Positions 1 to 64,000 of a stretch of DNA of 64,000 nt are shown piece by piece. Position 1 is the first letter of the stretch. The number at the start of each line of letters is the position of its first letter. The translations under genes and the position numbers were made by a program. The notes below the pieces were generated by a model. The model saw nothing but the letters and a program-made list of their open reading frames with translations, ran no database searches and was not told the DNA's origin. Origin of the DNA: Escherichia phage EC_OE_11. The DNA lies in the sequence record OQ108497.1, one strand, 5' to 3'.

Positions 1-64
1 AGTAATCTACACTTTCGTCATTAAGCAAGTTGTTACTTTCAATGTCGAAAGTAAAAGCTCCCAT
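1..64 (-). CDS. hypothetical protein, N-terminal fragment (gene runs off window start)
   Basis: Minus-strand ATG at 62-64 preceded by AAGGAGGGAG SD at 69-78; frame open to position 1. Confidence 0.4.
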   Translation of the reverse strand, partial: MGAFTFDIESNNLLNDESVDY

Positions 65-131
65 TCTCCCTCCTTAAAATATTTCTAAAGTCTTAATTTG
101 TTAATACTGTACCATAAATTAATTGTTTTGT

Positions 132-150
132 AAAGGGGCTTTCGCCCCTT
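132..150 (-). terminator. GC stem-loop aaaGGGGCtttcGCCCCtt, probable intrinsic terminator
   Basis: 5-bp GC stem with 4-nt loop just downstream of the 155..550 gene; near-identical hairpin recurs at 61091-61109. Confidence 0.45.
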
Positions 151-154
151 CTTG

Positions 155-550
155 TTATTTATTGTCAGCACTTAATTGTACTTTAATAAGGCAATTAGGG
201 ACACCATTGGTATTTCTCAAGCCTACACGGTCAATTTTAACTGTTCCTGTTAAGCCACTAAAAGTGGAAACAATGTTATTAATGTTTTCATCCTTACTAG
301 CGATATCAAGAACAACTTTATCACTAACATTTTTCAGCATACGATCTACAAGCTCTCCCACAAAACCACTGGTAGTTTGAATGAGAAGGTATAGGCAACC
401 ATCCTCAAACCACAAATGTTCACCATAAGCATAACCATATGGTTCTAACTCCGATCCATCTTGAAATTTAAACTTAGCAACAGTTTTCGTATAATCATAC
501 CCTAACGCAGAAGGGGATACCCCATAGAGGATGTTTTCGTTGTCTTTCAT
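155..550 (-). CDS. hypothetical protein
   Basis: 131-aa ORF, abuts primase-helicase gene; no recognisable motif. Confidence 0.55.
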   Translation of the reverse strand: MKDNENILYGVSPSALGYDYTKTVAKFKFQDGSELEPYGYAYGEHLWFEDGCLYLLIQTTSGFVGELVDRMLKNVSDKVVLDIASKDENINNIVSTFSGLTGTVKIDRVGLRNTNGVPNCLIKVQLSADNK

Positions 551-559
551 ATTTTCTCC

Positions 560-2332
560 TTAATAAGAACCAGCAGGAATATTCTCTGGGTTACTTGTGT
601 ATTGATCGTAATCGTGAAGTGTAGCTGTTTTAATCTCATAGAAGAAACTACCTGCTGCACCAGTCTCTGAGAACTCACGATTCTTTAGAATGTAGCAATA
701 TGTGCGGTTACGTTCCATAGGATCTTCAGCTTGTTTATCACGCTCCAGCGCAATTGTGATACCAGCACCTTTAGCAAGGAAGCTACTACCCATTGCATCA
801 TCTTCTACAATATGTTCATTGCTATTGTTAGAAGACTTTTTAACGTGTGAAATTACAACAATGGTGATTGCGTACTCTTTCATAATGCGTTTGAGCCACG
901 TCGCAAGTTCCTCTTGTTGTGACACGTCCATACCAGAAAGCAAGTCAGAATAAGGGTCGATAACAAGAATGGTTACTCCGAAATAAATAATCATTTCCAG
1001 AACCTTCTCTTTAATCACATCTACGTTAGCTCCACGATCATCACAAACATAGAAACGTGGTGTTCCATCTTCTCGTTCGTAAAAATCACGAATCTTTTCT
1101 TCATTATCTTTTAAAATCTTTTCCTTCTCTTCTTTCGTTTTACGGTGAAGAGGGATATGCAAGAATGAAGACAGTAAGTTACGAGAATACTTCTTATACG
1201 TTGCCTCCAAAGATAAAATACCAAGAGTATGTTCTGGGTGTGCAAGAATAATGTGCTTCGTAATCTCGTTAACCAACAGTGTCTTACCGATACTTGTTTT
1301 TGCAAGTATAACAGTAATTTCTTCTTCTACCAAGCCTCCACCTAACATATTAGAAGCAACACGCATGAATGGAGGAAGGGTGATCATTTTAGCTTCCAGG
1401 CATTCCAGGGCTGCTTCGTACAGTACGTTAGAAGCATAAACACCAGCAGGTGTGTACAGTTTAGCTTTGAAAAAGCGATCAATAAAGTGATCAATTTTTC
1501 CTTCTACTAACGCTTGGTTAGGATCTTTAACATCCGTTAGTTCCATCACGTAAACTTTATTACGTGGTAAGATTTTAACACATTTCTCAACTGCTGCACG
1601 TCCAGCTTCATCATTGTCCATACATAGAACAATCTTTTTAAATTGATCTAAGAATTTATAACGATGTTGAAGCTGCTTATGCAGAGATGTTTCGCCACAA
1701 GTACCAGATACTACAGCAGGAACAGGATATTTACCACCCTTGTTATAATCTTTTAGCATCTGTGTTGCAGCCAGCATATCGTGTTCACCACCAACGATTA
1801 GAATAGTACCGCTGTGGTTACGATATTTAAACTCCCCAAAAAGATCACAATCCTTTCCTGTTTCACCGATAGGATGCGAAAAATCTTTTGGATCGATACG
1901 TTGTTTATACCCAGCAATATTGTAATCTTTAGTTGTAGGGTATAGTGTTGAAATTACTTCGCCAGTAGCTTCATCGTACATATAGCGTACACCGAAAGGC
2001 TTAGAGATATCTTCACGAATACCACGATAACCTTTTGGATTAGTTCCAGTGCTGGCTTTTAGCTTATCATGCACTTCTGGATTAAACTCACTACCCAAGA
2101 TATCCTCCTCTTCAATTTCTTCGCCGTGTGCATTTAACCATTTTTGATCAGGGATAGTAAAGCCACAAGAAAAACAATGTGCGCCTCGATGGTCTTCATC
2201 GGCATCTAAGCCATATACCATTAAATTGTTTTGTGATCGATCACGTCCTCCTTTCATACAACGAGGACACCCAGTATGTCCTTCTTGACTTAGATCAATG
2301 TTATACCCATATTTATTTACAACATAAGACAC
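560..2332 (-). CDS. DNA primase/helicase (T7 gp4-like: zinc ribbon + TOPRIM + DnaB-type helicase)
   Basis: N-terminal CPRC..CFSCG zinc ribbon, TOPRIM-like GGEHD and DNDEAG motifs, Walker A AKTSIGKT, 590 aa. Confidence 0.85.
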   Translation of the reverse strand: MSYVVNKYGYNIDLSQEGHTGCPRCMKGGRDRSQNNLMVYGLDADEDHRGAHCFSCGFTIPDQKWLNAHGEEIEEEDILGSEFNPEVHDKLKASTGTNPKGYRGIREDISKPFGVRYMYDEATGEVISTLYPTTKDYNIAGYKQRIDPKDFSHPIGETGKDCDLFGEFKYRNHSGTILIVGGEHDMLAATQMLKDYNKGGKYPVPAVVSGTCGETSLHKQLQHRYKFLDQFKKIVLCMDNDEAGRAAVEKCVKILPRNKVYVMELTDVKDPNQALVEGKIDHFIDRFFKAKLYTPAGVYASNVLYEAALECLEAKMITLPPFMRVASNMLGGGLVEEEITVILAKTSIGKTLLVNEITKHIILAHPEHTLGILSLEATYKKYSRNLLSSFLHIPLHRKTKEEKEKILKDNEEKIRDFYEREDGTPRFYVCDDRGANVDVIKEKVLEMIIYFGVTILVIDPYSDLLSGMDVSQQEELATWLKRIMKEYAITIVVISHVKKSSNNSNEHIVEDDAMGSSFLAKGAGITIALERDKQAEDPMERNRTYCYILKNREFSETGAAGSFFYEIKTATLHDYDQYTSNPENIPAGSY

Positions 2333-2344
2333 ATGATTCTCCTA

Positions 2345-2614
2345 CTAAAATGATTCGTTTGTCTCCATAATATATTGCATTTCCAAATCTTCCATATGTT
2401 TCTTAAATTGGTAAACAATTTCCGATGGGGAAATATCTATATCAAAAAGTTCTTTTGTACCAGAATAAAACCTAATACCATCAACAATAAGACCACCATA
2501 ATAATCCCAATCACTTTCTCGTGAGAAAGGATTAGGTTCTTCATAATAGTAATCTACTTCAACAATAATAGGTTCTTTATTATCTTGTTTATACTCAAAA
2601 TCAAAAGTGTTCAT
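2345..2614 (-). CDS. hypothetical protein
   Basis: 89-aa ORF coupled to downstream gene. Confidence 0.5.
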   Translation of the reverse strand: MNTFDFEYKQDNKEPIIVEVDYYYEEPNPFSRESDWDYYGGLIVDGIRFYSGTKELFDIDISPSEIVYQFKKHMEDLEMQYIMETNESF

Positions 2615-3558
2615 TATAAATCCTCGATAAGCAGTCTGCGGGTTTCATTTAAATCATCAATATTGTAGTTATCTCTTACATACTTAGCAAGAGCCAATCC
2701 TTTCTCAATACAAACATCAGGAGATTCGATTAAGTATTCTACAATATCTTTCCACTCTTTAACTGAATCAGCAAAGAAGATTAGATCTTTAAACTCTTCA
2801 GTATAATAGTTCTCTCGTGGTGAACAAACGAGTGGCAAACCTTTAGCACCAGCTTCAAGAATTTTTAAATTACTTTTGGCATTATTAAAATGATTATTTA
2901 CTAATGGAGCTATGGAGATTTGATGACCATCGTATGCTTCCATATAGCACTCATAAGGACGAATACCTTCGTAAACACAATCTGGTTGAATATCTTCTTT
3001 AATTTGCAACCATTGAGCACTACTTAACTCTTCATGATCTCTACGAAATCCACATAAAGTTAAATCTTTACCAAAACTAGGAAGAATAGCTAAATCATGT
3101 TTATGTGTTTCACTTCCCGCCCAAACCAGTGGACTTTTAGAATAACGATCTTTCGTAAGAACAAACTGTCCTTCATCAAAAGGTAGTCCATTAGGCACAA
3201 TATGTACATTATCATTGTATTGGCTTAATTCAACCTTTAATGCTGGAGTTGTTGTAGTTACAAGATCGCTTCTTTCAAGGAACCATTTTAGATCATCTCG
3301 GATTTGATTTTCAAATAATCCTTCAAGCATATGTCCTTCAGGAATAATTAAAGAATCATCCAAATCCATTACCAATTTAAACCCAAGTTGTTTAAGAGCC
3401 AGGAAACCTGGCTTTCCACGGGTTGGTACTCCATTGAACACAAAAATATTATGCTTAGGATTAATGGTCAGTTTGCGTTTATATGGCAAAATGATTCTAT
3501 GAAAATCACATACACTATACTTTTCATTTCCGCGTGTGTCAAGAATAATATTAGGCAT
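2614..3558 (-). CDS. glycosyltransferase, GT-B-like (paralog 1)
   Basis: C-terminal KSNLKILEAGAKGLPLVCSP motif typical of GT1/GT4-type enzymes; paralogous to 3570..4544. Confidence 0.55.
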   Translation of the reverse strand: MPNIILDTRGNEKYSVCDFHRIILPYKRKLTINPKHNIFVFNGVPTRGKPGFLALKQLGFKLVMDLDDSLIIPEGHMLEGLFENQIRDDLKWFLERSDLVTTTTPALKVELSQYNDNVHIVPNGLPFDEGQFVLTKDRYSKSPLVWAGSETHKHDLAILPSFGKDLTLCGFRRDHEELSSAQWLQIKEDIQPDCVYEGIRPYECYMEAYDGHQISIAPLVNNHFNNAKSNLKILEAGAKGLPLVCSPRENYYTEEFKDLIFFADSVKEWKDIVEYLIESPDVCIEKGLALAKYVRDNYNIDDLNETRRLLIEDL

Positions 3559-3569
3559 ATCGCTCCTTA

Positions 3570-4544
3570 TTAAAGACTTTCAATAACTTGACGACGCAGT
3601 TCATTGGCATCTGCAAGATTATAATTAAGACGAACGTGTTCTGCAAGCATCATACCACGATCTTCTGTGTATCTAGGGTTTCTCATTAGCTTAACAACTT
3701 CATAATGCCAAGATGCTTTAGAGTCTGCATAGATAACAGCCTTTGCATCTACCGGATTGAAGTACGGCAGCACAGGAGAACAGATAATAGGAAGACCCTT
3801 TGCACCTGCTTCCAAAATCTTCAAATTGCTTTTACAATTGTTGAAGTCGTTATCTACCAGAGGAGCAATTGCAATACTGTGACCGTCATACACAGACATA
3901 TACTCACCTAAATTTTTAATAGCTGGTTTATACTGTGCATTTGGAATTTTACGTTTTACTTTAACCCACTCCGCAGTAGTTAGATACTGACTATTATTTC
4001 CAACAGGTGCAGAAGGATACACTTCATACCCTGCAATTGTCAATAGTGTATCATCAAATGTATTAGCTACAAGAGATAAATCAGGCTCATGGCTTGCTCC
4101 TCCAGCCCAAATAATAGGTGTGTCAGAATAACGGTCTTTTGTCAAAGTAAATTGACCTTCGTCGTAAGGTAGTGCGTTTCTAATAACGACAACATTACGA
4201 TTTAAATGACGAATTTTGTAAGCTAGGTATTCTGTTGTTACTGTAACAACATCTGCTAACTTAACCATCTCTACAATAGTCTTTGAATGATTAGTAAATA
4301 CGCCAGCCATATAATGTTCAGGATTAAGTGAATAAAAGTCATCTAAATCAACAATAATCTTAACACCTTGTGCCTTCAGGCGTTTAACTTCGTCTGCCCC
4401 ATGAGAATACACTCTATTAAAAACTAAAACGTCTTTCTTAGGTTTAAACGTATTTCCAGCAAATGGCATTACAATACGATGGTAATCACAACCACTGCCT
4501 AACTTATTATCACACTTAAGTACAGGAGTATTAGGATTTACCAT
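3570..4544 (-). CDS. glycosyltransferase, GT-B-like (paralog 2)
   Basis: Same KSNLKILEAGAKGLP motif and shared N-terminal CD(Y/F)HRI motif; start moved to ATG at 4544 with GAGGAGG SD. Confidence 0.55.
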   Translation of the reverse strand: MVNPNTPVLKCDNKLGSGCDYHRIVMPFAGNTFKPKKDVLVFNRVYSHGADEVKRLKAQGVKIIVDLDDFYSLNPEHYMAGVFTNHSKTIVEMVKLADVVTVTTEYLAYKIRHLNRNVVVIRNALPYDEGQFTLTKDRYSDTPIIWAGGASHEPDLSLVANTFDDTLLTIAGYEVYPSAPVGNNSQYLTTAEWVKVKRKIPNAQYKPAIKNLGEYMSVYDGHSIAIAPLVDNDFNNCKSNLKILEAGAKGLPIICSPVLPYFNPVDAKAVIYADSKASWHYEVVKLMRNPRYTEDRGMMLAEHVRLNYNLADANELRRQVIESL

Positions 4545-5217
4545 ATTTTTGAGCCTCCTCATAAGAGATAAAAGTTTTACCATTGCGAAGATCCTCCAGT
4601 GATTGTTTATATTGTTCCCAGTTTACACCAATCCCCTGTTCTTTCTCTTCTTTTGACAGATTCGCAAAAGGTAAAGGATTGTCTCCAAACACATCGTCAG
4701 GATGGATAAACGCCATAATTCGAATAGGACATGGTACGCCTGGAATACCTCGGTTCAAACCTGCCAGCGGAACGCGCTGAATCCACTCTGCATCTTCATA
4801 CCCATAACCGTGGGTGTATGAGCGGAAATAGCCAGCTTTCTCAATAACTGCACGGGAATACATACCAAACTGGCACATCCCTAGTTCCCAAATAACCACT
4901 TCTCCTTCAATACCTTTTACTTTATCTTTAAAGTATTCAGGCATACCAAAGAAATCCCAACCATTTTCTTTTGCCTGTTTTACAAAATATGTTTCCCAAC
5001 CTGGAACAACAGGATAACAATCATCATCAAAAATAAACCAGTAGTCATACCCTTCATCATAAAACTTTTTCATCAGTTCATTACGGGCATATGCAACACC
5101 TTTTCGTTCCCGATCATACTGCACAACAAAAGTAGCATTAGGATCAGTCACAAGATAATCTTTAAGAGGACGCTTACCTACAGTAATAACACCAACACCG
5201 ATTTTTGTATTTTCCAA
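4531..5217 (-). CDS. glycosyltransferase, GT-A-like (DxD motif)
   Basis: WFIFDDDCYP DxD-type motif, 228 aa. Confidence 0.5.
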   Translation of the reverse strand: MENTKIGVGVITVGKRPLKDYLVTDPNATFVVQYDRERKGVAYARNELMKKFYDEGYDYWFIFDDDCYPVVPGWETYFVKQAKENGWDFFGMPEYFKDKVKGIEGEVVIWELGMCQFGMYSRAVIEKAGYFRSYTHGYGYEDAEWIQRVPLAGLNRGIPGVPCPIRIMAFIHPDDVFGDNPLPFANLSKEEKEQGIGVNWEQYKQSLEDLRNGKTFISYEEAQKYGKS

Positions 5218-5226
5218 AATAACTCC

Positions 5227-5790
5227 TTAAATAATTTTATTCATGTCTTGACAATGTAAAAGGTGTGAAACAGCTTTCCTAGGATCATCACTACCTAAAC
5301 GGTATGTGTGAAATAAATATAACCCACGTAATAAACCTAGCCTTTTGTTGTTAGCATGTAATGCTTTAGAGAAAATTATATCAAATTGTATTGACCTTTC
5401 CTCAAAAGGGATTTCATTCCACAGGCTCTTACGAAAGAGAAGAAAGAATCCTGCTAAGATAGCATCTGTAGGTACTTCCTCTATTGAGTTTCCCCATTCT
5501 AGATGTGCTCTTTTTGCAATTTCAATGTGGTGTAATATATTTGGATCTTCACTTCTTTCATTATTAAATAATTGATATGTTGATCCCAGTCTATTACAAG
5601 ATGCACCAAGAACATCAAAATCAGGATTTGAACGGACTATTGATTCCAACCAAGCAGGTTGTTCTGGAAGAAGAAACATTGTATCAATGTCTCTTAGGCA
5701 AATCCAACTATCTTCTGGTAAGACACTTATTGTGTCATTGATACCTTTTCCAATATCTCCAGAAAGATAGGGAGTTATGTGAAATATCAT
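5227..5790 (-). CDS. hypothetical protein (possibly glycosyltransferase-associated)
   Basis: 187-aa ORF in glycosyltransferase cluster. Confidence 0.45.
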   Translation of the reverse strand: MIFHITPYLSGDIGKGINDTISVLPEDSWICLRDIDTMFLLPEQPAWLESIVRSNPDFDVLGASCNRLGSTYQLFNNERSEDPNILHHIEIAKRAHLEWGNSIEEVPTDAILAGFFLLFRKSLWNEIPFEERSIQFDIIFSKALHANNKRLGLLRGLYLFHTYRLGSDDPRKAVSHLLHCQDMNKII

Positions 5791-5847
5791 ACTCCCTCCG
5801 TATTATTACTTTAGCATTTTTAGACTAAAAAGTCCAAATGGTTTTAC

Positions 5848-6042
5848 CTATTGATTACGTTTTGCGAGTTCCATTTGGATAGCTAAACTGTGATCTCGTG
5901 CTTCCATATACTCTTTATATGTTTCATTAAGATGATCACGACAAACATCACGCAGTTTAATCAGTTTATCTGTAGGGATACCACTAAGATCATCCCAAGA
6001 CTTTACAACTTCACCAGTATCATTGATCCCAATGGTTTTCAT
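5848..6042 (-). CDS. hypothetical protein
   Basis: 64-aa ORF. Confidence 0.4.
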   Translation of the reverse strand: MKTIGINDTGEVVKSWDDLSGIPTDKLIKLRDVCRDHLNETYKEYMEARDHSLAIQMELAKRNQ

Positions 6043-6298
6043 CTACAACCTCCTTAATTGCTACAGCACAGTTTTTGCAGATACACTGCCCTTTACCTTT
6101 AGAAATCTGGATGTAAGGTTCATTTTCATTTTCGCCCTTACGTGAGTCATATATTACAGAATTGAAGCACACAACGCAAATATTTTTTAAGATTGTATAC
6201 TTATCAACTTTCTTTTTTGTTTTAAAGTTAACTTCAATAACATCAGCCATCAGTGTAACACTCCCAGTATGTTGTTTTGTGACATAACCATAGAACAT
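6020..6298 (-). CDS. hypothetical protein, Cys-rich (zinc-finger-like)
   Basis: CVVC...CICKNC cysteine pairs. Confidence 0.45.
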   Translation of the reverse strand: MFYGYVTKQHTGSVTLMADVIEVNFKTKKKVDKYTILKNICVVCFNSVIYDSRKGENENEPYIQISKGKGQCICKNCAVAIKEVVDENHWDQ

Positions 6299-6528
6299 TC
6301 AACATTATCGTGACTACGTGAAAAACGTTCCCAAACATCTTCATCGACTCGTAAAGCTATACAAGGATAGACGTTATCATTGATCATTTCAATTGAATAA
6401 ACATCCACATTGTCTTCGTCTTCGATGAACATCATTGCAAACTGTTCTAAATGTTTCCTAATGTAATGTACATCCTCTTCTGTAAGACCAATAACAAGAT
6501 AACTTGCAACGATAACGCCATCTTTCAT
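6250..6528 (-). CDS. hypothetical protein
   Basis: 92-aa ORF. Confidence 0.45.
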   Translation of the reverse strand: MKDGVIVASYLVIGLTEEDVHYIRKHLEQFAMMFIEDEDNVDVYSIEMINDNVYPCIALRVDEDVWERFSRSHDNVECSMVMSQNNILGVLH

Positions 6529-6538
6529 CTATATCTCC

Positions 6539-7048
6539 TTAGCGATAGAATTGATGTTCTTTGTAGCGGTACACTAGAACCATATCTTTTTCCCAGTGTG
6601 CTTTTATTGTAGATTTTTTAAAGTATAATGCGCCTTTTGTAATATCTAATGCAATTCGTAATTCTGGAAAATGGTTATCGAGATAAAGTAGACGTTCTGC
6701 TATAGCCTTAGCTTCCTTCCACTTATCGTGTTCCATAACATTGAATGTCTTCGTGTAAGAGAATTGTCCTTTTTGAAACAAAACTTCTTTTATAGTATCA
6801 GGGAAATATGAATCTCTCGCCCTATTCAATACTACATTACCAACAGCAGACATACCGCGCTTTCCTTGATTACGACTTTCTGCATAGATTGCACAAGCTA
6901 ATAGATTTTCTTTACTATCACGCTTTGTACACTTGTGAACTACTTTAGCAGTTTTTACGTTTGCAGCTTCGGCTTGCGCCACAACAGGTGTAAATGTAAA
7001 AGCAGTTAAGGATAGTAACGCAATTGCGACAAAGGTTTTTATTGACAA
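6539..7048 (-). CDS. SleB-like cell wall hydrolase with N-terminal signal/SAR sequence (candidate endolysin)
   Basis: Signal-like N-terminus then CAIYAESRNQG...VGNVVLNRARD...QFSY motifs of SleB/Hydrolase_2 family. Confidence 0.75.
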   Translation of the reverse strand: MSIKTFVAIALLSLTAFTFTPVVAQAEAANVKTAKVVHKCTKRDSKENLLACAIYAESRNQGKRGMSAVGNVVLNRARDSYFPDTIKEVLFQKGQFSYTKTFNVMEHDKWKEAKAIAERLLYLDNHFPELRIALDITKGALYFKKSTIKAHWEKDMVLVYRYKEHQFYR

Positions 7049-7111
7049 ACTTGCCTCCTATTTTGTTAAACGAACTTTTATTGTAACACAGAAGAGGCTG
7101 TTTTGCAAGTG

Positions 7112-7130
7112 GAGGGGGATAATCCCCCTC
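7112..7130 (-). terminator. GC stem-loop (possible terminator or RNA-stability hairpin)
   Basis: GAGGGGG-ataat-CCCCCTC hairpin downstream of 7141..7755; weak U-tract. Confidence 0.35.
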
Positions 7131-7140
7131 TTAGACTCTG

Positions 7141-7755
7141 TTAGATATTGTAAACCTTTGTATGAGTTACTACACCATCTTCTACAAAATCAATACGTTC
7201 TTGATCCGTAACTAGTGCAGACAACACTTTAAATTTAATTTTTACACGTTCAAAAGCTGGTTGACCATCTTTAAGATAATTATGTTCAGTTGTCACTGTC
7301 TTGTTTACAAAATCAACTTTTGCTTTACCGTTTTCGCGCAAATGGAATGTTTTCCCTGCTTTATACACAATTTCAACATTACCTTCAAGAGTAATTCCTT
7401 CAAAAAGTTCACCCTCGTCTTCATTTTCTTCTTCATTTTCTTCACTTTTGAACAGACGACGAAACTCTTCCATATCAAGATAAACAACATCTTCAGAATG
7501 ACTATCAGTAAGGTATGTCCTACCATCCATTAACCCGAAATATTGCCAGATTGCAGAATAAACATCACAAGTTGATCCTGCGGTTTCCTTTAGTTTAGTT
7601 CCACGGATTACTTCATAAACTTCAAAATTGAAACCAGATTGCAAAGCATTAAACAGTACATCACTAACCTCAAAAGCATAATCTTTATTGCTGTTAATAT
7701 CTACAAGAAAATTGCCACTGCGAATAAGTTTTTTACCTTCTAAAGTAATACCCAT
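7141..7755 (-). CDS. hypothetical protein (acidic stretch)
   Basis: 204-aa ORF with AGAGGAG SD; EENEEENEDEGE run. Confidence 0.55.
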   Translation of the reverse strand: MGITLEGKKLIRSGNFLVDINSNKDYAFEVSDVLFNALQSGFNFEVYEVIRGTKLKETAGSTCDVYSAIWQYFGLMDGRTYLTDSHSEDVVYLDMEEFRRLFKSEENEEENEDEGELFEGITLEGNVEIVYKAGKTFHLRENGKAKVDFVNKTVTTEHNYLKDGQPAFERVKIKFKVLSALVTDQERIDFVEDGVVTHTKVYNI

Positions 7756-7782
7756 TGTTTTCTCCTCTTTTATTTCGAATAT

Positions 7783-7798
7783 GCGCCCCGAAGGGCGC
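7783..7798 (-). terminator. GC stem-loop (possible terminator or processing hairpin)
   Basis: GCGCCC-cgaa-GGGCGC hairpin downstream of TerD-like gene; weak U-tract. Confidence 0.35.
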
Positions 7799-7807
7799 TA
7801 TGATTTA

Positions 7808-8404
7808 TTACTCGAACCAATCGTCGCCAGCGCCAAACGCTTTAACTACATCGTAAATGTCAAGCCCAGCTTTACCTACACCATATGCTTTCAGTTTCCA
7901 TTCGCTATCTTCTCGCACCAGGGAGGCAACGTGGCAAATGGTGTTACCTGCAAGTTCTGGAGCCAAGAAGTCAAAGTCCAGCAGTTCAACATTACGTTCA
8001 TCATCGAAGATTTTAAGGAAACCTTCGGTAGCGTGACCAAGGCGTTTCTTACCCGTTTCGTCATCAATAGTAATTACGAATGCAATTTCCTGTGCTTCAG
8101 CAGAGATATTATCCAGTGTAACATCAATCTGCTCCATTTGTCCTACACCGTCACGAACATCTTCACCTGCAAAAGTAGAACGTTCAGGATCAAATTTCTG
8201 CGCGTAGCATACCAGGTGGCGAGGAGACAACAGTTCCGGCAGACCAGATGCGTTGTGTCGGCAAATCAGAGCACTAACATCCAGATCCAGTTTTTCGTTA
8301 GATTTCCAAGAGAATTCCAGACGAATGCGTTTCAGTGCTGGTGCGATCTTTTTCAGAGAAACTTTTTCGCTAGAACCTTTTTTCAGGGAAATTTTCTGAG
8401 TCAT
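7808..8404 (-). CDS. terD: TerD-domain protein (tellurite-resistance/stress family)
   Basis: Alignable to TerD consensus: ISLKKG..VSL, LDLDVSAL, EIAFVITIDD, SEWKLKAYGVG; AAGGAG SD. Confidence 0.8.
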   Translation of the reverse strand: MTQKISLKKGSSEKVSLKKIAPALKRIRLEFSWKSNEKLDLDVSALICRHNASGLPELLSPRHLVCYAQKFDPERSTFAGEDVRDGVGQMEQIDVTLDNISAEAQEIAFVITIDDETGKKRLGHATEGFLKIFDDERNVELLDFDFLAPELAGNTICHVASLVREDSEWKLKAYGVGKAGLDIYDVVKAFGAGDDWFE

Positions 8405-8476
8405 AATTTATTATCTCCTTTGTTGTTAATTTACGTTGTCTATTTTACTAATCTTTTCTACAAAGTCAAGCGTTTT

Positions 8477-9271
8477 TTACGCTTTTGCTCCAAATTTTTT
8501 AACCCACTCGCCAAACTCTTCGGATAACAGTTTATCGTAAAGTTCTTCATCAGACAAGGACAAATCTGCAATACCGATAAAATCAACATTATCGTACTCT
8601 TTTGCCAAGTCTTTCAGGAATTTAAAGTTTGCATTACCTACACCAACCATAAACCAGTAAACAGGTGTATTGCGGTGTTTGTTCAGCAAGCTACGTACTG
8701 CTGAAGTATCCATGTTCTCCCCGTCAGTTTGGAAGAAAATCATTGCAGGAGTACGATCAACTTGTGCATTAGTATCTACAACCTGTTCTACAACAGTACG
8801 TGTAACTTGTACAAGTTCTTTTTTACCAGTTAGTTTAGCAAGGAAACCTTTAGCCGGAACTTCTTCATACTCAACGACTTCGCGTGTAATATTTTTCATA
8901 GGTACACTGCCGAAGTATGTATCATAAATCTCTTGCATTACTGGAGCATAAGCTGTACCACCGTTGATGCAAACATTAGACATGCAAGAGCCGACATAAT
9001 CATCATACACATCAGCCGTTGCAGGAGGCAGTTCAAAAGAAGAACTATTGAAAGCCCACATGTCAATCTGTGCATTATCATCAAACTTCATACCAAACGG
9101 CAGCAGTTTACCTACAAAATCACTAACAGTGCCATCACGATACAGTTCACACATACTGCCCGAAATATCTAAGGCGCTACCGACACGAAGAACAACATCG
9201 TTAATCTTTTTCTTACGCAGAGATACAGTAAGAGTTTCTTGACGTTTTTTAAGACTGATTTTATTGGACAT
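8477..9271 (-). CDS. von Willebrand factor A domain protein (TerY-like)
   Basis: MIDAS-type DISGSM, GGTAY and FFQTDGE motifs; adjacent to TerD gene. Confidence 0.65.
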   Translation of the reverse strand: MSNKISLKKRQETLTVSLRKKKINDVVLRVGSALDISGSMCELYRDGTVSDFVGKLLPFGMKFDDNAQIDMWAFNSSSFELPPATADVYDDYVGSCMSNVCINGGTAYAPVMQEIYDTYFGSVPMKNITREVVEYEEVPAKGFLAKLTGKKELVQVTRTVVEQVVDTNAQVDRTPAMIFFQTDGENMDTSAVRSLLNKHRNTPVYWFMVGVGNANFKFLKDLAKEYDNVDFIGIADLSLSDEELYDKLLSEEFGEWVKKFGAKA

Positions 9272-9272
9272 A

Positions 9273-9542
9273 TTATTTCTCCTTTCTGAGTGTAATGTTA
9301 GTAACTTCTAAATCCACTTCTACTACTTCTGTATCATATAAAATACAGTTAAGTTGACCTCTTTGTGAACCATTCAGACACATTGCTTGGTTTGTATTAA
9401 CCTTAATAAACACTAAGTTTCTGAACGTATCTAAACCAGCATCTTGATAGGCAACATAATATACGAATGTATCACCTGCGTCAAGTTCTCCAAAAGATTT
9501 AGGTTCATCTGATTTGTCGTCTTTGATATTAAATTTAAGCAC
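9273..9542 (-). CDS. hypothetical protein
   Basis: 89-aa ORF. Confidence 0.45.
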   Translation of the reverse strand: MLKFNIKDDKSDEPKSFGELDAGDTFVYYVAYQDAGLDTFRNLVFIKVNTNQAMCLNGSQRGQLNCILYDTEVVEVDLEVTNITLRKEK

Positions 9543-10098
9543 TGTCTTCTCCTTTACCTGCTCTCAAGCCTAAATAGAAAGCCTCTCTGGTGATCTTTTG
9601 CAACTCGTTTAAAGAGATAGTTACAACTAAATCATCTTCAATTTCTAGCCTTGAGTCTTCTTCTGTCTCAATGCAAGTATTATGCACTTTGTGGTAAGGA
9701 TTGTCAACACGTTTAAATTTATTATTTTCAGTGCTGAAGAAGCAATCTGGATCTTCTTCTCCATCACCCCAGCCCTGGTTAGGGTCTTCTTCAGATCTTT
9801 CTGTTGGGATCTCACCTGTAAAGTGCTCTTCTAATACCAGAGCAATACCATCCCCAAGATCGGAAGAGAACATCAAATTACAAACTTCTTCCCAAGGCAT
9901 AGACCACTTGAATCTTTTACGATTGCCATGTTTATCTTCTTCGTTAGAGAAAACACCACCATAGCTATCATAATTGCCATACATCTCTTCAACAACTTTA
10001 CCACCTTTCAAAAGAAATAGGTAGCAAGGAGAGCCATCGAAAGAGGTAGAAAGAGCAGCATTACCAGACTCTTTGCACAAGAAACTAAAGCACCCCAT
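9535..10098 (-). CDS. hypothetical protein
   Basis: 187-aa ORF. Confidence 0.5.
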   Translation of the reverse strand: MGCFSFLCKESGNAALSTSFDGSPCYLFLLKGGKVVEEMYGNYDSYGGVFSNEEDKHGNRKRFKWSMPWEEVCNLMFSSDLGDGIALVLEEHFTGEIPTERSEEDPNQGWGDGEEDPDCFFSTENNKFKRVDNPYHKVHNTCIETEEDSRLEIEDDLVVTISLNELQKITREAFYLGLRAGKGEDSA

Positions 10099-10298
10099 TA
10101 TACACCAGCCTTAAGATCAATTAAAGCCAAAGTTGTTTCAGAATGTGTTTGCTCGTCTACAGGTGCAGTCATATGATAATACAAAAAGTCTTCGGCATCA
10201 TACCAATCTGACTCTTGACCTTGTTTCCAACCATCAATGAAAGCATCTTCCATGATGGTTTGTAACTCTTCACGAGTTAAGTGAATATCTTTACTCAT
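10098..10298 (-). CDS. hypothetical protein
   Basis: 66-aa ORF, coupled. Confidence 0.45.
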   Translation of the reverse strand: MSKDIHLTREELQTIMEDAFIDGWKQGQESDWYDAEDFLYYHMTAPVDEQTHSETTLALIDLKAGV

Positions 10299-10531
10299 TA
10301 CACATTCTCCTCTTTTACCAATTCCATCGTTGAACTATCAAAACCATCTTTAGAAGAATAGGTATAGACAGGACGTAGTTCTCGCAGGACAGTGAATACA
10401 TTAGGATCATCTAACCAAGCATCCTGGAGGAGAACATAACGATCTTCATTGTCGTACTGGACAGCAATCATAGAACCAGACAGTTTGTAAATTTTAATAT
10501 TCATAATATATTTCTCCTTAAAGTAGACCAC
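10298..10531 (-). CDS. hypothetical protein
   Basis: 77-aa ORF, coupled. Confidence 0.45.
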   Translation of the reverse strand: MVYFKEKYIMNIKIYKLSGSMIAVQYDNEDRYVLLQDAWLDDPNVFTVLRELRPVYTYSSKDGFDSSTMELVKEENV

Positions 10532-11621
10532 GTTTAACAGTTTGAATCATACCATCTTCAAGAGATTGTACTTCTTGGATGTAATCAATACGAGCAGCAC
10601 GGGCTTCAGTGTTGATTCGGTTAGTTTCTTCCAACATTTTAACTAAGTTTTCTTGATCGCGACGTAGTGTTTCAATATCCAATACTTGACGATTAGCAAG
10701 TTGTGTAGCTTCAATTTGGTTTTGTGCAGCCAGATCACTACCCATTGCAATAGCAGCATTAAATTCATTCAGTACATTGTTCTGTGTATCGGCTGCTTTC
10801 TTCTGGCGTAGACTTTCAATATACATAGAAAAGTTTGCAGAGTAAGCAGGGATAACATTATTCACAATGTTACGTGCTGATCGCATCAAACTTGCAGATA
10901 CTTTCTGCATACTTTGTACACGTGGCCCCATCTGAACACACAGTAAACGCAAGGCTTTCAGGTCTGCAATACGAATTTCAAGCAGATCCATAGTATCACG
11001 AGTACGTTGACGCTCTTCTACTTCATTTTCAGGTAGAGTATTAAGGCGAACTTCTTCTTTTTCATAAGTAGCTGTTAGAAGCTCTATATCCCTGTTTAAG
11101 CTAAGAGCATATTTTGCAATAGCCTCTTCTAAACGTTGCAGATATCGTAAAGAATCTTCTTCTTTTTTCAAGTCTGTTTGGAGTGTCTTTACCAAACCTT
11201 CAATACGATTATTGATGGTGTCAAACTCTCCAAACAAATCTTCTTTCATACCTAACACTTTCTTAACTAGCTTACCTAAACCTTTAGATTGTTTAATAGA
11301 ATTAGGATCAAGTTGCTTTGCTTGCTTAATAAGTGCAGTTAAACGTTCACTCATTTCATCTCCCTGGGATGAACGCTGGTGTTTAAGCACTTCAGCATTA
11401 AGGTTACGAAGAGTAAGTCCTGCATCAGCACCAACTTGTTCAATCTCTTCACGAGACATTGGAGGCAGCATTTGTACAGGTCGTGCAACAGCAGGTGCAT
11501 ATACAGGGCTTGCATCCATAGCACTTGGAGCAAACAAAGACTTACTCTTTTCTGTTGTTGCCGTGAATACACTCATTTCAGACGGTTTGCTTTTTACGGC
11601 ACTGATAAAAGGACTGGACAT
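10518..11621 (-). CDS. TelA-like toxic-anion-resistance family protein (tentative)
   Basis: 367 aa, disordered N-terminus then long coiled-coil; size, architecture and Ter context match TelA/KlaB; not motif-proven. Confidence 0.45.
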   Translation of the reverse strand: MSSPFISAVKSKPSEMSVFTATTEKSKSLFAPSAMDASPVYAPAVARPVQMLPPMSREEIEQVGADAGLTLRNLNAEVLKHQRSSQGDEMSERLTALIKQAKQLDPNSIKQSKGLGKLVKKVLGMKEDLFGEFDTINNRIEGLVKTLQTDLKKEEDSLRYLQRLEEAIAKYALSLNRDIELLTATYEKEEVRLNTLPENEVEERQRTRDTMDLLEIRIADLKALRLLCVQMGPRVQSMQKVSASLMRSARNIVNNVIPAYSANFSMYIESLRQKKAADTQNNVLNEFNAAIAMGSDLAAQNQIEATQLANRQVLDIETLRRDQENLVKMLEETNRINTEARAARIDYIQEVQSLEDGMIQTVKRGLL

Positions 11622-11689
11622 TCAATTTCCTCCATATTCTTTAGTAGATGGTGATACCTCTGTACCACCATCATAACACAAATTAAGTA

Positions 11690-12541
11690 TTAAACAAACA
11701 TATCTAAATAATTTGTAGTAATAAATGCTCCATCTGCTTCCAGATTAACATAACCAGTAGCATTAGTGGTTAAGAAATCCAGATCGAAGGACTCTTTAAC
11801 ACCCCGTACCTCAACACGAGAGATATCGAATACAGGTAGTGTAACAGCCTCTTCGTGCAATACCGTACCTTTGTAGGTTGCCTTAATGATAAACTTGATA
11901 TTACCCGTTCCAGCATCATACAAAACACTTTCAAACCCTTTGAGAGTATATTTATCACCAGAAGTGAAGTGCAAAGTTGCTTTGTTTACAGTACGTTTTT
12001 TACGAGGAGTTCCTTTCACACGTTTATGATCACTACGTTTTTTGTATTTAGGAATGAATACAAACGATACACTCTCAAGAAAGGTATCAACATCAAGGAT
12101 TTTAATATCCTCTGTTGCAGCAAATTTTGAAGTCGTTGCATCAAAATGCTTTCCCCTGCGATCATACATAAAGATATCAAACCGATCTTCTAAATCAAAC
12201 AAATTATGTATCTTAATTTCAGAATGCTTGCACATTGCAGCAACCTTAAACTCTTCAAAACGTGGGTGTTCTACCAGTTCTTCAAGTTTTACACCAAAGA
12301 CAGTATATGGTTTCGAAGTTTTTTCTGGTGTTGGCATTACAGAAGCATAATCACCGATTGCGCTCTTAAAGCAAAATTGTTCTTGACCTGTATTTTTACC
12401 AACGAATTTACAGTATTCGTCATCGTGCATGCTTTCCTTGGTAGTACCAACAAACTCAAAACCATCTTTATTCTTCTCAAGAATTTCTTGATTAAAGATC
12501 CAACCTTCCAGGCGATACACTTTACCAACTTCTAGTTTCAT
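11690..12541 (-). CDS. hypothetical protein
   Basis: 283-aa ORF. Confidence 0.55.
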   Translation of the reverse strand: MKLEVGKVYRLEGWIFNQEILEKNKDGFEFVGTTKESMHDDEYCKFVGKNTGQEQFCFKSAIGDYASVMPTPEKTSKPYTVFGVKLEELVEHPRFEEFKVAAMCKHSEIKIHNLFDLEDRFDIFMYDRRGKHFDATTSKFAATEDIKILDVDTFLESVSFVFIPKYKKRSDHKRVKGTPRKKRTVNKATLHFTSGDKYTLKGFESVLYDAGTGNIKFIIKATYKGTVLHEEAVTLPVFDISRVEVRGVKESFDLDFLTTNATGYVNLEADGAFITTNYLDMFV

Positions 12542-12576
12542 CTGTTTCTCCTTCTTGTTTAATCTGTATTAAATTA

Positions 12577-13182
12577 TTAACGACGACGTGAGCTACTAAA
12601 ACTACGTTTCGACGAAGAATAACTTTTCGAAGACTTACTATAAGAGCTAATAGGACTTGAGTAAGACTTACGAGCAGAGTAATCACTATTCACTTTTGTT
12701 GTTGATGGGCGTGAATACGTTTGTACACTTTGCTGCTTAATTGTGTTTTGTTTAGTGGTTGTATATGTATTTACAGGTTTATCATAAAAACTACGCTTTT
12801 GTGTTGTATATGATTTACTGTTAGTTGTAGGAGCAGCATTGTTATTAATAATGGTTGTATTGCTACCACCATCTCTATAACCACCACCGCCACTATTACC
12901 ACTCAACATATGACCAAGAAGCATACCTGTAGCAAATTCACCTACACCAGAAGAACTACTACCGCCTCCTTGCACAACAACTGTTGAAGGTTGTGCAGGT
13001 GCTGCTTGAACAACTTGAGGTGCAGGTTGATTTACATATTGTTCATCTACCATCTGATTTGGTGTTTGTTGGTAACGTTGATTTTGTACATTTTCAGAAT
13101 CATCACAACCTACCAGCAATACACTACCTAATACAACTGCAACAATAAAAGATTTAATGTTTTTCATTTGTAACCCTCTCAT
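12577..13182 (-). CDS. lipoprotein, low-complexity S/T/Y/K-rich
   Basis: Signal peptide with LLVGC lipobox; C-terminal repetitive S/Y/K region. Confidence 0.55.
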   Translation of the reverse strand: MRGLQMKNIKSFIVAVVLGSVLLVGCDDSENVQNQRYQQTPNQMVDEQYVNQPAPQVVQAAPAQPSTVVVQGGGSSSSGVGEFATGMLLGHMLSGNSGGGGYRDGGSNTTIINNNAAPTTNSKSYTTQKRSFYDKPVNTYTTTKQNTIKQQSVQTYSRPSTTKVNSDYSARKSYSSPISSYSKSSKSYSSSKRSFSSSRRR

Positions 13183-13360
13183 TTAAAGTCTCAACACAAT
13201 TTTTAAAATCCCTAGAGAAACAATACATCTGTTCTCCGTTCCTGTTGATAGTAATTGTATGATTATCAATGTATGTTGTCAAGATAAAAATCAAACAAAA
13301 TAACCCTAAAGCAAAACAAATATTTTCAAACAGAATCCAAAGAACACGTAAAACCACCAT
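13154..13360 (-). CDS. small membrane protein (hypothetical)
   Basis: 68-aa hydrophobic ORF. Confidence 0.35.
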   Translation of the reverse strand: MVVLRVLWILFENICFALGLFCLIFILTTYIDNHTITINRNGEQMYCFSRDFKNCVETLNERVTNEKH

Positions 13361-13375
13361 CAGATCACCTCAACA

Positions 13376-13393
13376 AAGCCCCCGAAGGGGCTT
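13376..13393 (-). terminator. intrinsic terminator-like hairpin downstream of terC
   Basis: aaGCCCC-cgaa-GGGGCtt followed on minus strand by TTTGTT. Confidence 0.5.
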
Positions 13394-13399
13394 AATGAA

Positions 13400-14377
13400 T
13401 TAAGCAACAGCCTGGTCTTCTTTTTCAGGGAAGATTAAACTTGCAATGACACCCAGCCCCAGAGTACCTAACACAATATACATACTGATCGTCGGATCAA
13501 TGTGTGCTGGCAGGAAACTCACTTTTGCGTGCAGAGTTTCTGCAAACGGGTGATACATCAGTTTTACACCCACAAATACCAGGACTACGATAACTGCTTT
13601 CTCCAGATGAACCAAATATTTCAGTGCAACACTAAGGACAAAGAACAGAGCACGTAGACCTAAAATTGCACACAGCATTGAAGAAAATACAAGCAGAGGT
13701 TCTTGTGTCACTGCAATTACTGCTGGAACAGAGTCTACTGCAAAGATTACGTCAACCATTTCCATTACAAACACACAAACCAGAGCCGGAGTTGCTACAC
13801 GAACACCATTTTTGATTGTGAAGAACTTCTCACCATCCATCTGATCAGATACAGGGAACAGCTTACGAACAATGCGAGTAGCCCAGTGTTTAGAGTAATC
13901 AACTTCTGCGTCATTATCTCCAGCGAATACCATTTTAGCTGCACAGAAAAGGATGACCGCACCGAAGAAGATATTAACATACCAGCCCAAACTCAACAAA
14001 TAAGTGCCTACTGCTACAAACACACCTCGGAAGACAATCGCACCTGCAATACCCCAAAGTAGAATCTTGTGTTGCAAGTGTGTGCTTTTAATACCAAAAC
14101 TTGCGAATACTGCCACAAATACTACTAAGTTATCTACAGAAAGAGATTTCTCCAACACATATCCACTCAAGAACAAGCTCGCAAAATCAGCACCGTGCTG
14201 GAAGTATACAAAACCATAGTAGGCTAATGATACCCCAATCCAGAAAATTGACCAACCAATTGCAGATTTAAATGAAATTTCTTTGTTTTCTCTGTGTCCA
14301 AAGAAATCAATACAAATCGACAACACTAAAATACCCACTAAAACAACCACATCAATAATTGGGAAACCCAGTTGCAT
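13400..14377 (-). CDS. terC: TerC-family integral membrane protein
   Basis: Multi-TM protein with duplicated TerC signature (LEKSLSVDNLVVF...LWGIAGAIVFRG and AVDSVPAVIAV...ILGLRALFF). Confidence 0.8.
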   Translation of the reverse strand: MQLGFPIIDVVVLVGILVLSICIDFFGHRENKEISFKSAIGWSIFWIGVSLAYYGFVYFQHGADFASLFLSGYVLEKSLSVDNLVVFVAVFASFGIKSTHLQHKILLWGIAGAIVFRGVFVAVGTYLLSLGWYVNIFFGAVILFCAAKMVFAGDNDAEVDYSKHWATRIVRKLFPVSDQMDGEKFFTIKNGVRVATPALVCVFVMEMVDVIFAVDSVPAVIAVTQEPLLVFSSMLCAILGLRALFFVLSVALKYLVHLEKAVIVVLVFVGVKLMYHPFAETLHAKVSFLPAHIDPTISMYIVLGTLGLGVIASLIFPEKEDQAVA

Positions 14378-14395
14378 TCTTATCTCCTCTTTAAT

Positions 14396-14414
14396 GCGGA
14401 GGACAATCCTCCGC
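14396..14414 (-). terminator. GC stem-loop just upstream of terC SD (terminator/attenuator)
   Basis: GCGGAGG-acaat-CCTCCGC hairpin between 14455..14703 and terC. Confidence 0.4.
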
Positions 14415-14454
14415 TCTATGTCTTATACTATAAACTGTTTTTAAAGAAAGTCAA

Positions 14455-14703
14455 CTAGTTCAGTTCTGTAATTTTAAGTTTATCTTCTTTGTTAATGATA
14501 GGGAAAGCTACAGCATCACCTACGTCATCAATAAAGCAAATAGCAAGACCACCTTCCACTTTACTAATCTGACCCTTAAAGGCGCGATACGGGGCAGGAA
14601 CTTTATCTCCATCTTCAAGGATAATAGCCTCGTAAACCTTGCCGATAGTACAATCACGAGTGTTTCTAAATTTTTCAAGCACTTCAACATTTACTTTACG
14701 CAT
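14455..14703 (-). CDS. hypothetical protein
   Basis: 82-aa ORF. Confidence 0.5.
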   Translation of the reverse strand: MRKVNVEVLEKFRNTRDCTIGKVYEAIILEDGDKVPAPYRAFKGQISKVEGGLAICFIDDVGDAVAFPIINKEDKLKITELN

Positions 14704-14718
14704 ATAAAAAATCCTCTC

Positions 14719-14925
14719 TTATTTGTTAGATTGAAAGATACCACGAAGTACCGCAAGAATGAACGTCACACAGACTACACTCCAAAACGTTACAGGAACA
14801 TGATGCCAGTCTAAACCGATAATGTCAATCATATAGTTGTATGCTAAAAGCAGCAGCCAACTAGGGATTAACACAATCAAAAACACAACAATAAAACAAC
14901 CTAATACTGCTAAAACACCTGCCAT
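14719..14925 (-). CDS. small membrane protein
   Basis: 68 aa, two predicted TM helices. Confidence 0.5.
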   Translation of the reverse strand: MAGVLAVLGCFIVVFLIVLIPSWLLLLAYNYMIDIIGLDWHHVPVTFWSVVCVTFILAVLRGIFQSNK

Positions 14926-14934
14926 ACTTTCTCC

Positions 14935-15651
14935 TTATTTCAGTTTGTAAACAATTACATTTAAACCTTTGTTTACTAGAGTTTCTTCGATCATAAGTTT
15001 TACAATATTCCAAGAACCTCCAGCCAAACCACAACCAAGCATTGGTAAACCTACAATTTTACCGCCTGAAGATACAACATCGTCTCCCATACTATCTAGC
15101 GCATTGTAGATAGCTTCATAATTCAGATCACGCTTACCTTCCTCACGACTACTATAACCATATTGTCCATATAAATTATAAATTGTCAAATTGTTTTCTG
15201 TATATTTGGTAAACGTACCTAATTTTTTATAATCACCACGTTTAGTGGCACAATCTGCTTTAAACGCACCAGGCCACTTGCTTTTAATTTTTGGTGCAAT
15301 ACCACTACCCATAGTGCAAAAACAGTTACAGCAGTGTGCTATAGCGTCTATATCGCCTCTCTCGGCTGCTGCTAAAAGATCACCGTATACCTCAACGATA
15401 CCTGCTGGATAACTTGTTACAATTTCATCTTCCCAGTACATTTTCTCTACACCACCGATCAGTGCAAAGTTTTGTGTAATGCGATCATCAATATAGTTAA
15501 GACCTGAAACATACACAGCGTATTCATCCTGTGCTGTAATACCTTGCACACGAATTCTTAAGACACCATCTTTATCTGTTGCTACACGCCCAAAATCTTT
15601 TTCTGTAATATTGGTGATAGGATCTCCGAAAGTCATTACTTTATTAGACAT
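14935..15651 (-). CDS. macro-domain-like protein (putative ADP-ribose binding/processing), tentative
   Basis: DAIAHCCNCFCTMGSGIA resembles macro DAIVNAAN..LGGGGV motif, later LPMLGCGLAGG; start moved to ATG at 15651 (SD AAAGGGGA) to clear PRTase overlap. Confidence 0.4.
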   Translation of the reverse strand: MSNKVMTFGDPITNITEKDFGRVATDKDGVLRIRVQGITAQDEYAVYVSGLNYIDDRITQNFALIGGVEKMYWEDEIVTSYPAGIVEVYGDLLAAAERGDIDAIAHCCNCFCTMGSGIAPKIKSKWPGAFKADCATKRGDYKKLGTFTKYTENNLTIYNLYGQYGYSSREEGKRDLNYEAIYNALDSMGDDVVSSGGKIVGLPMLGCGLAGGSWNIVKLMIEETLVNKGLNVIVYKLK

Positions 15652-16501
15652 AATAATCCCCTTTAACATTAGATTTGTTGATAATGTTGCTTTCAAAAAA
15701 TTGACGTAGGAAATCAAAGTTCTCTTTGTATTTTTCAATGTTATTGTAGCCTTCTGCAAGGCAACCAAAGAACAGTTGTTCTACATAATACAAAGGAAGC
15801 TGTGAAAGTGCAATTTTAAAATCAACTTCGCTTTGACTCATTAGATACTTAATAGGACGAACCAAACATTTAGCATCAGTTTCTTGCTTAATCATTTTAA
15901 TAAAAGCTGCCAGGTTATTGATATAGTTGAAGTTAAGTGCAGCTTCGGTGTTGGCTTCTGTACCTTCATACTTTGCAAAGTACAGGAAAAACGTATCGTT
16001 TTCAACACCTTCTTTGTCTAAAATTTCAATAAGTTTTTCTTCGTGTGTTCCTGTAATATTAACATCATCAATGAAAATCAGAGTTTTATTACCCCAGAAA
16101 TCACGATTGATAGAGAAAGTGTCACCATCGATCAAAGCCTTACGATCTTCTTTGCTAAGAAATCCATAATCATTGATATAGCTCACTTTACGATGAACGA
16201 TATCCCACTCCACTGGTTTACCACCTTTGATAGAGATTAGGTAGTTGAGGTGATCTACAAAATGTTCAGATAACACTGTAGCTGCATTTTTCACATAGTT
16301 ATATGGAGATGGAATAACAACAAAACTTTCATTTACCAGTCGTTCTTCATACTTAGAAAAGAAACTTTCAGCCAGAATGCGCCCCATTCTTTTTGCTGCC
16401 TGGTTACTACCAAACTTTAGTTTGGAATAATCTGCAATGTTAAATTTTGCTTCCTTCAGGTTAGTAAAAGTATTAGCAAAATGTTGAATTTGATTACGCA
16501 T
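15644..16501 (-). CDS. phosphoribosyltransferase-like protein (Ter-associated PRTase type)
   Basis: PRPP-binding-like motif LIFIDDVNITGTHE; AGAGGA SD. Confidence 0.6.
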   Translation of the reverse strand: MRNQIQHFANTFTNLKEAKFNIADYSKLKFGSNQAAKRMGRILAESFFSKYEERLVNESFVVIPSPYNYVKNAATVLSEHFVDHLNYLISIKGGKPVEWDIVHRKVSYINDYGFLSKEDRKALIDGDTFSINRDFWGNKTLIFIDDVNITGTHEEKLIEILDKEGVENDTFFLYFAKYEGTEANTEAALNFNYINNLAAFIKMIKQETDAKCLVRPIKYLMSQSEVDFKIALSQLPLYYVEQLFFGCLAEGYNNIEKYKENFDFLRQFFESNIINKSNVKGDYYV

Positions 16502-17150
16502 TAATAAGTTCCTCTTTTTTAAGTTTAGCCAACAAGTTTTCTGGATTAATAATATGACAGAACTTCATCCCTATGTCAACAGCTTTTCCATCATAGATCA
16601 AACTATCTCCAACGTGTAAGATCTCCTCTGGTGCGAGATCAAACGTTACCATTTCATCAAAAGAGAGTTTAAAAAACCTAGGATCTGGTTTACACAAGCA
16701 AAACTCATCAGAAAAATGCATAAAGTCGAATGGTAATTTTGTCAAGCCAGAATATACAGCTAAGAAACTACCAGGTACAAAATTGGTATTGCTCTTAATA
16801 CTCAAAGAATAGGTTGAACTTAGCTCTTCCAACTTCTTGCAAAGTTCAGGGTTTAATGTTGGAGGATGTTTTATAAACATTGCTAAACAGTCTCTTTTTA
16901 ACCCATCCACCTTATCAAGATCAATGTTCAAATGAGCAGAAAGTGTTTCCCAAGCATTTCTAGATGTTCCACAAATGCCTTTTTCTGCTTTTAAATCCAA
17001 GAGAGTTTTTACCTCTTTATATACGGTAGCTGCTTCTACCTCAGAACAAGAGGCATACTCGGCAATAACCTTGTTGCGTTCTTCTGCATACAAAGGATTA
17101 GCAGTAATAAGAGTATTCCATACATCAAAAGAAATATGCTTAACAGTCAT
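16494..17150 (-). CDS. HAD-superfamily hydrolase (phosphatase)
   Basis: Motif I ISFDVWNTL and C-terminal HVGDSLIYDG; start set to ATG at 17150 with GGAGG SD. Confidence 0.6.
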   Translation of the reverse strand: MTVKHISFDVWNTLITANPLYAEERNKVIAEYASCSEVEAATVYKEVKTLLDLKAEKGICGTSRNAWETLSAHLNIDLDKVDGLKRDCLAMFIKHPPTLNPELCKKLEELSSTYSLSIKSNTNFVPGSFLAVYSGLTKLPFDFMHFSDEFCLCKPDPRFFKLSFDEMVTFDLAPEEILHVGDSLIYDGKAVDIGMKFCHIINPENLLAKLKKEELINA

Positions 17151-17319
17151 TTTTAATCCTCCGTCCAAAAGAATATCATCTGCTTAATTTTATTGATCTC
17201 TTGATGTAGTAACTTTCCAGCATGTAATTGATCTTTAATATTGACAGCAAGAATTTCAAGCTCCGTCAGTTTTTCTTGGATAGCTTTATATTCATCATCT
17301 GTAAGCATTTTCTTCCCCT

Positions 17320-17523
17320 TTAGAATGGTAATCTTTGTATGTCACTTGTCCCCACACCAAGAAGTCTAGCAATATCCTTATCTAAAAGCAACTCTTTTTG
17401 TTCTAAAATGTTAATCAGATCTCCTAATACTTCTTTAATGTCACGATCATTTTTAGCAACGTGACCACCTGCGGTATCAACTTTATCTTTAAAAATAAAA
17501 TAATGATCCATAATACCCTCCAT
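17320..17523 (-). CDS. hypothetical protein
   Basis: 67-aa ORF. Confidence 0.45.
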   Translation of the reverse strand: MEGIMDHYFIFKDKVDTAGGHVAKNDRDIKEVLGDLINILEQKELLLDKDIARLLGVGTSDIQRLPF

Positions 17524-17530
17524 ATAAATA

Positions 17531-17550
17531 AAGGAGGCTTTCGCCTCCTT
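17531..17550 (-). terminator. intrinsic terminator (bidirectional-looking)
   Basis: aAGGAGGC-tttc-GCCTCCTt with T-rich flanks on both strands, downstream of AAA+ ATPase gene. Confidence 0.55.
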
Positions 17551-17557
17551 TTATCAC

Positions 17558-18718
17558 TTAGTAAGAACGACCACCAAACACATACTCTGTGTAGTTTTTA
17601 CGTTCTTTGTTTTTAATAACAACTTCAATGTTGTTACCTTTATCATCGGTGAACATAAAGTGATAACCGTCACCACCCATTGTACGGATGTGTTTTTCAT
17701 CATACGTTAGCAAGATACGGTCTACACCCCAGTAGTAGTCACCTTCTTCATCTTTATCTTCTACGGTAACGATCCCTTCCATTTCAGGAAGATGCTCTTC
17801 ACCTAGTTTATGGTCTACAGCTACAACATAACGATTACCACTAAACAAACCTTGTGCTGTCATACCGTCAATATCGGTATCTGCCGAAACATCTCCTGTA
17901 CGATCTACACCGTTAACTTTCAGAAGTTTAACCTCTTTTGCAGCATAGCGGTGTTCAGTAATACTGATACCCATTAGTGCAAGTGCATCAGAGAATTTGT
18001 CATTAGGGTAACGGTTAAGTTCTTCTACTAATGACTGAACAATATCAAAGTTCAAATCCACGGAGAGATTATAAAGCGTTTCAAAGTCTGGTAAGAAGGC
18101 TTTGTTCTCCAGATTTTTAGCCAGATAATCATCCATAGTAGCTTTAGGTAGTTTCTTATAGCTAAAACTGTAGAAAATACGGCTAGGACGATTACGCAAA
18201 AATTCTGATACATAACCATCATTTTTAGTCAATACAAACAGTTTGTCGTAGCCACCAACACCATCCAGCAGGGTAAGCAAACCATCTTGTGCATCTTTTT
18301 CAGCATACAGTTTATCAAATTCATCGATCATAATCATTACAGGTTGTGTGATTTTAGACATAAAATTGATAAAGCCTTCACCATTAAAAGCACTGCCGAT
18401 AGAAATAGTAGGAATACCCATTTCACGAAGAGCAGAAGACAGCATTTTAGCTTGCAAAGTTTTACCGCTACCTTTCGTACCTTCAAGGAGAACACCTGTG
18501 TTTTTACCTTTGCGGCTAAGGAACGTTTTGATAATACGTTCTGATTTATCATCAGTATCACCGTATGTTACTGAAGGGACTTCCATATCGTTTTTAGGAT
18601 ACAGGAAGAACTCACCACTTTGAGTAACACCTACACCAAAAGTTCCTGCTGGAATTTCTTCAATATCTGTACCAGATTTCTGACGCAGGAAGATTTGATT
18701 GCCGAATACTGTAAACAT
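17558..18718 (-). CDS. AAA+ ATPase (paralog 1)
   Basis: Walker A GTKGSGKT, Walker B MIMIDEFDK, sensor-1 FVLTKN; paralog of 32445..33572. Confidence 0.7.
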   Translation of the reverse strand: MFTVFGNQIFLRQKSGTDIEEIPAGTFGVGVTQSGEFFLYPKNDMEVPSVTYGDTDDKSERIIKTFLSRKGKNTGVLLEGTKGSGKTLQAKMLSSALREMGIPTISIGSAFNGEGFINFMSKITQPVMIMIDEFDKLYAEKDAQDGLLTLLDGVGGYDKLFVLTKNDGYVSEFLRNRPSRIFYSFSYKKLPKATMDDYLAKNLENKAFLPDFETLYNLSVDLNFDIVQSLVEELNRYPNDKFSDALALMGISITEHRYAAKEVKLLKVNGVDRTGDVSADTDIDGMTAQGLFSGNRYVVAVDHKLGEEHLPEMEGIVTVEDKDEEGDYYWGVDRILLTYDEKHIRTMGGDGYHFMFTDDKGNNIEVVIKNKERKNYTEYVFGGRSY

Positions 18719-18738
18719 AGTTTTCTCCTCTATTTAAT

Positions 18739-19209
18739 TTAGTCAGATTCCCAAATGTTGTCTTTCTTAACCCACATTCGTTGATTATCTGAACCTCTAT
18801 AACGTTTCGTTGTTGGTTGATTCATATCATACTTACCATCTATCACTATGTCAACCAGTTTTTTAATTTTTTCTGGAATTTCTTCAAAAAGATATCCTGT
18901 ATATAAAACAATATCTTTTTTGTTTCCAAAACAATCTCTTACCTTCTCAAGAACATACTCTACAGTGTCAATGTTCTCTTTGTCAAGAGGTTCACCACCT
19001 AAAACTGTTAATCCTTTAATGAAAGGTCGAGATAAATCTTCCAAGATAAGATCTAATGTTTCAGCAGTGAACTCTTGTCCGTAGTTATACGACCAGGCTT
19101 TCTGGTTAAAGCAGCCACGGCAACCGTGGCTGCAACCGCTCACCCACAAAGAGCATCTTACACCGTCACCGTTGAGCATGTCAACAGGTTCATATCCGGC
19201 GTAATTCAA
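18739..19209 (-). CDS. nrdG: anaerobic ribonucleotide reductase activating protein (radical SAM)
   Basis: GCSHGCRGC CxxxCxxC cluster; 4-bp overlap with nrdD. Confidence 0.8.
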   Translation of the reverse strand: MNYAGYEPVDMLNGDGVRCSLWVSGCSHGCRGCFNQKAWSYNYGQEFTAETLDLILEDLSRPFIKGLTVLGGEPLDKENIDTVEYVLEKVRDCFGNKKDIVLYTGYLFEEIPEKIKKLVDIVIDGKYDMNQPTTKRYRGSDNQRMWVKKDNIWESD

Positions 19210-21005
19210 AAGTGTTTCTCCCTTTCTAGTACCTCTTGCATTTTACCTTTATTATAAGGGCGAGAGTTAGGGGCAGAAAGGTATCCTGACACTCTTCTGA
19301 TCACAGATATGGATTCTTCTTCATGATTACCGCAACTTGGACACTCGAAGCCTTTAGCCGTTGCTTTAAATTCACCATGAAAACCACATTTGAAACACTG
19401 ATCTACAGGTTGGTTCACGCCAAAATAAGGAATTTTGTTGTAGGCATAATCTACAAGAGTTTCCAGTGCTTGCAAGTTATTTTTAAGGTTTGGTGTTTCT
19501 ACATAACCTATGTTCCCACCATTACTAATTTGTGCAAAACCTTCCTCATAATCCCATTTTTGGAACGGGGTAGTGTGCATCCATACAGGTTGATGGAAAG
19601 AGTTTGTCAAGTAGTCACGATCAATAGAACCAGGATAGCGATCATTTAACGCTTTGGCAAATTTATAGCACAAGGATTCTGCTGGTGTTCCATACAAACT
19701 AAAAGCTAAACCAGAACGTTCTTTAAATGTGCAACAGATATCCTTCATATATTGAAGGATGTTTTTACCCATTGCTTTTGGATTGGTGTTATTTGGGTAT
19801 AAAATTTCCATAGCTTCTGCTAAACCTACATAACCGATACTAATAGAGGCATAACCACCCTCAAATAGTTTACCAATCTCTTCATTAGCTTCTAGTCGAG
19901 CTAAAGCCCCTTCCATAAACAATGTAGGGTTTTGAGATGCTTTGGTATGTCTAATACGGTTAACACGTAGCATATGTGCCTTATACGCCATCTCCATATG
20001 TTGTTCCAACAGTTCAGTAAATAAGATGCCCTTTTCACGGGACTCTGCTGCAATGATAGGTAAGTTTAAAGAAACCACGCCTAAGTTGAAACGACCATCA
20101 TATTTTTCACCTTGCTCTGTTGCATAATATGACAAGAAACTACGGCAACCCATGCTTGTGACGCGACCATCTGAAGATCCTGTAACTTCTTTGTTTAAAG
20201 GTACAGAGATAAAATCAGGATAAATGCGTTCAGCACAACACTCCATTGCCAGTTGCTTCAAATCATAGTTTGGATCGCCAGCTTTCATGTTAACACCATC
20301 TTCCAAGAAGAAGATAACTTTAGGAAACACAGGAGTTACCCTATCTTTTCCTAATCCTTGTTTGTGCACCATTAGGTAGTTTTTAGTGATCATTCTACCA
20401 AAAGCAGAGGTATCCAAGCCTAAACTAATTGTTATAAAAGGTGACTGACCATTTACACTCATCAAGGTGTTCACCTGGTAGATTAAAGTTTGCATTGCAT
20501 CGTAAACCTGTTTATCTACCATACGCATAGCAATATCATAATCGCCAACATCGGCATAGATTTTATTAAAACTTGCTTTAACGTATTGACTAAGCCCAGT
20601 ATCAATATGTGCACAAGTTTGTCCACCATATTGGCTAGAAGCTACTGCTTGAATAATTTGAGTTAGGACAGTAGTTGCTACACCGATAGATTTTGGTTTT
20701 TCAATATGTGCATTACCAATACGGAAACCGTTCTCAAGCATATCTTGGTAATTTACCAGGCAACAATTAGTTAGAGGTGAGAGTAAATAATCTAAATCGT
20801 GAATATGACCATACCCACTTTTATGCCATTCTGCCAGATCTTCCGGTAAAATATGGGTCATTGCCATGTGCTTGCTTAGGATACCTGCTAGTAAGTCTCG
20901 GTGAGTATTAACAATCATTGCAGGTTTGTTTGCATTTTCACGAGTAAATTCTTCGGATGTTTGTTCGAGGAATCCGATTACATCCTCATATAGTTTTTGG
21001 GTCAT
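19206..21005 (-). CDS. nrdD: anaerobic ribonucleoside-triphosphate reductase
   Basis: C-terminal glycyl-radical RVSGY motif and CFKCG..CPSCG zinc ribbon; start moved to ATG at 21005 with GGAGG SD. Confidence 0.9.
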   Translation of the reverse strand: MTQKLYEDVIGFLEQTSEEFTRENANKPAMIVNTHRDLLAGILSKHMAMTHILPEDLAEWHKSGYGHIHDLDYLLSPLTNCCLVNYQDMLENGFRIGNAHIEKPKSIGVATTVLTQIIQAVASSQYGGQTCAHIDTGLSQYVKASFNKIYADVGDYDIAMRMVDKQVYDAMQTLIYQVNTLMSVNGQSPFITISLGLDTSAFGRMITKNYLMVHKQGLGKDRVTPVFPKVIFFLEDGVNMKAGDPNYDLKQLAMECCAERIYPDFISVPLNKEVTGSSDGRVTSMGCRSFLSYYATEQGEKYDGRFNLGVVSLNLPIIAAESREKGILFTELLEQHMEMAYKAHMLRVNRIRHTKASQNPTLFMEGALARLEANEEIGKLFEGGYASISIGYVGLAEAMEILYPNNTNPKAMGKNILQYMKDICCTFKERSGLAFSLYGTPAESLCYKFAKALNDRYPGSIDRDYLTNSFHQPVWMHTTPFQKWDYEEGFAQISNGGNIGYVETPNLKNNLQALETLVDYAYNKIPYFGVNQPVDQCFKCGFHGEFKATAKGFECPSCGNHEEESISVIRRVSGYLSAPNSRPYNKGKMQEVLEREKHF

Positions 21006-21023
21006 TAATCCTCCGTGGAAAAT

Positions 21024-21048
21024 AAAAGCCAGCATTAAGCTGGCTTTA
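21024..21048 (-). terminator. intrinsic terminator upstream of nrdD
   Basis: AAAGCCAGC-ttaat-GCTGGCTTT followed on minus strand by TATTTT. Confidence 0.6.
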
Positions 21049-21094
21049 GGGTGGATCTTTATTTTAAATCTTTTTCGTAAGATTGTCCTTGATC

Positions 21095-22045
21095 TTAGTC
21101 AAGGTTTTTGGTAATACGTGTACAACCGTCAGAAGTCAAACCGTCAACTTGAGTTTCCCAAGTACCATGAATATTTCGGAACAATGTTGTTACACCTTTT
21201 GGTTCATTAATAATGATTGCCATAACAAGTTTAGGATCGATAACAGACATAATCTTTTCCTCAATACCCTCTGTAATAACGTTATTGCGCACAATATTAA
21301 TTGCATCTTCTTGTACAGTAAGAACACTTACGTTCTTAAGAGTATATACCTGCTGTGTAGTGTAAATGATACGAACATAACTTACAGAACGAGTAGGCAC
21401 AGGTTTACGCGGTCGGCGAAAACGTGGTTTTGGTGAAGATTCAGTTTTACTTTCATCTTTTGAATAATACTCCTCAAACAGTTTAGTAAATGTTTTTACA
21501 TCAACTACAAACCGATCTTTCCGATATGGAGAATTCTTATGTGCACCATTAATACCACTGTTTTCATCGAAGAAAGTAATGTTTTCTTCAGTTGAATACA
21601 TTAGATAATGATCTGCATTGTTCCAATGTGGTTGTGGACAACGAGAATTACAAACGGAAAGCAGATAATTAATATTTTCTTTCGTGGCCTCAGTATCCAG
21701 GAAACACGTATTATGCACAGTCAGTTGTACTTTTTCAGCCATATCCTTTTCTTTATCCCCATTGGTAAGATATTCAGTACGAAGAATTTCCAGAAAATTT
21801 TCAGGTGTTACTTCCATAAATGTATATTCAGGATGAAGTTCCATATATTCAAATCCACAACCATCTAATTGCTGTAGAAAGTTAGGGTAGAAGAACAAAT
21901 CATTAACACTGTGAATCAGATCATTGATTTCTGCTTCAGTTGTGTAACCAAAACTTTTGTGAATTGCCTCGTTAAGAGTATGCAGGATACCCATCTCTTC
22001 TGCTGCTTTTTTAACTTCCAGTTTATTAGCGTAAAATGCAATCAT
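21095..22045 (-). CDS. hypothetical protein
   Basis: 316-aa ORF. Confidence 0.55.
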   Translation of the reverse strand: MIAFYANKLEVKKAAEEMGILHTLNEAIHKSFGYTTEAEINDLIHSVNDLFFYPNFLQQLDGCGFEYMELHPEYTFMEVTPENFLEILRTEYLTNGDKEKDMAEKVQLTVHNTCFLDTEATKENINYLLSVCNSRCPQPHWNNADHYLMYSTEENITFFDENSGINGAHKNSPYRKDRFVVDVKTFTKLFEEYYSKDESKTESSPKPRFRRPRKPVPTRSVSYVRIIYTTQQVYTLKNVSVLTVQEDAINIVRNNVITEGIEEKIMSVIDPKLVMAIIINEPKGVTTLFRNIHGTWETQVDGLTSDGCTRITKNLD

Positions 22046-22062
22046 TATGTTCTCCTTCTAAA

Positions 22063-22497
22063 TTAGTTTAAAATTTCTTTTGCAATGGTAGAAGCAAGTT
22101 TTCCATCATATTGATTCGGATACTCTGCTTTAAGGTGTTTCATCATATCTGGCATTTTCTTGCCTGTCAAGGCAAATTCTTCAGCAATAGCTCGAAGATC
22201 ATCTTCAGATAGCATTTCTGGCAAATATTTTTCCAGAGCGGTGATATCACGCATAGCTCGCTCACATTTGCTAATGGAGGCATTAACTTTCTTAAGTGAG
22301 TCTAGTTCCTCTTTAGCGTGTGCAATACCAATCTTAACAATGTTAATCATAATATCGTCTTCTGATTTGTTTAGATTTGCCTTTTGAGTACGAGCAAGGT
22401 CAAACTCACCAATAATATTAGTTAACAAAGCAAAAGCACCCTTATCGGTTGTACGTGCTAAGATACGATCTGCTTTCATTTGTGTCACAATAGACAT
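22063..22497 (-). CDS. GatB/YqeY-domain protein
   Basis: 144 aa with YqeY-like pattern (EKYLPEMLSEDDL...DGKLAS...KEIL). Confidence 0.6.
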   Translation of the reverse strand: MSIVTQMKADRILARTTDKGAFALLTNIIGEFDLARTQKANLNKSEDDIMINIVKIGIAHAKEELDSLKKVNASISKCERAMRDITALEKYLPEMLSEDDLRAIAEEFALTGKKMPDMMKHLKAEYPNQYDGKLASTIAKEILN

Positions 22498-22509
22498 TCT
22501 ATTCTCCTC

Positions 22510-23082
22510 TTATTTGCTAATGCTTTGAGTTTTGTTTACAACACGGTTTATTGCCAGTGAAGCCCTAGGCTCTGCAATACCTGTTGCATAGATATAAGGA
22601 TGACCTTTTGGAGACTCCCTCATACCGAATGAACCTAATTCTAAACCATATTCATCCTCTACGTCAACCCCAATATTAGTGGGTACTAAATATGTTTTAA
22701 CTCCATAATAAGTAGAGAAGAAACAGCGCATAGCGTTAGCATACTCTTCAATTGTAGCATCAGGGTAGAACTCAATCAACTCCAATTTCAAGAAAATATT
22801 AAAATGGGTATCATCTAAATTTTCTTCTGTACGGTAACATGGTGTTAGTGCCATATACGGATTACCTGCTGCAAATTCAAAACCATCCTTCTCCATTTGC
22901 AGGAAAGATTGTTCTGCACTAGCTACATAGTATTTACCGTTAGGATGCCCTAATGGGCGATCCTCTTTATTTTCTGGTAGTGTGTACGCCAGTATATCAG
23001 TATCCACGAGATATGGAACTTCTAACATTTGTGCAAATCGACCATAGTAATCAATAGCTTGAGCTATTACTGCAACATTCAT
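22510..23082 (-). CDS. class II aminoacyl-tRNA-synthetase-like catalytic core protein (tentative)
   Basis: Motif-2-like CYRTEENLDDTHFNIFLKLELIEF; only 190 aa, so a truncated ligase-like domain. Confidence 0.35.
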   Translation of the reverse strand: MNVAVIAQAIDYYGRFAQMLEVPYLVDTDILAYTLPENKEDRPLGHPNGKYYVASAEQSFLQMEKDGFEFAAGNPYMALTPCYRTEENLDDTHFNIFLKLELIEFYPDATIEEYANAMRCFFSTYYGVKTYLVPTNIGVDVEDEYGLELGSFGMRESPKGHPYIYATGIAEPRASLAINRVVNKTQSISK

Positions 23083-23330
23083 GATCGACCTCCGTTGCGG
23101 AATGCACGTTTAGTAATGTTTGACATAGTGATCAAATCTTGAAGCGTCATATCAGGAAAATGCTGTTCAAGAACACCCTCAACAGCGCCTACAATATCTG
23201 ATAACTCAATAAGTTGCATCAGCTTGCAATCTTGATCAATAGCATCTTGAAGTTCATAAAGCTCTTCTTGAATCTTAGCAACAGAACCATATTCCTCTTT
23301 GCTAATCTCCTTCAAATGATACCCTGCCAC
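23079..23330 (-). CDS. MazG-like nucleotide pyrophosphohydrolase (small), tentative
   Basis: 83 aa with EExxELxDA-type acidic helix motif. Confidence 0.4.
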   Translation of the reverse strand: MAGYHLKEISKEEYGSVAKIQEELYELQDAIDQDCKLMQLIELSDIVGAVEGVLEQHFPDMTLQDLITMSNITKRAFRNGGRS

Positions 23331-23340
23331 TTTAACCCCC

Positions 23341-25077
23341 TTAGTTTACCAGTTTATTTATGTCTGGTAAAAGATTTATTTCACCTAAAAAATCACCTTC
23401 ACCTTCCTCTAGCCAACTCTCATATGCTTGTGCATGATTATAGTTACCATCAAAAGACTCTGCAACAAATTTTTCTACAGTTTTTCGAGATGTGCCAGCG
23501 CCAAATACACCAAGTTTAATACCATTGATCGGTAAAGTGGTGCTTGTAGGTACTTTCTCTGTTGCAACACGGTTGATATCTATAATCTCCTGTACGGTTG
23601 TGTTCCATTGTAAGCATTTAACACAACGGGTATGCGCTACATACAGTAGGTTTCGCTCTGCCTCTTCTAGTCCTACCCACTCACCAGTCTTTTTATCATA
23701 GTTGGAAGGAAAATCATTAGCAACAATAACCTGATCCCACTCCAAACCTTTAGACTTATGTGCTGTAGTCAATGTGACTTTTGCTGTAGGAGAATTTCTA
23801 TGCGTTCTAAGTGTATGTGCTATAGTGTTTGCCTTACCAGAAACTACAATGTTTAACAAGCGTTTAGCATCTGGATCAGCCTCTGCACACTCGACAAATT
23901 CATTCCAGTCTGCGTAAGGTAATACAGTTTCATGTTTTACTTTCTCAATATCTCCTCTCCGAAGAGCATTAACACTATCTACCATAGAGATAAAATCCCT
24001 GGTATCTACGTTAATAATAATTTCTTCCCCATCTGCAATACGATCCATTGCCTCCATAAGCAAGGTTAAATTCTTGCGAAAGATGATGGTGTAAGGTTTT
24101 GTATAGTCTACAACATCTGATTTGTAGCTACCTACTACAGTATCAAAGCCTTTACCAACCAAAGGATGACGCAAAGGTTCTTTATCACTTAAAATCATAT
24201 TCGCAATGTTTGCCACTTTGGGGCCAAAACGGAAGCAAGCAGTTAATGGAAGCTCTGCCCCATATGTAGAGGTTTCCTTCATCATATTTTGGCTTCCACG
24301 GAACTGGTAGATGCTCTGATATTCATCCCCCACCACCACTACTTGTTTTGCAGATTTAGCATTTCGCAGAATAGACAAGAATGCAGGGTTAACATCCTGG
24401 AATTCATCCCCAAAAATAATGTCATAACCAAGATCAGCACCTGATAACTCAAACAATTTTACATAGGTGTCATGAGTCATCAAAGTATCTGTGTTAGGAT
24501 CAATGCGCTCTCGCCACAATTGTTTTGCATACTTAACTACTTCTGTAATTAGTTTGTGTTCGTTAATACCTTTTCTTTTAATATCTGCAAGATGTACACT
24601 AGGAAAATGTTTACGGCTGATAAAAGGATCATCCGAAAATTCAAACTTACCTACGGTTTGCTTGATCATTAAACCAATCATAGCACGAGTTAAAAGTGTT
24701 TTCCCTCGTTTATCAATAAGATTATTAATCTTGAATTTCTTTGCTATCTCGCTACCTGTACCTGCAACGTTAACATACTGTCCTTCTGGTCGTGACAGTT
24801 TTGCACGTAAACGATGATCCAGGAATTGATAGCAAATGGAATGCAATGTACGGCATTCTACATTTGGTGGCATCTTACGCCGTGCTTCTTCTGCCATGCT
24901 TTTATTGAAAGCTAAGTAAAGAATGCGATCTTCTGTACTGTTAGCCAGCAAATAAAGTGTTGACGTTTTGCCTGACCCAGATTTAGCTTGGATAGTTAAA
25001 AAGCGATGATCTGGAAAAGCCTCCTTAATAGCTGTTTGCTCTTCTGTTGGAGTAAAACTCAACTCTTTCTTAGCCAT
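23341..25077 (-). CDS. UvrD/PcrA-like SF1 DNA helicase
   Basis: Walker A AKSGSGKTST, DEFQD, C-terminal TAHKSKGLEWDQV; start moved to ATG at 25077 with AGAGAGG SD. Confidence 0.75.
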   Translation of the reverse strand: MAKKELSFTPTEEQTAIKEAFPDHRFLTIQAKSGSGKTSTLYLLANSTEDRILYLAFNKSMAEEARRKMPPNVECRTLHSICYQFLDHRLRAKLSRPEGQYVNVAGTGSEIAKKFKINNLIDKRGKTLLTRAMIGLMIKQTVGKFEFSDDPFISRKHFPSVHLADIKRKGINEHKLITEVVKYAKQLWRERIDPNTDTLMTHDTYVKLFELSGADLGYDIIFGDEFQDVNPAFLSILRNAKSAKQVVVVGDEYQSIYQFRGSQNMMKETSTYGAELPLTACFRFGPKVANIANMILSDKEPLRHPLVGKGFDTVVGSYKSDVVDYTKPYTIIFRKNLTLLMEAMDRIADGEEIIINVDTRDFISMVDSVNALRRGDIEKVKHETVLPYADWNEFVECAEADPDAKRLLNIVVSGKANTIAHTLRTHRNSPTAKVTLTTAHKSKGLEWDQVIVANDFPSNYDKKTGEWVGLEEAERNLLYVAHTRCVKCLQWNTTVQEIIDINRVATEKVPTSTTLPINGIKLGVFGAGTSRKTVEKFVAESFDGNYNHAQAYESWLEEGEGDFLGEINLLPDINKLVN

Positions 25078-25078
25078 T

Positions 25079-25555
25079 TCAACCTCTCTTAATTTGTTTA
25101 ACAAGCATAGGAACAAAATCTCGTTTTAAAATTTGTTCAATAATGTGATCAGGTAGCTGTTGGAAATTATAATTAAAAGCTACTGTTTCACCTTTAGGTG
25201 TTTCTACTCGCACATATAACATGTTGCGAAGTTTATCCACTTGTGCTGTATATTCTAAACCACGTAATTGATGCATTGCAAACATCAAATCATCAGTTTC
25301 AGTTTGGAATCTATCCCTTGTCTGCATCAAGGATAAGGCAAAAGGTAGATTTTCCCTAAGAGCCACCTTCTTAGGCACTAGTGAAGGGAAATACTCCCCA
25401 ATAACTTCCTGTGTAAGCTGAATACACTCTTTTTCAAGCTGGTTTTGTTCCTTGAGTTCACAAACACTTTTTTGTAAAGTGTTAACCTCTTTTTGCAAAG
25501 CTGCTAGTTGAGCACTTAACTTTCTTTTTTGATTACGACCAAAACGTTTAGACAT
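25079..25555 (-). CDS. hypothetical protein (coiled-coil N-terminus)
   Basis: 158-aa ORF. Confidence 0.5.
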   Translation of the reverse strand: MSKRFGRNQKRKLSAQLAALQKEVNTLQKSVCELKEQNQLEKECIQLTQEVIGEYFPSLVPKKVALRENLPFALSLMQTRDRFQTETDDLMFAMHQLRGLEYTAQVDKLRNMLYVRVETPKGETVAFNYNFQQLPDHIIEQILKRDFVPMLVKQIKRG

Positions 25556-25563
25556 ATTTCCCC

Positions 25564-26079
25564 CTAGTAAAACCCCTTAACAATTTGTATTAACTCGGCA
25601 CAACGGTTGACCAACTTTTCCTCGTACAATACACGTTGTGGCATATGTTGTATAATATACTCCATTTGCTCATGCCATGTCCACTTTTCTTTTTTGTCTG
25701 GGATAACATCACTAGCACGAGAATTATCTTTTAATGTTTGTATAATCCAATTGCTTGGAAAGTGCTCTCCACCTTTCTTAAATGGTTTATAGTGGCCTAG
25801 AGTGAATTGAGAATCCCCTGTTAGAGCACCCAATTTATTTAGATGGATAATCAAACTACGAAACACGTAGTATTCATAGATGTTATCCACCGTATAGCAA
25901 GCATAATATTTCAAGATGCCCTTATCTCGCGGATACTTACCAACATCCAGATTACACCAGTTGACATTTTCTGGATCATAGTGGTGTTCCTTAAGCCATA
26001 TTTCTCTTTCATCAAAGTCTGGATATATTACCGCCCTGCTTACAGAGTCAACAAGTGGAGATTGAGCATCAAAAAACAT
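25564..26079 (-). CDS. hypothetical protein
   Basis: 171-aa ORF. Confidence 0.5.
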   Translation of the reverse strand: MFFDAQSPLVDSVSRAVIYPDFDEREIWLKEHHYDPENVNWCNLDVGKYPRDKGILKYYACYTVDNIYEYYVFRSLIIHLNKLGALTGDSQFTLGHYKPFKKGGEHFPSNWIIQTLKDNSRASDVIPDKKEKWTWHEQMEYIIQHMPQRVLYEEKLVNRCAELIQIVKGFY

Positions 26080-26100
26080 TATATTTTCCTTATTGGTTTG

Positions 26101-26466
26101 TTAAACGTTTTCTAAATCTTTTAAGGCATTACCCAACGTTAGAACAATAACATCGTTTGCTGCCTCTTCCCCATTGATATTGGTGAAATTTGGTGTGACA
26201 AAAGTAACCATATAAAACTCGTCCACCTGGAAGATAGCAATAACACCATCCATCTTAACATCTTGACGAAAGGAAAAACCAATCATCTTCTCTTGCAAAG
26301 GCATATCCCCTTCCTTCATTACCGCCAGGGAGTTTTCAGGAATGTTATATTTATCTGCTCCGATGTAGATGTACGTAATGTTATCTTTATCGTGATGATA
26401 CAGGGTTGCTTTTTCCATGTCTAAACCTGACAGATCAAATACGTTAATTTCTTGTGTAGTCTTCAT
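26101..26466 (-). CDS. hypothetical protein
   Basis: Start moved to ATG at 26466 with GGGAGG SD. Confidence 0.5.
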   Translation of the reverse strand: MKTTQEINVFDLSGLDMEKATLYHHDKDNITYIYIGADKYNIPENSLAVMKEGDMPLQEKMIGFSFRQDVKMDGVIAIFQVDEFYMVTFVTPNFTNINGEEAANDVIVLTLGNALKDLENV

Positions 26467-26830
26467 AAATATCCTCCCAAATCCAATAATCATCTGTGTA
26501 AGTAGGATGCCTTTTATCCCACTCTGTTCTAGCCCAAGCAACCGCTGCTACCAACACATCACCATGACAAGGTTGAGGTGAGCAGAAGCAAACTAAGTCT
26601 TTCCCTTCTAATTCTAACAAATCTTCAAGAGTGATTTTACCACAACGAATTTGCTCCCACAACCACTCTTTATATCTTTGTATAGTTGATCCTCGTGGTT
26701 CATCATCCTTTAACTTGAAAGGATTTGCAAACTTTGAGGCTTTTAACCCCATATGAGGCATAGCTCTACCAATGTACACTGCACCTTCAGGTATTACTTT
26801 ACCTAAGTGGTAAAAATTTAATACTTTCAT
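26444..26830 (-). CDS. DUF4326-like protein (tentative)
   Basis: CFCSPQPCHGDVL motif. Confidence 0.4.
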   Translation of the reverse strand: MKVLNFYHLGKVIPEGAVYIGRAMPHMGLKASKFANPFKLKDDEPRGSTIQRYKEWLWEQIRCGKITLEDLLELEGKDLVCFCSPQPCHGDVLVAAVAWARTEWDKRHPTYTDDYWIWEDIYEDYTRN

Positions 26831-26831
26831 A

Positions 26832-27182
26832 TTAACCCAAACACATCCGCGCGATCAAGCCTTGTATAAATTTATTAGCTTCTTTACTGTCGTAGTCAGT
26901 CTCTTCTGGATATCCATCTTCATCGTACACAACTGTACCTTCAATATACCCTGCCTCAATTAAGGCGCGGATCATATCAAATTGCCAGCATGAGTTACCA
27001 AATGGACGTTTACCATTAAAACACTCTTCTTCTCTCCATAACGTAGAGAGTAGTTGTCGGAAATATTCCCGTACAGTGACAGTACCAAGATCTGAATCCT
27101 CAAACATAACATCCAGAGCATCAGGATTGCTTTTCTCTACGTAAGGAATATATTTAACACCATTAATAGTTACATCAAGCAT
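26832..27182 (-). CDS. hypothetical protein
   Basis: 116-aa ORF. Confidence 0.5.
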   Translation of the reverse strand: MLDVTINGVKYIPYVEKSNPDALDVMFEDSDLGTVTVREYFRQLLSTLWREEECFNGKRPFGNSCWQFDMIRALIEAGYIEGTVVYDEDGYPEETDYDSKEANKFIQGLIARMCLG

Positions 27183-27545
27183 TTATTTCTCCTTATCATC
27201 ATATTCTAGGAACATATCTGCACGATATGCTTTACGCTCTTCAAACTTAGCAGGATTTACAACAATAAGCAATACAAGGTTAACATCTAAATACTTCTTA
27301 ACAAATAGAAATAAATCTTTTCCACAGTTAAAACCTACACCAGTATAGGCATCCCCATATTGATCTACTGATTTAATCTTCTTACTAACCGTACACTCTA
27401 TGCTATTCTTTTCTTCTTGGTATAAGGCTTTCCCACCCCAATATGTAAAGAATTTAGTACCGTCAGCACCAAGTTTAAAACCTTCTGTTGCATGTCCAGC
27501 AAATGAAAGTAAACATAACCAAGTAATCATCAGGTACTTTAGCAT
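27183..27545 (-). CDS. secreted/periplasmic protein (signal peptide)
   Basis: Start at ATG 27545 (GGGTGG SD); N-terminal signal-like MLKYLMITWLCLLSFAGHA. Confidence 0.5.
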   Translation of the reverse strand: MLKYLMITWLCLLSFAGHATEGFKLGADGTKFFTYWGGKALYQEEKNSIECTVSKKIKSVDQYGDAYTGVGFNCGKDLFLFVKKYLDVNLVLLIVVNPAKFEERKAYRADMFLEYDDKEK

Positions 27546-27546
27546 T

Positions 27547-28029
27547 TTAACCACCCAATTGCAAATGTTTAGAAAGAACAATATCCCATTGATCACCACA
27601 ACCGTTATCTATGCGGAACATAATGTACGTATCATCTTCTTCTACAACATACCGTACCTCATAGGAGTTACAACAGCCTTCCCAATTTTTAACGGCTTCT
27701 GGTGTATGATGTGTAAGAATTTCATTACCATCATATGACCAAAACAAAGGGGTAAGGTTTTCGAAGGTCAGTGAAGTAGGGTTTACTTCATCTTTAACTG
27801 CTTCCTCATATTCCTTATGCGTTTGTACTGCTTTAGTTAGTGTACTCATGTCTATCTCCTTTTCTCCTTCTTGACTATGGAGGATAGCGAACTCTCTAAA
27901 CTCCACCTCACGCCATGTTTTCAGGTAGTGCTTTATAATTTGATCAACATCTGCCTGTTCAACGTTACTTTTCAAGCAATAGTAGTCATGGTCTTCACCC
28001 ATTCTACCCCATATGCTATACATTGTCAT
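27547..28029 (-). CDS. hypothetical protein
   Basis: 160-aa ORF with AAGGA SD. Confidence 0.5.
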   Translation of the reverse strand: MTMYSIWGRMGEDHDYYCLKSNVEQADVDQIIKHYLKTWREVEFREFAILHSQEGEKEIDMSTLTKAVQTHKEYEEAVKDEVNPTSLTFENLTPLFWSYDGNEILTHHTPEAVKNWEGCCNSYEVRYVVEEDDTYIMFRIDNGCGDQWDIVLSKHLQLGG

Positions 28030-28297
28030 CTGATTGATCCTTCACATTGTTCTTGGCATACACAGGAATAACATCATGGTGATCTTTATTACTTTCGTCT
28101 GTTAAAGCCCAAAACAACTTACCTGCCGGATGTTTAAAGATGTAAGCAATAGGTTCCTCTTCCTGTGCTTCTTTGCTACGGATGCCATCCCGCCAGGCAA
28201 GCCAAGTGTAGATCATCATCTCTTGACGTTCTTCTTCATTAGGCCACAGATGGGGTAGAAAGTTTTTATCAAACCATTGCTTAAACTCTTCAGTCAT
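28016..28297 (-). CDS. hypothetical protein
   Basis: 93-aa ORF with AAGGAG SD. Confidence 0.5.
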   Translation of the reverse strand: MTEEFKQWFDKNFLPHLWPNEEERQEMMIYTWLAWRDGIRSKEAQEEEPIAYIFKHPAGKLFWALTDESNKDHHDVIPVYAKNNVKDQSDDNV

Positions 28298-28307
28298 AGT
28301 CTACTCC

Positions 28308-28472
28308 TTAGCGTACAAAGTTAACTTCTGCTTCTTTCAGCTTTGACACTTCTACATAACCACCATGATCATCTTTAATCCATTCTTTTCCTTTACGGAT
28401 GATAACAGGATATGTAGAGTGAGTAAGTTTAGGTACAGATCTTTTTGTTTTAGTGATAGAAATGTTTTGCAT
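28308..28472 (-). CDS. small hypothetical protein (54 aa), not in ORF track
   Basis: ATG at 28472 preceded by TAAGGAG SD; stop overlaps SD of next gene. Confidence 0.45.
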   Translation of the reverse strand: MQNISITKTKRSVPKLTHSTYPVIIRKGKEWIKDDHGGYVEVSKLKEAEVNFVR

Positions 28473-28532
28473 AGTAATCTCCTTAGTAAATTTTACATAG
28501 AGTCTAGATTATTTAGTAGGTAGAGTCAATAA

Positions 28533-28799
28533 CTAATTACTGTTAGATCTGTACTCTGTCTTCCATTCACAATGGTAAACTTCAACAGGTTCTAACTTCC
28601 AGTGTTCAGGAACTAGTTCAGGACAATATCTACAAAAGAGAAATAGATAGATAACTAAGACAGGTATTAAATAGTAAAATGGTATACGATCATAACCATA
28701 CTTACGAGATAACATGTAGACATATAGATAGGGTATAACAATTAATCCTATAACTATAAGTAAGAAGAGAAGTATAAACCTTAGTGTAGTAACATCCAT
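28533..28799 (-). CDS. small membrane protein
   Basis: 88 aa, two TM helices. Confidence 0.5.
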   Translation of the reverse strand: MDVTTLRFILLFLLIVIGLIVIPYLYVYMLSRKYGYDRIPFYYLIPVLVIYLFLFCRYCPELVPEHWKLEPVEVYHCEWKTEYRSNSN

Positions 28800-28878
28800 A
28801 GTATTCTCCTATACAGTAATATACTCTGTTCCTGCCCCTCCATGAGTGACAGGAACAATATCTATAGAGAATACTAAC

Positions 28879-28935
28879 TCGCTTCGCTCGTCACCTTTCA
28901 GGTTTAGGGTAGCATGTTTTTCTGAAAAAGTCAAT
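28879..28935. repeat. intergenic conserved element, copy 1 (core TTAGGGTAGCATGTTTTT)
   Basis: 18-mer at 28904-28921 identical to 56766-56783; shared upstream TCGCT..CGCTCG. Confidence 0.55.
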
Positions 28936-28963
28936 ACTCTCCACAAAACTTTACAAAATACTT

Positions 28964-29236
28964 TTACATAGGTACAACAGAGTCTGTTTTGAAGTCGTAC
29001 ATATGATTTACACCTGTGATTTTTGACATAGAGATTGCACGTTTAACACCTGCAATTACCTGGTCTGTCTTCTTAATCTCTTCACGGAACTTACGCACAG
29101 TTAGAGAGAAGAAACGATGATCCATCCATTGACGATTCACACGATCACGCTTGAAGTGACGGAAATCTTCAATCTGTTTATTGCGCAATCGGCGCAGTAC
29201 ATGCAATAATTTATAGTAAGGGTGTTTATTTTTCAT
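28964..29236 (-). CDS. hypothetical protein (basic)
   Basis: 90-aa ORF. Confidence 0.5.
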   Translation of the reverse strand: MKNKHPYYKLLHVLRRLRNKQIEDFRHFKRDRVNRQWMDHRFFSLTVRKFREEIKKTDQVIAGVKRAISMSKITGVNHMYDFKTDSVVPM

Positions 29237-29239
29237 AAT

Positions 29240-29668
29240 TTATTCTCCAAATCGAAAATCGTCAATATCATCAAACCATACACAATGGTGAGTCCTTTCT
29301 TTTTCTGTTGCAGACATTGTTTCAACAGCTTTAGGACTAAGCACAACAGGAATGTAACGAATAGGTCGTTCATAATAGTAGCCATACTTTTCTGTATTAG
29401 CTGCCTCAAAGACTTTACGGCGTTCTTCAAGATCTTCTATGGTGAATCCTACCATATAACCATCATATTTGCTACCCCATCCTTCCTCACTTTCAACAAT
29501 CGGGATATAAAAGCCGTTACGCGTCCCTGACGCTGGTTCTTCTTGAGCCTGAAGGCAAGCCTCCCATCCTGCTTTAAAGACGTTATAGAGCGATTTACGC
29601 ACGTTATGAGTGCCGCTTTCGCTTGCTGGATAGAGTTCATTAAATTTATCTTGGATTTGTTGTGTCAT
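29240..29668 (-). CDS. hypothetical protein
   Basis: 142-aa ORF. Confidence 0.5.
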   Translation of the reverse strand: MTQQIQDKFNELYPASESGTHNVRKSLYNVFKAGWEACLQAQEEPASGTRNGFYIPIVESEEGWGSKYDGYMVGFTIEDLEERRKVFEAANTEKYGYYYERPIRYIPVVLSPKAVETMSATEKERTHHCVWFDDIDDFRFGE

Positions 29669-29811
29669 ACTCGCCCCTTAGTGATTATTTGACCAGCTAA
29701 ACAAATAGCTTGTAGTACAATAAAGAAGTAGCCTAATTTTACACTACCCAATACCCAGAATGCAATGTTTGCAAACAAACAAAAAGCAATATTAAGTCTA
29801 AAGAATAACAT
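29665..29811 (-). CDS. small membrane peptide (48 aa), not in ORF track
   Basis: ATG at 29811 with GGGGA SD; stop overlaps next ATG (ATGA coupling). Confidence 0.4.
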   Translation of the reverse strand: MLFFRLNIAFCLFANIAFWVLGSVKLGYFFIVLQAICLAGQIITKGRV

Positions 29812-30012
29812 TTAATCCCCTTCATATTTAGGTAAAGGCATATATGCCACAATAGGAGGGTAATCAAAGTGAAAATGATGGTTCACCACAATAATCTTAC
29901 CAGACATACTTTTATGCACTTCACAATACCCTTTTTCACCATCTTCCATTACCACCACATACTCACCTAGTGGGATATCGTATGGATCTTCTACTTTTAC
30001 CCATTCTGTCAT
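29812..30012 (-). CDS. hypothetical protein (66 aa)
   Basis: Start moved to ATG at 30012 with GAGGAG SD. Confidence 0.5.
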   Translation of the reverse strand: MTEWVKVEDPYDIPLGEYVVVMEDGEKGYCEVHKSMSGKIIVVNHHFHFDYPPIVAYMPLPKYEGD

Positions 30013-30161
30013 TTTGTAAACTCCTCGTAGTAAGGTAAAGCCTTGACCAGTTGTTCTGAAGTGCCATTTTGCACCCACGTAACACCATTGTCAACAGAAA
30101 CATACCCTTTTTTGTCAATAAATTTACGCAGACAGCCAGTGAACTTATTTTTGTAGATCAT
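30009..30161 (-). CDS. small hypothetical protein (50 aa), not in ORF track
   Basis: ATGA coupling at both ends (30158-30161 and 30009-30012). Confidence 0.4.
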   Translation of the reverse strand: MIYKNKFTGCLRKFIDKKGYVSVDNGVTWVQNGTSEQLVKALPYYEEFTK

Positions 30162-30325
30162 TTCTTCTTTCCTTTTTGATTACAGCCCCCATCACTCTCT
30201 TGCCAAACTTCCGATCTGAATTCCATCTCAAACCACTCACCACCGCAAAAACGGTTATGTTCAACACGTCTATCTTCCTTCATTGCTTCTTTAGCTTCGA
30301 TAGAAGTTAGTTCGATGTTTTGCAT
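30158..30325 (-). CDS. small hypothetical protein (55 aa); first gene of minus-strand transcription unit
   Basis: ATG at 30325 with AAGGAG SD; ORF-track version extended into promoter region. Confidence 0.5.
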   Translation of the reverse strand: MQNIELTSIEAKEAMKEDRRVEHNRFCGGEWFEMEFRSEVWQESDGGCNQKGKKK

Positions 30326-30355
30326 TTGTTTTTCTCCTTTCATTTGGTATGCGCT

Positions 30356-30384
30356 AATCTTAACAAAATAAAAATGTATGTCAA
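30356..30384 (-). promoter_or_regulatory. sigma70-like promoter driving the minus-strand block
   Basis: On minus strand TTGACA-16nt-TAAGAT about 25 nt upstream of 30325 start. Confidence 0.45.
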
Positions 30385-30392
30385 TACTTGAT

Positions 30393-30425
30393 TTGACATT
30401 AGTTTCTGGTACTCTGTGGGTATCG
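30393..30425 (+). promoter_or_regulatory. possible divergent plus-strand promoter
   Basis: TTGACA at 30393-30398; -10 not clear. Confidence 0.3.
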
Positions 30426-30443
30426 TAACAAAAGAGGTTAGAT

Positions 30444-30734
30444 ATGAACATCACACTAGCAACTAAGAATATTACAGAAACTTTTGATGGTTTTGGCATT
30501 ATTATTGCTGTTCATGGGCATAACGAAAAATGGTTAGCCTCTTTTGAAGAGGACAAAGAACGTAATGTACGTTTGAATGCACCAATCAAAGTTTTACACC
30601 AGGTAAGTGAGAATAAGAAACAATGGAGATCATACAAAGAGTGGAACATTACGAACGAGTTAATACACAAACTTGACAAAGTGATAAACATGTTCGACAA
30701 TGCACCAAGCAGTGCAAAACGTGTTTTACTATAA
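30444..30734 (+). CDS. hypothetical protein
   Basis: 96-aa ORF, AGAGG SD. Confidence 0.5.
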   Translation: MNITLATKNITETFDGFGIIIAVHGHNEKWLASFEEDKERNVRLNAPIKVLHQVSENKKQWRSYKEWNITNELIHKLDKVINMFDNAPSSAKRVLL

Positions 30735-30745
30735 AGGAGAGTGAT

Positions 30746-31099
30746 ATGAAAATTGTACACGATGAAATTCAATTTGAAGAGAGTGATCTTCTTGATCTGG
30801 ATGTGACACTAAGTAAACTGATCTACAACGCACTTTCTGCATATCGTGCAAAAGTGATAGCCACAAACAATGTTAAAATTCCTAGTGGGTTACTTCGTCG
30901 GATGTACCCACACGCTAAAGGTGACTATCTACCTTATATGGAAGAACGAGCAGCAGAACACTGGTTAGAAATTCTTGAAAAAATGGAGTCCTCTTTTAAA
31001 GATTCAACTCCACCTGAAGAAGTTAATGAAAAACAACGGCAAGAGCGTTTAGAAGGTCGTATTTTGTTTGCTAAGTATTTCCATAATTTGTGGAGCTAA
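30746..31099 (+). CDS. hypothetical protein
   Basis: 117-aa ORF, AAAGGAG SD. Confidence 0.55.
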   Translation: MKIVHDEIQFEESDLLDLDVTLSKLIYNALSAYRAKVIATNNVKIPSGLLRRMYPHAKGDYLPYMEERAAEHWLEILEKMESSFKDSTPPEEVNEKQRQERLEGRILFAKYFHNLWS

Positions 31100-31197
31100 A
31101 CATATCTGGTAAAATCACTTATATGTTCTTAGTATACTTGTGTAAAGAAGTTATCTAATAGGTGTTGAGTGGACTATTAAATTAGGAGGGCTTTAAT

Positions 31198-31536
31198 ATG
31201 TTTAGTAAAGAAATGAGAGAAGTAATTGCCACTTTGGTAGTTGATCATGGTGTTGAAGTTGAGCGTCACGTTTGGAACGATGAACCTCCTTTCTTCGATT
31301 TGGCATCACGAGCTAAAAGTCATATGCACCTGCTGGAAGACGGTAATGAGTTTGTTCTCCGTATGCGTTATGATCGAGAGTTTCGAATTCCGCTTGACAC
31401 TGAACCAGATGGTGTAGTAATGTGGTTGGCAGAACATTTCGCATACGATGCACTACATGGAAGAAGTTTTGGTAATGAGCGTTGGGATGCCATTTGTCGT
31501 AAGCATAATATTGAACCAGAGTACGGAGTTTTATAA
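31198..31536 (+). CDS. hypothetical protein
   Basis: 112-aa ORF, AGGAGGG SD. Confidence 0.55.
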   Translation: MFSKEMREVIATLVVDHGVEVERHVWNDEPPFFDLASRAKSHMHLLEDGNEFVLRMRYDREFRIPLDTEPDGVVMWLAEHFAYDALHGRSFGNERWDAICRKHNIEPEYGVL

Positions 31537-31787
31537 TGTTAAGTATCAAACCTAAAATGATAACAGCAGATGAAGCAGACTTTATTTTCAAATGTGGACG
31601 TGTATGGAGAGAATTCACAAAAGGGAATGAAGTGGTTGTTGTTGTCGAACACAAGATATCTATCCAGGATCTGTTTGGACAATATGTTGATGTTATTAAA
31701 TTAGGTATTGACAAGGGTTTAGTTGAGGTGTTAACATTAGATCAAGTTGAAGCAGAGCACCTCGATAAAGTGGTGGTTGAATTTTAA
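31536..31787 (+). CDS. hypothetical protein
   Basis: 83-aa ORF, coupled. Confidence 0.5.
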   Translation: MLSIKPKMITADEADFIFKCGRVWREFTKGNEVVVVVEHKISIQDLFGQYVDVIKLGIDKGLVEVLTLDQVEAEHLDKVVVEF

Positions 31788-31807
31788 AATACAGACGGGA
31801 GAAAGGT

Positions 31808-31981
31808 ATGAGTTTCTTTGTTACAGTATTTATGGCTATCTGGATTGTAGTCTCACTCGTTCTTTTCCTGGTGGGTTGTCTGGAAGAGATTAAGAAAGCA
31901 GTTATTTGCGGTTTCTTTGGCTTTATTATCTCTCCTGCCTGGATGTGGTTCTTCATTATGATTGGTTTCCTTAAAAGGTAA
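31808..31981 (+). CDS. small membrane protein (57 aa), not in ORF track
   Basis: ATG 31808 with GGGAGAAAGG SD; two TM helices. Confidence 0.45.
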   Translation: MSFFVTVFMAIWIVVSLVLFLVGCLEEIKKAVICGFFGFIISPAWMWFFIMIGFLKR

Positions 31982-31995
31982 GTGAGGAATAAAGA

Positions 31996-32433
31996 ATGAG
32001 TAAAACAAACGCAATCGCAGATAAAGCAACGGATGTACTTCTGAACATGGTTAACGTCACTATTCAAACAATGAGTGATGTTGTGGAGTTTGGAAAACAA
32101 CAAATTCCAGAAGTAATCCATCAATTACTAGTGTGGAAAGCAGTATCCGCAGGTTTATGGCAACTTTTTAGTATTTGCTTTATGTTTATTACTTTTATTG
32201 CTGTGCGGAACCTCGTAAAAGCAATTAAAGATAAAGAATGCCTGTGGTCACGAGATCGCTATGGTGAAGTATCTGCTTTACCTATTGTTGGTCTTGTTGT
32301 CTGTGCTTTCTTTTTCTTTTTAGGATTTGTTATTTTCTTTTCGAATTTTGATTGGCTAAAAATCATTATTGCACCAAAAGTGTATCTGATTGAATTTGCT
32401 GCTGATTTAATTCGTTCATCTCAACAAAAATAA
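31996..32433 (+). CDS. membrane protein
   Basis: 145 aa, several TM helices. Confidence 0.55.
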   Translation: MSKTNAIADKATDVLLNMVNVTIQTMSDVVEFGKQQIPEVIHQLLVWKAVSAGLWQLFSICFMFITFIAVRNLVKAIKDKECLWSRDRYGEVSALPIVGLVVCAFFFFLGFVIFFSNFDWLKIIIAPKVYLIEFAADLIRSSQQK

Positions 32434-32444
32434 AAGGGGTTAAA

Positions 32445-33572
32445 ATGAAATACACGATTTATGGTGATATTGTAAGTGTAAATAAAGATATGGGTGTGGA
32501 ATCTAATTATCTTCCACCTGGATTCTATACTGTTAGTCGTGATCCCCTTGGCAATTATTTTTTAAGCCGTGGTAATCTAACAGGTGTACCGGATGTTCTG
32601 TATGGTGAAACAGAAAAACGAGCAAATCACGTTATCCGTACATTCCATCGCCGGAGTGCACAAGGTAAAAATACAGGTTTGCTTCTGACAGGAACTAAGG
32701 GCAGTGGTAAAACTATGTTAGCCAAGCTCATTAGTCGTGACCTTGTAGAAGAAGGTATTCCAACTATTATGGTTACTCAAGCCTACAGTGATGCTAATTT
32801 CATTGAACTTATTAGCAAGATCACCGACAAAGCAGTGATTATTTTTGACGAGTTTGATAAAGTATATGAGAAGAAACAAGATCAAGAAGCACTTCTCACT
32901 TTGTTAGATGGTACTGGCAGTGGTAATAAACTGTTTATTCTAACTAAAAACAGTGGCTTTATCTCTGAATTCTTTCTAAATCGTCCTAGTCGTGTGTTTT
33001 ATAATTTTAATTATGATAAAATCTCACTAGAAACTATGATTGACTATTTAGATAAAAACCTGGATAACAAAGCACACTTTGATAATTTCCAAAGACTTTG
33101 GGATGTAAGTTTAGAGTTGTCCTTTGATGTGATCCAAGGTATAGTAGAAGAACTTAATTTCTACCCTGATTTATCCTTTAAAGAATGCATCTCTATGATG
33201 GGCGTTTCTTTGGGTGGTGGTAATAAATGGGATATCAGTAGCGTTATTATTAATGGAAAACTTCAGAAAGTTAGCTGGGTATCTAGTTGGCATAACTTTA
33301 CACCTGCAATCTTTTTAGGTGGCTCGTGCACACTAGACGTGTACTTGTCATCTCCAAGTGATGCAGATTCTAAAGAAGCCCTTGCTAATAGCTCTTACGT
33401 GGTTTTTGATGATGAAGGCGATGCTCGAATTCCGTTGAATGCGACAAAAATGAAAGCAGACCTTATCACAGGCGGTAAAATCGTTGTGTTTAGTGATGAT
33501 CCAGAAGATTCTTTCCGTATTGTTCTGGAACCAACTATCACCAATGGTGCAACTTTGGCAAGTGTGTTTTAA
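32445..33572 (+). CDS. AAA+ ATPase (paralog 2)
   Basis: Walker A GTKGSGKT, Walker B IIFDEFDK, FILTKN; collinear with 17558..18718. Confidence 0.7.
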   Translation: MKYTIYGDIVSVNKDMGVESNYLPPGFYTVSRDPLGNYFLSRGNLTGVPDVLYGETEKRANHVIRTFHRRSAQGKNTGLLLTGTKGSGKTMLAKLISRDLVEEGIPTIMVTQAYSDANFIELISKITDKAVIIFDEFDKVYEKKQDQEALLTLLDGTGSGNKLFILTKNSGFISEFFLNRPSRVFYNFNYDKISLETMIDYLDKNLDNKAHFDNFQRLWDVSLELSFDVIQGIVEELNFYPDLSFKECISMMGVSLGGGNKWDISSVIINGKLQKVSWVSSWHNFTPAIFLGGSCTLDVYLSSPSDADSKEALANSSYVVFDDEGDARIPLNATKMKADLITGGKIVVFSDDPEDSFRIVLEPTITNGATLASVF

Positions 33573-33585
33573 GTAAGCCAGCAAA

Positions 33586-33610
33586 TAAAAACCCGCTTCG
33601 GCGGGTTTTC
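33586..33610 (+). terminator. intrinsic terminator
   Basis: AAACCCGC-ttcg-GCGGGTTTTCTTGTAT; identical copy at 60338-60361. Confidence 0.8.
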
Positions 33611-33646
33611 TTGTATTGATGCCAGATTTAATAAAAGGAGTAGTAG

Positions 33647-34819
33647 ATGGTAGCACTAAAATCATGGGAACAATATAAAGAAGAATTAATACCCCTTGCT
33701 AAAAATCACAATATTCAAATCTTGGGTTATGTTGGTGAATGGAAAGGGAACAAGACTAAACTTAAGCTATCTTGCCCTAAACATGGAGAGTGGAACACCA
33801 CGAACATTAATGATTTTAAGAAGGGACGTGGTTGTCCTATCTGTTCTGGTAAGAAGCCGTTAACATGGGAAACAGAATTGCCGATCTTGGAAGAGATAGC
33901 ACAGAAGAGGGGGTATCAGGTGTTAGGGTACGTGGGAGAATGGAAAGGGAATAAAACAAAACTTGATTTGTTGTGTCATTGTGGTAATAAATGGGATACT
34001 ACAAGTATTAACAATTTTAAACGTGGTAGCGGTTGTCCACAATGTAAGAGGGAGAGACAAACAATGTCCGACGATCAACATATTGCAGATTTCTTTTCTA
34101 CAGGGGAATTTAAGGAAGGCACTATCTTCACCAATACAGGGAAACGTAACAAGCGTGATGCAGTATGGATGGTTGAGTGTCCTGTTTGCTCCCATGATGA
34201 ATATGTTCAAGCAGGTGTTTGTGATGGTAAATTTTACTCTGCAGGACATAACCTTAAACAAGGGTATATTCCGTGTCGTTGTGGGAACTATCAGTATACA
34301 GAAGACCAGATCACCTATAGGGTAAAAAAGGAAGTAGAAGGGAAAGGGTATGTCTGGGTAGATTGGATTACCAAACCCTCTTCTATAGGTAAGTTTAAAT
34401 ATCTTTGTCTTGTGCATGGTGAGCAGATAGGGAGTGCTCGTAATTTATTAAGCCTCGGTCAAGGTTGTCCACAGTGTGCTGGTCATAATCAACAGCAATT
34501 ATATATTAATATTGTTAAAGATAATGATATTATAGTTGCTCTTAAGTTTGGCATAGCTAAAGATAGTGACAGGCGATTAAACAATCAAAATAGGCGTAAT
34601 ATGTTTTTTATGGAGCGTATTTGTTTATATGATTTTAGTACAGTGAAACAGTGTAAGGCTGCTGAAAGAGCTATAAAGAAAAAACTAAAAACTGGTATTT
34701 TAACAGCAAGAGAGTTGAAAGATGGTTATACAGAAACAGTAAGTGTTTCTGATTTGGAAAATCTTCAAAAAATTATTACACAATATGGTGGCAAGTTAGT
34801 ATACAGTAAGGAGGTGTAA
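33647..34819 (+). CDS. zinc-ribbon-repeat protein with C-terminal GIY-YIG-like (T5orf172/MUG113-type) domain
   Basis: Two about 45-aa repeats (GYVGEWKGNKTKL..C..G.W.TT.IN.FK.G.GCP.C) plus more CxxC pairs; C-terminal LYINIV...KFGIAKDSDRRL...AERAIKKKL. Confidence 0.45.
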   Translation: MVALKSWEQYKEELIPLAKNHNIQILGYVGEWKGNKTKLKLSCPKHGEWNTTNINDFKKGRGCPICSGKKPLTWETELPILEEIAQKRGYQVLGYVGEWKGNKTKLDLLCHCGNKWDTTSINNFKRGSGCPQCKRERQTMSDDQHIADFFSTGEFKEGTIFTNTGKRNKRDAVWMVECPVCSHDEYVQAGVCDGKFYSAGHNLKQGYIPCRCGNYQYTEDQITYRVKKEVEGKGYVWVDWITKPSSIGKFKYLCLVHGEQIGSARNLLSLGQGCPQCAGHNQQQLYINIVKDNDIIVALKFGIAKDSDRRLNNQNRRNMFFMERICLYDFSTVKQCKAAERAIKKKLKTGILTARELKDGYTETVSVSDLENLQKIITQYGGKLVYSKEV

Positions 34820-35371
34820 ATGCGGATTACTGATAAGTATGTGTTCTTCTTCTCGGCAAAAGATGAATTTAGCAACTGGTATCTATCATCTTTTATTGAA
34901 CCTTTAGCTCCCAAGTATAATAATTCTATTACAAGTTCTGTTGAATTTACTTGTGTGGAACAATATATGATGTGGAGAAAAGCATGTTTGTTTTATGATT
35001 ACAACATTGCATCTTCTATTTTAACCGGAGATCTAAGATATACAGGAGAAAAAGAACAGGCATATTATAAGCGACTAGGTAGATTAGTTAAAGATTACGA
35101 TGAAGCTACTTGGACTTCTTTACGGGAGAAGATTGTCAAGCGTGGTTTGTATCTTAAATACACACAAAATGAAGATCTCAAAAATAAACTTATAGCTTAC
35201 GCAGATAAGGAGTTTGTAGAGGCAAGTCCTTATGATTCTATTTATGGTATCAAAATGGGGATGTGGGATCGGGACGTGGAAAATAAGGATTGTTGGAAAG
35301 GACAAAATCTTTTAGGAAAATGGCATACAGACCTTGCTGTTTATCTAAAATCACAATCTGATATTTCCTGA
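34820..35371 (+). CDS. NADAR-family protein (YbiA-like)
   Basis: FFFSAKDEFSNW, CVEQYMMWRKA, EASPYDSIYGIK, GQNLLGKW align to YbiA motifs. Confidence 0.7.
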   Translation: MRITDKYVFFFSAKDEFSNWYLSSFIEPLAPKYNNSITSSVEFTCVEQYMMWRKACLFYDYNIASSILTGDLRYTGEKEQAYYKRLGRLVKDYDEATWTSLREKIVKRGLYLKYTQNEDLKNKLIAYADKEFVEASPYDSIYGIKMGMWDRDVENKDCWKGQNLLGKWHTDLAVYLKSQSDIS

Positions 35372-35585
35372 TATTTTGAAAATTTTTACTTTTATAAAAA
35401 GGGGTGTGGGTTTCATGTACGGAAATCCACCCTCTGAATAATATATCCAGAGTAAATATTATTCTGTACTCTGTTAATAAAGTATTTAATTTGTTTGTTG
35501 GACTATGGTATCTGATCTTTAAAAGGCATACTATCTCTTAACTACTATTTATAACAGAACAGTAAAATCATTTTTATAAAAAGGA

Positions 35586-35790
35586 CAAAATTATTTAAAG
35601 TTTTTACAGATTTTTGGATACAAATTTTGAAAATGAAAAGTTCAAGTTTGGTCAAAATTATTTAAAGTTTTTGTACGTATTTCTATCCAGATTTTGAAAA
35701 TGAAAACTTCAATTTTTTAAAAATTCCCCAGTTTATTTAAAGTTTTTTTGCCTTTTTCCGTAGAAAAATCAAAAATGAAAAGTTCAATTT
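35586..35790. repeat. 3 tandem copies of about 67-bp AT-rich unit
   Basis: Each unit has AAAATTATTTAAAGTTTTT and ATTTTGAAAATGAAAAGTTCAA. Confidence 0.7.
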
Positions 35791-35811
35791 CGTGTTTTTA
35801 TAGGTGTGCGT

Positions 35812-35925
35812 ATGATAATCATTCTCATTTGTAAATGAGAATCATTATCATTTAATTATGTAAGTGATAATCATTCTCAGTAAGAGAATGAGAATCATTA
35901 GCAAATGAGAATTTTTCTCATTTAG
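35812..35925. promoter_or_regulatory. cluster of Fur-box-like motifs (GATAATCATTCTCATT / AATGAGAATCATTATC)
   Basis: At least 5 units in both orientations resembling Fur consensus GATAATGATAATCATTATC. Confidence 0.5.
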
Positions 35926-35929
35926 AGAA

Positions 35930-36480
35930 TAACGCGCAGGGGTGGTGTTTGTCTCGCGCTCCCGTGTCCCTCGCCATACAATAAGAATAGCATAACCAAC
36001 AACAAAAGCAAGCGATTATTTTTATCTTTACATTTCTTTACAAATTTATTTTAGACGAGCTACCGGCGATCAACCTTCCAACCAGTGCCCCTGGTATGTT
36101 AGCCCCGCCTTTACGCCGTGGGGGTGGCGCTTCCTCTTCTGTATGTAAAACAGTATAAGCCCGATCCCTGGGCTTGTCAAGATTATTTTTTGTTTTCTTG
36201 CCAGGAAAGGACACCTAACCAAAAATACATATCGCCCCGCGCCCCTGGCGGGATCTTGCTTTCCCCGCCGCCACTGCAAGCCCATAAATAACCATCAGCG
36301 AACGGATCAAAATGTTCTATCTCTTCCACCTTATGATCGCCCAGGTTGAGAACGGTTTCAACCTTTAAGCCCGTTGCGCTTGCTACCTGGTGCACCGTGC
36401 CGCCTTGCCAGCCCAATGAGTGCATGAGATGTAAAGGAGTATTTGTCATGGTATCGCCCTTTCTTTGATGTGCGCCCTGG
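35930..36480. other. GC-rich compositional island inside AT-rich non-coding hub
   Basis: Visibly GC-rich versus flanks; only weak ORFs. Confidence 0.5.
36183..36449 (-). CDS. hypothetical protein (88 aa) within GC-rich island; possibly acquired
   Basis: ATG 36449 with AAAGGGCG SD-like; atypical codon composition. Confidence 0.3.
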   Translation of the reverse strand: MTNTPLHLMHSLGWQGGTVHQVASATGLKVETVLNLGDHKVEEIEHFDPFADGYLWACSGGGESKIPPGARGDMYFWLGVLSWQENKK

Positions 36481-36714
36481 TTGGCGCGGTAGAAAGATAA
36501 TAGCCGTTTCCTTTATAGATAGCAAGCAAAAAGAAATGAAAAAAAGATTAAAAAATGGTTGACGTTCCTCACCTGGTAGCGTAGTATTCATCTTGTCGAG
36601 GGGGGCAAGGCACAACGACAATAAACAATAGGCGGGTGCAATGCAGGACGGGCAAAGGTGAGGATCTCCACAATCCACCGTCACAATAACATTACTTATA
36701 AAAGGTTGATAACG

Positions 36715-36810
36715 ATGATCAAGAAAGAAAACAGCTTGACGGTTGGAACGATTAACGCTATCATTCTAGCCGTTCCATTTTGGATTGTAGTAGCGGTTGT
36801 TATTTTCTAA
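36715..36810 (+). CDS. small membrane peptide (31 aa), speculative
   Basis: ATG 36715; single hydrophobic helix; weak SD. Confidence 0.25.
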   Translation: MIKKENSLTVGTINAIILAVPFWIVVAVVIF

Positions 36811-36819
36811 AAAATATTC

Positions 36820-36878
36820 TTGACAACGTTTTTTAATCTGATAAGATGTATCACATAGGGCGGCAATAGTGCCGCTCA
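36820..36878 (+). promoter_or_regulatory. promoter + 5'-leader stem-loop cassette (PeSL-like, type B)
   Basis: TTGACA-16nt-TAAGAT then GCGGC-aatagt-GCCGC hairpin, SD, ATG 36900. Confidence 0.55.
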
Positions 36879-36899
36879 TAACAGAAGAGAGAAATAATC

Positions 36900-37172
36900 A
36901 TGGCATCATATAGCGCATCAATGATCGTAACGGGCATGACTGGTAAACCTATGCGCGGTGGCGGATCTTTCGCTAACATCAATATTGATGGGCGTTTATC
37001 CCTGGATGCAGCGATCACCGTGGCACGGGAAACATTTAAAAAAGAATGTAATTTCAATAAACAAGATTATCTCGGCTTCGTTATTGAAAAAACCGCGCGC
37101 TTTGTTGATTATAAAAGCCCGAAAATGATCGACACTACACTAAAAGCGCAAGATGTAGCATTTTTGCTTTAA
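36900..37172 (+). CDS. hypothetical protein
   Basis: 90 aa. Confidence 0.55.
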   Translation: MASYSASMIVTGMTGKPMRGGGSFANINIDGRLSLDAAITVARETFKKECNFNKQDYLGFVIEKTARFVDYKSPKMIDTTLKAQDVAFLL

Positions 37173-37175
37173 GGC

Positions 37176-37235
37176 TTGACACTGAAAAATAATTTAGTAA
37201 TATATACCACATAGGGCGGGAAATGGTTTCCCGCC
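37176..37235 (+). promoter_or_regulatory. promoter + stem-loop cassette (type A: GGGCGGGaaatggtttCCCGCC)
   Basis: TTGACA-16nt-TAATAT then 22-nt hairpin. Confidence 0.6.
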
Positions 37236-37257
37236 AAATCAAAGAAAGGGTAACACA

Positions 37258-37620
37258 ATGAGCAAGCAAATCAATACTATCATGTTAAACCTGGTATCTT
37301 TCCGCGATGACGTGAAAAATCTTTCGCGTGATGCAGTGGATGCACGGATCGAAAGCTATCGCACACAGATCGCGACATTACCGTTAAAACGTGATCAACA
37401 TGCCGCTAATATGATGCTTGATGCTATGATTAAAAAGATGATTCAATGTGATCTTACCCTGGCTTATGAATATGCTGGCGATCTTTTTGTAACGTATAAT
37501 AAACCCGTTCCAGGTATGAGCACCACGGAAGAATTGCATGCCTTAAATCTGCGACAAGATGCATGGGATAACATGCGCCGTGTTATGGTATGGGTAGAAA
37601 GCGGTAAAATTTACGAATAA
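37258..37620 (+). CDS. hypothetical protein
   Basis: 120 aa. Confidence 0.55.
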   Translation: MSKQINTIMLNLVSFRDDVKNLSRDAVDARIESYRTQIATLPLKRDQHAANMMLDAMIKKMIQCDLTLAYEYAGDLFVTYNKPVPGMSTTEELHALNLRQDAWDNMRRVMVWVESGKIYE

Positions 37621-37626
37621 AAACGG

Positions 37627-37680
37627 TTGACATTGCACGAAAACCTGATAAGCTATCTTAAAGCGGGAATTGTTCCCGCT
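37627..37680 (+). promoter_or_regulatory. promoter + stem-loop cassette (variant AGCGGGaattgttCCCGCT)
   Basis: TTGACA-16nt-TAAGCT then hairpin. Confidence 0.55.
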
Positions 37681-37698
37681 TACATAGGATAAAACTTT

Positions 37699-37845
37699 AT
37701 GAAACAATATGTAATGAGTATCCACACCAAAAACGGCGCTACTGTTACGACTCCGGCACGGTTTGCACTTGTAAACCGTTGCAAGAGACTAAAACGAGAG
37801 TTAAAAAATAACCGTGCAACGGGCTTTAAACGCTGGGGAGGATAA
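37699..37845 (+). CDS. small basic protein (48 aa), not in ORF track
   Basis: ATG 37699 downstream of cassette. Confidence 0.45.
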   Translation: MKQYVMSIHTKNGATVTTPARFALVNRCKRLKRELKNNRATGFKRWGG

Positions 37846-37847
37846 TC

Positions 37848-38108
37848 TTGTTTTTTCTAAAAGTTTGTGATAATGTGATCGCTTTTGAACATGCTACAAC
37901 GTTCGACCTGGCGAGATACGCTATCAGGTTTAAAGATAATGTTTATCCCCGTGCTGGCGGCGGTTACACTATTTTTAATCACCGTAACGCTCAATTAACG
38001 GATATAACTAATCCAGATCCTGGAGTGTATCGCATAGGCTGGCTACCGTCAAAAGACGCTGCAAGCATGTTTAAGGTGTGCAAACTACTAACAGAAGAGG
38101 CGAACTAA
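37848..38108 (+). CDS. hypothetical protein (TTG start as in ORF track; GTG at 37875 alternative)
   Basis: GGAGG SD 7 nt upstream of TTG. Confidence 0.45.
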   Translation: MFFLKVCDNVIAFEHATTFDLARYAIRFKDNVYPRAGGGYTIFNHRNAQLTDITNPDPGVYRIGWLPSKDAASMFKVCKLLTEEAN

Positions 38109-38109
38109 C

Positions 38110-38664
38110 ATGGGGCGTGAATATGTGATCCAGTCCTGGGTAAAGCATGATGCTAATGATCCGCGCATAATACCAGATGACATGATCGATCACATGGTAG
38201 GGTATAGCGGGGAGCAGATAGGAAATCGAGCGGCAAAGAGCAACGGCAACACCAGGACGCGATCCGTTCGCCCTGGATGGCTGGCGAATGGTAACGCTGA
38301 CATTGCAAGCGCCGCAGATCCAAGCGATGACGCTAAAAATAATCCCTTATACAGCATTGATCCGGCTTTTAAGGTGTTAGAAGAGTATCCCGCTAAATTA
38401 GCCGCACTAGATAAGGCATACGAAGAAAAGCGCATGGCATGGACTGTATACAACACCGCTAAAATGGTGCTAGATGCAAAATTGATTAAAGCCCAGGAGA
38501 AGATCAATAAACTTGTTACCATAGCGCAAGAGGAAGACCAGGACTACCAGGAGGAAGCGGAAGAAATCATGCCTACTCTGGAAGAGGAAGAGATCCAGCC
38601 ATACATGCCGACGGAAGAGGAAAAAAGACAAGCCCTAAAAAATTATGAAAATTGCATTGTGTAA
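38110..38664 (+). CDS. hypothetical protein with acidic C-terminal tail
   Basis: 184 aa, coupled. Confidence 0.55.
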   Translation: MGREYVIQSWVKHDANDPRIIPDDMIDHMVGYSGEQIGNRAAKSNGNTRTRSVRPGWLANGNADIASAADPSDDAKNNPLYSIDPAFKVLEEYPAKLAALDKAYEEKRMAWTVYNTAKMVLDAKLIKAQEKINKLVTIAQEEDQDYQEEAEEIMPTLEEEEIQPYMPTEEEKRQALKNYENCIV

Positions 38665-38667
38665 GGC

Positions 38668-38724
38668 TTGACATAGGCAAACAAGCCCCGTAATATGTAC
38701 CACATAAAGCGGGGCAACGCCCCA
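38668..38724 (+). promoter_or_regulatory. promoter + stem-loop cassette (variant)
   Basis: TTGACA-17nt-TAATAT then GGGGC-aac-GCCCC hairpin. Confidence 0.5.
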
Positions 38725-38745
38725 TAAGGTGAAATAAAAAATCAC

Positions 38746-38773
38746 TTGACACCTGAAATCAGTAAGCTATAAT
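38746..38773 (+). promoter_or_regulatory. sigma70-like promoter (no stem-loop)
   Basis: TTGACA-16nt-TATAAT. Confidence 0.55.
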
Positions 38774-38810
38774 GCTTATATAGATTGAAACATTACTAAG
38801 GAATAAAAGC

Positions 38811-38990
38811 ATGGCTATTATTGCAAAGACTGAGATCGTAGGTTTAGATTCTATCATCCTGGCATATGAGGAAGCTATAGAAATGTATGTGGTTTCCTAT
38901 GGTGATTATATCCGTGAATATAAATCTATTGATCTAGCTTTTGAATGCTATATTCGCCAGGTCAATAAAGCATATGATGATTATCGTTAA
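38811..38990 (+). CDS. small hypothetical protein (59 aa), not in ORF track
   Basis: ATG 38811 downstream of tandem promoters. Confidence 0.45.
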   Translation: MAIIAKTEIVGLDSIILAYEEAIEMYVVSYGDYIREYKSIDLAFECYIRQVNKAYDDYR

Positions 38991-39009
38991 AAGTTTTAGT
39001 CTTGTGCTA

Positions 39010-39038
39010 TTGACAACGAACGATAGTACAAGCATAAT
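39010..39038 (+). promoter_or_regulatory. sigma70-like promoter
   Basis: TTGACA-17nt-CATAAT. Confidence 0.5.
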
Positions 39039-39085
39039 AACTTTTATCGGGAATACTCCTAACTAATCAAAAGAGATTAAAGACT

Positions 39086-39451
39086 ATGGCTAAAAATATC
39101 AATGTTTCTGCTTATGCTACCCTGGCTAACACTGCTAAAATTGAACTATCCAGCATTGAAGCGGTACATATTAGCGCCCGTCGCTGGTTTCAAAAGTCTT
39201 ATGGTAATACTTATTTCTCTTTGATGGTTGACGTTGAGATCGGCGGTAAACTGATCGAAGTAGTTAACGTTCCGTTTCAATATGGTTATGGGGATCATTT
39301 TGATACCGTTGCCCTAGAAGAGTTTAGCAAGGTTATCAACCTGGAAGGTAAAGACTTTTCAAATTATGCTTACCTTTCCCGCTTTTGCCGTGATAATGGG
39401 ATCGCTGTATACAGTCATGCAAGCGATGTAAAACGTAAAAAAGATTTATAA
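39086..39451 (+). CDS. hypothetical protein
   Basis: 121 aa. Confidence 0.55.
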   Translation: MAKNINVSAYATLANTAKIELSSIEAVHISARRWFQKSYGNTYFSLMVDVEIGGKLIEVVNVPFQYGYGDHFDTVALEEFSKVINLEGKDFSNYAYLSRFCRDNGIAVYSHASDVKRKKDL

Positions 39452-39457
39452 AAAGCA

Positions 39458-39517
39458 TTGACAGCACGAATAAAAAGCATATAATACTTATATCGAGAGC
39501 GGGAATAGTTCCCGCCT
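39458..39517 (+). promoter_or_regulatory. promoter + stem-loop cassette (variant AGCGGGaatagttCCCGCC)
   Basis: TTGACA-16nt-TATAAT then hairpin. Confidence 0.6.
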
Positions 39518-39539
39518 CACTGAAAAAGAGATTAACATC

Positions 39540-39779
39540 ATGGCTAAATCTAAAATGTACAACGGTCACAAAAATAAAACTCATTGGAATGTAAGCCTTT
39601 GGATTAATAATGATGAATCGTTATACTTATACGCTGTAGGTTTAATAAATGAGTGCGGCAATAAAGATAAAGCGGCGGATCTGATGTGCTACAGATTAAA
39701 ACAGGATGGAATCACTCATACACCTGATGGTTTCAAGTATAGTAAAACTGCAATCCGTGCCGCTATGGTAGGAATGTAA
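39540..39779 (+). CDS. hypothetical protein
   Basis: 79 aa. Confidence 0.55.
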   Translation: MAKSKMYNGHKNKTHWNVSLWINNDESLYLYAVGLINECGNKDKAADLMCYRLKQDGITHTPDGFKYSKTAIRAAMVGM

Positions 39780-39788
39780 TAAAAGCAG

Positions 39789-39848
39789 TTGACAACGTTT
39801 TTTAATCTGGTATAGTTTATCGCATAGGGCGGGAAATGGTTTCCCGCC
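39789..39848 (+). promoter_or_regulatory. promoter + stem-loop cassette (type A)
   Basis: TTGACA-16nt-TATAGT then GGGCGGGaaatggtttCCCGCC. Confidence 0.6.
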
Positions 39849-39870
39849 AAATCAAAGAAAGGTTATCATT

Positions 39871-40098
39871 ATGGCTATCGTTATTGTTCGCGTATCCGGC
39901 ACGGTTGGAATCTCCCAGGTAGTAGCAGTTATCACCGAGAAGAAAGGGGATGATCTTCACTCCTCATTGAATAGCTGGGCGGTCGCTAACTTTGGGCAAT
40001 GGTCGAGCGTTGAGTACATCGAATCCTACCAGGTGCCAACGATTAGCCTGACCGATCTCAACGTTGATCGTCTGTTATGCCTGGATCAATTAAACTAA
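39871..40098 (+). CDS. hypothetical protein
   Basis: 75 aa. Confidence 0.55.
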   Translation: MAIVIVRVSGTVGISQVVAVITEKKGDDLHSSLNSWAVANFGQWSSVEYIESYQVPTISLTDLNVDRLLCLDQLN

Positions 40099-40106
40099 AA
40101 ATAATA

Positions 40107-40164
40107 TTGACAAGACAACTAAAATTAGTAAAATGTAATTCATAGGGCGGCAATAGTGCCGCCC
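40107..40164 (+). promoter_or_regulatory. promoter + stem-loop cassette (type B)
   Basis: TTGACA-16nt-TAAAAT then GGGCGGC-aatagt-GCCGCCC. Confidence 0.6.
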
Positions 40165-40185
40165 CTAGTAAGAGAGATTATCAAA

Positions 40186-40401
40186 ATGGCTAATATCCGC
40201 ACCTTGTTAAAAAATGCAAAGCAAGTTTTATTTTCAGATGACGAGTATTTCAACAAAGACATTACAGGCGTGAAAAATTTAAAAGACGTGAAGGATGTTA
40301 TCGGTATCCGTGGATCTTTACGTAAAGGTGACATATACGGTAACAAGGTGCAATATAAACTGTCAAAAGATTATGATTTTACTTTGACAATTATTTCATA
40401 A
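40186..40401 (+). CDS. hypothetical protein (71 aa)
   Basis: Start moved to ATG 40186 (MANIRTLL). Confidence 0.5.
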   Translation: MANIRTLLKNAKQVLFSDDEYFNKDITGVKNLKDVKDVIGIRGSLRKGDIYGNKVQYKLSKDYDFTLTIIS

Positions 40402-40407
40402 AACTAC

Positions 40408-40470
40408 TTGTAAACCTGGTAAAATAAAGTAAACTATATTCATCAAGGCGGTGGAATAGCCCACCGCCTA
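40408..40470 (+). promoter_or_regulatory. promoter-like + stem-loop cassette (variant GGCGGTGGaatagCCCACCGCC)
   Basis: TTGTAA -35-like, long hairpin, then SD and ATG 40493. Confidence 0.45.
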
Positions 40471-40492
40471 ACAAAGAGAAGAGGAAAATATC

Positions 40493-40663
40493 ATGATCAC
40501 TTTCGCTACCCGTGAAGCCGCTCGCAACGTTGCACGTAAAGTTAACGCCGCAAACCTGGGCGCTACGCTTAAAGCCCCGGTGAAAGATGAATCAGGAAAA
40601 TGGATCTTTCCTGGTCTGCGTCACGCTGATAAGCTGGGAACATTAACGTTAAAAAATAAATAA
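40493..40663 (+). CDS. small hypothetical protein (56 aa), not in ORF track
   Basis: ATG 40493 with GAGGAAAA SD-like. Confidence 0.45.
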   Translation: MITFATREAARNVARKVNAANLGATLKAPVKDESGKWIFPGLRHADKLGTLTLKNK

Positions 40664-40670
40664 TATCCGC

Positions 40671-40729
40671 TTGACAGTAGCATCATTTATAAGTAAAGTA
40701 ACAACAACGGCGGGAAATGGTTTCCCGCC
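40671..40729 (+). promoter_or_regulatory. promoter + stem-loop cassette (type A)
   Basis: TTGACA, -10-like, GGCGGGaaatggtttCCCGCC. Confidence 0.55.
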
Positions 40730-40749
40730 ATCAATAAAGAGATAAGATT

Positions 40750-41109
40750 ATGAAATCAGTAAAAGCAATTAAAACTTACATTGTGTCGGCTATTTCTTTT
40801 GATGGTACTACAACCGAAAAAGAAAAAATCACCGAACTGATGCGCCGTTTTAACTCTGAATACTGGTATCAATCTAATCGTGATCGTTATAATAACAATA
40901 TGGTACAAGCTGTTAAAAGCTGGTTGCAAGGTTTACCGTCAGATATCAATATCGCTTTTAATTATAACGAGATCGATCAATTATTAATTGAATGGAAGTA
41001 CATAAAAGAAACAAGCAAAGAAACAACCGTTACCCGTGAGCGGGAAAATTATTGGTTATATATTGCAAGCATGATCGTAACTTTGGCAAAATATCATAAC
41101 GTAGCGTAA
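40750..41109 (+). CDS. hypothetical protein
   Basis: 119 aa. Confidence 0.55.
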   Translation: MKSVKAIKTYIVSAISFDGTTTEKEKITELMRRFNSEYWYQSNRDRYNNNMVQAVKSWLQGLPSDINIAFNYNEIDQLLIEWKYIKETSKETTVTRERENYWLYIASMIVTLAKYHNVA

Positions 41110-41123
41110 TCGAGAGGAAAAAC

Positions 41124-41261
41124 ATGAACGCATCACAGCAGATCGAAAAATTCAACCGCAACAAAGCGCGTAAAGATTGGAACGAAGAGATCACCAAGAA
41201 AGGCGACAAGCGGAACAAAACAAAGAGAGATCGCAGCAGCAAAAGATACTGGAACGAATAA
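41124..41261 (+). CDS. small basic protein (45 aa), not in ORF track
   Basis: ATG 41124 with GAGAGG SD; K/R-rich. Confidence 0.4.
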   Translation: MNASQQIEKFNRNKARKDWNEEITKKGDKRNKTKRDRSSKRYWNE

Positions 41262-41263
41262 CA

Positions 41264-41290
41264 AAAAAGGGCGCAATAAGCGCCCTTTTA
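41264..41290 (+). terminator. intrinsic terminator
   Basis: GGGCGC-aataa-GCGCCC + TTTT. Confidence 0.75.
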
Positions 41291-41379
41291 GCTTATATAG
41301 GGGCTTGTTAGTTATAGGCAATGGTAACGCCAGGATAAGCCTATAAACCACGTTAGACAGCTTTACAGGAGCTTTAAAA

Positions 41380-41562
41380 ATGAAATTAGACGAAATAAGC
41401 AAGGCACTAGCCCAGGGGCAAAGGTTATGCGCCCGATATCGTGATCAATATGGCTTTATAACTAGCGGCGTGATCCTGGGGATTGAAGACAATAAAATTT
41501 TTATTGACACGTGGAAAAACGTTGTATATAGTGACAATATAATCTCAATAAAACATATATGA
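41380..41562 (+). CDS. hypothetical protein
   Basis: 60 aa. Confidence 0.5.
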   Translation: MKLDEISKALAQGQRLCARYRDQYGFITSGVILGIEDNKIFIDTWKNVVYSDNIISIKHI

Positions 41563-41570
41563 GGCAAGAA

Positions 41571-41972
41571 ATGAAAAAATTATTGATCGCTGGTTTACTC
41601 TCTTTTGGTATGGTTGGAACATCTAGCGCGGCGATATCCTCCACAGTAGCAGAATTAAGCGCCGTTGATGCAATGGAAAACGTCATGATCATTAATAATG
41701 CGATCCCCGATGAAATCATGGAGGATTCACACATGATCGCTTATGGTGCTATTACACAACTGACGGCAAAAATAGATAAATCTATTGTTAATGGCTTAAA
41801 TGAAGATGTACCATGCGAAATTATTACCAGTGTGCTCACTACTCAAAATTTTACGCCGTGGTTAAAAAGTATTCAAAAAGTACACAGTACAGCCGCAGAT
41901 CGTAGCAATGAAAAACTAGTGTCAGCACTTGCAACGTATACCCTAGCAAAATGTACTGAAATAAAAGATTGA
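41571..41972 (+). CDS. secreted protein (signal peptide)
   Basis: MKKLLIAGLLSFGMVGTSSA signal; start at 41571 with GAGG SD (ORF-track start 41559 also possible). Confidence 0.5.
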   Translation: MKKLLIAGLLSFGMVGTSSAAISSTVAELSAVDAMENVMIINNAIPDEIMEDSHMIAYGAITQLTAKIDKSIVNGLNEDVPCEIITSVLTTQNFTPWLKSIQKVHSTAADRSNEKLVSALATYTLAKCTEIKD

Positions 41973-42019
41973 CAACATAGAAAGCACGTTATAAGATACA
42001 CACAACAAAGGAGAACTAC

Positions 42020-42322
42020 ATGAACGGCATAGCTAAAACGTTTTTTCTTTTTTCTGGTGTAAATGATCCATCAATAAAAGTCGATAGCGTAAAAGAAAAC
42101 AATACTATCACCGCTAAATTATTTCAAGATGAAACAAATAACGTGCTAATCATTAATCTTAAAGAAATAACAAAAGGTTATTATACTATTGCTTACCATG
42201 CGATCTATAATGCTGATACTAGTGAGGAAGTGCAAACAAGCAACAACGAAAGCGCGGCGCTACCTGGTGATCTGGTGCTGGGCGTTATCAGTTTAATTGT
42301 CAATGATTTTTTTAAGGAGTAA
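42020..42322 (+). CDS. hypothetical protein
   Basis: 100 aa. Confidence 0.5.
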   Translation: MNGIAKTFFLFSGVNDPSIKVDSVKENNTITAKLFQDETNNVLIINLKEITKGYYTIAYHAIYNADTSEEVQTSNNESAALPGDLVLGVISLIVNDFFKE

Positions 42323-42326
42323 AACC

Positions 42327-42422
42327 ATGCCCTATTTACATTTATTTTTCGGTATCTTATTGACAGGATCTTTTTTCTTCTGTATGCTTGTTTCTATTGT
42401 AAACCACGTTTTAAGACATTAA
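42327..42422 (+). CDS. tiny membrane peptide (31 aa), speculative
   Basis: AAGGAG SD 7 nt upstream of ATG 42327. Confidence 0.35.
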   Translation: MPYLHLFFGILLTGSFFFCMLVSIVNHVLRH

Positions 42423-42431
42423 GGAAACAGC

Positions 42432-42551
42432 ATGAAAATTATTCCCGTACAGTATAGCGTAATAAATCCAGCATATGAGGAAGGAAGGAAAACAAGCATG
42501 GCTTTATGTTGTATTGCTACTATAACCATGTTGTTATACATTGTGTTTTAA
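42432..42551 (+). CDS. small membrane peptide (39 aa), speculative
   Basis: ATG 42432; hydrophobic C-terminus. Confidence 0.25.
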   Translation: MKIIPVQYSVINPAYEEGRKTSMALCCIATITMLLYIVF

Positions 42552-42580
42552 TAGGTTTTATAGTTGTACGCTTTAAAGGC

Positions 42581-42608
42581 TTGACAATTTTTTGTTATGC
42601 TTTAAAAT
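42581..42608 (+). promoter_or_regulatory. sigma70-like promoter
   Basis: TTGACA-16nt-TAAAAT. Confidence 0.5.
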
Positions 42609-42651
42609 ATATCTTGAAAACGGCAAAGGCCGCAAACAAAAGGGTAAAATT

Positions 42652-42975
42652 ATGAAATCTGTGATCGGTGTTTATTTGGATAACTCTGATTTTTTCTATC
42701 ATCGCGCTCGTTTCCTTGATGCGATTGAAATGATAGAATCAGGCTTTAAAGAGTATCGCCTTGCACATGATGACCTGGAAGCATTACAGGACAATAGTGT
42801 TTTTACATTGCAAGCTAAAGCACTATGCAAAAGCCGGATCGACATTGCAAGCAAAAAGATAGAACGCGGCATGTCCTGGTTGCGCACCGCAGAAATCAAC
42901 ATGGGGCAATGGTACGGCGAAAACTTAGAAAATAAACACACTTTTGTAAATGTAGAAAATATTAAAGATTATTGA
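42652..42975 (+). CDS. hypothetical protein (107 aa)
   Basis: Start moved to ATG 42652 downstream of promoter. Confidence 0.5.
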   Translation: MKSVIGVYLDNSDFFYHRARFLDAIEMIESGFKEYRLAHDDLEALQDNSVFTLQAKALCKSRIDIASKKIERGMSWLRTAEINMGQWYGENLENKHTFVNVENIKDY

Positions 42976-43037
42976 TTGACAGCACACCTGATAAGTAATA
43001 TATTGTATCTCATAGAGCGGGGAAATGGTTTCCCCGC
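42976..43037 (+). promoter_or_regulatory. promoter + stem-loop cassette (type A variant)
   Basis: TTGACA, TAATAT-like -10, AGCGGGGaaatggtttCCCCGCC. Confidence 0.55.
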
Positions 43038-43057
43038 CTTAACAGAAGAGATAAGAT

Positions 43058-43342
43058 ATGAAGATCACAAAAGCACTTTCCAACTATGCAGCACGTCGCG
43101 GCTTATGTTTAACCGTTGAAAACCTGGGGAAAGAAGATTTTTTGTGCTTTTGGGAGCTTGAGAATGATAATGAGTGGATCTTCTCTTATTCTATCTGCGA
43201 AGATCAAAACGGTTGTTTATTAACCTGGCGCGGTAATATCTATTTACCGCAAGAAATCAAAGAGGAACTACCAGGCACGATCATGACTGAGAAACAGCTT
43301 AAGGAAGTGATCAATTTTGTAGGGCAAAACATTAAAAAATAA
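43058..43342 (+). CDS. hypothetical protein
   Basis: 94 aa. Confidence 0.55.
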   Translation: MKITKALSNYAARRGLCLTVENLGKEDFLCFWELENDNEWIFSYSICEDQNGCLLTWRGNIYLPQEIKEELPGTIMTEKQLKEVINFVGQNIKK

Positions 43343-43343
43343 T

Positions 43344-43404
43344 TTGACACTAGGCAAACAACGTAGTAAAGTTTATCACATAGGGCGGGAAATGGTTTCC
43401 CGCT
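43344..43404 (+). promoter_or_regulatory. promoter + stem-loop cassette (type A)
   Basis: TTGACA then GGGCGGGaaatggtttCCCGCT. Confidence 0.55.
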
Positions 43405-43426
43405 CACAGTAGAAGAGAAACAAATC

Positions 43427-43597
43427 ATGATCCCAACTATGTTTTATGTATCGCGCAAAGGTCACAATATTTTTTGGTCTGAAGATTTAAATGAAGCCAT
43501 GACGTTTGCCCGTGATCGTGTTGCTATTGGTGGCGTTAATATCACTGTAACCGATGAAAATGGCATTGAATACTATAACGGCGACGATGAAGAGTAA
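43427..43597 (+). CDS. small hypothetical protein (56 aa), not in ORF track
   Basis: ATG 43427 downstream of cassette. Confidence 0.45.
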   Translation: MIPTMFYVSRKGHNIFWSEDLNEAMTFARDRVAIGGVNITVTDENGIEYYNGDDEE

Positions 43598-43604
43598 TTA
43601 ATGA

Positions 43605-43630
43605 GGCGGGGGGAGTATTCCCCGCCGTCA
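43605..43630 (+). promoter_or_regulatory. orphan GC stem-loop without obvious promoter
   Basis: GGCGGGGGG-agtatt-CCCCGCC between coupled genes. Confidence 0.4.
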
Positions 43631-43645
43631 ATAAAGAGATAAATC

Positions 43646-43915
43646 ATGAAAATATCATTAGACGTTGCAATCAAGGCCATCGAATCCGGTTACATCCTGG
43701 TAAAAGATGATAAGGCTAAAACCGTGCACCACGTTAACAAGGAAACAGGCGAAAGCATGATCACATATAAAGCCGCCTACTTTCTCCAATCAGTAGCAGA
43801 TCCGCGCGTACAACGCCAGGTTACAGCGGCTATTGCTAAAAAATTATGTGCTTTACAGGGCACAAGTTTTAACGAGATCGCCCCGTGTTTTGACTGGTCG
43901 AGCTTGAAAAAATAG
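43646..43915 (+). CDS. hypothetical protein
   Basis: 89 aa. Confidence 0.55.
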   Translation: MKISLDVAIKAIESGYILVKDDKAKTVHHVNKETGESMITYKAAYFLQSVADPRVQRQVTAAIAKKLCALQGTSFNEIAPCFDWSSLKK

Positions 43916-43916
43916 T

Positions 43917-43972
43917 TTGACAACAATTATAAATCGGGTAGAATGTATTTCGTAGGGCGGCAATAGTGCCGC
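43917..43972 (+). promoter_or_regulatory. promoter + stem-loop cassette (type B)
   Basis: TTGACA-16nt-TAGAAT then GGGCGGCaatagtGCCGC. Confidence 0.6.
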
Positions 43973-43995
43973 TCACAACTAAAAGAGAAATCATC

Positions 43996-44190
43996 ATGGC
44001 GCTTAAAAAATTAACAAGCAATACTCGTTGGGATGAAATCGACGGGGAAGTATACATTTTCGCCCGTAAACCAGGTGATCAAAAATGGTCAAAGGCTTTT
44101 ACTTGCCACCCTGCAACAATAGATCTAATAAAAAGTAAAGGTTTACGTGAAGCAGTAGCAAGGAGCTTACTGATCCCTTATAAAAAATAG
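43996..44190 (+). CDS. hypothetical protein (64 aa)
   Basis: Start moved to ATG 43996. Confidence 0.5.
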   Translation: MALKKLTSNTRWDEIDGEVYIFARKPGDQKWSKAFTCHPATIDLIKSKGLREAVARSLLIPYKK

Positions 44191-44191
44191 T

Positions 44192-44250
44192 TTGACAATA
44201 CGCGGTTATCTGGTAAAGTGTACGACATAGGGCGGGGCAATAAGGCAACG
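44192..44250 (+). promoter_or_regulatory. promoter + imperfect stem-loop cassette
   Basis: TTGACA-16nt-TAAAGT then GGGCG...CGCCC. Confidence 0.5.
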
Positions 44251-44271
44251 CCCACTAATGAGGGTAAAATC

Positions 44272-44376
44272 ATGTTAGAGAAAATTTTCACGGTTGTAGT
44301 AGTGGGCCTGGCGTTATCGGTTGGAGTGATTGCAACTATGGCTAACATGATCCTATCTTCCCACGGTATTGGATAA
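44272..44376 (+). CDS. small membrane peptide (34 aa), not in ORF track
   Basis: ATG 44272; single TM helix. Confidence 0.4.
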   Translation: MLEKIFTVVVVGLALSVGVIATMANMILSSHGIG

Positions 44377-44386
44377 GGTGAATCAA

Positions 44387-44602
44387 ATGATCACGAATAA
44401 GACAGGTAAAACAGAATTTTTACGCGGCTTGCAAATAGGTAAACCTGAAATCTGGCATTGCACTAAAACACCACGTGACGAAATGAAAGATTTCACCGCT
44501 ACTTTACAACGTGTTAAAATATCTATCACACAGAAAAAAGCCTTGTTAGTAGTAGAAAACGAGATCCCGCAAACCATTATTATTGTTGAGCGTACAGCAT
44601 GA
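44387..44602 (+). CDS. hypothetical protein (71 aa)
   Basis: ATG 44387 with AAGGTG SD; ORF track used upstream TTG. Confidence 0.5.
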   Translation: MITNKTGKTEFLRGLQIGKPEIWHCTKTPRDEMKDFTATLQRVKISITQKKALLVVENEIPQTIIIVERTA

Positions 44603-44985
44603 AAACAGAAATCATTATTGAAATCATCAACGGTTATAAAGAAGCCTTTATTTTTGCTGAATCCGCCAGGGATCATGAAGGTAATTTTATTGATAACTTA
44701 GACGATTATGATTTTTCAGATCAAGCCCATCAGCGGATTATACGTGACGTGGCGGCGTTTTGTGATGCCAATGATGCCGCTATCTCTGAGGCAATGAGCG
44801 ACGGCGCAACAGCCAACCAGATCGGGAATGATTTACATTTTACCCGTAATAGTCACGGCGTAGGCTTTTGGGATCGCCCTGAAATATACACTACTAACAC
44901 CGCCAACCGCTTAACTAATGCAGCTAAATTGATGCCATCGGTGCATGCTTACATTGGTGAAGATAATTTGATTTATATTGAATAA
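44599..44985 (+). CDS. hypothetical protein
   Basis: 128 aa, ATGA coupling. Confidence 0.55.
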   Translation: MKTEIIIEIINGYKEAFIFAESARDHEGNFIDNLDDYDFSDQAHQRIIRDVAAFCDANDAAISEAMSDGATANQIGNDLHFTRNSHGVGFWDRPEIYTTNTANRLTNAAKLMPSVHAYIGEDNLIYIE

Positions 44986-44991
44986 AAAGTA

Positions 44992-45050
44992 TTGACACCG
45001 ATCCCCAATATGGTATGATTTACCACGTAGGCGGGAAATGGTTTCCCGCC
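44992..45050 (+). promoter_or_regulatory. promoter + stem-loop cassette (type A)
   Basis: TTGACA-16nt-TGGTATGAT (extended -10) then GGCGGGaaatggtttCCCGCC. Confidence 0.6.
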
Positions 45051-45073
45051 AGGTAATCAAAAAGGTAAATACT

Positions 45074-45463
45074 ATGCGCAACCTGGTTTCTGTTTCTAAC
45101 GTTGAAAAATTTCAATCCTTGCAGGGTATCGTTAACAACGTAGCGCCTTTTTTAGTCAATGGCTTGATTGCAAAGATGAAGAATAAACATCATGCGGCAT
45201 GGTCTGCTTACTGCTTTGATAATGATGAAAAAGCGGCTGAAATGATGTTAAATATGCTGTTAGATAGTGTAGAATCATCTTTACCGGAAAACATCGCAGA
45301 AGAGATCACCTATCGTTATAATATGGCGATCACTTACCAGGAAGTGGCGCAATTTAATATGATGGATGATGACGAACAACAGGATCAGGAAATTTTCTGG
45401 GAGTATGCAGATCGTCAATCAGCTTTTGATGAAAAATTAGCGATGTATTATAACGAATATTAA
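45074..45463 (+). CDS. hypothetical protein (129 aa)
   Basis: Start moved to ATG 45074. Confidence 0.5.
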   Translation: MRNLVSVSNVEKFQSLQGIVNNVAPFLVNGLIAKMKNKHHAAWSAYCFDNDEKAAEMMLNMLLDSVESSLPENIAEEITYRYNMAITYQEVAQFNMMDDDEQQDQEIFWEYADRQSAFDEKLAMYYNEY

Positions 45464-45472
45464 TACACGGTA

Positions 45473-45504
45473 AAAGAAAGGGGCGCACTAAGCGCCCTTT
45501 TTTG
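45473..45504 (+). terminator. intrinsic terminator
   Basis: GGGCGC-actaa-GCGCCC + TTTTTT. Confidence 0.8.
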
Positions 45505-45849
45505 TATTCTTTTTTTCACGATGGAAACAACACGTAAAGAATAGGCGTAAAGGTGGCGTAAAACCATCTAAAACCGACTGTAACCGCTTAAACAAGGTAG
45601 GAATGATTAATCACCTTACCAGGATGAAAAAGCTGTTAGAGAGCTATTCAGAGCGTTTAAAGCACATAGGAAATAATTTGCTTTTTATCTTGCCTTTTAT
45701 CCTGCTTTTGATTATTATTATGGAACGGGCGGCACCTGGGGACAGGGGAAGATAATCACCGGAAGATCCCGCTATATATTAATAGCTAATACCTATTAAA
45801 CAACAAAACATCAAAGGTATAAACTATCAAATCTTTACAATTCTACCTA

Positions 45850-45878
45850 TTGACACCGGATCACGCTTACACTATTAT
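45850..45878 (+). promoter_or_regulatory. sigma70-like promoter
   Basis: TTGACA-17nt-TATTAT. Confidence 0.55.
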
Positions 45879-45924
45879 TTATCACGTAGGGCAAATCATT
45901 TTAAACGGTAAACGAGGAATCACC

Positions 45925-46308
45925 ATGAGCAATATCATCAACCTGGCAGCGACTGTAAACGGTAAAGACTTTAACGGCGCTGTAGACCGTGATCCTATGT
46001 GGTGCTTGTCAGTGTTTAAAGGCGATCTGGTTGAAGTTAGAACAACCGAAGGTTATAGCGACGATTATAAATGCGAGATCCATTTACATAACTGGTACAC
46101 GGGGAAAACTTATGCGCTGAATCACGCGTTTATCGGGAAAATTGAATATCGCGAGATGATCGACGAAGAAACGGGGCAAGATTTTAGCGATTATGTTTAT
46201 ATCCGTTCAGAAACATTAGCCGAACGTTTGATCGAGAAAATGAAAGCAAAAAATAAAATTAATTTATCTCATTGGATTGATATAACAAACGATCCTGCTT
46301 ATCAGTAA
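45925..46308 (+). CDS. hypothetical protein (127 aa)
   Basis: Start moved to ATG 45925. Confidence 0.5.
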   Translation: MSNIINLAATVNGKDFNGAVDRDPMWCLSVFKGDLVEVRTTEGYSDDYKCEIHLHNWYTGKTYALNHAFIGKIEYREMIDEETGQDFSDYVYIRSETLAERLIEKMKAKNKINLSHWIDITNDPAYQ

Positions 46309-46332
46309 ATAACATTTCATACCAGGGCGCAC

Positions 46333-46360
46333 AAAGCGCCCTTTCTTTTTACCTAAATAA
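46333..46360 (+). terminator. intrinsic terminator
   Basis: GGGCGC-acaaa-GCGCCC + TTTCTTTT. Confidence 0.75.
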
Positions 46361-46554
46361 AGATGATAGCTTTTACCTATCAAAAACGTTCACCGAAAAA
46401 AGTGAATAGATCGCGGTATCGAGCTAATCAAGGAGCAGATGAACAACCATACCATGAAGATCATAAGGCGCTTACAACGTGTTTTAGACCGCTTATTTTT
46501 AATTTCTCAATGTAACTATCGGGCAAAAACAGCCTTTTTCTTGTCTTTCCTCTT

Positions 46555-46572
46555 AAATGATAATCATTCTTA
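46555..46572. promoter_or_regulatory. Fur-box-like motif AAATGATAATCATTCTTA
   Basis: Matches GATAATGATAATCATTATC-type consensus. Confidence 0.45.
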
Positions 46573-46610
46573 TTTATAGCTGATTATTTATGCAATAAAC
46601 TGCATAATGC

Positions 46611-46630
46611 AATAATGATAATCATTCTTA
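46611..46630. promoter_or_regulatory. Fur-box-like motif AATAATGATAATCATTCTTA
   Basis: Second copy about 55 bp downstream. Confidence 0.45.
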
Positions 46631-46924
46631 ACTTATGACCATCTAACCTATAAAATAATAAGTTATCTAACTAAATTAAAGCTAACTATTTCACCTTTAT
46701 TTATAACTTACTGTTACTATCTCATTGATAACCTTATATTAAACAACAATAACTAATATAAATCATTACTAAGCTAAATATAATCTATCTAACCTTTAAA
46801 ACTATAACTATAATCTATCGAATTGTTGCACAAAGTAACTATTAAATTGTTAGTAACATTACTAAATAATTCACATCCTATCTATTTATGATCTAATCTT
46901 TACCTTCCTATCTATTACCTAAGT

Positions 46925-46956
46925 AATCATTTCATACAGCAATCATTTCATACAAC
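46925..46956. repeat. tandem direct repeat AATCATTTCATACA(G/A)C x2
   Basis: Two adjacent 16-bp units in ORF-free AT-rich region. Confidence 0.6.
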
Positions 46957-47019
46957 AACTATAACAAGAAATATAATTAGCAAGCGTATCATTAGCAGCC
47001 TATGCCGGACACATAGGCG

Positions 47020-47165
47020 GCTAATAATAACGCAACTACACACCCCACATAATAACCATCACCGATAGTTATTATCTGTGCTTATGTAGCTTGCAACAAT
47101 TGCAAGCGCAACAATATACATGGTATATTGTATCCCTTACATTGTTGCGGTGCGTTATTATTAGC
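47020..47165. repeat. large dyad-symmetry element: 14-bp inverted repeats flanking about 120 bp with internal hairpins
   Basis: GCTAATAATAACGC at 47020-47033 vs exact reverse complement at 47152-47165; internal CGCAACAAT...ATTGTTGCG hairpin. Confidence 0.6.
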
Positions 47166-47511
47166 TAATGTTTGGAACATTGGCTATAATATAAGCTACA
47201 TATAATAAGCTATTCAATAATAAACATCGTGAATAATGACATTGAAATGAATAATGACACTGATGATCATAATGCGCCACCTTCCAGGGGGCGCTATGTG
47301 AACACAAAGAAATCTTTCTTGTCAAGAAAAATATCACCATTATTGCGCAAAATTATTTATATCTGAATAGATGATTTTTCATACTATTGCCCCTATACAC
47401 TACCTCATTTGTTGCAATGTATCCCCCTATTTGTTGAGCCTATTCTCTTAAAAGCGCAATAAATCAGAATTATCTTGATTTTTAGTGGATTTTATAGTAT
47501 AGAAAATATGC

Positions 47512-47529
47512 AAATGATAATCATTATCA
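47512..47529. promoter_or_regulatory. Fur-box-like motif AAATGATAATCATTATCA
   Basis: Near-consensus Fur-box-like palindrome. Confidence 0.45.
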
Positions 47530-47694
47530 GCTATCTTCCACGGGTGGCACTATTTCACGCCAGATCATTTCATTTGGCAAGGTGTATATAGATGTTTAGA
47601 AATGCCAAGCCATTGATTTACTTAGAATTTATCTGTTTTGTTGTGAGTAGTGCCTTTCTTGCTCAGAAAATAATCAAAAGTCTTATAAGTCATT

Positions 47695-47730
47695 GAATGA
47701 TAATGCAAATGATAATAATTCTCATTGATA
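47695..47730. promoter_or_regulatory. tandem Fur-box-like motifs
   Basis: GAATGATAATGCAAATGATAATAATTCTCATTGA. Confidence 0.45.
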
Positions 47731-47846
47731 TTTGAGGGGGACGGTCGGCAGAAATCGGGGGGCGCTGAAAATCGCGTTAAGCACCTCTCGCAAGCGAGCA
47801 GTATTTTGCGGCAAGTTATTGATATTATTGGCTTTACGCTTATGGA

Positions 47847-47954
47847 AAGGGGGTGTGTCGAAATAAATCGGGTATACCGGAAAATTTTTGTGGCATAGAT
47901 ATTTATTTGTCTATATTATGTACAAAGGGGTGTGTTAAAAATATTAGGTATATA
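47847..47954 (+). repeat. two copies of about 30-bp direct repeat (AAAGGGGTGTGT..AAATA..GGTATA), possible promoter elements
   Basis: 47847-47876 and 47924-47954, about 75 bp apart, upstream of first gene of 48-60 kb cluster. Confidence 0.5.
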
Positions 47955-48085
47955 TAGAATAATTGATAGGGAAATCCTATACTAATTCCTCTATTAATGA
48001 TGCTTCTAGGTTGCTGTTCTTGTAATAGATGAAAAGACGCTATATGATGTGTGGCATGAAACGTAAATTTATAAAGGAGTCTGAT

Positions 48086-48445
48086 ATGTGTGTTCCTCTT
48101 AGCAGTCCACTGCTGTTAGAATTTTACAAAGCATGGATGGAAGATCATTCCTCAATGCATCGTGAGAATGTTGGTTTGTGTAATTGCCTTATGGATTACC
48201 TGGCAACCACTATGTCAAAGAAAAAACCTACGGAAGAAGATATAGAATATTTCAAGATGGTTCGTAGCAAAACGCTGGAAGAGATGAAACTGCAATTCAC
48301 GTGTGCTGGGCTATGCTCCTTCCTACCCTTTAATTATGATCTTCTGTGTTATGAAGATGAAGGTAAGACACATTCTTGCCATACCAACCCAAAGAGATTG
48401 CAGTGGGTGAAAGATCGTATTGCCGATTCATGCAAGGGTGTGTAG
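48086..48445 (+). CDS. paralog family member A (conserved-Cys family)
   Basis: ATG 48086 with AAAGGAG SD; shared LLEFYKAW, GLC.CL, FTCAGL, LPFN.D, RLQWVKDRI. Confidence 0.55.
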   Translation: MCVPLSSPLLLEFYKAWMEDHSSMHRENVGLCNCLMDYLATTMSKKKPTEEDIEYFKMVRSKTLEEMKLQFTCAGLCSFLPFNYDLLCYEDEGKTHSCHTNPKRLQWVKDRIADSCKGV

Positions 48446-48446
48446 A

Positions 48447-48602
48447 ATGTTGGAATTGATTGGGATAGTTTGGTTAATGATAAAAGCAGGTTTCGTCGGT
48501 TTCGGACTTCTTATAATTTTGTGTATGTTCCTTAGTGCAATACAGGCATTCTTTTATCTGCTAGGTAGAATACTTAAGTTGGGAGGTGATAATGAAAAGT
48601 AA
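48447..48602 (+). CDS. small membrane protein (51 aa)
   Basis: ATG 48447 right after upstream stop. Confidence 0.4.
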   Translation: MLELIGIVWLMIKAGFVGFGLLIILCMFLSAIQAFFYLLGRILKLGGDNEK

Positions 48603-48960
48603 TATTCCGTTGAGTAGTGCAGCTTTAATACGATTCTATAAAGCATGGATTGCCAACCATCCTGCAATGAATCGCACAACGAGTGGCTTATGTGGTTGTC
48701 TGGTAGATTATGTAGATGATTTTGTTGGGGAGATAACTAGAGAAGAAGATAAAAGATGGCGTGATCGTTTGTTGGATAGTTTGAAATACGAAATGAGGAA
48801 ACAATTTACATGTGCAGGACTGGACTACAATCTTCCGTTCAATGCAGATTGCATGGATTACCTTTCAGAGTGTATAGACTTGGCGTGTCATACCAACACG
48901 TTACGTCTTCAATGGGTGAAAGACAGAATCGAAGATGCAAATAATGCTTGCATTGAATAG
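48592..48960 (+). CDS. paralog family member B
   Basis: ATG 48592 with GGGAGGTG SD; same motif set. Confidence 0.55.
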   Translation: MKSNIPLSSAALIRFYKAWIANHPAMNRTTSGLCGCLVDYVDDFVGEITREEDKRWRDRLLDSLKYEMRKQFTCAGLDYNLPFNADCMDYLSECIDLACHTNTLRLQWVKDRIEDANNACIE

Positions 48961-49030
48961 AAATGTCTGTACACTGTGTTCCATAAGATATACAATATCG
49001 CGCATAACAAACTACTAATGAGAGGTGTAA

Positions 49031-49489
49031 ATGAAAACTGTATCTTTGTATCTTGCTAACACGGAGCGTGTACATAATCTTGTAAAAGAATGCGGTGTGA
49101 GTGTTCAATTTAACATAGGAAAGCCTTCCGTGGTGACAGGCAGTGAGATGTGTGTTATTGATTTCCTCAATGAGTATTTTCGTGGAAAACCTATTGCTCG
49201 TCACTTCATTCAAGAAATGCGAGATGTACTACAGGCTTATGAATTCTACCCAGAAATTTGTGAACGCTATGAAACGATTCTTAGTTCTGTAGAAGATCCA
49301 GATACTAGTGAAACAGGTGCTTCCCACTTGCTGTGGATGTTGAATGAAATTCAGGATGGGTGTAATGGTATGTCTGAAACCAAACGCCATCGCTGGCTAG
49401 GCTATATTCAGGGTGTTATGGTTATGAAAAACCTTATTACAGTGAATGATGAACGTAACGCTACCCGCCCAGTCTTTAATGGAGCATAA
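49031..49489 (+). CDS. hypothetical protein
   Basis: 152 aa. Confidence 0.55.
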   Translation: MKTVSLYLANTERVHNLVKECGVSVQFNIGKPSVVTGSEMCVIDFLNEYFRGKPIARHFIQEMRDVLQAYEFYPEICERYETILSSVEDPDTSETGASHLLWMLNEIQDGCNGMSETKRHRWLGYIQGVMVMKNLITVNDERNATRPVFNGA

Positions 49490-49490
49490 C

Positions 49491-49706
49491 ATGAAAAGCA
49501 TTAGGGTGTGTATCGAAAATAATTGTGGCTATCTGGGGTTGACACACGTTGCTTTCCCTCTTATATTGGATGCCGATATAGCTTACAGTGGAGTTGCTTA
49601 TGTGTCATTCAAGACAATGAGCCAAGTACCTGGCTGGAATTGGGAAGTGGTTGATGTTGTTGAAGGAGAAGACTATGTTTTCCTTCCACACGAATATACT
49701 GTTTAA
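49491..49706 (+). CDS. hypothetical protein (71 aa)
   Basis: ATG 49491 with GGAG SD. Confidence 0.5.
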   Translation: MKSIRVCIENNCGYLGLTHVAFPLILDADIAYSGVAYVSFKTMSQVPGWNWEVVDVVEGEDYVFLPHEYTV

Positions 49707-49721
49707 AGAGAGGAAAAGAAG

Positions 49722-49904
49722 ATGGATAAACAAACTACTGTGTACTTAGTAACAAAGAATACCCTAGACTGGAACCAATGCAGCACTGTCCCTTACAAGA
49801 TCTGTGCAACATTAGAACTAGCACAACGTGCAGAAGCAGAAGTGGATGCCATGCAAATGCAACACAGCTATGGTGAAATCATTCCTTTTACTATTGAACA
49901 ATAA
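49722..49904 (+). CDS. hypothetical protein
   Basis: 60 aa. Confidence 0.5.
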   Translation: MDKQTTVYLVTKNTLDWNQCSTVPYKICATLELAQRAEAEVDAMQMQHSYGEIIPFTIEQ

Positions 49905-49915
49905 GGAGTTGTGTA

Positions 49916-50368
49916 ATGTTTGAAATTGGTAAAGTGTATCGTTTTAAGAACGAATCTTATATCCGTAAGTTTGCTAATGTGTCTGAGTGCAATAGCAGGA
50001 TTGCTTCTTTCTTAGGTGATTCCTGTTTTCGTGTATTAGATGTGGATGCCTGGTATGGTGTCACTTCTTTGCAATCCTTAGCAGGAGAGCAAGAAATTAT
50101 CACTCAAAATGAAGGAGACTTTGTTCTGTGTTACACATTGCTTGCAGAAAGTGAGTTTGAATACTTTGTAGAAGTAGTAGAGGAAACACCAAAAAGTAAA
50201 CATGAAGAGAAATACCTGCTTGTAGTGGATGGAGTTCCAATCGTGGAAACCATCTACCGTGAGGAAGTTGAAAAAGAGGCAAAACGTTACAAGCTGGATC
50301 GTACACAGAGTGTAGTTGAAGTCTATTCTCTTATTGGTGTTGCAGATGTTCATGTGAACATTGTATAA
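49916..50368 (+). CDS. hypothetical protein
   Basis: 150 aa, AAGGAG SD. Confidence 0.55.
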   Translation: MFEIGKVYRFKNESYIRKFANVSECNSRIASFLGDSCFRVLDVDAWYGVTSLQSLAGEQEIITQNEGDFVLCYTLLAESEFEYFVEVVEETPKSKHEEKYLLVVDGVPIVETIYREEVEKEAKRYKLDRTQSVVEVYSLIGVADVHVNIV

Positions 50369-50369
50369 T

Positions 50370-50582
50370 ATGTGTAATGATAGATACATTCTTCGTGTAT
50401 CTGATAAGTCTCCTATGTTTGACTGGCGGGGCTGGTGGCTACTAGCTCCGATGCTAGGTCTGACTGACGTGGAAAAGGAGGCTTATGTGTATACAAAAGA
50501 AGAGATAGAAGATAGCCTTTATTTGACAGATAACATTAAGAATGGTATCTTTGAGTGTAAATTGAAAGGAGAGGAAGAATGA
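50370..50582 (+). CDS. hypothetical protein (start uncertain)
   Basis: First ATG at 50370; weak SD. Confidence 0.35.
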   Translation: MCNDRYILRVSDKSPMFDWRGWWLLAPMLGLTDVEKEAYVYTKEEIEDSLYLTDNIKNGIFECKLKGEEE

Positions 50583-50878
50583 CTGTTACAGAAAAACTGC
50601 GTTGTATTGCAAAGCAAAGCGGGGAAGGTTTGTGGTTTCCTATTGATGAAGTTATTCAGGACTGTTATGATCAGGCTAAGACTGGTAAATACTCCAAAGC
50701 ATTTAAACCATCTGTTTTCGGTCTGGATGACTATCCGACAAATGAACAAGCAAGGAAACGCCAAGTTGATTTGATTGATCTTGCTATGGAAGCACTACGG
50801 GAGCGTGGACTTAGTAAGGTGTATGCTTTAAACACCAAAGAGGGTTTTGTAGATTCCGTGATCGTAGACTGGCATTAA
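50579..50878 (+). CDS. hypothetical protein
   Basis: 99 aa, AAAGGAGAGG SD. Confidence 0.55.
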   Translation: MTVTEKLRCIAKQSGEGLWFPIDEVIQDCYDQAKTGKYSKAFKPSVFGLDDYPTNEQARKRQVDLIDLAMEALRERGLSKVYALNTKEGFVDSVIVDWH

Positions 50879-50887
50879 GGAGAGATC

Positions 50888-51127
50888 ATGCAAGACAAGA
50901 ACCTAGCTGTAGGTGATACTGTTATTTACACACCGATGAAGCCCAATGGTTTTCCTATGCTCGGTACTGTTGTAGATATTACAGACCGTTTTGTCACCAT
51001 CTCTACAGGAGATATGCAGGTTGTACGTGATCGCAAGAATATCACTCGCTTTACGGACACTAAAACAGCATATGAGTCGAGAGATAAATTGGCTGAAGAG
51101 ATTGCCAAGTGGTATCCTGTACACTAA
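50888..51127 (+). CDS. hypothetical protein
   Basis: 79 aa, AAGGAG SD. Confidence 0.55.
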   Translation: MQDKNLAVGDTVIYTPMKPNGFPMLGTVVDITDRFVTISTGDMQVVRDRKNITRFTDTKTAYESRDKLAEEIAKWYPVH

Positions 51128-51141
51128 AAGGAGTGTGTAAC

Positions 51142-51483
51142 ATGAAAAGCAGCCCCTATTTGCTACAATTTTATGAGTGGTGGTTAGAACAAGAAGATAC
51201 AAACTTTAGCAAAAAGCACTATGGTCTTTGCACGTGTCTTGTAGACTTCTTATACAATATTGCTTGGATAAAAGATGTTGAGAATGTATCAAAACTCCAG
51301 TCCTCTGTACGAGAGGAAATGAAGGAACAGTTTAAGAAAGCGGGTTTGAACCATTTACACCCATTTAATACAGATTTCTCACATTACTTTACGGAAACAG
51401 AGTTAGGCATTGCACACCTTAACAAAAAACGTGTACAATGGGTGATTGATCGTATTCGTGATATGGAGGAATATAATGGTTAA
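51142..51483 (+). CDS. paralog family member C
   Basis: ATG 51142 with AAAGGAG SD; LLQFYEWW, GLC.CL, FKKAGL, HPFN.D, RVQWVIDRI. Confidence 0.55.
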   Translation: MKSSPYLLQFYEWWLEQEDTNFSKKHYGLCTCLVDFLYNIAWIKDVENVSKLQSSVREEMKEQFKKAGLNHLHPFNTDFSHYFTETELGIAHLNKKRVQWVIDRIRDMEEYNG

Positions 51484-51694
51484 GTTTAAAACTTTCTGTG
51501 CAATCTCTGTTTGTCTTGTTCTTGCATACGTGTTATTCTCTGGTATCATTCGTTTAGGTGATCATATGGCAAGAGAAGCTCGTGAAAGTGAAGCTAAAAA
51601 AGAACAGTGTATTGTGTTCAAGCATCAAAGAGATGCTGAAAAGTTTCTCGCACTTGATTGCAATCGTTATGTATCTTATCAAATGTATAAGTAA
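51476..51694 (+). CDS. small N-terminally membrane-anchored protein (72 aa)
   Basis: ATG 51476 with GGAGG SD; paralog of 56188..56412. Confidence 0.5.
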   Translation: MVKFKTFCAISVCLVLAYVLFSGIIRLGDHMAREARESEAKKEQCIVFKHQRDAEKFLALDCNRYVSYQMYK

Positions 51695-51703
51695 GGAGGA
51701 TTT

Positions 51704-51928
51704 ATGGTAAAACGTCTGGAATGGGATGCGTGTACTGCTCACGCTTGTCACTGCGATATTGTTGAAGATCCTAATGGGGAGATGGTGTATTACGAGGATT
51801 ACGAAGCATTGCATAATGCTGTGATCGCTTTACTGGATGATATTAGCTCACGCTATCCAGGACAACAGTTTACGTGTCCACATATTCAACTGTTAGCCAA
51901 ACTTACGGAGTATCCAAGTGTTCCATAA
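51704..51928 (+). CDS. hypothetical protein (Cys/His-rich N-terminus)
   Basis: 74 aa, AAGGAGG SD. Confidence 0.55.
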   Translation: MVKRLEWDACTAHACHCDIVEDPNGEMVYYEDYEALHNAVIALLDDISSRYPGQQFTCPHIQLLAKLTEYPSVP

Positions 51929-51929
51929 T

Positions 51930-52097
51930 ATGGGTGTCCCTGAACAACTCCTCTTTATTGTAGGACTAGTAGGCTTATTGGCGGCTGGAGCTAAAGCCGC
52001 TTCTCACACGCGTCACATAATGTTAAGATTTCTATTCCTGCTCCCTTCTATCCTCGTACTACTAGTCATACTGATCGATAACATTTTGCACAACTAA
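51930..52097 (+). CDS. small membrane protein (55 aa), speculative
   Basis: ATG 51930; hydrophobic; no clear SD. Confidence 0.25.
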   Translation: MGVPEQLLFIVGLVGLLAAGAKAASHTRHIMLRFLFLLPSILVLLVILIDNILHN

Positions 52098-52106
52098 GGA
52101 GAAGTC

Positions 52107-52691
52107 ATGAGTAAAATTATACCAAGCAGTTATGAATTATTGCAGTTTTATGTCTATTATATAGACTGGGTTACTAGATCGAATGTTAAAGACAATGCGA
52201 TGTTTAGTAAAAACATCTGTTTAACAGAAAGTATCTTCCGTTACTGGCACACAGGCAGAAAGTGTACACACAGTGAAGCTATGCGCATTGTAGGTGAATA
52301 CCTGGAGCAATTGCAAAAAGCAGAACTTCCTGTCCTTCACCCATTCAATGAATCTAAAGAAGAATTAGAACAAGAGTGTAGGGAAGGTAAGTGTCATTTG
52401 AATGAAAAACGTATTGAATGGGTAAGGCAACGTTTAGCCGATGCAGGAAAGCCTCCTAGTGACTCTGACTATACGTGGTACGATGTAGAGGGTTTAGTTC
52501 AAGGTTTTGAGGCTTGTGCTATAAATAATACCAACTTTGCTAAAGTTTTATGCGAGGTTTATGATTTGGCAGATAAAATCCGAAATCAAGGATGGAAACA
52601 AGAGCATAAAGAATCATATGAACGCCTTGACAAGATTTTCAAACAGATCTATTCTAACCACAAAGAGATGTTCCAAATGGAGGATGTGTAA
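52107..52691 (+). CDS. paralog family member D (longer C-terminal extension)
   Basis: LLQFYVYY, FSKNICL, QKAELPVLHPFN, RIEWVRQRL; 194 aa. Confidence 0.5.
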   Translation: MSKIIPSSYELLQFYVYYIDWVTRSNVKDNAMFSKNICLTESIFRYWHTGRKCTHSEAMRIVGEYLEQLQKAELPVLHPFNESKEELEQECREGKCHLNEKRIEWVRQRLADAGKPPSDSDYTWYDVEGLVQGFEACAINNTNFAKVLCEVYDLADKIRNQGWKQEHKESYERLDKIFKQIYSNHKEMFQMEDV

Positions 52692-53377
52692 TGAAAGAGA
52701 TTATGTTTGAAGGGCATCGTTACGAAGTTCCAGATAATGCAAATTTCATGGCTCGTGATATCACTGGAGATGTGTTCTGGTTTGAAGATGAACCTGTGTT
52801 TTCTTCGAACAAACACTGGTTTTCACAACAATCTTCTTCGGAAAATATGACTTTTGGCTACGTAGAGCCTAAAGTGCGCTGCAAAGCAGCTTCTTCTTTG
52901 GTAAAAATTTCCCAAGATGATCAAGAAAATACTCAAGATGTTGTTAGTGCACTACTGAAGTACATTGCCGAACTTGAGAATAAAATTAAAGAAGCAGAAA
53001 CTAAAGTGAAAGCACGATCAGCAATCATTGAAGCTATGTCTGAACGTATTTTAGAACTAGAAGATTTGTGTGGAGAGGCTTATCAAGTGGTTGGTGCACT
53101 GGCTTGTGAAGCAGAAATGTTTGAAACTTCAGAACAAGTTTCACATATGTTAGATAATTTGAGTGAATGTAAAATGATTCATGATGATGTATTGCCATTT
53201 TGTTGCAATGTTAACAAAACAGAGCAAACAGAAGATTCAGAAACAGTTTATGTTCCGCTGATGTGTATTCCAGATCATCTAAAAGGTGTATTCTCTTGTA
53301 AATGGTCATTGTTGAGCGTTACTAATTGTGGTGAAAATTATTCTGCTAACATTGAATTGCTAAAACACGTTAAATAA
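52691..53377 (+). CDS. hypothetical protein (central coiled coil, Cys-rich C-terminus)
   Basis: 228 aa, GGAGG SD. Confidence 0.55.
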   Translation: MKEIMFEGHRYEVPDNANFMARDITGDVFWFEDEPVFSSNKHWFSQQSSSENMTFGYVEPKVRCKAASSLVKISQDDQENTQDVVSALLKYIAELENKIKEAETKVKARSAIIEAMSERILELEDLCGEAYQVVGALACEAEMFETSEQVSHMLDNLSECKMIHDDVLPFCCNVNKTEQTEDSETVYVPLMCIPDHLKGVFSCKWSLLSVTNCGENYSANIELLKHVK

Positions 53378-53387
53378 GGAGAGTAAT

Positions 53388-53792
53388 ATGTGGTCTGTTA
53401 AAATCAAATATAATGCGCAGTATTATGGTGGGAAGCCTTACGAAGTTGTTATTTGTGACTGTATCTCTAAAGAAGTTGCACAGCTTTGTGGCGCTGGTGT
53501 TAGTGAAGCTATGAACAAAATGCATAACTCCACTGTACGTTACCTGGATCGGGATATTTCAGAAGATGTAAATGACTATGATTACGAGGTTATTTACAGT
53601 GAAGGTAAGAAACTCTCTATTGAAGATGCACTTAAAGCACTACCTGCTCTCTGCAATCCGACACCAGAAGCAGTTAAAGAGATTTTACCAGAATCCAACC
53701 CCGATGAATATGCCTCTATGGTTGCTTCAGATATGTGGAATCTCTGTCGAGAAACTATGATTAAAAATCTTGTGGAAATGGCACATGAGTAA
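53388..53792 (+). CDS. hypothetical protein
   Basis: 134 aa, AAGGAG SD. Confidence 0.55.
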   Translation: MWSVKIKYNAQYYGGKPYEVVICDCISKEVAQLCGAGVSEAMNKMHNSTVRYLDRDISEDVNDYDYEVIYSEGKKLSIEDALKALPALCNPTPEAVKEILPESNPDEYASMVASDMWNLCRETMIKNLVEMAHE

Positions 53793-54003
53793 AACGCACT
53801 TTATACATCCGTTTGATCCAAAGAACAAGGCGGTTATACACCGCCGTTGGACTGAAACGCGCATTACAAAATGTCCTGTGCCAGCAGCAGAGGAATATAA
53901 CAAAACATATAAAGCAGAATTCGTGGAGTACACCTTTGTGAATAACAAAGGGAAAGAGGTTTATGTTCCAGAATACTGTCTTTGGATAAAATGGGAGGAA
54001 TAA
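53785..54003 (+). CDS. hypothetical protein (72 aa)
   Basis: ATG 53785. Confidence 0.45.
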   Translation: MSKTHFIHPFDPKNKAVIHRRWTETRITKCPVPAAEEYNKTYKAEFVEYTFVNNKGKEVYVPEYCLWIKWEE

Positions 54004-54170
54004 TGCAAACATTTTTTATCGACAAGTTCAATAAAAATATGAACACGTGGATGGCAACATTCACTATGCAATTTGCGTCGTTTAAAGAAGCTCAAGAATG
54101 GTGCGATCAGCACAAGGATTTTGATTTTTACTATCAAATTAATACAAATCTCTCTCCAGAGGAGAAATAA
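54003..54170 (+). CDS. hypothetical protein (55 aa)
   Basis: ATG 54003 with GGGAGG SD, TAATG overlap. Confidence 0.45.
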   Translation: MQTFFIDKFNKNMNTWMATFTMQFASFKEAQEWCDQHKDFDFYYQINTNLSPEEK

Positions 54171-54171
54171 T

Positions 54172-54516
54172 ATGTTGGCTGATATTGAAATCCTTATGTA
54201 CCGACAAGGTATGATCAAAATGTGGCTGGACTCTTTTAGCAACATATACAGCACAGTGCGATCAGCAGAGGAGCGTAAAACGCTTATTTTATCTGCTATT
54301 GTTGATAAACAACGTTTCTTCAAAGAAGTTTTGCAAACAGGCTTCTCTGATGCAGGAGTAGAAATTGCAACTCTAAGTCTTGGGGTGCTGTCTTACTTGG
54401 AGTCCGTTGTTTTATATGTCTTCTCTTTAGAAGAAGACTTGCAATTTGAAGCATTAAAACTTATCTTAGATGCTGCAATTGACATAGAACAAAATCGAAT
54501 TGATTCTTTTGAATAA
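54172..54516 (+). CDS. hypothetical protein (114 aa)
   Basis: ATG 54172 with GAGGAG SD. Confidence 0.5.
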   Translation: MLADIEILMYRQGMIKMWLDSFSNIYSTVRSAEERKTLILSAIVDKQRFFKEVLQTGFSDAGVEIATLSLGVLSYLESVVLYVFSLEEDLQFEALKLILDAAIDIEQNRIDSFE

Positions 54517-54532
54517 AAATAAGGAGAAAACT

Positions 54533-54991
54533 ATGCAAGAGGTTAAACATTATCCACATGGTCGTAGTTTTGTAGCTGTATGGCATGTTCCTGCTCGTAA
54601 TGAACTGTTTTGTGCATCTTTTCATTACAAAGATGGACAATATTTCACCTATGACGAGACGATGGATGATTTTATCCCAGAGTGCGATCATGGGTATACA
54701 CCAATGTTCTTTAAACGTATGAAAGCTCGTTTCTTCGTTACAGATGTTGATGGTGAACCTACTTGGCACATCGAAGAAGATTGGCAAGATTCTGTGGATA
54801 TTAAAGAAGCCCCAGAATGGGCTACACTACTGGTACACGTGAAAACCCCTACCCTTGATATTATGGCGTGGGTTAATCATGATGATACCCATTACCAATA
54901 CATAAACAGTAGCACAGAGATTTCTGGTGAGATTATTGGTCGTTGGAAGCCTACGAATCAGGTTGCTATTGTCGGATATAAGACAGTATAA
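54533..54991 (+). CDS. hypothetical protein (152 aa)
   Basis: ATG 54533 with AAGGAG SD. Confidence 0.55.
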   Translation: MQEVKHYPHGRSFVAVWHVPARNELFCASFHYKDGQYFTYDETMDDFIPECDHGYTPMFFKRMKARFFVTDVDGEPTWHIEEDWQDSVDIKEAPEWATLLVHVKTPTLDIMAWVNHDDTHYQYINSSTEISGEIIGRWKPTNQVAIVGYKTV

Positions 54992-54992
54992 T

Positions 54993-55187
54993 ATGAAAAG
55001 TAGCGTAGATTGGGATGATTTATCCGCTTTTGAAAAATGGTTCTTAGGTAGTGGTTGTTATGCAGATGGGGATCTCGAAAGAGATCCTTCTGGAAACTAC
55101 ATTATGCCATTAACCCAAGGTTTTTATGAGTGCTGGTGTGCAGCACAAAACAACGTACTGAATAAGGAGACAACACAATGCAATTAA
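54993..55187 (+). CDS. hypothetical protein (64 aa)
   Basis: ATG 54993 right after upstream stop. Confidence 0.4.
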   Translation: MKSSVDWDDLSAFEKWFLGSGCYADGDLERDPSGNYIMPLTQGFYECWCAAQNNVLNKETTQCN

Positions 55188-55417
55188 ACATCGGACAACC
55201 AATTTTTGATGCAGATACTGGTCAATATGCAGTGATTGTTGCTCGTATGAGCGGTGATGACTTTATTGTTTCAGAACTACTAGGATCAGATCCGCAACTA
55301 CGCGTAGTATGTGATCTATATCTTCGAGACGAAAGTGATCGCATTGCATTGAAGGAAGATGGTATGCTCTACTACACCTGGACTAGAGATCCTGGGGTAA
55401 CGGAGGTAGAGGTATAA
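55178..55417 (+). CDS. hypothetical protein
   Basis: 79 aa, AAGGAG SD. Confidence 0.55.
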   Translation: MQLNIGQPIFDADTGQYAVIVARMSGDDFIVSELLGSDPQLRVVCDLYLRDESDRIALKEDGMLYYTWTRDPGVTEVEV

Positions 55418-55716
55418 TGGTAAGGAATAGGGGTTTACATAAAAGAAGACACCTTACTTACTGGCATCGCAAAGTACATGAACCTGTATCAAAGAAAGAA
55501 TGGCAATACCTGCCTTATGGAAAGGAGCGAAGGAAGTATTTGTTAGCTCATTTAAGGGTACATGGTTCGCTTCCTGTTAACAGTAAGTGGCAATTGCAAA
55601 CAGCTTATGACGAAGATATGAAATATCTGTTAAAGAGAGGCATTATTTGCCTTGTTAAGATAGGGAGATGGAAATCTCGTCAATCCTATATCGTACTTAA
55701 ACAGGAGAAACCATGA
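55417..55716 (+). CDS. hypothetical basic protein
   Basis: 99 aa, K/R-rich N-terminus, GGAGG SD. Confidence 0.5.
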   Translation: MVRNRGLHKRRHLTYWHRKVHEPVSKKEWQYLPYGKERRKYLLAHLRVHGSLPVNSKWQLQTAYDEDMKYLLKRGIICLVKIGRWKSRQSYIVLKQEKP

Positions 55717-55964
55717 ATATCAAAGATGTTGTAGCATACGTAGAAGATGAAGTTAAAAACCATACAAGTTTACTGAAAGTAATGGTTGTGGTTAAAAATG
55801 GCATTGGACAAGTAAACGTGCAACATGTCCTATCTGATACTGTATATAATGTGTTTGAATGTAAAGACACACCTCATGGAGTACGTGTGGTGTATATTGA
55901 TAACAATTTCAAAGAGTGTGTGAGACATACCTTAGAAAATGAGCTAAGGATCACAATCTTATGA
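55713..55964 (+). CDS. hypothetical protein
   Basis: 83 aa, AGGAG SD. Confidence 0.55.
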   Translation: MNIKDVVAYVEDEVKNHTSLLKVMVVVKNGIGQVNVQHVLSDTVYNVFECKDTPHGVRVVYIDNNFKECVRHTLENELRITIL

Positions 55965-56134
55965 GTTATTATGTTGTACCCTATGCTAATAAGTGGAGAG
56001 TAAGAGAAACTTGTTTTCTATTCTCCTGGTGGGCTACGTTCGGAGATGGTTGTGGAAATGATACAGGGAAGCCTGTAGAGTATGACACAAAAGAAGAATG
56101 TGAACAGTGGATAAAATTAACACAAAGATGTTGA
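55961..56134 (+). CDS. small hypothetical protein (57 aa), not in ORF track
   Basis: ATGA coupling with upstream gene. Confidence 0.35.
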   Translation: MSYYVVPYANKWRVRETCFLFSWWATFGDGCGNDTGKPVEYDTKEECEQWIKLTQRC

Positions 56135-56159
56135 CACGATCTTAACTTCTTGTTAGTAT
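56131..56159 (+). promoter_or_regulatory. sigma70-like promoter
   Basis: TTGACA-17nt-TAGTAT upstream of 56188. Confidence 0.5.
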
Positions 56160-56187
56160 CAATATGTACTAACGATAAGGAGGGTTT

Positions 56188-56412
56188 ATGAAGTCTGTAA
56201 ACAAGTTGCAACAATTTTTGTTATCAACAGCAATCTTTTTGCTTTTGTTAATTGGTATTCTGTATGGTGCATCTAACTTATACAATCTACACAACAATGT
56301 AGAACATAATATAGAGAAGTGCACCATCCTAAAACACAATAAACAAGCAGAAGATTTCTTAAAGAATAAGTGTTACAATTACATTGATTATGAGGAGACA
56401 AACAATGATTAA
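56188..56412 (+). CDS. small N-terminally membrane-anchored protein (74 aa)
   Basis: AAGGAGGG SD; shares E(K/Q)C.(I/V).KH...AE.FL...C..Y motif with 51476..51694. Confidence 0.55.
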   Translation: MKSVNKLQQFLLSTAIFLLLLIGILYGASNLYNLHNNVEHNIEKCTILKHNKQAEDFLKNKCYNYIDYEETNND

Positions 56413-56647
56413 ACAATTAGGGATGCGAGTATACAGTGAGTGGACTCCAAGCAATGGCCCAGGAGTTGTTGCAGCTAAATGTATCAATGGTCGTATTGAG
56501 TACCTGGAAGGTTATGAAGATAATGAAGAGTTAGTAGATTATGCTAAATCTTTTATTGAAGATGATACAGACTTTATTGTATTATATGATACAGGAGAGT
56601 TAGAGTATGGATATGATGGAGATGGGGATATCTTTGAACTTCAATAA
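56405..56647 (+). CDS. hypothetical acidic protein (80 aa)
   Basis: ATG 56405 with GAGGAG SD. Confidence 0.5.
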   Translation: MIKQLGMRVYSEWTPSNGPGVVAAKCINGRIEYLEGYEDNEELVDYAKSFIEDDTDFIVLYDTGELEYGYDGDGDIFELQ

Positions 56648-56742
56648 GAGTAGTAAGTAAGATATAAAGAGTATATAGTTAGCTATAGAGTTAGTAACAT
56701 TACATATACTCTTTCCATGTATAACATGGAATATTCTCTACC

Positions 56743-56800
56743 TCGCTATCGCTCGGTATATAAGATTAGGGTAGCATGTTTTTTACGAAAAGTAAAACTG
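56743..56800. repeat. intergenic conserved element, copy 2 (core TTAGGGTAGCATGTTTTT)
   Basis: 18-mer at 56766-56783 identical to 28904-28921. Confidence 0.55.
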
Positions 56801-56854
56801 TTTGTACCGATTGATAGCAGGTTTTTAATAGATTTTATCTATGAGGAGTAGAAA

Positions 56855-57073
56855 GTGTACAAATTATATAAAGCAAAAGATAAGTTTACGGGCAATACAT
56901 CTGGTTTCTATGTAACACCCCGTGGTGTTGCTGTGTTTGATTGGATCTCTGGTACTCCAGATCGTGAAATGATCTCTCTTGTAAAACTGTCAGAACAAGA
57001 TTATACTTACGGTGACATTACAACGTTCTATTCTCGTGCAGAAAATCCAAAACTGATTGCGGAGTGGGAATAA
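56855..57073 (+). CDS. hypothetical protein (GTG start)
   Basis: GAGGAG SD 7 nt upstream of GTG at 56855. Confidence 0.45.
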   Translation: MYKLYKAKDKFTGNTSGFYVTPRGVAVFDWISGTPDREMISLVKLSEQDYTYGDITTFYSRAENPKLIAEWE

Positions 57074-57336
57074 TGGTTACACGATATGGTTTAGAGGTGT
57101 ACAGCCAAGGTGCTGCTGGTCAGTGTGATATTGTACCAGATCCAGAAGGGGATTATGTTCTTCTTGCTGATTACAATAAGCTAGAAGAAAGACTTCTGGC
57201 TGTGTATGCTAAAGAGAACAAAACAATCTGTCCTTATTGCAGTGGAATGGGTTGGGTTGTTGCAGATATTGGACAAATGTATGAATGTGTACCTTGTAAA
57301 ACCACAGGATTTATTGAAAAGGATACTGACAAATGA
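57073..57336 (+). CDS. zinc-ribbon protein (CPYCSG...CVPCKTTG), 87 aa
   Basis: ATG 57073 with GGAGTGGG SD; two CxxC pairs. Confidence 0.5.
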   Translation: MVTRYGLEVYSQGAAGQCDIVPDPEGDYVLLADYNKLEERLLAVYAKENKTICPYCSGMGWVVADIGQMYECVPCKTTGFIEKDTDK

Positions 57337-57581
57337 CTGTAGCAGATAAAATGAGAGAACTGGCAGAAAACGCAGAACTTAACAAAGCAAAGGAGAGTTT
57401 ACAAAATATCTACGCGTATATTGAGAGAGCAGCTAAAGACGGGGACAGAGAAGTTGCTATCTACACGCTTTATCCAACTTTTGTAAAAGTTAGCTTGGAT
57501 GCTGAAGGTTTTTCAACTTTTATTGATACAGCAACATCTCATTACGATGAAAACTTTACTCGAATAGTTATTCGATGGTAA
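57333..57581 (+). CDS. hypothetical protein
   Basis: 82 aa, ATGA coupling. Confidence 0.5.
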   Translation: MTVADKMRELAENAELNKAKESLQNIYAYIERAAKDGDREVAIYTLYPTFVKVSLDAEGFSTFIDTATSHYDENFTRIVIRW

Positions 57582-57686
57582 ATTTCTGACATTTATGCGC
57601 CCTGGCTACCTGGGCGTAATAAATTCAGCTTATATTTGATCCGCGCCTTCGGCGCTTAGGCAAAGCCACGCCACACAGGAGGGTTT

Positions 57687-58097
57687 ATGTTCAAATGGTT
57701 AAAAGGGTTTCTAACATCTTTGGCAGAACCTAAGCAAGATGTTATTAAAAGCTCTATCACAGGAAAACCGCTTGTTATAGTTACAGGCGGCTTTGGTCAT
57801 GGGTTTTCCCTTAAACAAACAGATATAGGTTTACAGGGATGTTTGATTAGTTTTAGAATCACTCAATTAGGAGACAACAGACAAACAATCTTAGATCTTT
57901 TCAATGGAGAGTTTGATGATTATTTATCTAAGAGTGATAAAGAACGTCTGATCGAGCATATAAAACATCGTTATGAGCGTGGTGGTTACTATCTAGAGAC
58001 AAAACGTAATTCACAAGGTAATCTTGACATAGTTAGCACAGCGTGGGATAATGAATTTAAAACTAAACTTGGTAAACTTCTGGAGGAGTTATGGTAA
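57687..58097 (+). CDS. hypothetical protein
   Basis: 136 aa, AGGAGGG SD. Confidence 0.55.
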   Translation: MFKWLKGFLTSLAEPKQDVIKSSITGKPLVIVTGGFGHGFSLKQTDIGLQGCLISFRITQLGDNRQTILDLFNGEFDDYLSKSDKERLIEHIKHRYERGGYYLETKRNSQGNLDIVSTAWDNEFKTKLGKLLEELW

Positions 58098-58273
58098 ATA
58101 TTAAAACAGGTGATATTGTACGTCTTGCCAGCGAAGAAATGTTAATGACTGTAATGGTATCTACTTACGATACTTGCGAAGTGGTGTGGTTTGATGTTAA
58201 TGAGCAACTACAGAAAGCTACATTTGATAAACGTATGCTTCGTAAAGTTGAAGAAGTGAAGGAGGAAGAATAA
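58091..58273 (+). CDS. hypothetical protein
   Basis: 60 aa, GGAGGAG SD. Confidence 0.5.
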   Translation: MVNIKTGDIVRLASEEMLMTVMVSTYDTCEVVWFDVNEQLQKATFDKRMLRKVEEVKEEE

Positions 58274-58274
58274 T

Positions 58275-58487
58275 ATGGGAATGTTGCTTCGTGTTTTTGT
58301 GTTTCTTATGTTCTGGATTATCGTTGGTAATGGTATTGTATTTTTGATTTTTCCTGAAGTGATGACAGGTAATGAAAATAAGGCAGTGCCTTACATTATG
58401 CTTATCGGTTACGGTATTGGTACACTTGGACTACTGTTTGCTGACTGGTTGATCAATACTTTGTTCTCTAAGTACAGGAACAACTAA
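58275..58487 (+). CDS. membrane protein (2 TM)
   Basis: 70 aa, AAGGAGGAAG SD. Confidence 0.55.
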   Translation: MGMLLRVFVFLMFWIIVGNGIVFLIFPEVMTGNENKAVPYIMLIGYGIGTLGLLFADWLINTLFSKYRNN

Positions 58488-58488
58488 T

Positions 58489-58761
58489 ATGTCGGAAAAA
58501 TTACCTAACGTTTTCTTTTGTTTTGTAGATTGCGTTACACAAGAAATTATAGTTGACGAAGAAGGTATGTTTACTTATTTTGCATCTGAAGAAGAGGCAA
58601 AACTGTCAGCTATAAAGTGTATAAGCCAATTGTCAGTACCTGCTGTCAACAGGTTCGGTATTGCACAGGTGTATAAAACAGTAACAGAGTTTACACCAGA
58701 TCGAAAACTAACTTTTCTTAACGTTCACTTTGTTTGTAAGTTTAGTGAACTACGACATTAA
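58489..58761 (+). CDS. hypothetical protein
   Basis: 90 aa. Confidence 0.5.
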   Translation: MSEKLPNVFFCFVDCVTQEIIVDEEGMFTYFASEEEAKLSAIKCISQLSVPAVNRFGIAQVYKTVTEFTPDRKLTFLNVHFVCKFSELRH

Positions 58762-58774
58762 ATCAGGAGTAAAA

Positions 58775-59374
58775 ATGAAAGAATATTGGAGTGGTGAGAA
58801 GGGCTTGCTAAAGCCAGGAATGCTTTTGCGAGTAAAGAACATGTTGATCACACAAGATTACATAATGCCTAATCCTGGAGCATTAGTAGAATTCCTTACT
58901 GCGCGAGATCAACCTGGGGTTGGTGAAATGTGGATTGTAACGTGGATATCTCTCGATAGTAAATTACGCGTTGCTCCTATTGACCCAAAACACTTGGAAT
59001 CTCCTTACGCCAGCATTGATTCTCGGATCATAGATTTGGCTAGAGTTTATAAGGCTAGAACTGGTGTAGAATTAGATGTAGAAATTTTAAATCAATGTAT
59101 TGACTTCTTACCTGAAAAAGTGCATAATGCACAACAAGAAGATAGCGGTTTAGAAGTTATTCTTCTGAATGATGGGATGTTCTCTGGTCTGGCATCTGTA
59201 GATTTTCCAATAACATTAAGATTGTTACCTGGGGAATACGTACTGGATGACACTACTATTGCTATATCCTCTAAAATTTTAGAACTCATTCCAGGTGCAA
59301 GGTGTGTTGGTGATACATCTTCCTTGCTGTTTACTCTGAATGAAGAAGCCATTATAGTTAAAAAGGAGAAGTAA
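58775..59374 (+). CDS. hypothetical protein (199 aa)
   Basis: ATG 58775 with AGGAG SD. Confidence 0.55.
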   Translation: MKEYWSGEKGLLKPGMLLRVKNMLITQDYIMPNPGALVEFLTARDQPGVGEMWIVTWISLDSKLRVAPIDPKHLESPYASIDSRIIDLARVYKARTGVELDVEILNQCIDFLPEKVHNAQQEDSGLEVILLNDGMFSGLASVDFPITLRLLPGEYVLDDTTIAISSKILELIPGARCVGDTSSLLFTLNEEAIIVKKEK

Positions 59375-59479
59375 ATGATGACGTTTATTGTTGGTGTTGT
59401 TGTTGGTTATTTTGGTCACAAGTACCAGGATGTTATCATCGCTAAAGTTGACGAAGTAATCGAAAAATTTAAACACTAA
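59375..59479 (+). CDS. small membrane peptide (34 aa), not in ORF track
   Basis: AAGGAG SD; ATG right after upstream stop. Confidence 0.4.
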   Translation: MMTFIVGVVVGYFGHKYQDVIIAKVDEVIEKFKH

Positions 59480-59530
59480 TTTTCTAAAAGGCTGTACTAT
59501 TGTGCAGCCTATCTTTCAAAGGAGAGTAAA

Positions 59531-59695
59531 ATGTTCAAAGATACCAATTATAAATGTGTACATTGTGGTAAATCTTTTGGTGATCACCAAGCTAAGACGT
59601 TCAATTGTCCACGAAAAGGGCGAGGTAGCTTTAAAGGTTTTAATCCATCCCACGTTTATTCTCCCAACTACGAGAAACCAGAAGAAGAAAAATTT
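59531..59695 (+). CDS. small zinc-finger-like protein (54 aa), not in ORF track
   Basis: AAGGAG SD 7 nt upstream of ATG 59531; CVHCG...CPRKG; preferred over ORF-track 59502..59699. Confidence 0.5.
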
Positions 59696-59713
59696 GTAAT
59701 CTGAGGAGGCAAT

Positions 59714-60001
59714 ATGGAACTAGTACAAGAAGTTTATGAAAAACTAAAAGAAGAGAATCTTGATTGGCCTGAACATGCTCTTATTGTCGTCAAAGATACT
59801 AATGGTGAAATAAAATTCTCAAGTGTAAGTGAAGATGATGTTGTTTTAAGTCCTACAGGATATTATATGAGAGGTGTTACGTGTCTATTCAACACCAAAG
59901 TGTATCCTGAAGTTAAACTTAGTTACGGTGAACCTGATCATCCAGAAATCGTTACACGTAATGAATATGAAAATTATTATTTTGCTCGTGAAAGCAAATA
60001 A
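59714..60001 (+). CDS. hypothetical protein
   Basis: 95 aa, GAGGAGG SD. Confidence 0.55.
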   Translation: MELVQEVYEKLKEENLDWPEHALIVVKDTNGEIKFSSVSEDDVVLSPTGYYMRGVTCLFNTKVYPEVKLSYGEPDHPEIVTRNEYENYYFARESK

Positions 60002-60009
60002 GGAAAACT

Positions 60010-60333
60010 ATGCAAAAAATAAACACTGGTTCTCGTCCTAAACAGAAGCAAACAAAAGCAAGGGTGTCTTATATTGATAACTCTTGCTATAATTTCAAAA
60101 ATGTTAAAGAAGTCATCATTGATGAAAAAGAAGGTTTGATTCACATTTCATCTGAACGTTTGAAAGGTAGTGTTACTCTTCGTGAGAATGTATCTATACC
60201 TATGAAAGTTGTGGCTACACTCTGTGTTGATAAACCAGATGTTGCTAACTATTATGTGTTCCGTGATAATCGTATTTCATTACATAACAAGATTTTTAAA
60301 TCTTCGCACGTTAAAACAAAACACATTGTATAA
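60010..60333 (+). CDS. hypothetical protein
   Basis: 107 aa. Confidence 0.55.
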   Translation: MQKINTGSRPKQKQTKARVSYIDNSCYNFKNVKEVIIDEKEGLIHISSERLKGSVTLRENVSIPMKVVATLCVDKPDVANYYVFRDNRISLHNKIFKSSHVKTKHIV

Positions 60334-60337
60334 CGCA

Positions 60338-60361
60338 TAAACCCGCTTCGGCGGGTTTTCT
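60338..60361 (+). terminator. intrinsic terminator (duplicate of 33586-33610)
   Basis: AAACCCGC-ttcg-GCGGGTTTTCTTGTAT. Confidence 0.8.
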
Positions 60362-60418
60362 TGTATATATGCTCTTTATATGTTATAAACACTTTTAGCA
60401 TAAACAATAGGAGGTATT

Positions 60419-60640
60419 ATGTCTGTAGTTGTAGAAGGTAGTATTGGTTTCTTAGTAGATAACCCTCACCCTTTCGTGGTTAAGGTTCATATTCAAGAAA
60501 AGGTAAGCAACAATACGTGGTTGTGCTTGTTAGATAGTAAGATACACTCTTATACAGAGGTTTATCTTCACACTTGGCAAATTGGTACGATAACAGCAGA
60601 GGATGAATTGATAATTGAACTATATGAACGAGATTTATAG
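60419..60640 (+). CDS. hypothetical protein
   Basis: 73 aa, AGGAGG SD. Confidence 0.55.
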   Translation: MSVVVEGSIGFLVDNPHPFVVKVHIQEKVSNNTWLCLLDSKIHSYTEVYLHTWQIGTITAEDELIIELYERDL

Positions 60641-60715
60641 ATGACTTTACTAGAGAGTATTGTAGTGTTAATCATCTTTATCATTGTTGTCATAGGATAT
60701 TTTACAGAAGACTAA
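60641..60715 (+). CDS. tiny membrane peptide (24 aa), speculative
   Basis: ATG right after upstream stop; single hydrophobic helix. Confidence 0.25.
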   Translation: MTLLESIVVLIIFIIVVIGYFTED

Positions 60716-60716
60716 A

Positions 60717-60753
60717 ATAAAGCCCCTAGAAGCGATTCTAGGGGCTTTTGTTT
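60717..60753 (+). terminator. strong intrinsic terminator ending the plus-strand block
   Basis: AGCCCCTAGAA-gcga-TTCTAGGGGCT + TTTTGTTTG. Confidence 0.85.
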
Positions 60754-60815
60754 GCATTAGGTAGGGAAACGTATTACTAAAATAAAAAGTGCGTTAGAAT
60801 GCGTTACAGAAGGTT

Positions 60816-61073
60816 TTAGGAATGCATAAAATCTTCTTCAGGGCAGGTTGAGAGATAAGAGATGCACGTTGGGACAACAACAACATTATCTTTAAGGTTT
60901 GCAACCAGTCCTTTTGTAATCCCAGCCACTGCCCCGTTAATATCTGCTTGACGGATACCAAAACCTTGTTGTGCGGATAGATAACAAAATCCTTCACCTT
61001 TCTGTTGATTGTTATTGAAGTAATAAACGTAGTGCATCATAAAATGGTCTTTAACGATTTGTTCTGTGGTCAT
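60816..61073 (-). CDS. hypothetical protein
   Basis: 85 aa; ATG 61073 with AGGAG SD. Confidence 0.5.
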   Translation of the reverse strand: MTTEQIVKDHFMMHYVYYFNNNQQKGEGFCYLSAQQGFGIRQADINGAVAGITKGLVANLKDNVVVVPTCISYLSTCPEEDFMHS

Positions 61074-61090
61074 AATATTCTCCTATAAGA

Positions 61091-61109
61091 AAAGGGGCTT
61101 TCGCCCCCT
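61091..61109 (-). terminator. intrinsic terminator downstream of Sir2-like gene
   Basis: aaGGGGC-tttc-GCCCCc then TTTTCTTA on minus strand; sequence family shared with 132-150. Confidence 0.6.
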
Positions 61110-61117
61110 TGGTTAAG

Positions 61118-61930
61118 TTATTTAGTCAAATGATCTTCTATCATTTTTATGAAAGCAGGATTGCTAAAAGCATCTGCGGCCTTTTCTCGATAAACAAAGA
61201 CTCCTCTATCTTCGTAAAGAAGAGTTTCTTCGTAATTAATTCCTGGGTTAACAACGATCATTTTTGTACCCATATTAAGTGCAGGGAATAATTCCCAATT
61301 AAAATTGATAACTTGGTTTGAACATCCTACTACTACAACCAAATCTTGCATGGTCAAAGTATCAAACAAGTGAGCCATATCTGCATACAAAGGTGCAGCC
61401 TCACCAAAAAATACAACATTAGGCTTCACCCAGTTGTAATCATCTATGTTTATACTGTTGTAACCAATATCTACCAGTGTTTTGTAATCCCCAGGATGCA
61501 TACGGTAAACTATTTCAGGAAGATATCCGTGCACGTGAATAACCGAATCTCTGTCTACACCTGCTCGCTCTAGTAGATCATCGACGTTTGTTGTCAAGTT
61601 TACTACTTGGTTAGGATATTCCTTAAACCACTTTGCTATTTGAATATGTGCAGCATTAGGTTGTACATCTTTAAGCTCAACACGTCTTTTGTTATAAAAT
61701 TCGTGTGTTTTGGCATACAAATCCATACCGTTCTCGTCTACACCACCAACCACGGGAAGATCTGGAGATGTTCTAACACGATAACCTGCTTGGAAAGCTC
61801 CAATATCGCAGACCTCTTCTAAATCATATTCTTCCCATAAGGCACGACCACTATCGGTGTCTGTTCGGAATGTTCGAATCCCACTGTCTGCACTTAAACC
61901 TGCGCCACTGACAAAAATTACTCTTCGCAT
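61118..61930 (-). CDS. Sir2-family protein (sirtuin-like NAD-dependent deacylase or ADP-ribosyltransferase)
   Basis: VIFVSGAGLSADSGIRTFR, PNAAHIQIA, TTNVDDLLERAG...HVHG, VVFFGE, VVVGCSNQV; no obvious Zn-binding CxxC pairs. Confidence 0.75.
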   Translation of the reverse strand: MRRVIFVSGAGLSADSGIRTFRTDTDSGRALWEEYDLEEVCDIGAFQAGYRVRTSPDLPVVGGVDENGMDLYAKTHEFYNKRRVELKDVQPNAAHIQIAKWFKEYPNQVVNLTTNVDDLLERAGVDRDSVIHVHGYLPEIVYRMHPGDYKTLVDIGYNSINIDDYNWVKPNVVFFGEAAPLYADMAHLFDTLTMQDLVVVVGCSNQVINFNWELFPALNMGTKMIVVNPGINYEETLLYEDRGVFVYREKAADAFSNPAFIKMIEDHLTK

Positions 61931-62472
61931 TCAATATCCTCTTCGTAATCATCATCCCAAGAAGATGCATCGTAACGCTCTTCCTCTTCGAAATCCCAAT
62001 TAATTTCTACTCCAAAATCTAAAAACAATTTAACAATGTTTTCTGTAGAATAGTATTTATCATAAGCGTTAGCTAGTTCCCAATACTTGTCACTCAATTT
62101 TTTATAAGTAGGATCATTATAGTCATAATCTACTTTATAACCATAGTCATACATCTCTTGTTCAGCTTTAAGCATAGCTTCTGGTGTAAGAAGATTAGGG
62201 AACGGACGATTTCTTTCTTTTAACTTAGAAGTAATCCAGTTTGCAACATTCGCCACTTCACCATCTCGATTATCACCTAAACAACTTGCATAATCTCCAT
62301 CTTCGTAAGTGCCTAAATCCCCACTGACTTCATGTACAATAGATGAATACGATCCACACGTTTCACAATCTGAAAAAGTGTCTACTGTTGTAATATCAAT
62401 AGATAAAACTGGTAAAGCCATAGCTTCTTTCACACAAGCCTCCTCATATAATAACATGTCATCAAAACCCAT
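61918..62472 (-). CDS. hypothetical acidic protein (184 aa)
   Basis: Start moved to ATG 62472 with GGAGG SD. Confidence 0.5.
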   Translation of the reverse strand: MGFDDMLLYEEACVKEAMALPVLSIDITTVDTFSDCETCGSYSSIVHEVSGDLGTYEDGDYASCLGDNRDGEVANVANWITSKLKERNRPFPNLLTPEAMLKAEQEMYDYGYKVDYDYNDPTYKKLSDKYWELANAYDKYYSTENIVKLFLDFGVEINWDFEEEERYDASSWDDDYEEDIECEE

Positions 62473-62490
62473 ATATCCTCCAGACAAATA

Positions 62491-62509
62491 AAGCCCCTGC
62501 TTGGGGCTT
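62491..62509 (-). terminator. intrinsic terminator-like hairpin
   Basis: aaGCCCC-tgctt-GGGGCtt then TATTTGT on minus strand. Confidence 0.5.
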
Positions 62510-62526
62510 TGGTTAAGTTTTACGGA

Positions 62527-63138
62527 TTATACCAGACTTTTAAGGTACTTGTCAAGGGCTTCTTGATCACCTTGACAAACATAGCAACGGAAGTCTTGAG
62601 CAGAAGGTTCTTTGTCCTCGTCCCAATCCCAGTAGACAGTACCTTTATAGCGTGAGCCTGGGAACTCGAAGTATGCTACATGAGTAATATGGTGTGGGCC
62701 ACCCCAAAACTCTGTAAAAGTAAATTGAGGATACGCGGCTTTAACTGTATTTTCAAACCAAGTTTTACGATCTAATGCTTCGTTTATAAAATAAGCATGG
62801 CGTTCCATTTCATCCCAATCTTTCCAAACGCATTTTTCATCCAGAGAGAAAACAAAATTTTCACTGTTAAACTCGTCTGTATCTGATTCCAAAATATCAT
62901 AGTCATGTGCACTAGGTATCCACCACCCAGCTTCTAATAGTGCTTTTGCAGGTACAAAACCTTTTTCAGCGTATTGATCAAATTCTTTTACTCTACGTAC
63001 AGTGCAGTATTCATCTTCACCACCAATGTCCAATAGACAAGCGCCTCTGCGTCTTGCTGCAAGACCATGTGTATCAAAAACTACAACGCTACCTTCACCA
63101 TCTTCACGATCTACTTGATATGCAACTTTTTGAGTCAT
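62527..63138 (-). CDS. hypothetical protein
   Basis: 203 aa; GGGGG SD. Confidence 0.55.
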   Translation of the reverse strand: MTQKVAYQVDREDGEGSVVVFDTHGLAARRRGACLLDIGGEDEYCTVRRVKEFDQYAEKGFVPAKALLEAGWWIPSAHDYDILESDTDEFNSENFVFSLDEKCVWKDWDEMERHAYFINEALDRKTWFENTVKAAYPQFTFTEFWGGPHHITHVAYFEFPGSRYKGTVYWDWDEDKEPSAQDFRCYVCQGDQEALDKYLKSLV

Positions 63139-63139
63139 A

Positions 63140-63262
63140 TTACCCCCAATGTATATGGGAAATTACCCAAAAGATAAATTCCCAAAAACACCAACCAAGA
63201 AAAGTTAATGGAATTATAAAAGCTATCAGAGCAGTCTTCCAGCCTTTCCACAATGTTTCCAT
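63140..63262 (-). CDS. small membrane peptide (40 aa), not in ORF track
   Basis: ATG 63262 with GGGGGAATA SD, overlaps upstream stop by 1 nt. Confidence 0.4.
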   Translation of the reverse strand: METLWKGWKTALIAFIIPLTFLGWCFWEFIFWVISHIHWG

Positions 63263-63999
63263 TATTCCCCCATAGATTTAAGAATATGTGCAATAACAGG
63301 TATAGTCCAACCATTGCCTAACATCTTATATGCTTGTGTGTTACTACTCACTTTAAAGTAATCATCTGGAACACCTTGTAAGCGGCAACACTCTTTAACC
63401 GTTAACTTTCTATAATGTACGCCTTCACTCAATTTTTCAAAGGCATCTAGATATCTTCCAGGTGGAATGTAAGCTAGTAGTACGTCTTTAGGCACAGTCG
63501 TGAGGCAACGAGTTTTTTCACTGTCCTGAACTTCCAAACAATGTACCAAACGATCAGTTTTAGATGTATTACGTTTGCCATTTTCATTAATTCTACGCCC
63601 ATATATTGCTGCCGGATAAAAAGCCAGTTGTCTGCGACTCTTTTCAAAATACTGTTCTATATTACCACCTTTGGCATAATTTGCATCTATGCAATAAGCC
63701 TTATCTCTGTCTACGATACTATCATCTTCAATGATATCTTGCAACACTTCATTGGTAATATCCCAAGGTTTTATTTCCCAATTGCACCAGTATAAACGTT
63801 GTCTATTCTGTGCCGTGAAATCTGCGGAGTTAATGAATACGGGATCAACACCTAAGTAACTTGTGATCACGTTTTCCCACTCCACCTTCATCTTAACGTT
63901 TTCAAGCATGAACTTAACATTAGGGTTAAACTTTTTAATATGTTCAAGAATTTCAACATATTCAAAGAACAGTTTTGATCGCGGGTCTTCAAAGTTCAA
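63262..63999 (-). CDS. DNA (cytosine-5)-methyltransferase, C-terminal part (5' end beyond window)
   Basis: Motif VI FMLENVKMK, motif VIII TAQNRQRLY, motif X MLGNGWTIPVIAHIL; motifs I and IV (PCQ) expected upstream. Confidence 0.7.
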   Translation of the reverse strand: MNFEDPRSKLFFEYVEILEHIKKFNPNVKFMLENVKMKVEWENVITSYLGVDPVFINSADFTAQNRQRLYWCNWEIKPWDITNEVLQDIIEDDSIVDRDKAYCIDANYAKGGNIEQYFEKSRRQLAFYPAAIYGRRINENGKRNTSKTDRLVHCLEVQDSEKTRCLTTVPKDVLLAYIPPGRYLDAFEKLSEGVHYRKLTVKECCRLQGVPDDYFKVSSNTQAYKMLGNGWTIPVIAHILKSMGE

Positions 64000-64000
64000 A

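What the first reader, a model, noticed from the sequence alone, without database searches (positions are those of the whole stretch)
47847..47954. Two 30-bp direct repeats upstream of the 48-60 kb gene block
AAAGGGGTGTGT..AAATA..GGTATA occurs twice about 75 bp apart immediately upstream of the first gene of a long co-directional cluster with no sigma70-like promoters inside it. This could be a promoter or activator site for a distinct expression class.
Basis: seen in the sequence. Interest (0 to 1): 0.4.

Follow-up and report, generated by a model that had tools for sequence, protein, structure and literature searches.

The report
Paired promoter-like repeats beside phage genome end
Two related ~32-bp sequence units lie just inside the physical left end of a phi92-like E. 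coli phage genome, ahead of its first operon; they most likely belong to weak, factor-assisted promoters for that operon, which would be a modest and unproven regulatory feature.

Summary
The repeats exist, but they are a bipartite motif and not clean 30-bp repeats. The motif is GGGGTGTGT, then 11-12 nt, then GGTATA. Copies lie at 47846-47877 and 47923-47954, 77 bp apart, with 22/32 identity and one gap.

The window is a phi92-like phage (Justusliebigvirus). By homology to phi92's annotated 343-bp terminal repeat, the DTR is window 47437-47779. The units therefore lie 67-175 bp inside the left genome end and 132 bp upstream of gene 1 (ATG 48086).

The motif occurs nowhere else in the window or in a complete 146-kb relative, so it is not the signature of a genome-wide promoter class. 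Units are conserved in position and orientation in three Stephanstirmvirinae clades. In all ten instances a -10-like hexamer ends 30-32 nt after the G-run. By sigma-70 criteria the units are weak, and a better conserved promoter (TTGTAA-17-TATGAT, 48020-48048) heads the cluster.

My best reading, at about 0.45 confidence, is tandem weak or factor-dependent promoter modules for the left-end operon. The rivals are packaging accessory sites, an origin, and an RNA leader element.

Side finding: a 13-kb E. coli thrW island copies the DTR boundary and two phi92-type tail genes, which makes it a candidate satellite.

The parts
47437..47779 (.). Equivalent of the phi92 343-bp direct terminal repeat (DTR). 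The physical left end of the genome is at 47437 and the right DTR boundary at 47779|47780.
   Evidence: phi92 FR775895.2 annotates DTR-L at 1-343 and DTR-R at 148270-148612. The window stretch is 333/343 identical to it. The phi92 right end stops at ...AAAATCGCGTTA.
47754..47799 (+). Conserved word spanning the DTR right boundary (ATCGGGGGGCGCTGAAAATCGCGTTA|AGCACCTCTCGCAAGCGAGC). A similar GTTG|AGCC.. word sits at the left boundary, 47433-47445.
   Evidence: Seen. It is conserved in all three clades and copied at 44/46 identity in an E. coli island.
47846..47877 (+). Repeat unit 1: G-box GGGGTGTGT 47850-47858 and GGTATA 47871-47876.
   Evidence: Conserved in the Klebsiella clade with both boxes, and in Phapecoctavirus with the G-box half only.
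47880..47885 (+). -10-like hexamer GAAAAT of unit 1. It ends 31 nt after the G-run and starts an A4T5 tract (47881-47889).
47890..47917 (+). Moderate sigma-70-like site GTGGCA-16-TATATT between the two units.
   Evidence: 8.7 bits. It is not conserved in the other clades.
47923..47954 (+). Repeat unit 2: G-box GGGGTGTGT 47927-47935 and GGTATA 47947-47952.
   Evidence: Window 47896-47988 is the only stretch of the intergenic region that BLAST aligns to Phapecoctavirus, at about 76% identity.
47955..47963 (+). Overlapping -10-like hexamers TAGAAT and AATAAT of unit 2. In relatives this is TGGGATAAT or TGGAATAAT, i.e. an extended -10.
   Evidence: RATAAT is invariant across clades 1 and 3.
48020..48048 (+). 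Best sigma-70-like promoter of the region, TTGTAA-17-TATGAT, 38 nt upstream of gene 1.
   Evidence: 9.8 bits, top 0.02% of window scores. The same TTGTAA-17-TATGAT/TAGGAT/TAAGAT arrangement is found in Schickermooser, ZCKP1 and phiWec179.
48086..48445 (+). First gene of the left-end cluster (119 aa, phrog_2510, unknown function). The cluster runs to about 60333.
   Evidence: RBS AAGGAG at 48074-48079.

Best explanation
The two units are the upstream halves of two tandem, rightward promoter modules at the head of the left-end operon (48.1-60.3 kb) of a phi92-like phage. Each module consists of a G-rich box at about -43 to -35, a weak A-rich -35-like hexamer (TCGAAA or TTAAAA), GGTATA in the spacer, and a -10-like hexamer (GAAAAT; TAGAAT/AATAAT). 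Sigma-70 does not read the two best-conserved boxes and the -35 is poor. I therefore infer that the modules are weak on their own and are assisted or controlled by a DNA-binding factor that recognises the G-box and GGTATA. That factor could be a phage early protein or a host protein. This would make the operon a delayed class relative to the promoter-dense right-end early cluster. The anatomy, uniqueness, position and conservation are shown. Promoter activity, the existence of a factor and the timing are inferred.
For: The units have the same orientation as the roughly 37 downstream genes, and no ORF lies between them and gene 1. In 10 of 10 unit instances from three clades a hexamer with A at position 2 and T at position 6 ends 30-32 nt after the G-run, while the GGTATA offset varies from 14 to 17 nt or the box is absent. 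The block downstream of unit 2 keeps a usable -10 through sequence change: TAGAATAAT, TGGGATAAT, TGGAATAAT. In phiWec179, unit 2 is the best sigma-70-like site of its region (GTGTCA-17-TAGAAT, 9.9 bits). In the Klebsiella clade the second unit sits where the other clades have the gene-1 promoter and shares its TAGGAT -10. The neighbouring 36-46.5 kb cluster has about 25 strong TTGACA-16/17-TAnnnT promoters, mostly intergenic, whereas the head of the 48-60 kb cluster has none above 9.8 bits. The E. coli island that copies the DTR boundary does not copy the units, so they do not look like part of the terminus-recognition signal. The RNA fold of 47840-48090 is not better than shuffles, z = +0.8.
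Against: Sigma-70 PWM scores are low: unit 2 scores 6.1-7.5 bits and unit 1 falls below the 14 best-scoring sites of the region, the weakest of which scored 5.05 bits. The most conserved bases are not promoter-reading positions. A better promoter at 48020-48048 could by itself serve the operon. The motif occurs at only this locus, so there is no independent second promoter to support an activator regulon. No candidate regulator was identified among the first ten gene products. The unit instances are homologous, so the conserved spacing may partly reflect common descent. The PWM frequencies were entered from memory of published compilations. No transcript data were found.
Confidence: 0.45

Rival explanations
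1. The units are accessory binding sites for the packaging or terminus-forming machinery (cosB- or pac-like sites for a small terminase subunit). They would sit just inside the right boundary of the terminal repeat and help to position or license the cut at 47779|47780.
For: The units lie 67 and 144 bp from the DTR boundary. They are unique in the genome. They are direct repeats with an intrinsically bent-looking A4T5 tract between them. G-box 1 starts at +70/+71 from the boundary in both the E. coli and Klebsiella clades, despite divergence of the intervening sequence.
Against: In Phapecoctavirus the distance is different: I counted about +83 by eye, and unit 2 lies at +141 to +162. The island that carries a 44/46 copy of the boundary word lacks the units. 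Both DTR boundaries share a GTTR|AGC.C..CT word, but only the right one is followed by units. Nothing links the motif to a terminase.
Confidence: 0.2
2. The units are iteron-like sites of a replication origin next to the genome end, or promoters that prime replication, flanked by easily melted AT-rich DNA.
For: Each of the two direct repeats is followed by very AT-rich DNA. In the E. coli island, the copied boundary word is immediately followed by TATTTAT iterons, and the island encodes a replication-initiator-like protein about 3.7 kb away, separated from the iterons by small ORFs and an IS1. That shows termini and origins can be neighbours in this system.
Against: There are only two copies. 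No DnaA-box match was seen by eye and no initiator gene is adjacent. A better origin candidate exists at 35.57-35.80 kb, with three roughly 67-bp repeats beside a cluster of palindromes. GC-skew turns in the window follow transcription direction only.
Confidence: 0.1
3. The G-boxes act in RNA. AAAGGGGGUG is nearly complementary to the 16S anti-Shine-Dalgarno sequence. It could hold 30S subunits on a long untranslated leader transcribed from a promoter in the DTR (TTGGCA-17-TAGAAA, 47574-47602), protecting it from decay or Rho.
For: The G-box differs from AAGGAGGTG by one G-for-A change (read). The same GGGGTG word is a genuine ribosome-binding site in unrelated metagenome hits. A third G-box at 35399 is followed after 8 nt by an ATG. 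A sigma-70-like site lies upstream in the DTR (8.7 bits; TTGACA-17-TAGACT in phi92).
Against: No start codon follows either unit in any clade. The conserved GGTATA box and the conserved -10-like spacing have no role in this model. There is no significant RNA structure.
Confidence: 0.1
4. The units have no specific function. They are a local duplication drifting in a noncoding, repeat-rich terminal region.
For: The 46.5-48.0 kb noncoding region is full of short repeat families. Identity between the two copies is only 69%.
Against: The units are retained in three clades whose surrounding noncoding DNA is otherwise barely alignable. The block around unit 2 is the only part of the intergenic region that BLAST aligns between genera.
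Confidence: 0.1

Closest known systems
Tandem early promoters A1, A2, A3 near the left end of phage T7 (from established knowledge, not tested here)
   Same: Several co-directional promoter-like modules, spaced roughly 80-130 bp apart, lie a few hundred bp from the physical left end, just inside a short terminal repeat, ahead of the first genes.
   Different: The T7 A promoters are strong canonical sigma-70 promoters. Here the repeated units score weakly (at most 7.5 bits), and their best-conserved boxes (GGGGTGTGT, GGTATA) are not sigma-70 elements.
Activator-dependent phage middle or late promoters, such as T4 MotA-box middle promoters and P2 Ogr / Mu C-dependent promoters (from established knowledge)
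   Same: Both have a poor -35, a usable -10, and a conserved extra box upstream of or overlapping the -35 region. Both sit at the head of a gene block that lacks the strong early-type promoters seen elsewhere in the genome.
   Different: Those boxes recur at many promoters per genome, whereas this one occurs at a single locus. The sequence does not resemble the MotA box or TGT-N12-ACA. No activator was identified.
Lambda cosB R-sites and other small-terminase binding repeats next to the cleavage site (from established knowledge)
   Same: Short repeated sites lie within about 200 bp on one side of the terminus-forming cut, are unique in the genome, and have bendable DNA between them.
   Different: There is no evidence of terminase binding. 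The sites are absent from the island that copies the boundary word. Their distance to the boundary is not constant across genera.
rV5 putative late motif TggTAaAAtA (PMC3606486, read)
   Same: It is a GGTA-containing -10-region motif proposed for a related phage group, and a TGGTAAAATA-like word is enriched in this window (22 against 11 expected).
   Different: That motif is effectively an extended -10 (TGnTAAAAT) spread over many sites. The GGTATA(C/T) of the units lacks the final T of a -10 hexamer and is tied to a G-box found only here.

Membership tests
Sigma-70 (host RNA polymerase) promoter | -10 hexamer resembling TATAAT, with A at position 2 and T at position 6 | tested here: met
   Unit 2 has TAGAAT at 47955-47960 and AATAAT at 47958-47963. 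Unit 1 has GAAAAT at 47880-47885, which is weak (4/6). A hexamer of this kind ends 30-32 nt after the G-run in 10/10 instances.
Sigma-70 (host RNA polymerase) promoter | -35 hexamer resembling TTGACA, 16-18 bp upstream of the -10 | tested here: inconclusive
   The candidates are TTAAAA (4/6), GTGTTA (3/6) and TCGAAA (4/6). PWM totals for unit 2 are 6.1-7.5 bits. Unit 1 is not among the 14 best-scoring sites of the region, the weakest of which scored 5.05 bits. Early promoters elsewhere in the window score 12-15 bits.
Sigma-70 (host RNA polymerase) promoter | A mapped transcription start site | not testable with these tools
   No transcriptome or primer-extension data for Stephanstirmvirinae were found. 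The phi92 genome paper is not held.
Activator-dependent promoter class (MotA-, Ogr- or C-type) | The same activator box recurs at several promoters of one temporal class | tested here: not met
   The bipartite motif occurs only at 47850 and 47927 in the window, and only at the homologous two sites in the complete 146,364-bp genome of A145. One isolated G-box without GGTATA lies at 35399.
Activator-dependent promoter class (MotA-, Ogr- or C-type) | A cognate DNA-binding activator encoded by the phage | tested here: inconclusive
   The first ten products of the cluster have no Pfam or PHROG function; the only hit is a weak, sub-threshold ProQ-C-like match. phi92 gp005 is annotated 'predicted transcription regulator', but nothing links it to the motif.
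Terminase recognition repeats (cosB- or pac-type) | Repeated sites adjacent to the terminus-forming cut and unique in the genome | tested here: met
   The units begin 67 and 144 bp right of the 47779|47780 boundary and are unique in the genome.
Terminase recognition repeats (cosB- or pac-type) | Co-inherited with the cut site by elements that borrow the packaging signal, and required for packaging | tested here: not met
   The thrW island copies 44/46 nt across the boundary but has no G-box or GGTATA unit. This is indirect, because whether the island is packaged through this word is not shown. The requirement for packaging cannot be tested here.
Iteron-type replication origin | Three or more iterons with an adjacent AT-rich unwinding element and an initiator gene | tested here: not met
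   There are only two copies and no adjacent initiator gene. A three-copy, roughly 67-bp repeat array lies elsewhere, at 35.57-35.80 kb.
Structured RNA element (Rfam families, put/nut-like) | Significant or conserved secondary structure, or a match to a curated family | tested here: not met
   There are no Rfam hits at gathering threshold in the window. The fold of 47840-48090 has z = +0.8 against shuffles.

The most novel reading that the evidence does not exclude
The G-box/GGTATA units are the two operator sites of a dedicated, still unidentified DNA-binding protein. This protein would act only at the genome's left end and couple the terminus region to the switch-on of the first, 12-kb operon. 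The units would form one terminal control region together with the adjacent DTR-boundary word and the Fur-box-like palindromes. Part of that region, the boundary word, is mimicked by a 13-kb integrative E. coli island carrying its own capsid, tape-measure and Dit-like genes. That island would then be a satellite of strictly lytic phi92-like phages.
Probability: 0.2. Interest if true: 0.65.

Novelty: new member of a known kind. Interest (0 to 1): 0.3.

Why it matters
If the units are factor-dependent promoters, they mark the control point of the first operon of phi92-like phages. That operon has about 37 genes, all ten examined of unknown function and probably involved in host takeover. These broad-host-range phages are popular therapy candidates, and I found no published transcription programme for them. 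Knowing that the site lies 67 bp from the terminal-repeat boundary also gives a precise, testable map of the cis-acting terminal region: the boundary word, the TTGAT box, the two units and the gene-1 promoter. That map is useful for engineering these phages. On its own the finding is a modest regulatory detail. The more consequential lead is the chromosomal island that copies the boundary word.

Tried and rejected
1. Genome-wide promoter class: rejected. Regex and mismatch searches of the window and of a complete relative find the bipartite motif only at this locus.

2. Structured RNA or a known RNA family: rejected. There are no Rfam hits or tRNAs and the fold is not significant.

3. Small ORF or translated leader: rejected. 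No start codon follows the SD-like G-box in any clade. The small CDSs annotated there in Eryne are not conserved.

4. Alternative host sigma factors (sigma-54, -32, -24, -28), CRP, DnaA, IHF and the MotA box were compared by eye only. None fitted. This is a weak test.

5. Minus-strand promoter: no convincing site.

6. Widening the phylogenetic footprint gave little. IMG/VR and metagenome scans with three patterns yielded only a few further members of the same three clades; the rest were chance hits. The genome-contig scan for the boundary word gave mostly chance hits, apart from island copies, one phage fragment and a possibly related word in Klebsiella oxytoca and K. michiganensis.

7. Literature: no transcription data or promoter description for phi92-like or phAPEC8-like phages was found. 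One search was wasted through a poor choice of minimum terms. The phi92 genome paper could not be opened.

8. The third G-box, at 35399: conservation could only be checked within Justusliebigvirus, so it is uninformative.

Full report
WHAT THE WINDOW IS

The 1.1 kb around the finding is 95-99% identical to about 50 Escherichia phages of the phi92 group (Justusliebigvirus, Stephanstirmvirinae). The closest is phage Eryne. There is no plasmid match. Strand composition shows a long block of +-strand genes from about 30 to 60 kb. This block is interrupted by about 1.5 kb of repeat-rich noncoding DNA at 46.5-48.0 kb.

WHERE THE FINDING LIES

phi92 (FR775895.2) is annotated with 343-bp direct terminal repeats at both ends.
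- Window 47700 aligns to phi92 position 264.
- Window 47437-47779 is 333/343 identical to the phi92 DTR.
- The last 26 nt of the phi92 record equal window 47754-47779.

The window therefore runs across the junction: right end, one DTR copy, left end. The two repeats start 67 and 144 bp to the right of the DTR boundary (47779|47780). That places them about 410-520 bp from the physical left end and 132 bp upstream of the first gene (RBS AAGGAG, ATG 48086).

THE OBSERVATION

- Unit 1 is 47846-47877, AAAGGGGGTGTGTCGAAATAAATCGGGTATAC.
- Unit 2 is 47923-47954, CAAAGGGGTGTGTTAAAAATATTAGGTATATA.
- They are 77 bp apart and match at 22/32 positions with one gap.
- Two boxes are shared: GGGGTGTGT and, 12 or 11 nt later, GGTATA.
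- The bipartite pattern has 2 matches in 64 kb against 0.02 expected. That pattern was defined after seeing the data.
- It occurs at no other place in the window, and only at the two homologous places in the complete 146,364-bp genome of the relative A145.
- The bare G-box (GGGGTGTG) occurs four times in that genome. Three are in the terminal noncoding region and one is at the start of another large noncoding region, equivalent to window 35399.

CONSERVATION

I compared three clades:
- E. coli phi92-like: window, phi92, A145 and three metagenomic contigs.
- Klebsiella: phi1_175008, FKP3 and two contigs.
- Phapecoctavirus: Schickermooser, ZCKP1, phiWec179 and three contigs.

All clades keep units in the same orientation between the DTR boundary and gene 1, although the surrounding DNA is barely alignable.
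- The block around unit 2 (47896-47988) is the only part of the intergenic region that BLAST aligns between genera.
- The Klebsiella clade has unit 1 with both boxes. Its second unit lies directly at the gene-1 promoter position.
- Phapecoctavirus keeps unit 2 intact. Of unit 1 it keeps only the G-box half.

This conservation, more than the within-window statistics, shows that the units are functional.

PROMOTER TEST

A simple sigma-70 PWM was used; the base frequencies were entered from memory of published compilations, so scores are rough. It rates the units as weak: unit 2 scores 6.1-7.5 bits, and unit 1 falls below the 14 best-scoring sites of the region, the weakest of which scored 5.05 bits.

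The best site in the whole terminal region is TTGTAA-17-TATGAT at 48020-48048 (9.8 bits), 38 nt before gene 1. The same arrangement is present in Phapecoctavirus.

Three observations still favour a promoter-module reading.
1. In all ten unit instances, a hexamer with A at position 2 and T at position 6 ends 30-32 nt after the G-run, while the GGTATA offset varies from 14 to 17 nt or the box is missing.
2. The -10 region after unit 2 changes in sequence but always keeps a usable element: TAGAATAAT, TGGGATAAT or TGGAATAAT. The last two are extended -10 forms.
3. In phiWec179, unit 2 is the best-scoring site of its region (GTGTCA-17-TAGAAT, 9.9 bits).

In this register the G-box lies at about -43 to -35 and GGTATA lies in the spacer. 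Sigma-70 reads neither, which is why I infer an additional binding factor.

CONTEXT OF THE TWO GENE CLUSTERS

- The right-end cluster (36-46.5 kb) carries about 25 strong TTGACA-16/17-TAnnnT sites of 11-15 bits, mostly in intergenic gaps just upstream of small genes.
- The left-end cluster (48.1-60.3 kb) is tightly packed and its head has nothing above 9.8 bits.
- The left-end cluster nevertheless contains 25 sites of at least 9 bits against 12.7 in shuffles, including five TTGACA-17 sites.

The impression that this operon is organised differently from the neighbouring early region is right. The first ten products are all of unknown function, and three of them are paralogues in phrog_2510.

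ALTERNATIVES

Packaging. The location next to the terminus-forming cut, the uniqueness in the genome and the bendable A4T5 tract between the units all fit cosB-like accessory sites. G-box 1 is at +70/+71 from the boundary in two clades. Against this, the distance differs in Phapecoctavirus. Only one of the two DTR boundaries has units, although both share a GTTR|AGC.C..CT word. A chromosomal island that copies the boundary word lacks the units.

Origin. There are only two copies and no initiator gene nearby. A better candidate repeat array lies at 35.57-35.80 kb.

RNA. There is no Rfam hit and no significant fold. The G-box is strikingly Shine-Dalgarno-like, but no start codon follows it.

I put the promoter-module reading at 0.45, packaging at 0.2, and origin, RNA leader and no function at 0.1 each.

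SIDE OBSERVATION: A CANDIDATE SATELLITE

I searched for the boundary word to collect relatives. That search also returned a 13-kb element present in 547 of 5,426 complete E. coli genomes, integrated next to tRNA-Thr (thrW). Its content is:
- An integrase.
- A replication-initiator-like protein.
- A major capsid protein.
- A tape-measure protein and a Dit-like tail protein. These two are syntenic with, and 32-69% and 62% identical to, the corresponding genes of phi92-like phages.
- A 46-nt stretch that is 44/46 identical to window 47754-47799, spanning the DTR right boundary, immediately followed by TATTTAT iterons.

The only phage matches of the island's 1-kb noncoding region are Justusliebigvirus and two records of a related Klebsiella phage. 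I found no paper connecting satellites with these phages. This looks like a satellite, or a parasitic or defensive island, of strictly lytic phi92-like phages. It is not part of the finding and is only partly followed up.

SIDE OBSERVATION: FUR-BOX-LIKE PALINDROMES

A palindrome, AATGATAATCATT(C/A)T, is strongly enriched in the window: 20 matches against 2.1 expected. Sites cluster at 35.81-35.90 kb, at 46.55 and 46.61 kb, and inside the DTR at 47.51 and 47.71 kb. The copy at 47511-47529 matches the E. coli Fur consensus at about 16 of 19 positions, counted by eye.

VERDICT

They lie at the physical left end of the genome. They are most plausibly the conserved upstream parts of two weak, factor-assisted promoter modules for the first operon. 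They are not the signature of a genome-wide expression class. Function is inferred from anatomy only. Interest is modest at 0.3, and I class the finding as a new member of a known kind.

Noticed in passing
window 47754-47799; L052 (NZ_CP048609.1 3857491-3886490) about 2582-15600; L051; L035: A roughly 13-kb integrative element at thrW is present in 547 of 5,426 complete E. coli genomes. It carries a 44/46-nt copy of the phage's DTR right-boundary word next to TATTTAT iterons. It also carries an integrase, a replication-initiator-like gene, a major capsid gene, and tape-measure and Dit-like tail genes that are syntenic with and up to 62-69% identical to those of phi92-like phages. It is a candidate satellite of strictly lytic Stephanstirmvirinae. 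No literature link was found.
   Followed up: partly
window 47433-47445 and 47775-47795: Both edges of the terminal repeat carry a similar word in the same orientation: left ..TTGTTG|AGCCTATTCTCTT, right ..GCGTTA|AGCACCTCTCGCAA. In other genera the left word is GTTG|AGCA(C/A).TTCTCTTAAA. Each is followed about 30-40 nt later by a TTAT.TTGAT.TT box. This is a candidate recognition and cut signal for terminus formation.
   Followed up: partly
window 35811-35901, 46554-46570, 46612-46628, 47511-47527, 47708-47726: The Fur-box-like palindrome AATGATAATCATT(C/A)T is about ten-fold enriched (20 matches with at most 2 mismatches, against 2.1 expected). It is confined to the two large noncoding regions, including two sites inside the DTR. 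The copy at 47511-47529 fits the E. coli Fur consensus at about 16/19 by eye. These could be host Fur sites or operators of a phage regulator.
   Followed up: partly
window 35372-36440: A second large noncoding region begins with an isolated G-box (AAAAGGGGTGTGG at 35396-35408). It is followed by three roughly 67-bp direct repeats (about 35570-35800), a cluster of Fur-box-like palindromes, and a GC-richer stretch with a short minus-strand ORF. It is a possible origin or regulatory hub. It is conserved only within Justusliebigvirus.
   Followed up: partly
window 36500-46000, + strand: Nearly every small gene of the right-end cluster is preceded by a near-consensus sigma-70 promoter (TTGACA-16/17-TAnnnT, 11-15 bits, about 25 sites). 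This is a very promoter-dense, early-looking region, in contrast to the operon-like 48-60 kb cluster.
   Followed up: partly
window, both strands (e.g. 40417, 31107, 26633): A TGGTAAAATA-like word, which is rV5's proposed late motif and in effect an extended -10, is enriched: 22 matches with at most 1 mismatch against 11.3 expected.
   Followed up: no
L005 (Klebsiella phage FKP3, PP895363.1, record 1-2066): The deposited record contains the DTR twice, separated by only about 180 bp that include unit 1. This looks like an assembly artefact at the terminal repeat.
   Followed up: no
L009-L011 (MG065645.1 and sister records): Four 'Campylobacter phage' records (A150, A145, C3, A110a; flagged UNVERIFIED) are about 97% identical to E. 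coli phi92-like phages in this region. They are probably mislabelled as to host.
   Followed up: no
L181, L182 (Klebsiella oxytoca and K. michiganensis chromosomes): A 19-nt core of the boundary word (TCGCGTTAAGCACTTCTCGC) occurs in an otherwise unrelated context in two Klebsiella species. It could be an analogous island or chance.
   Followed up: no

Follow-up and report, generated by a model that had tools for sequence, protein, structure and literature searches.

Phage-encoded sirtuins have been described as a "distinct clade of sirtuins" by Iyer et al. 2022 (PMC9503650), who documented the conserved gene neighbourhoods of this clade and predicted a Tpt1-like role in RNA repair (section 3.7.3). 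The loss of the zinc ligands had been noted in silico for the Sir2 proteins of KVP40, phiSt2 and phiGrn1 by Skliros et al. 2016 (PMC5107563), who also read the KVP40-type homolog as a deacetylase and noted that the KVP40 protein was initially described as an NAD+ hydrolase. A further group of sirtuins, the SirTMs, was defined by Rack et al. 2015 (PMC4518038) by three features: QG instead of the catalytic HG, the motif GVGx[NT]TP, and a macrodomain gene that is fused to the sirtuin gene or lies next to it. Its members possess a zinc-coordinating domain. Our literature searches found no published biochemical assay of any member of the phage sirtuin clade. Here, we analyse the sirtuin encoded in a 64,000-nucleotide stretch of Escherichia phage EC_OE_11 (OQ108497.1), hereafter the window.

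The sirtuin gene and its relatives

The gene, which occupies positions 61118..61930 on the minus strand (stop codon included) like all the features of this locus given below, has an ATG start and encodes a protein of 270 aa. A Shine-Dalgarno sequence (GAGGA) precedes its start by 8 nt, and the gene shares 13 nt with the end of the upstream ORF. The product scores 80.5 bits (E=1.9e-22) with the Pfam SIR2 family (PF02146), for which the gathering threshold is 24, and matches PHROG 2162 "Sir2" over its full length (residues 1-269, E=1.5e-105). As judged by sequence, this is a genuine sirtuin gene of a phi92-like E. coli phage, which bears out the first-pass annotation of a Sir2-like protein with clear core motifs, all of which could be located in the translation. 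It is also an ordinary ortholog of an already annotated gene: phi92 gp038 and Bas61 bas61_0186 are orthologs of its product, and phi92-like phages, in which the gene is annotated as Sir2, show 97-99% nucleotide identity across it. Identity of the protein to its counterparts in nt-1, rV5-like and T5-like phages is 37-60%. Sirtuin genes of the PHROG 2162 type are present in ~980 phage records from several families, their carriers being T5-like, rV5-like, phi92-like, KVP40-like and jumbo phages, i.e., virulent phages of enterobacteria and vibrios.

The best solved relative by sequence is E. coli CobB (1s5p, E=1.9e-18), followed by Sir2Af2/Sir2Af1 and then SIRT5. Structure prediction with AF2 gave a pLDDT of 90.9 when run with a 92-sequence alignment, which is the model used here, compared with 40.8 for a single-sequence run. 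When this model was compared by Foldseek with the PDB, CobB ranked first (E=7.8e-18, TM 0.84 by target), followed by Sir2Af1 and SIRT5, ahead of classes I and U. In both the sequence and the Foldseek rankings, the nearest relatives are thus the class III enzymes CobB, Sir2Af1 and SIRT5. The curated CobB models (NCBIfam NF040867 and NF001755, PRK00481) were not reached, with 106 versus 243 bits and 86 versus 320 bits.

The phage protein resembles CobB and SIRT5 in its NAD loop, the N and D of TQNID, HG, the FGE loop, G-x-S, size and domain order, as well as in the acyl-pocket Tyr/Arg pair and the small residue at the A76/A86 position. In contrast to these enzymes, to which it is ~27% identical, it is strongly acidic, has Y142, H145, I160 and D163 where they have the zinc Cys, and shows Q->T in TQNID, Ala->Cys in the pocket, VIN instead of VYP, and an insertion of 26 residues. 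With the remainder of the phage Sir2/CobB clade (PHROG 2162; KVP40, phiSt2, phiGrn1), it shares the loss of the zinc Cys and the full-length profile match. However, phi92/phAPEC8-type proteins carry the insertion, and the phi92-type gene lies apart from the RNA ligase/kinase/phrog_1479 cluster and is coupled instead to the gene for a subfamily-specific acidic protein.

Catalytic core and small module

Among 92 homologs sharing 55-92% identity, 44 columns are invariant, including every NAD-binding and catalytic residue. On these grounds, the product is probably NAD-dependent and catalytically active. The sirtuin signature (GAGxSxxSGIxxFR, the N and D of TQNID, and HG) is represented by G9-R22, N115, D117 and H134-G135, with T114 at the position of Q. 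The NAD-binding loop, GAGLSADSGIRTFR (residues 9-22; 61865..61906), aligns to GAGISAESGIRTFR of CobB; S13, S16, F21 and R22 are invariant, while G9, A10, G11 and G17 reach 90% conservation or more across the 92 homologs. TTNVD, the equivalent of TQNID (residues 113-117; 61580..61594), contains invariant N115 and D117, which align to N141 and D143 of SIRT5, and T114, which aligns to Q140, a position held by T, A or S in other phage lineages. The catalytic H134-G135 (61526..61531), found in 92/92 homologs, aligns to H158 of SIRT5 and to the HMHG of CobB. Residues 202-204 form a GCS within VVVGCSNQV, which is of the canonical G-x-S type.

The acyl pocket is equally well defined. C41 (61808..61810) does not vary among the homologs (92/92) or across the six phage lineages, and occupies the position of CobB A76 and SIRT5 A86, the former being the site mutated to A76G in engineered CobB chains. 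Y79-N-K-R82 (YNKR; 61685..61696) is the class III YxxR motif, in which the invariant Y79 and R82 align to Y92 and R95 of CobB (checked on the Y92A mutant chain 6rxs) and to Y102 and R105 of SIRT5. Hence, the combination that marks class III, YxxR together with a small residue where SIRT5 has A86, is present as C41/Y79/R82, all three invariant. KPNVVFFGE (residues 169-177; 61400..61426) comprises the acyl-lysine tunnel and the FGE substrate loop. K169, P170, N171, V172, F174, F175 and E177 are invariant in the 92 homologs, V172 aligning to V187 of CobB, and F175-G176-E177 to F223-G224-E225 of SIRT5. Between C41 and Y79, the helical small module carries the insertion of 26 residues (residues 47-72; 61715..61792), which was delimited by alignment, is modelled with a pLDDT of ~90, and is missing in rV5-, T5-, nt-1- and GAP32-type homologs and in CobB and SIRT5.

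As for the zinc site, a four-Cys site is impossible because the whole protein contains just two Cys, C41 and C203, and a search of the protein for CxxC...CxxC, which provides the structural Zn(Cys)4 of sirtuins, found none. The absence of the canonical zinc cysteines, reported in the first-pass annotation, is therefore upheld. Alignment to CobB, SIRT5 and zinc-containing relatives places the ligands at Y142, H145, I160 and D163, the very columns where zinc-containing relatives have their CxxC...CxxC. Alignment and the AF2 model concur on a zinc-less small β module devoid of Cys (residues 136-168; 61427..61525), with strands predicted at 135-143, 151-154 and 167-172 (pLDDT ~95) and conserved aromatic residues at Y136, Y157, Y165 and W167. 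In the aligned homologs, the ligand columns hold Y/V/I (142), variable residues (145), I/V/F (160) and D/E/N (163). We considered an alternative metal site formed by H145 and D163, which was rejected because neither column is conserved.

The number of Cys in the module is 0-1 in the 92 aligned homologs and 0-2 among the 120 homologs listed, none of which has the tetrad, and the rV5-like, T5-like, nt-1, GAP32 and Turkey5 homologs have no Cys there. On this sequence evidence, the loss is clade-wide rather than a local mutation. A rough NJ tree of cluster representatives groups zinc-less sequences together, with at least one second zinc-less group. As a trait of the clade, the loss is already in the literature (predicted in silico for KVP40-type proteins in 2016) and is not new here. 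It implies that a canonical-type sirtuin can drop the structural zinc site yet keep the module and every catalytic residue. Such a zinc-free enzyme would be useful for sirtuin engineering and for telling which features of sirtuins are truly essential. The first-pass annotation had also set out what would make this an ordinary housekeeping-type sirtuin, namely an intact zinc module together with typical CobB deacetylase residues. Of these two, the intact zinc module is missing, while the typical deacylase residues of CobB and SIRT5 are all present.

Proposed transcription unit and genomic surroundings

Directly upstream, and translationally coupled to the sirtuin gene, is an ORF encoding a very acidic protein (phrog_9509 by PHROG match; 61918..62487), whose likely true start is the ATG at 62472, located behind a Shine-Dalgarno sequence (GGAGGA). 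This family is confined to Stephanstirmvirinae, where it is always found directly 5' of Sir2 (phi92, Bas61, anhysbys, TSP7_1), and a Pfam search with the ORF returned a sub-threshold match to PheRS_B1 alone. Further upstream is a putative promoter with a perfect sigma-70 consensus (TTGACA-18-TATAAT with TG, 12/12 in a consensus scan; 62526..62555), followed downstream by a 5' hairpin at 62490-62510. The same layout of promoter, hairpin and Shine-Dalgarno sequence is seen repeatedly in the early region. At the other end, a terminator-like hairpin with a T run lies directly 3' of the Sir2 stop (61092..61110). The 11-mer AACTTAACCAA precedes this hairpin, and exact copies of it are found within the window only there and at 62509-62519. 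From this arrangement, we infer that the promoter drives a two-gene unit composed of phrog_9509 and Sir2.

The neighbours of the sirtuin gene are phrog_9509, phrog_8514, phrog_15991 and a Dcm methylase, and when its three immediate neighbours were scanned against Pfam and PHROG, no function emerged. The macro and NADAR genes, which the first-pass annotation had rightly placed elsewhere in the genome, are at 14935-15768 (minus strand) and 34820-35371 (plus strand), respectively. The macro gene is the only one, and it lies in a TerC/PRTase_3/HAD/AAA cluster ~45 kb from Sir2.

Candidate activities

Our preferred reading, to which we give roughly even chances, is that the protein is an early-expressed, NAD+-dependent lysine deacylase of a class III-like (CobB/SIRT5-like) type, whose small domain does not depend on zinc. 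In this scheme, NAD+ would be taken up by the Rossmann cleft and the acyl-lysine would enter the V172/F174 tunnel, where its carbonyl oxygen would attack C1' of the nicotinamide ribose. Nicotinamide would then depart, and H134 would activate a ribose hydroxyl, leading to the release of 2'-O-acyl-ADP-ribose and free lysine. The invariant C41/Y79/R82 triad would offer both space and binding for negatively charged acyl groups (of the succinyl, malonyl or glutaryl type) besides acetyl; the Tyr/Arg pair of the class III pocket is described in the literature as required for desuccinylation. The β module would be kept, held in place of Zn(Cys)4 by a hydrophobic and aromatic mini-core, predicted to comprise Y136, Y142, Y157, I160, Y165 and W167, so that the enzyme should fold without zinc. 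In line with this, the ligand columns (Y/V/I and I/V/F) and the confident model of the module would support a zinc-free deacylase. A host-type sigma-70 promoter appears to drive the gene together with that of its acidic partner, so early activity of the enzyme is probable, with host or phage proteins as its targets. The clade is acidic throughout (median pI 4.9, net charge -6 to -20), which would suit basic proteins as substrates more than RNA. In jumbo phages, a Nudix gene follows Sir2 and NAMPT/NMNAT genes are nearby, a context expected of an NAD+ consumer yielding nicotinamide and an ADP-ribose derivative.

Several observations count against a deacylase. Deviations found across the clade include Q->T/A/S in TQNID, VYP->VIN after G-x-S and the zinc loss itself. 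Scores with the CobB models are far under the cut-offs, and in Vequintavirinae and jumbo phages the sirtuin gene is found in an RNA end-healing context. Neither a substrate nor an acyltransferase partner emerged for the proposed deacylase, and its benefit to the phage is not obvious because host CobB restricts T4 and lambda, according to the literature.

The main rival, the prediction made by Iyer et al. 2022, to which we attach only a modest likelihood, is that the sirtuin works on RNA in the manner of Tpt1/KptA, transferring ADP-ribose from NAD+ onto the 2'-phosphate at the junction of a repaired tRNA or other RNA. H134 would then activate the ribose 2''-OH, so that ADP-ribose 1'',2''-cyclic phosphate is released and a 2'-OH remains; products would be cleared by Nudix, MazG, phrog_1479 (cREC) or phosphoesterase partners. 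The 1',2'-cyclic chemistry of sirtuins parallels that of Tpt1, and an anionic group could be bound by Y79 and R82. The Y/R pair of SIRT5, however, binds the distal carboxylate of the substrate and not the attacking group. The RNA 2'-phosphotransferases offer at most a possible analogy of function (ADP-ribosyl transfer from NAD+ with subsequent 1'',2''-cyclisation, proposed in PMC9503650), with a fold unrelated to that of sirtuins and with sequence similarity neither expected nor found.

Genomic context speaks for an RNA substrate. The neighbourhoods described by Iyer et al. (RNA ligase, kinase, phosphoesterase and phrog_1479, which is probably their cREC) were reproduced in our analysis. In rV5-like APECc02, Sir2 lies between RNA ligase/phrog_1479 and MazG, adjoining tRNA genes. 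The Mydovirus KNP2 gene is flanked by a kinase-like ATPase and a DNA ligase, with an RNA ligase and a phosphoesterase upstream, and the GAP32 gene directly adjoins a Nudix-phrog_1479 fusion. When the rV5 and KNP2 neighbours of Sir2 were used as queries, tblastn and phmmer returned no match in either the window or 124 kb of sequence from related genomes; homologs were found in the remaining part of the Bas61 genome, outside the window. The phi92-like genome, as represented by Bas61, therefore keeps homologs of all these partners, but its Sir2 is ~30 kb from the RNA-repair cluster, in a two-gene unit of its own. Co-occurrence is also partial. The sirtuin is found in 289 Salmonella-phage records (those listed being ~110-kb T5-like phages) against 16 for this type of RNA ligase, while the ligase is found in 177 Pseudomonas and 122 Streptomyces phage records, genera that are not among the main Sir2 carriers. 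Moreover, the strong acidity of the clade is unlike that of nucleic-acid-binding enzymes, and the hydrophobic acyl-lysine tunnel and the peptide-binding FGE loop are invariant. In its broadest form, built on analogy, the proposal would be that the clade is no protein deacylase but a zinc-free Tpt1 analogue that strips 2'-phosphates from RNA while tRNA damaged by nucleases is being repaired, the ADP-ribose and nicotinamide it yields being recycled by phage macro, Nudix or MazG, and NARP1-like enzymes. Although we hold this to be unlikely, removal of RNA 2'-phosphates would make it the first sirtuin with an RNA substrate. Deciding between deacylation and RNA-end processing would clarify how large phages use NAD+, alongside the defence of the NAD+ pool against host immunity.

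If the preferred reading as a deacylase is set aside, the intact NAD+ site could also serve an NAD+ glycohydrolase or another NAD+-manipulating effector, which, like defence-type Sir2, would deplete host NAD+, exclude other phages or destroy NAD-derived immune signals. Phages of this group do devote genes to NAD+ metabolism, with NARP1-like genes in Bas61 and NAMPT/NMNAT close to the GAP32 gene, but an NAD+ drain would work against the phage's own NAD+ reconstitution genes. Defence-type and SIR2_2 sirtuins (ThsA, DSR, Sir2-HerA, FAM118) are likewise zinc-free and NAD+-consuming. In contrast to the phage protein, however, they lack the whole β module and the substrate tunnel and are fused to or paired with sensor domains, whereas the phage protein is a single-domain enzyme of 270 aa that stands alone, with no sensor or partner domain. 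There is no similarity to defence Sir2 models, the PADLOC match reaching only 13.7 bits (E=0.0067). Membership of the defence-type group (ThsA, DSR, Sir2-HerA, SPARSA; SIR2_2) was excluded for want of a meaningful PADLOC match and in view of the predicted β module and the single domain, and we consider such an effector role quite improbable.

Very improbable, too, is the link drawn in the first-pass annotation to ADP-ribosylating sirtuins that partner with macro domains. On this view, the product would be a SirTM-like protein mono-ADP-ribosyltransferase, with its mark removed by either the macro or the NADAR protein of the phage. The genome has both genes, protein ADP-ribosylation is known for some sirtuins, and the Sir2 fold and use of NAD+ are common to both groups. 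Yet the features proper to SirTMs (QG, GVGx[NT]TP, the zinc domain and macro linkage) are all missing from the phage protein, which has an invariant HG (92/92 homologs) and VVVGCSNQV where the GVGx[NT]TP motif would be, and whose gene is neither adjacent nor fused to a macro gene, the nearest being the distant one in the TerC cluster. Zinc loss is itself no marker of SirTMs, because SirTMs retain zinc. SirTM entries are absent among the 50 best Foldseek matches listed, where the structural neighbours are class III deacylases. SirTM identity was rejected on account of HG, the GCS motif and the distance of the macro gene.

Loss of the zinc site, which the literature regards as needed for the canonical sirtuin fold and activity, might have destabilised the protein and left it a decaying or catalytically dead remnant or a binding decoy. 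This is scarcely credible, given the 44 invariant columns that include every catalytic residue in 92 homologs, retention of the gene in ~980 phage records, a confidently modelled β module and the measured transcription of the phiSt2 homolog (Skliros et al. 2016, PMC5107563).

A sirtuin module without zinc ligands

The window comes from the genome of a phi92-like E. coli myovirus (Stephanstirmvirinae, Justusliebigvirus), and positions 60000-64000 share 97-99% identity with 92CQ, EmilieFrey (Bas61), and phi92. The Sir2 ORF (61118-61930, minus strand) encodes 270 residues. It scores well over threshold with Pfam SIR2 (E=1.9e-22) and aligns end to end with PHROG 2162 "Sir2" (E=1.5e-105). Its orthologs phi92 gp038 and bas61_0186 already carry a Sir2/sirtuin annotation, as do genes in hundreds of phage genomes, and Iyer et al. 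(2022, PMC9503650) described the clade as a distinct one. By tblastn, homologs occur in 983 phage records, with identities of about 52-60% in T5-like phages, 57% in Mydovirus, 48% in rV5-like phages, 37% in Vibrio nt-1, and 30-34% in the jumbo phages GAP32 and Turkey5.

The first-pass annotation had reported that the zinc cysteines are absent, and this is borne out. The whole sirtuin has only two Cys, C41 and C203, and the stretch from the catalytic HG to the FGE loop, YLPEIVYRMHPGDYKTLVDIGYNSINIDDYNWV, has none. We placed the zinc-ligand columns by comparison with E. coli CobB, human SIRT5 (a sequence whose identity to PDB chains was confirmed), and zinc-containing metagenomic relatives, which have CxxC...CxxC in the matching columns. 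All three comparisons agree on Y142, H145, I160, and D163.

Loss of the ligands is clade-wide. The small β module (residues 136-168) has 0-1 Cys in 92 aligned homologs, at most two among the 120 homologs listed, and none in the rV5-like, T5-like, nt-1, GAP32, and Turkey5 proteins. Among 50%-identity cluster representatives, those matching best (roughly E < 1e-33) never show an intact tetrad and carry no more than two Cys in the module, intact zinc modules being found only from E ~1e-32 onward. In a rough NJ tree of these representatives, from which the module columns were left out, the query belongs to a large block of which nearly all members are zinc-less, and a second zinc-less group is placed apart from it. 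Of the columns once filled by ligands, 142 is Y/V/I, 160 is I/V/F, and 145 and 163 are polar and variable; no substitute metal site is conserved in them across the alignment of homologs. Four module aromatics, Y136, Y157, Y165, and W167, are conserved. Since a confident AlphaFold2 model (92-sequence alignment; pLDDT 90.9, pTM 0.87) keeps three β-strands there (pLDDT ~95), the module is predicted to be retained, the zinc site alone being gone. A 2016 in silico study had already described the KVP40/phiSt2 homologs as lacking the site, and it lists T5, GAP32, and others as carriers of the KVP40-type protein (Skliros et al., PMC5107563). We add that the loss spans the whole clade, phi92 type included, and that the module itself is apparently kept.

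Catalytic residues and predicted activity

In the 92 homologs (55-92% identity), the NAD loop (S13, S16, F21, R22), P91/N92/H95, N115, D117, H134-G135, K169-E177 (tunnel and FGE loop), G202/S204, and N228 show no or almost no variation. C41, invariant throughout the lineages, occupies the position of CobB A76 and SIRT5 A86, the latter having a role in the acyl pocket. Y79/R82 fall in the columns of SIRT5 Y102/R105 and CobB Y92/R95, as cross-checked with 6rxs, an engineered CobB chain carrying Ala in place of Y92, and a role of this class III Tyr/Arg pair in desuccinylation has been described. Judged from the alignments, C41/Y79/R82 is the small-residue/Tyr/Arg signature of class III (CobB/SIRT5/Sir2Af1) sirtuins for acidic acyl groups; its invariance, with a pocket Cys universal in the clade, is also new here. 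The best fold matches are, in rank order, CobB (Foldseek E=7.8e-18, TM 0.84 by target), Sir2Af1, and SIRT5, all class III; by sequence Sir2Af2 is also high, beside CobB as best match. NCBIfam scores fall far short of the cut-off, however, so the phage sirtuin is no CobB equivalog. The Q of the canonical TQNID motif is T, A, or S across the clade, VYP after the canonical G-x-S motif becomes VIN, and CobB and SIRT5 are without the 26-residue helical-module insertion of phi92/phAPEC8-type proteins.

No assay of any clade member was found in the literature searched. In silico, Skliros et al. (2016, PMC5107563) proposed a deacetylase activating host Acs, and Iyer et al. (2022, PMC9503650) a Tpt1-like enzyme that strips 2'-phosphates from RNA. 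We favor an NAD+-dependent lysine deacylase, to which we give about an even chance, because the full deacylase set, acyl-lysine tunnel, FGE peptide loop, and class III triad are invariant, deacylases are its closest kin in both sequence and fold, acidity is uniform in the clade (median pI 4.9), and the sirtuin and RNA ligase co-occur only in part. The sirtuin is in 289 Salmonella-phage records (those listed being ~110-kb T5-like genomes) vs. 16 for this RNA ligase type, which is found in many Pseudomonas and Streptomyces phages, neither genus being among the main Sir2 carriers. This partial co-occurrence also speaks against a Tpt1-like RNA-repair role, which we consider unlikely but not negligible because the link between Sir2 and phrog_1479 recurs in very distant phages. 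Host CobB has been described to restrict T4 and lambda, so what a phage would gain from a deacylase is not obvious.

Sir2 is flanked by RNA ligase, phrog_1479, and MazG in rV5-like phages. In Mydovirus KNP2 its neighbors are DNA ligase and a kinase-like ATPase, and genes for RNA ligase and a phosphoesterase lie upstream. In GAP32 and Turkey5 a Nudix gene lies immediately 3' of Sir2; the GAP32 one is fused to phrog_1479, with NAMPT and NMNAT genes also near. Such pyrophosphatase neighbors fit the deacylase and RNA-repair models alike, since each chemistry yields an ADP-ribose derivative. All rV5/KNP2 partner homologs, and a NARP1-like gene pair, are kept in the phi92-like genome, ~30 kb from Sir2 and beyond the window; the departure of the phi92-type gene from the RNA-repair cluster is a further addition. 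In the Bas61 record, 131.7-142.0 kb holds these homologs of the rV5-like and Mydovirus flanking genes (MazG-like, DNA ligase, polynucleotide kinase, RNA ligase, phosphoesterase, and cREC-like phrog_1479) and, adjoining a block of 14 tRNA genes, a PRPP-synthetase-like and NAMPT-like pair that resembles NARP1. No tRNA genes were found across the entire 64-kb window.

SirTM and defense-type sirtuins

The link to SirTM, which the first-pass annotation had suggested, does not hold. SirTMs are defined by QG for HG, a GVGx[NT]TP motif, and an adjacent or fused macrodomain (Rack et al. 2015, PMC4518038), none of which the phage sirtuin has, and zinc loss is no pointer to them since they keep a zinc-coordinating small domain (same source). 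The macro (14935-15768, minus strand) and NADAR (34820-35371, plus strand; E=2.3e-36) genes, already noted as not adjacent, are 45 kb and 26 kb away. A defense-type Sir2 is ruled out, since such domains are described as missing the entire β module, which is predicted to be kept here, and a PADLOC profile search of the sirtuin gave no meaningful match.

The macro gene belongs not with the sirtuin but to a minus-strand cluster (13400-18718) with TerC membrane protein (13400-14377), ComF-like PRTase_3 (15644-16501), HAD hydrolase (16494-17168), and AAA ATPase (17558-18718) genes, which resembles bacterial Ter-associated "nucleoside-like metabolite" clusters. The NADAR gene is directly 3' of that of a 390-aa protein combining CapR, treble-clef zinc-finger, and T5orf172 domains, the two together spanning 33647-35371 (plus strand); the Bas61 annotation places an FtsH-like protease just 5' of this pair.

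The predicted Sir2 transcription unit and other features

On the minus strand, a perfect-consensus σ70 promoter (62555-62526) heads a two-gene unit that continues with a 5' hairpin, a GGAGGA Shine-Dalgarno, the gene of a very acidic protein (ATG at 62472), Sir2, whose ATG gives a 13-nt overlap with the stop codon of the acidic gene, and, directly 3' of the Sir2 stop, a hairpin plus T run. The product of the first gene (phrog_9509) is restricted to Stephanstirmvirinae, directly upstream of Sir2 every time. Since the promoter-hairpin-SD layout recurs ~10 times in the window's early region, we infer that the unit is expressed early by host RNA polymerase. The layout is of the type of about ten cassettes at 36820-45054 (plus strand), ahead of small early genes, in which a TTGACA-type promoter is followed by a CATAGGGCGG(G/C)...CCGCC hairpin ahead of a Shine-Dalgarno and ATG (CATAGGGCGG: 9 observed vs. 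1.05 expected). The 11-mer AACTTAACCAA has two exact copies in 64 kb (61109-61119 and 62509-62519, minus strand), immediately 5' of the GC-rich hairpins bracketing the unit, a possible trace of cassette relocation.

The early small-gene region (38001-44000) has an AT skew (0.09-0.20) unusually high, and a G+C (0.38-0.43) raised, vs. the rest of the window. With GATAATGATAATCATTATC, the E. coli Fur box consensus, we obtained five matches at ≤3 mismatches vs. 0.03 expected from shuffles; the Fur-box-like sequences (35831-35902, 46611-46629, 47510-47528) are all non-coding, and could represent iron-regulated phage promoters or Fur titration. Three tandem copies of a non-coding, AT-rich unit of ~70-79 nt (35570-35790, plus strand) adjoin a Fur-like inverted repeat (35812-35921). 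A Dcm-like C5 cytosine DNA methyltransferase gene (63262-63999, minus strand; Pfam E=1.9e-20) is cut by the window end. Finally, the MG0656xx "Campylobacter phage" records A150, A145, C3, and A110a (~146 kb), with 97% identity to this E. coli phi92-like sequence, are probably mislabeled or contaminant genomes.

Follow-up and report, generated by a model that had tools for sequence, protein, structure and literature searches.

The gene that runs off the end of our window, a stretch of 64,000 nucleotides from Escherichia phage EC_OE_11 (OQ108497.1), very probably encodes a stand-alone, SAM-dependent DNA C5 methyltransferase that phi92-like phages carry as an accessory function and that probably blocks host restriction enzymes. 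As summarised in Table 1, the 3' part of the gene retains the downstream catalytic motifs of this family in their canonical order, and no nuclease partner adjoins it.

The reading frame fills the listed interval exactly, with its TAA stop at 63262-63264, and continues without a break to the end of the window, so that the TTG listed as its start at 63999 is simply an internal leucine codon. Alignment to full-length orthologues, which share 98-99% nucleotide identity with the window copy, shows that, of the 329 residues, the fragment holds 85-329. What lies past the end of the window is thus 84 codons (26%), a quarter of the protein rather than the N-terminal half that the earlier note had supposed. 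We identified the gene as the orthologue of phi92 gp043 (YP_009012374.1; 329 aa), which is labelled 'DNA methyltransferase / putative site-specific DNA-methylase', and of bas61_0190 from the BASEL phage Bas61 EmilieFrey, labelled 'Dcm-like C5 cytosine methyltransferase'. More than 50 phi92-like coliphages, of the genus Justusliebigvirus, match the last 3 kb of the window at 97-99% nucleotide identity (97.5-99.1% for phi92 and relatives that carry the orthologue), and across the 245 encoded residues there are 4 to 6 amino-acid differences from phi92 and Bas61. The codon differences from phi92 comprise 17 synonymous and 4 non-synonymous changes, the latter giving E88, A210, N228 and D243 in the window copy for Q, V, S and N in phi92; from Bas61 the corresponding numbers are 18 and 6. 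This excess of synonymous changes indicates that the gene is under purifying selection. A pseudogene or chance open reading frame was ruled out by this ratio together with the profile scores and the conservation of motifs described below.

To identify the family we relied on profile matches. The fragment matches Pfam PF00145 (C-5 cytosine-specific DNA methylase) with E=1.9e-20 and 74 bits, against a cut-off of 22, with fragment residues 3-244 aligned to profile positions 83-323 of 324, a match far beyond chance. It also matches PHROG 116 (phrog_116, 'DNA methyltransferase') with E=3.3e-40. The score of 72.1 bits against TIGR00675 (NCBIfam) is under the cut-off of 100.65 because the fragment is truncated; the full-length phi92 orthologue reaches 142.7 bits over the whole profile (1-329). 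Residue conservation was assessed in an alignment of 72 sequences made up of the window fragment, a full-length homologue 97% identical to it, and homologues down to 57% identity to the latter. Across these sequences there was little or no variation in PCQ, ENV, GN or the two QxRxR arginines, and motifs I and IX were also nearly invariant. The earlier note had recognised, from motifs VI, VIII and X, an m5C methyltransferase cut by the window edge, and the PF00145 match and the motifs bear this out on the minus strand: all three motifs were located (ENV, QNRQR and GNG), and motif IX was found in addition, in a region that aligns to DNMT3A 235-277. The order, with VI and VIII followed by a variable region and then by IX and X, is canonical for C5 methyltransferases. 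The motif X core is predicted to form part of the SAM pocket. The variable region, which contains conserved CIDANYAKGG and CLTTVPKD elements, is predicted to determine the DNA target.

Table 1. Features of the methyltransferase gene and its downstream flank (window coordinates; residue numbers refer to the 329-residue protein; invariance refers to the 72-sequence alignment)
Feature	Coordinates	Strand	Basis or remarks
C5-cytosine DNA methyltransferase gene, 3' part	63262..63999	minus	738 nt, 245 codons plus TAA stop
Motif VI, ENV (residues 117-119)	63895..63903	minus	Sequence; E117, N118 and V119 invariant
Motif VIII, QNRQR (residues 148-152), QxRxR signature	63796..63810	minus	R150 and R152 invariant
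Target-recognition region (predicted), variable (residues 153-280, 128 residues)	63412..63795	minus	Between motifs VIII and IX
Motif IX, RKLTVKECCRLQGVPDDY (residues 281-298)	63358..63411	minus	R281, E287, L291 and Q292 invariant
Motif X core, GNG (residues 312-314)	63310..63318	minus	G312 and N313 invariant
40-codon hydrophobic ORF, phi92 gp042 orthologue	63140..63262	minus	ORF list and sequence
Terminator-like GC hairpin and T-rich tail	62490..62510	minus	Consensus scan only: AAAGCCCCAAGCAGGGGCTTT then ATTTGTCTGG

The part of the protein beyond the window edge was read from relatives. In phi92, Bas61 and the closest record, 92CQ (99.1% nucleotide identity), the missing stretch is MKVLSLFDGMSGG...GGSPCQGFSSSGKG. 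All three encode motif IV as GGSPCQGF, with the catalytic cysteine at C75, and a glycine-rich motif I, LSLFDGMSGG, which aligns to LSLFDGIATG of DNMT3A and to the start of the TIGR00675 and PHROG 116 profiles. Given relatives at 98-99% identity, the window copy presumably has the same cysteine and the same motif I. The earlier note had named an upstream sequence lacking FxGxG and PCQ as evidence against its assignment. In these relatives PCQ is present, whereas a literal FxGxG is not, its place being taken by the FDGxxxG variant of DNMT3 type; in substance, the upstream sequence thus appears to be that of a C5 methyltransferase.

We further evaluated the fold using an AlphaFold2 model of the full-length homologue (P0001), which is 97% identical to the window fragment and 98% identical to phi92 gp043. 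The model has a mean pLDDT of 86.4 and a pTM of 0.83, with low confidence only at the catalytic loop (residues ~71-90) and in part of the recognition region (180-206), and shows a class I methyltransferase fold with a small recognition domain. When searched against the PDB with Foldseek, its top 50 matches were all DNMT3A/B/C catalytic domains or M.HhaI (probability 1.00; E values 8e-19 to 4e-16). The query-normalised TM-score against DNMT3 and HhaI was lowered to ~0.64 by the recognition region, which fails to superpose on these structures. Sequence matches to DNMT3A/B, M.HhaI and M.HaeIII were at ~1e-23, far stronger than those to DNMT2 tRNA methylases (1e-7 to 1e-11), from which we infer, by family membership, the standard C5-methyltransferase mechanism and an active enzyme whose substrate is DNA and not RNA.

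These data allow us to propose how the enzyme may work. The gene would be transcribed as part of a compact leftward operon, whose genes are non-structural, and the enzyme would methylate phage DNA as it replicates, at a short motif selected by the 128-residue region between motifs VIII and IX. The target cytosine would be flipped out of the helix and attacked at C6 by the PCQ cysteine, which is encoded just past the window edge, while the ENV glutamate and the QxRxR arginines would hold and activate the flipped base for transfer of the SAM methyl group to C5. In the established M.HhaI/DNMT mechanism, the motif VI glutamate contacts N3/N4 of the flipped target cytosine. The likeliest benefit would be to block those restriction enzymes of the host whose sites are still present in the genome.

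The neighbourhood of the gene is that of an accessory cassette. The start of the methyltransferase gene overlaps the stop of gp044 by one base in the leftward operon, and its stop in turn overlaps the ATG of the gp042 orthologue by one base (TAATG, 63260-63264). This small frame is possibly a translationally coupled passenger of the same variable cassette; its reality as a gene is doubtful. The phi92 annotation of gp042 carries the remark 'bad prodigal statistics', and tblastn with this very short query returned no match in the sister phage phAPEC8. The gp041 orthologue follows next in the operon, and the terminator-like hairpin downstream of it is likely to mark the 3' end of the leftward methyltransferase transcription unit. 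The window and its phi92-like relatives share the neighbours Sir2, gp039, gp041 and gp042. In phi92 the gene sits among early/middle host-interaction genes (Sir2, phosphatase, DprA-like).

No cognate restriction endonuclease, as expected of a type II restriction-modification (RM) system, was found beside the methyltransferase gene, and a Pfam scan of the neighbours gp041, gp042 and gp044-046 detected no domain. phAPEC8 keeps the order Sir2, gp039, gp041, gp044, gp045, gp046 and DprA-like gene; there, gp041 and gp044 flank an unrelated protein of 227 aa, which carries the annotation 'DNA methyltransferase' and has no Pfam match, and no C5 methyltransferase was detected in the 50 kb of phAPEC8 read. 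Since these neighbours carry no Pfam domain, and since phAPEC8 retains gp041 and gp044 while lacking the C5 enzyme, the methyltransferase is an orphan. In this respect the suggestion of a phage-borne orphan methyltransferase in the earlier note holds.

We looked for homologues by tblastn in 50,697 phage records. Matches of at least 95% protein identity were found in 54 records, all sampled ones being phi92-like, and a single further record lay at 60-80%. All other homologues were below 60% and belonged to Vibrio phages (including ICP1), jumbo coliphages, and Bacteroides and Cellulophaga phages. A broader homology search returned at least 8000 candidate proteins, all with E<=1e-5, among which metagenomic homologues shared 55-65% identity. 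Two of the metagenomic homologues, at 55-60% identity, lie on longer contigs in phage replication/lysis modules that contain no nuclease. From this distribution, the slot occupied and the orphan homologues, the gene is a genus-specific accessory cassette whose wider family of orphan methyltransferases in phages is very large.

Site frequencies were counted in a composite genome of 146,467 nt, formed by the window and the rest of Bas61. Of the 64 six-base palindromes, 22 are wholly absent, including AAGCTT (46 expected), AGTACT (22), GGTACC (21), CAGCTG (20) and GGATCC (19); CTGCAG occurs once against 34 expected, and GGWCC never against 48. The EcoRI and EcoRV sites are at expectation, with 35 GAATTC (33 expected) and 55 GATATC (54 expected). 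Among shorter sites, GGCC, CCGG and CATG are reduced to 0.4-0.54 of expectation, whereas other C-containing sites are close to it: GCGC (1.06), GCWGC (1.06), CCWGG (0.93), ACGT (0.94) and TGCA (0.97). These five are candidate targets of the C5 enzyme. GATC is also at its expected frequency, and may be covered by the N6_N4 methylase of the phage, which is annotated as Dam-like.

We nevertheless rejected naming the target from site frequencies, since the first 50 kb of phAPEC8, which has no C5 enzyme, leaves the same short sites equally unavoided. The largest difference in frequency between the composite genome and phAPEC8 is at GTAC (0.77 versus 0.35), which is suggestive at most. AGCGCT and GGCGCC, both of which contain GCGC, are absent from the composite genome, which speaks against full protection of GCGC. 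Other routes to the target were also set aside. Solved relatives were uninformative, as the alignment with DNMT3, HhaI and HaeIII is confined to the catalytic domain and nothing informative matches the recognition region. A partner nuclease could not serve as a guide, the two homologues on longer contigs being orphans. Finally, the label 'Dcm-like' was not accepted as a claim of CCWGG specificity, given 28.8 bits against the NF007772 subfamily cut-off of 710.

Protection against restriction by the methyltransferase is plausible. The extreme avoidance of six-base palindromes indicates that site avoidance is the main anti-restriction strategy of this genome. Frequent short sites stay at their expected frequency, so the sites that remain could be covered only by methylation. 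The extent of avoidance suggests that methylation is a minor complementary layer over short sites that cannot be purged. In the BASEL study, phi92-like phages were 'exceptionally susceptible' to the RM systems tested (PMC8594841), from which it follows that any protection conferred by the methyltransferase is narrow; in line with this susceptibility, the unavoided GAATTC and GATATC sites are of a kind through which a phage is exposed to restriction. The literature searched yielded no 5mC, methylome or biochemical data on phi92-like phages; papers such as the BME3 paper and that of Olsen et al. list the genes. For several close relatives, the host field of the record names E. coli K-12 MG1655 as the isolation strain. 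This strain carries McrA, McrBC and Mrr. Presumably, then, the methylated motif is a poor substrate for these 5mC-dependent nucleases, or methylation is sparse.

The enzyme could act on phage DNA and yet owe its value to something other than classical anti-restriction, such as evasion of other methylation-sensitive defences, a mark on replicated DNA that serves packaging or gene regulation, or an effect that interferes with the DNA of the host. According to the literature, many RM systems still act on phi92-like phages, as do Druantia III, ARMADA II and Zorya II, and with most six-base palindromes already purged, methylation may serve another end; the position among early/middle host-interaction genes would also fit such a role. 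However, we found no positive evidence for it, short sites that cannot be purged are still abundant, and orphan phage methyltransferases are generally explained by restriction evasion, an explanation for which Murphy et al. 2013 is cited. We therefore regard a role outside anti-restriction as unlikely. We give hardly any credence to a protein that is catalytically dead or that acts on RNA in the manner of DNMT2. The departure of motif I from a literal FxGxG could be read in this direction, but it offers no direct support, and DNMT3A, a bona fide DNA enzyme, carries the same variant. Moreover, none of the catalytic residues has been lost, purifying selection acts on the gene, and DNMT2/tRNA enzymes match at least 12 orders of magnitude worse than DNA enzymes.

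Of a different kind is the possibility that the methyltransferase performs the first step of a cytosine hypermodification, in which 5mC is oxidised to 5hmC and then glycosylated by the phage glycosyltransferases and dTDP-rhamnose genes, as in TET phages. The earlier note had likewise suggested an interplay with glycosyltransferase-based modification. The window encodes four glycosyltransferases at 2614-5790 on the minus strand, beside the primase/helicase. One of these glycosyltransferases (4534-5217, minus) weakly matches both the TET-associated glycosyltransferase family (TAGT; PF20691, E=6.8e-5) and the PHROG of the T4 beta-glucosyl-HMC alpha-glucosyltransferase (E=5e-5); Olsen et al. raised the speculation that hydroxymethylated bases are rhamnosylated. 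The PF20691 match, however, spans just 60 residues, and its 23.3 bits fall short of the Pfam cut-off of 27.5. It is also the best such match, no TAGT-family gene adjoins the methyltransferase, and the glycosyltransferase genes lie ~58 kb away. phAPEC8 has dTDP-rhamnose genes yet no C5 methyltransferase in the 50 kb read, and phi92-like phages are highly restriction-sensitive. A route from 5mC through 5hmC to a glycosylated base requires an oxidase. At E<=0.01-0.05, a scan of ~40 ORFs (150 aa or longer) in the window and its relatives' flanks detected no TET/JBP or other 2OG-dioxygenase domain, and none is annotated in Bas61. The proposed interplay is thus unsupported, and we consider such a pathway very improbable. 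The chances are just as slim that 5mC at specific sites is the substrate for a TET-independent modification by the four glycosyltransferases and the dTDP-rhamnose pathway. If this were true, phi92-like DNA would bear a sparse, sequence-specific sugar modification missed by standard restriction assays. We therefore favour the stand-alone methyltransferase that probably shields phage DNA from host restriction.

The gene is real, ordinary and already known: many public genomes annotate it, as a DNA methyltransferase since the phi92 record and as a Dcm-like C5 methyltransferase in the BASEL collection. Its importance as a discovery is small, and orphan methyltransferases of this family are very numerous in phages. 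phi92-like phages are, however, candidates for therapy with an unusually broad host range, and a possible contribution of methylation to that range is of practical interest. phi92 gp043 and its orthologues are the same gene with the same neighbours, from which the window copy differs only by the cut at the window end and a few substitutions.

Among solved structures, the best match in both sequence and structure is to the catalytic domain of mammalian DNMT3A and DNMT3B (PDB 6w89, 6u8p; phmmer 1.3e-23, Foldseek 8e-19), with target-normalised TM-scores of ~0.73-0.77 and 22-25% identity to the phage protein. Common to both are the unusual motif I (LSLFDG...G), PC, ENV, RxR and the C-terminal motifs IX-X. 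In contrast, DNMT3 has a short CpG recognition loop, forms oligomers with DNMT3L and carries chromatin-reader domains, whereas the phage protein has no extra domains, a 128-residue recognition region that does not superpose, and PCQ where DNMT3 has PCN. M.HhaI (GCGC) and M.HaeIII (GGCC) share the fold, the motif order and presumably the base-flipping covalent mechanism of the phage enzyme, with E values of ~1e-22 over an alignment limited to the catalytic domain; unlike the phage enzyme, they are paired with a restriction enzyme. E. coli Dcm (CCWGG) belongs to the same superfamily and some records label the phage gene 'Dcm-like', but the phage enzyme is not a Dcm orthologue, its sub-threshold NF007772 match being confined to the C-terminal 46 residues. 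Further counterparts are the phage orphans of PHROG 116, from Vibrio phage ICP1, the E. coli jumbo phages phAPEC6/Sharanji, and other Vibrio, Cellulophaga and Bacteroides phages, for which we found no measured target in the literature searched. These are full-length homologues at 35-52% identity; their recognition regions vary in length (proteins of 270-430 aa), and some consist of two methyltransferases fused in tandem (558-562 aa). All share the motif set FDGMSCG, PCQ, ENV, QNRQR and GNGW, and those examined are likewise orphans within phage modules.

Comparison of window positions 63140-63999 with positions 25464-27188 of the sister phage phAPEC8 shows that the interval between the orthologues of phi92 gp041 and gp044 is a swap site. 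In phi92-like phages this slot is filled by the C5-cytosine methyltransferase together with a 40-codon ORF, whereas the phAPEC8 slot holds a 227-aa protein that is unrelated to the C5 methyltransferase, is annotated as 'DNA methyltransferase' and has no Pfam match. Separately, some metagenomic homologues of the methyltransferase (P0014 and P0054) consist of two complete C5 methyltransferase modules fused in tandem (558-562 aa); each module has the FDG, PCQ, ENV and GNG motifs, and the recognition regions differ between modules.

The closest public record to the window is that of the phi92-like phage 92CQ (PV682554.1; 99.1% nucleotide identity), and its last base coincides with the window end at position 64000. 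The first 33 nt of PV682554.1 recur, with a single mismatch, as the last 33 nt of the record, which is therefore a circular assembly opened within the methyltransferase gene; the only annotations of this gene there are truncated 'hypothetical proteins'. The source record of the window may carry the same break, in which case the 5' end of the gene would lie at the record's other end. Five unannotated 'Campylobacter phage' records, with C. jejuni given as host, share 97.3% identity with the window sequence over 3 kb; records under this name that match phi92-like sequence include MG065639, MG065645, MG065656 and MG065689, and their host label looks doubtful.

Restriction sites were counted in a composite genome of 146,467 nt, made up of the whole window and two loci that supply the rest of the genome from the phi92-like phage Bas61. 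Avoidance in this composite is extreme, with 22 of the 64 six-base palindromes absent. AAGCTT does not occur (46 expected), nor does GGWCC (48 expected), nor any of AGTACT, GGTACC, CAGCTG and GGATCC (about 20 expected for each), and CTGCAG is found once against 34 expected. GGCC, CCGG and CATG are reduced to 0.4-0.54 of expectation; counts of GAATTC, GATATC, GATC and GCGC match it. The pattern in the first 50 kb of phAPEC8 is unlike that of the composite, showing no avoidance of GGWCC (0.79 of expectation) and strong avoidance of GTAC (0.35).

Downstream of the methyltransferase, a predicted sigma-70 promoter overlaps the gp041 orthologue at its 3' end. This promoter and the two hairpins listed below could possibly represent a repeated promoter/stem-loop unit. 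A Sir2-family protein is also encoded here and, taken with the CapR/T5orf172, NADAR and macro domain proteins, suggests an NAD/ADP-ribose-related toolkit. Elsewhere, a tellurite-resistance-type (Ter) gene set followed by nucleotide-related genes occupies 7808-17168 on the minus strand.

Coordinates of predicted features in the window
Feature	Position	Strand	Remarks
Four glycosyltransferase genes	2614-5790	-	adjoining primase/helicase
TerD	7808-8404	-	Ter set
vWA-TerF-like	8477-9271	-	Ter set
TelA	10518-11621	-	Ter set
TerC	13400-14377	-	Ter set
Macro domain protein	14935-15768	-	after Ter set
ComF-like phosphoribosyltransferase	15644-16501	-	after Ter set
HAD hydrolase	16494-17168	-	after Ter set
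CapR-domain/T5orf172 protein (390 aa), then NADAR-domain protein (183 aa)	33647-35371	+	
Second hairpin	60719-60748		arms identical to those of 62490-62510; between convergent gene blocks
Sir2-family protein	61118-61930	-	three genes downstream of methyltransferase
GC hairpin, AAAGCCCC...GGGGCTTT	62490-62510		directly after predicted promoter
Predicted sigma-70 promoter	62526-62555	-	consensus scan; perfect consensus TTGACA-18 nt-TATAAT, upstream TG

The glycosyltransferases belong to PHROG 7162 (two paralogues), 2456 (one) and 14179 (one), and their candidate substrate is either DNA or a host surface glycan. The PHROG 2456 member gives sub-threshold matches to TAGT and to the glucosyl-HMC-glucosyltransferase of T4.
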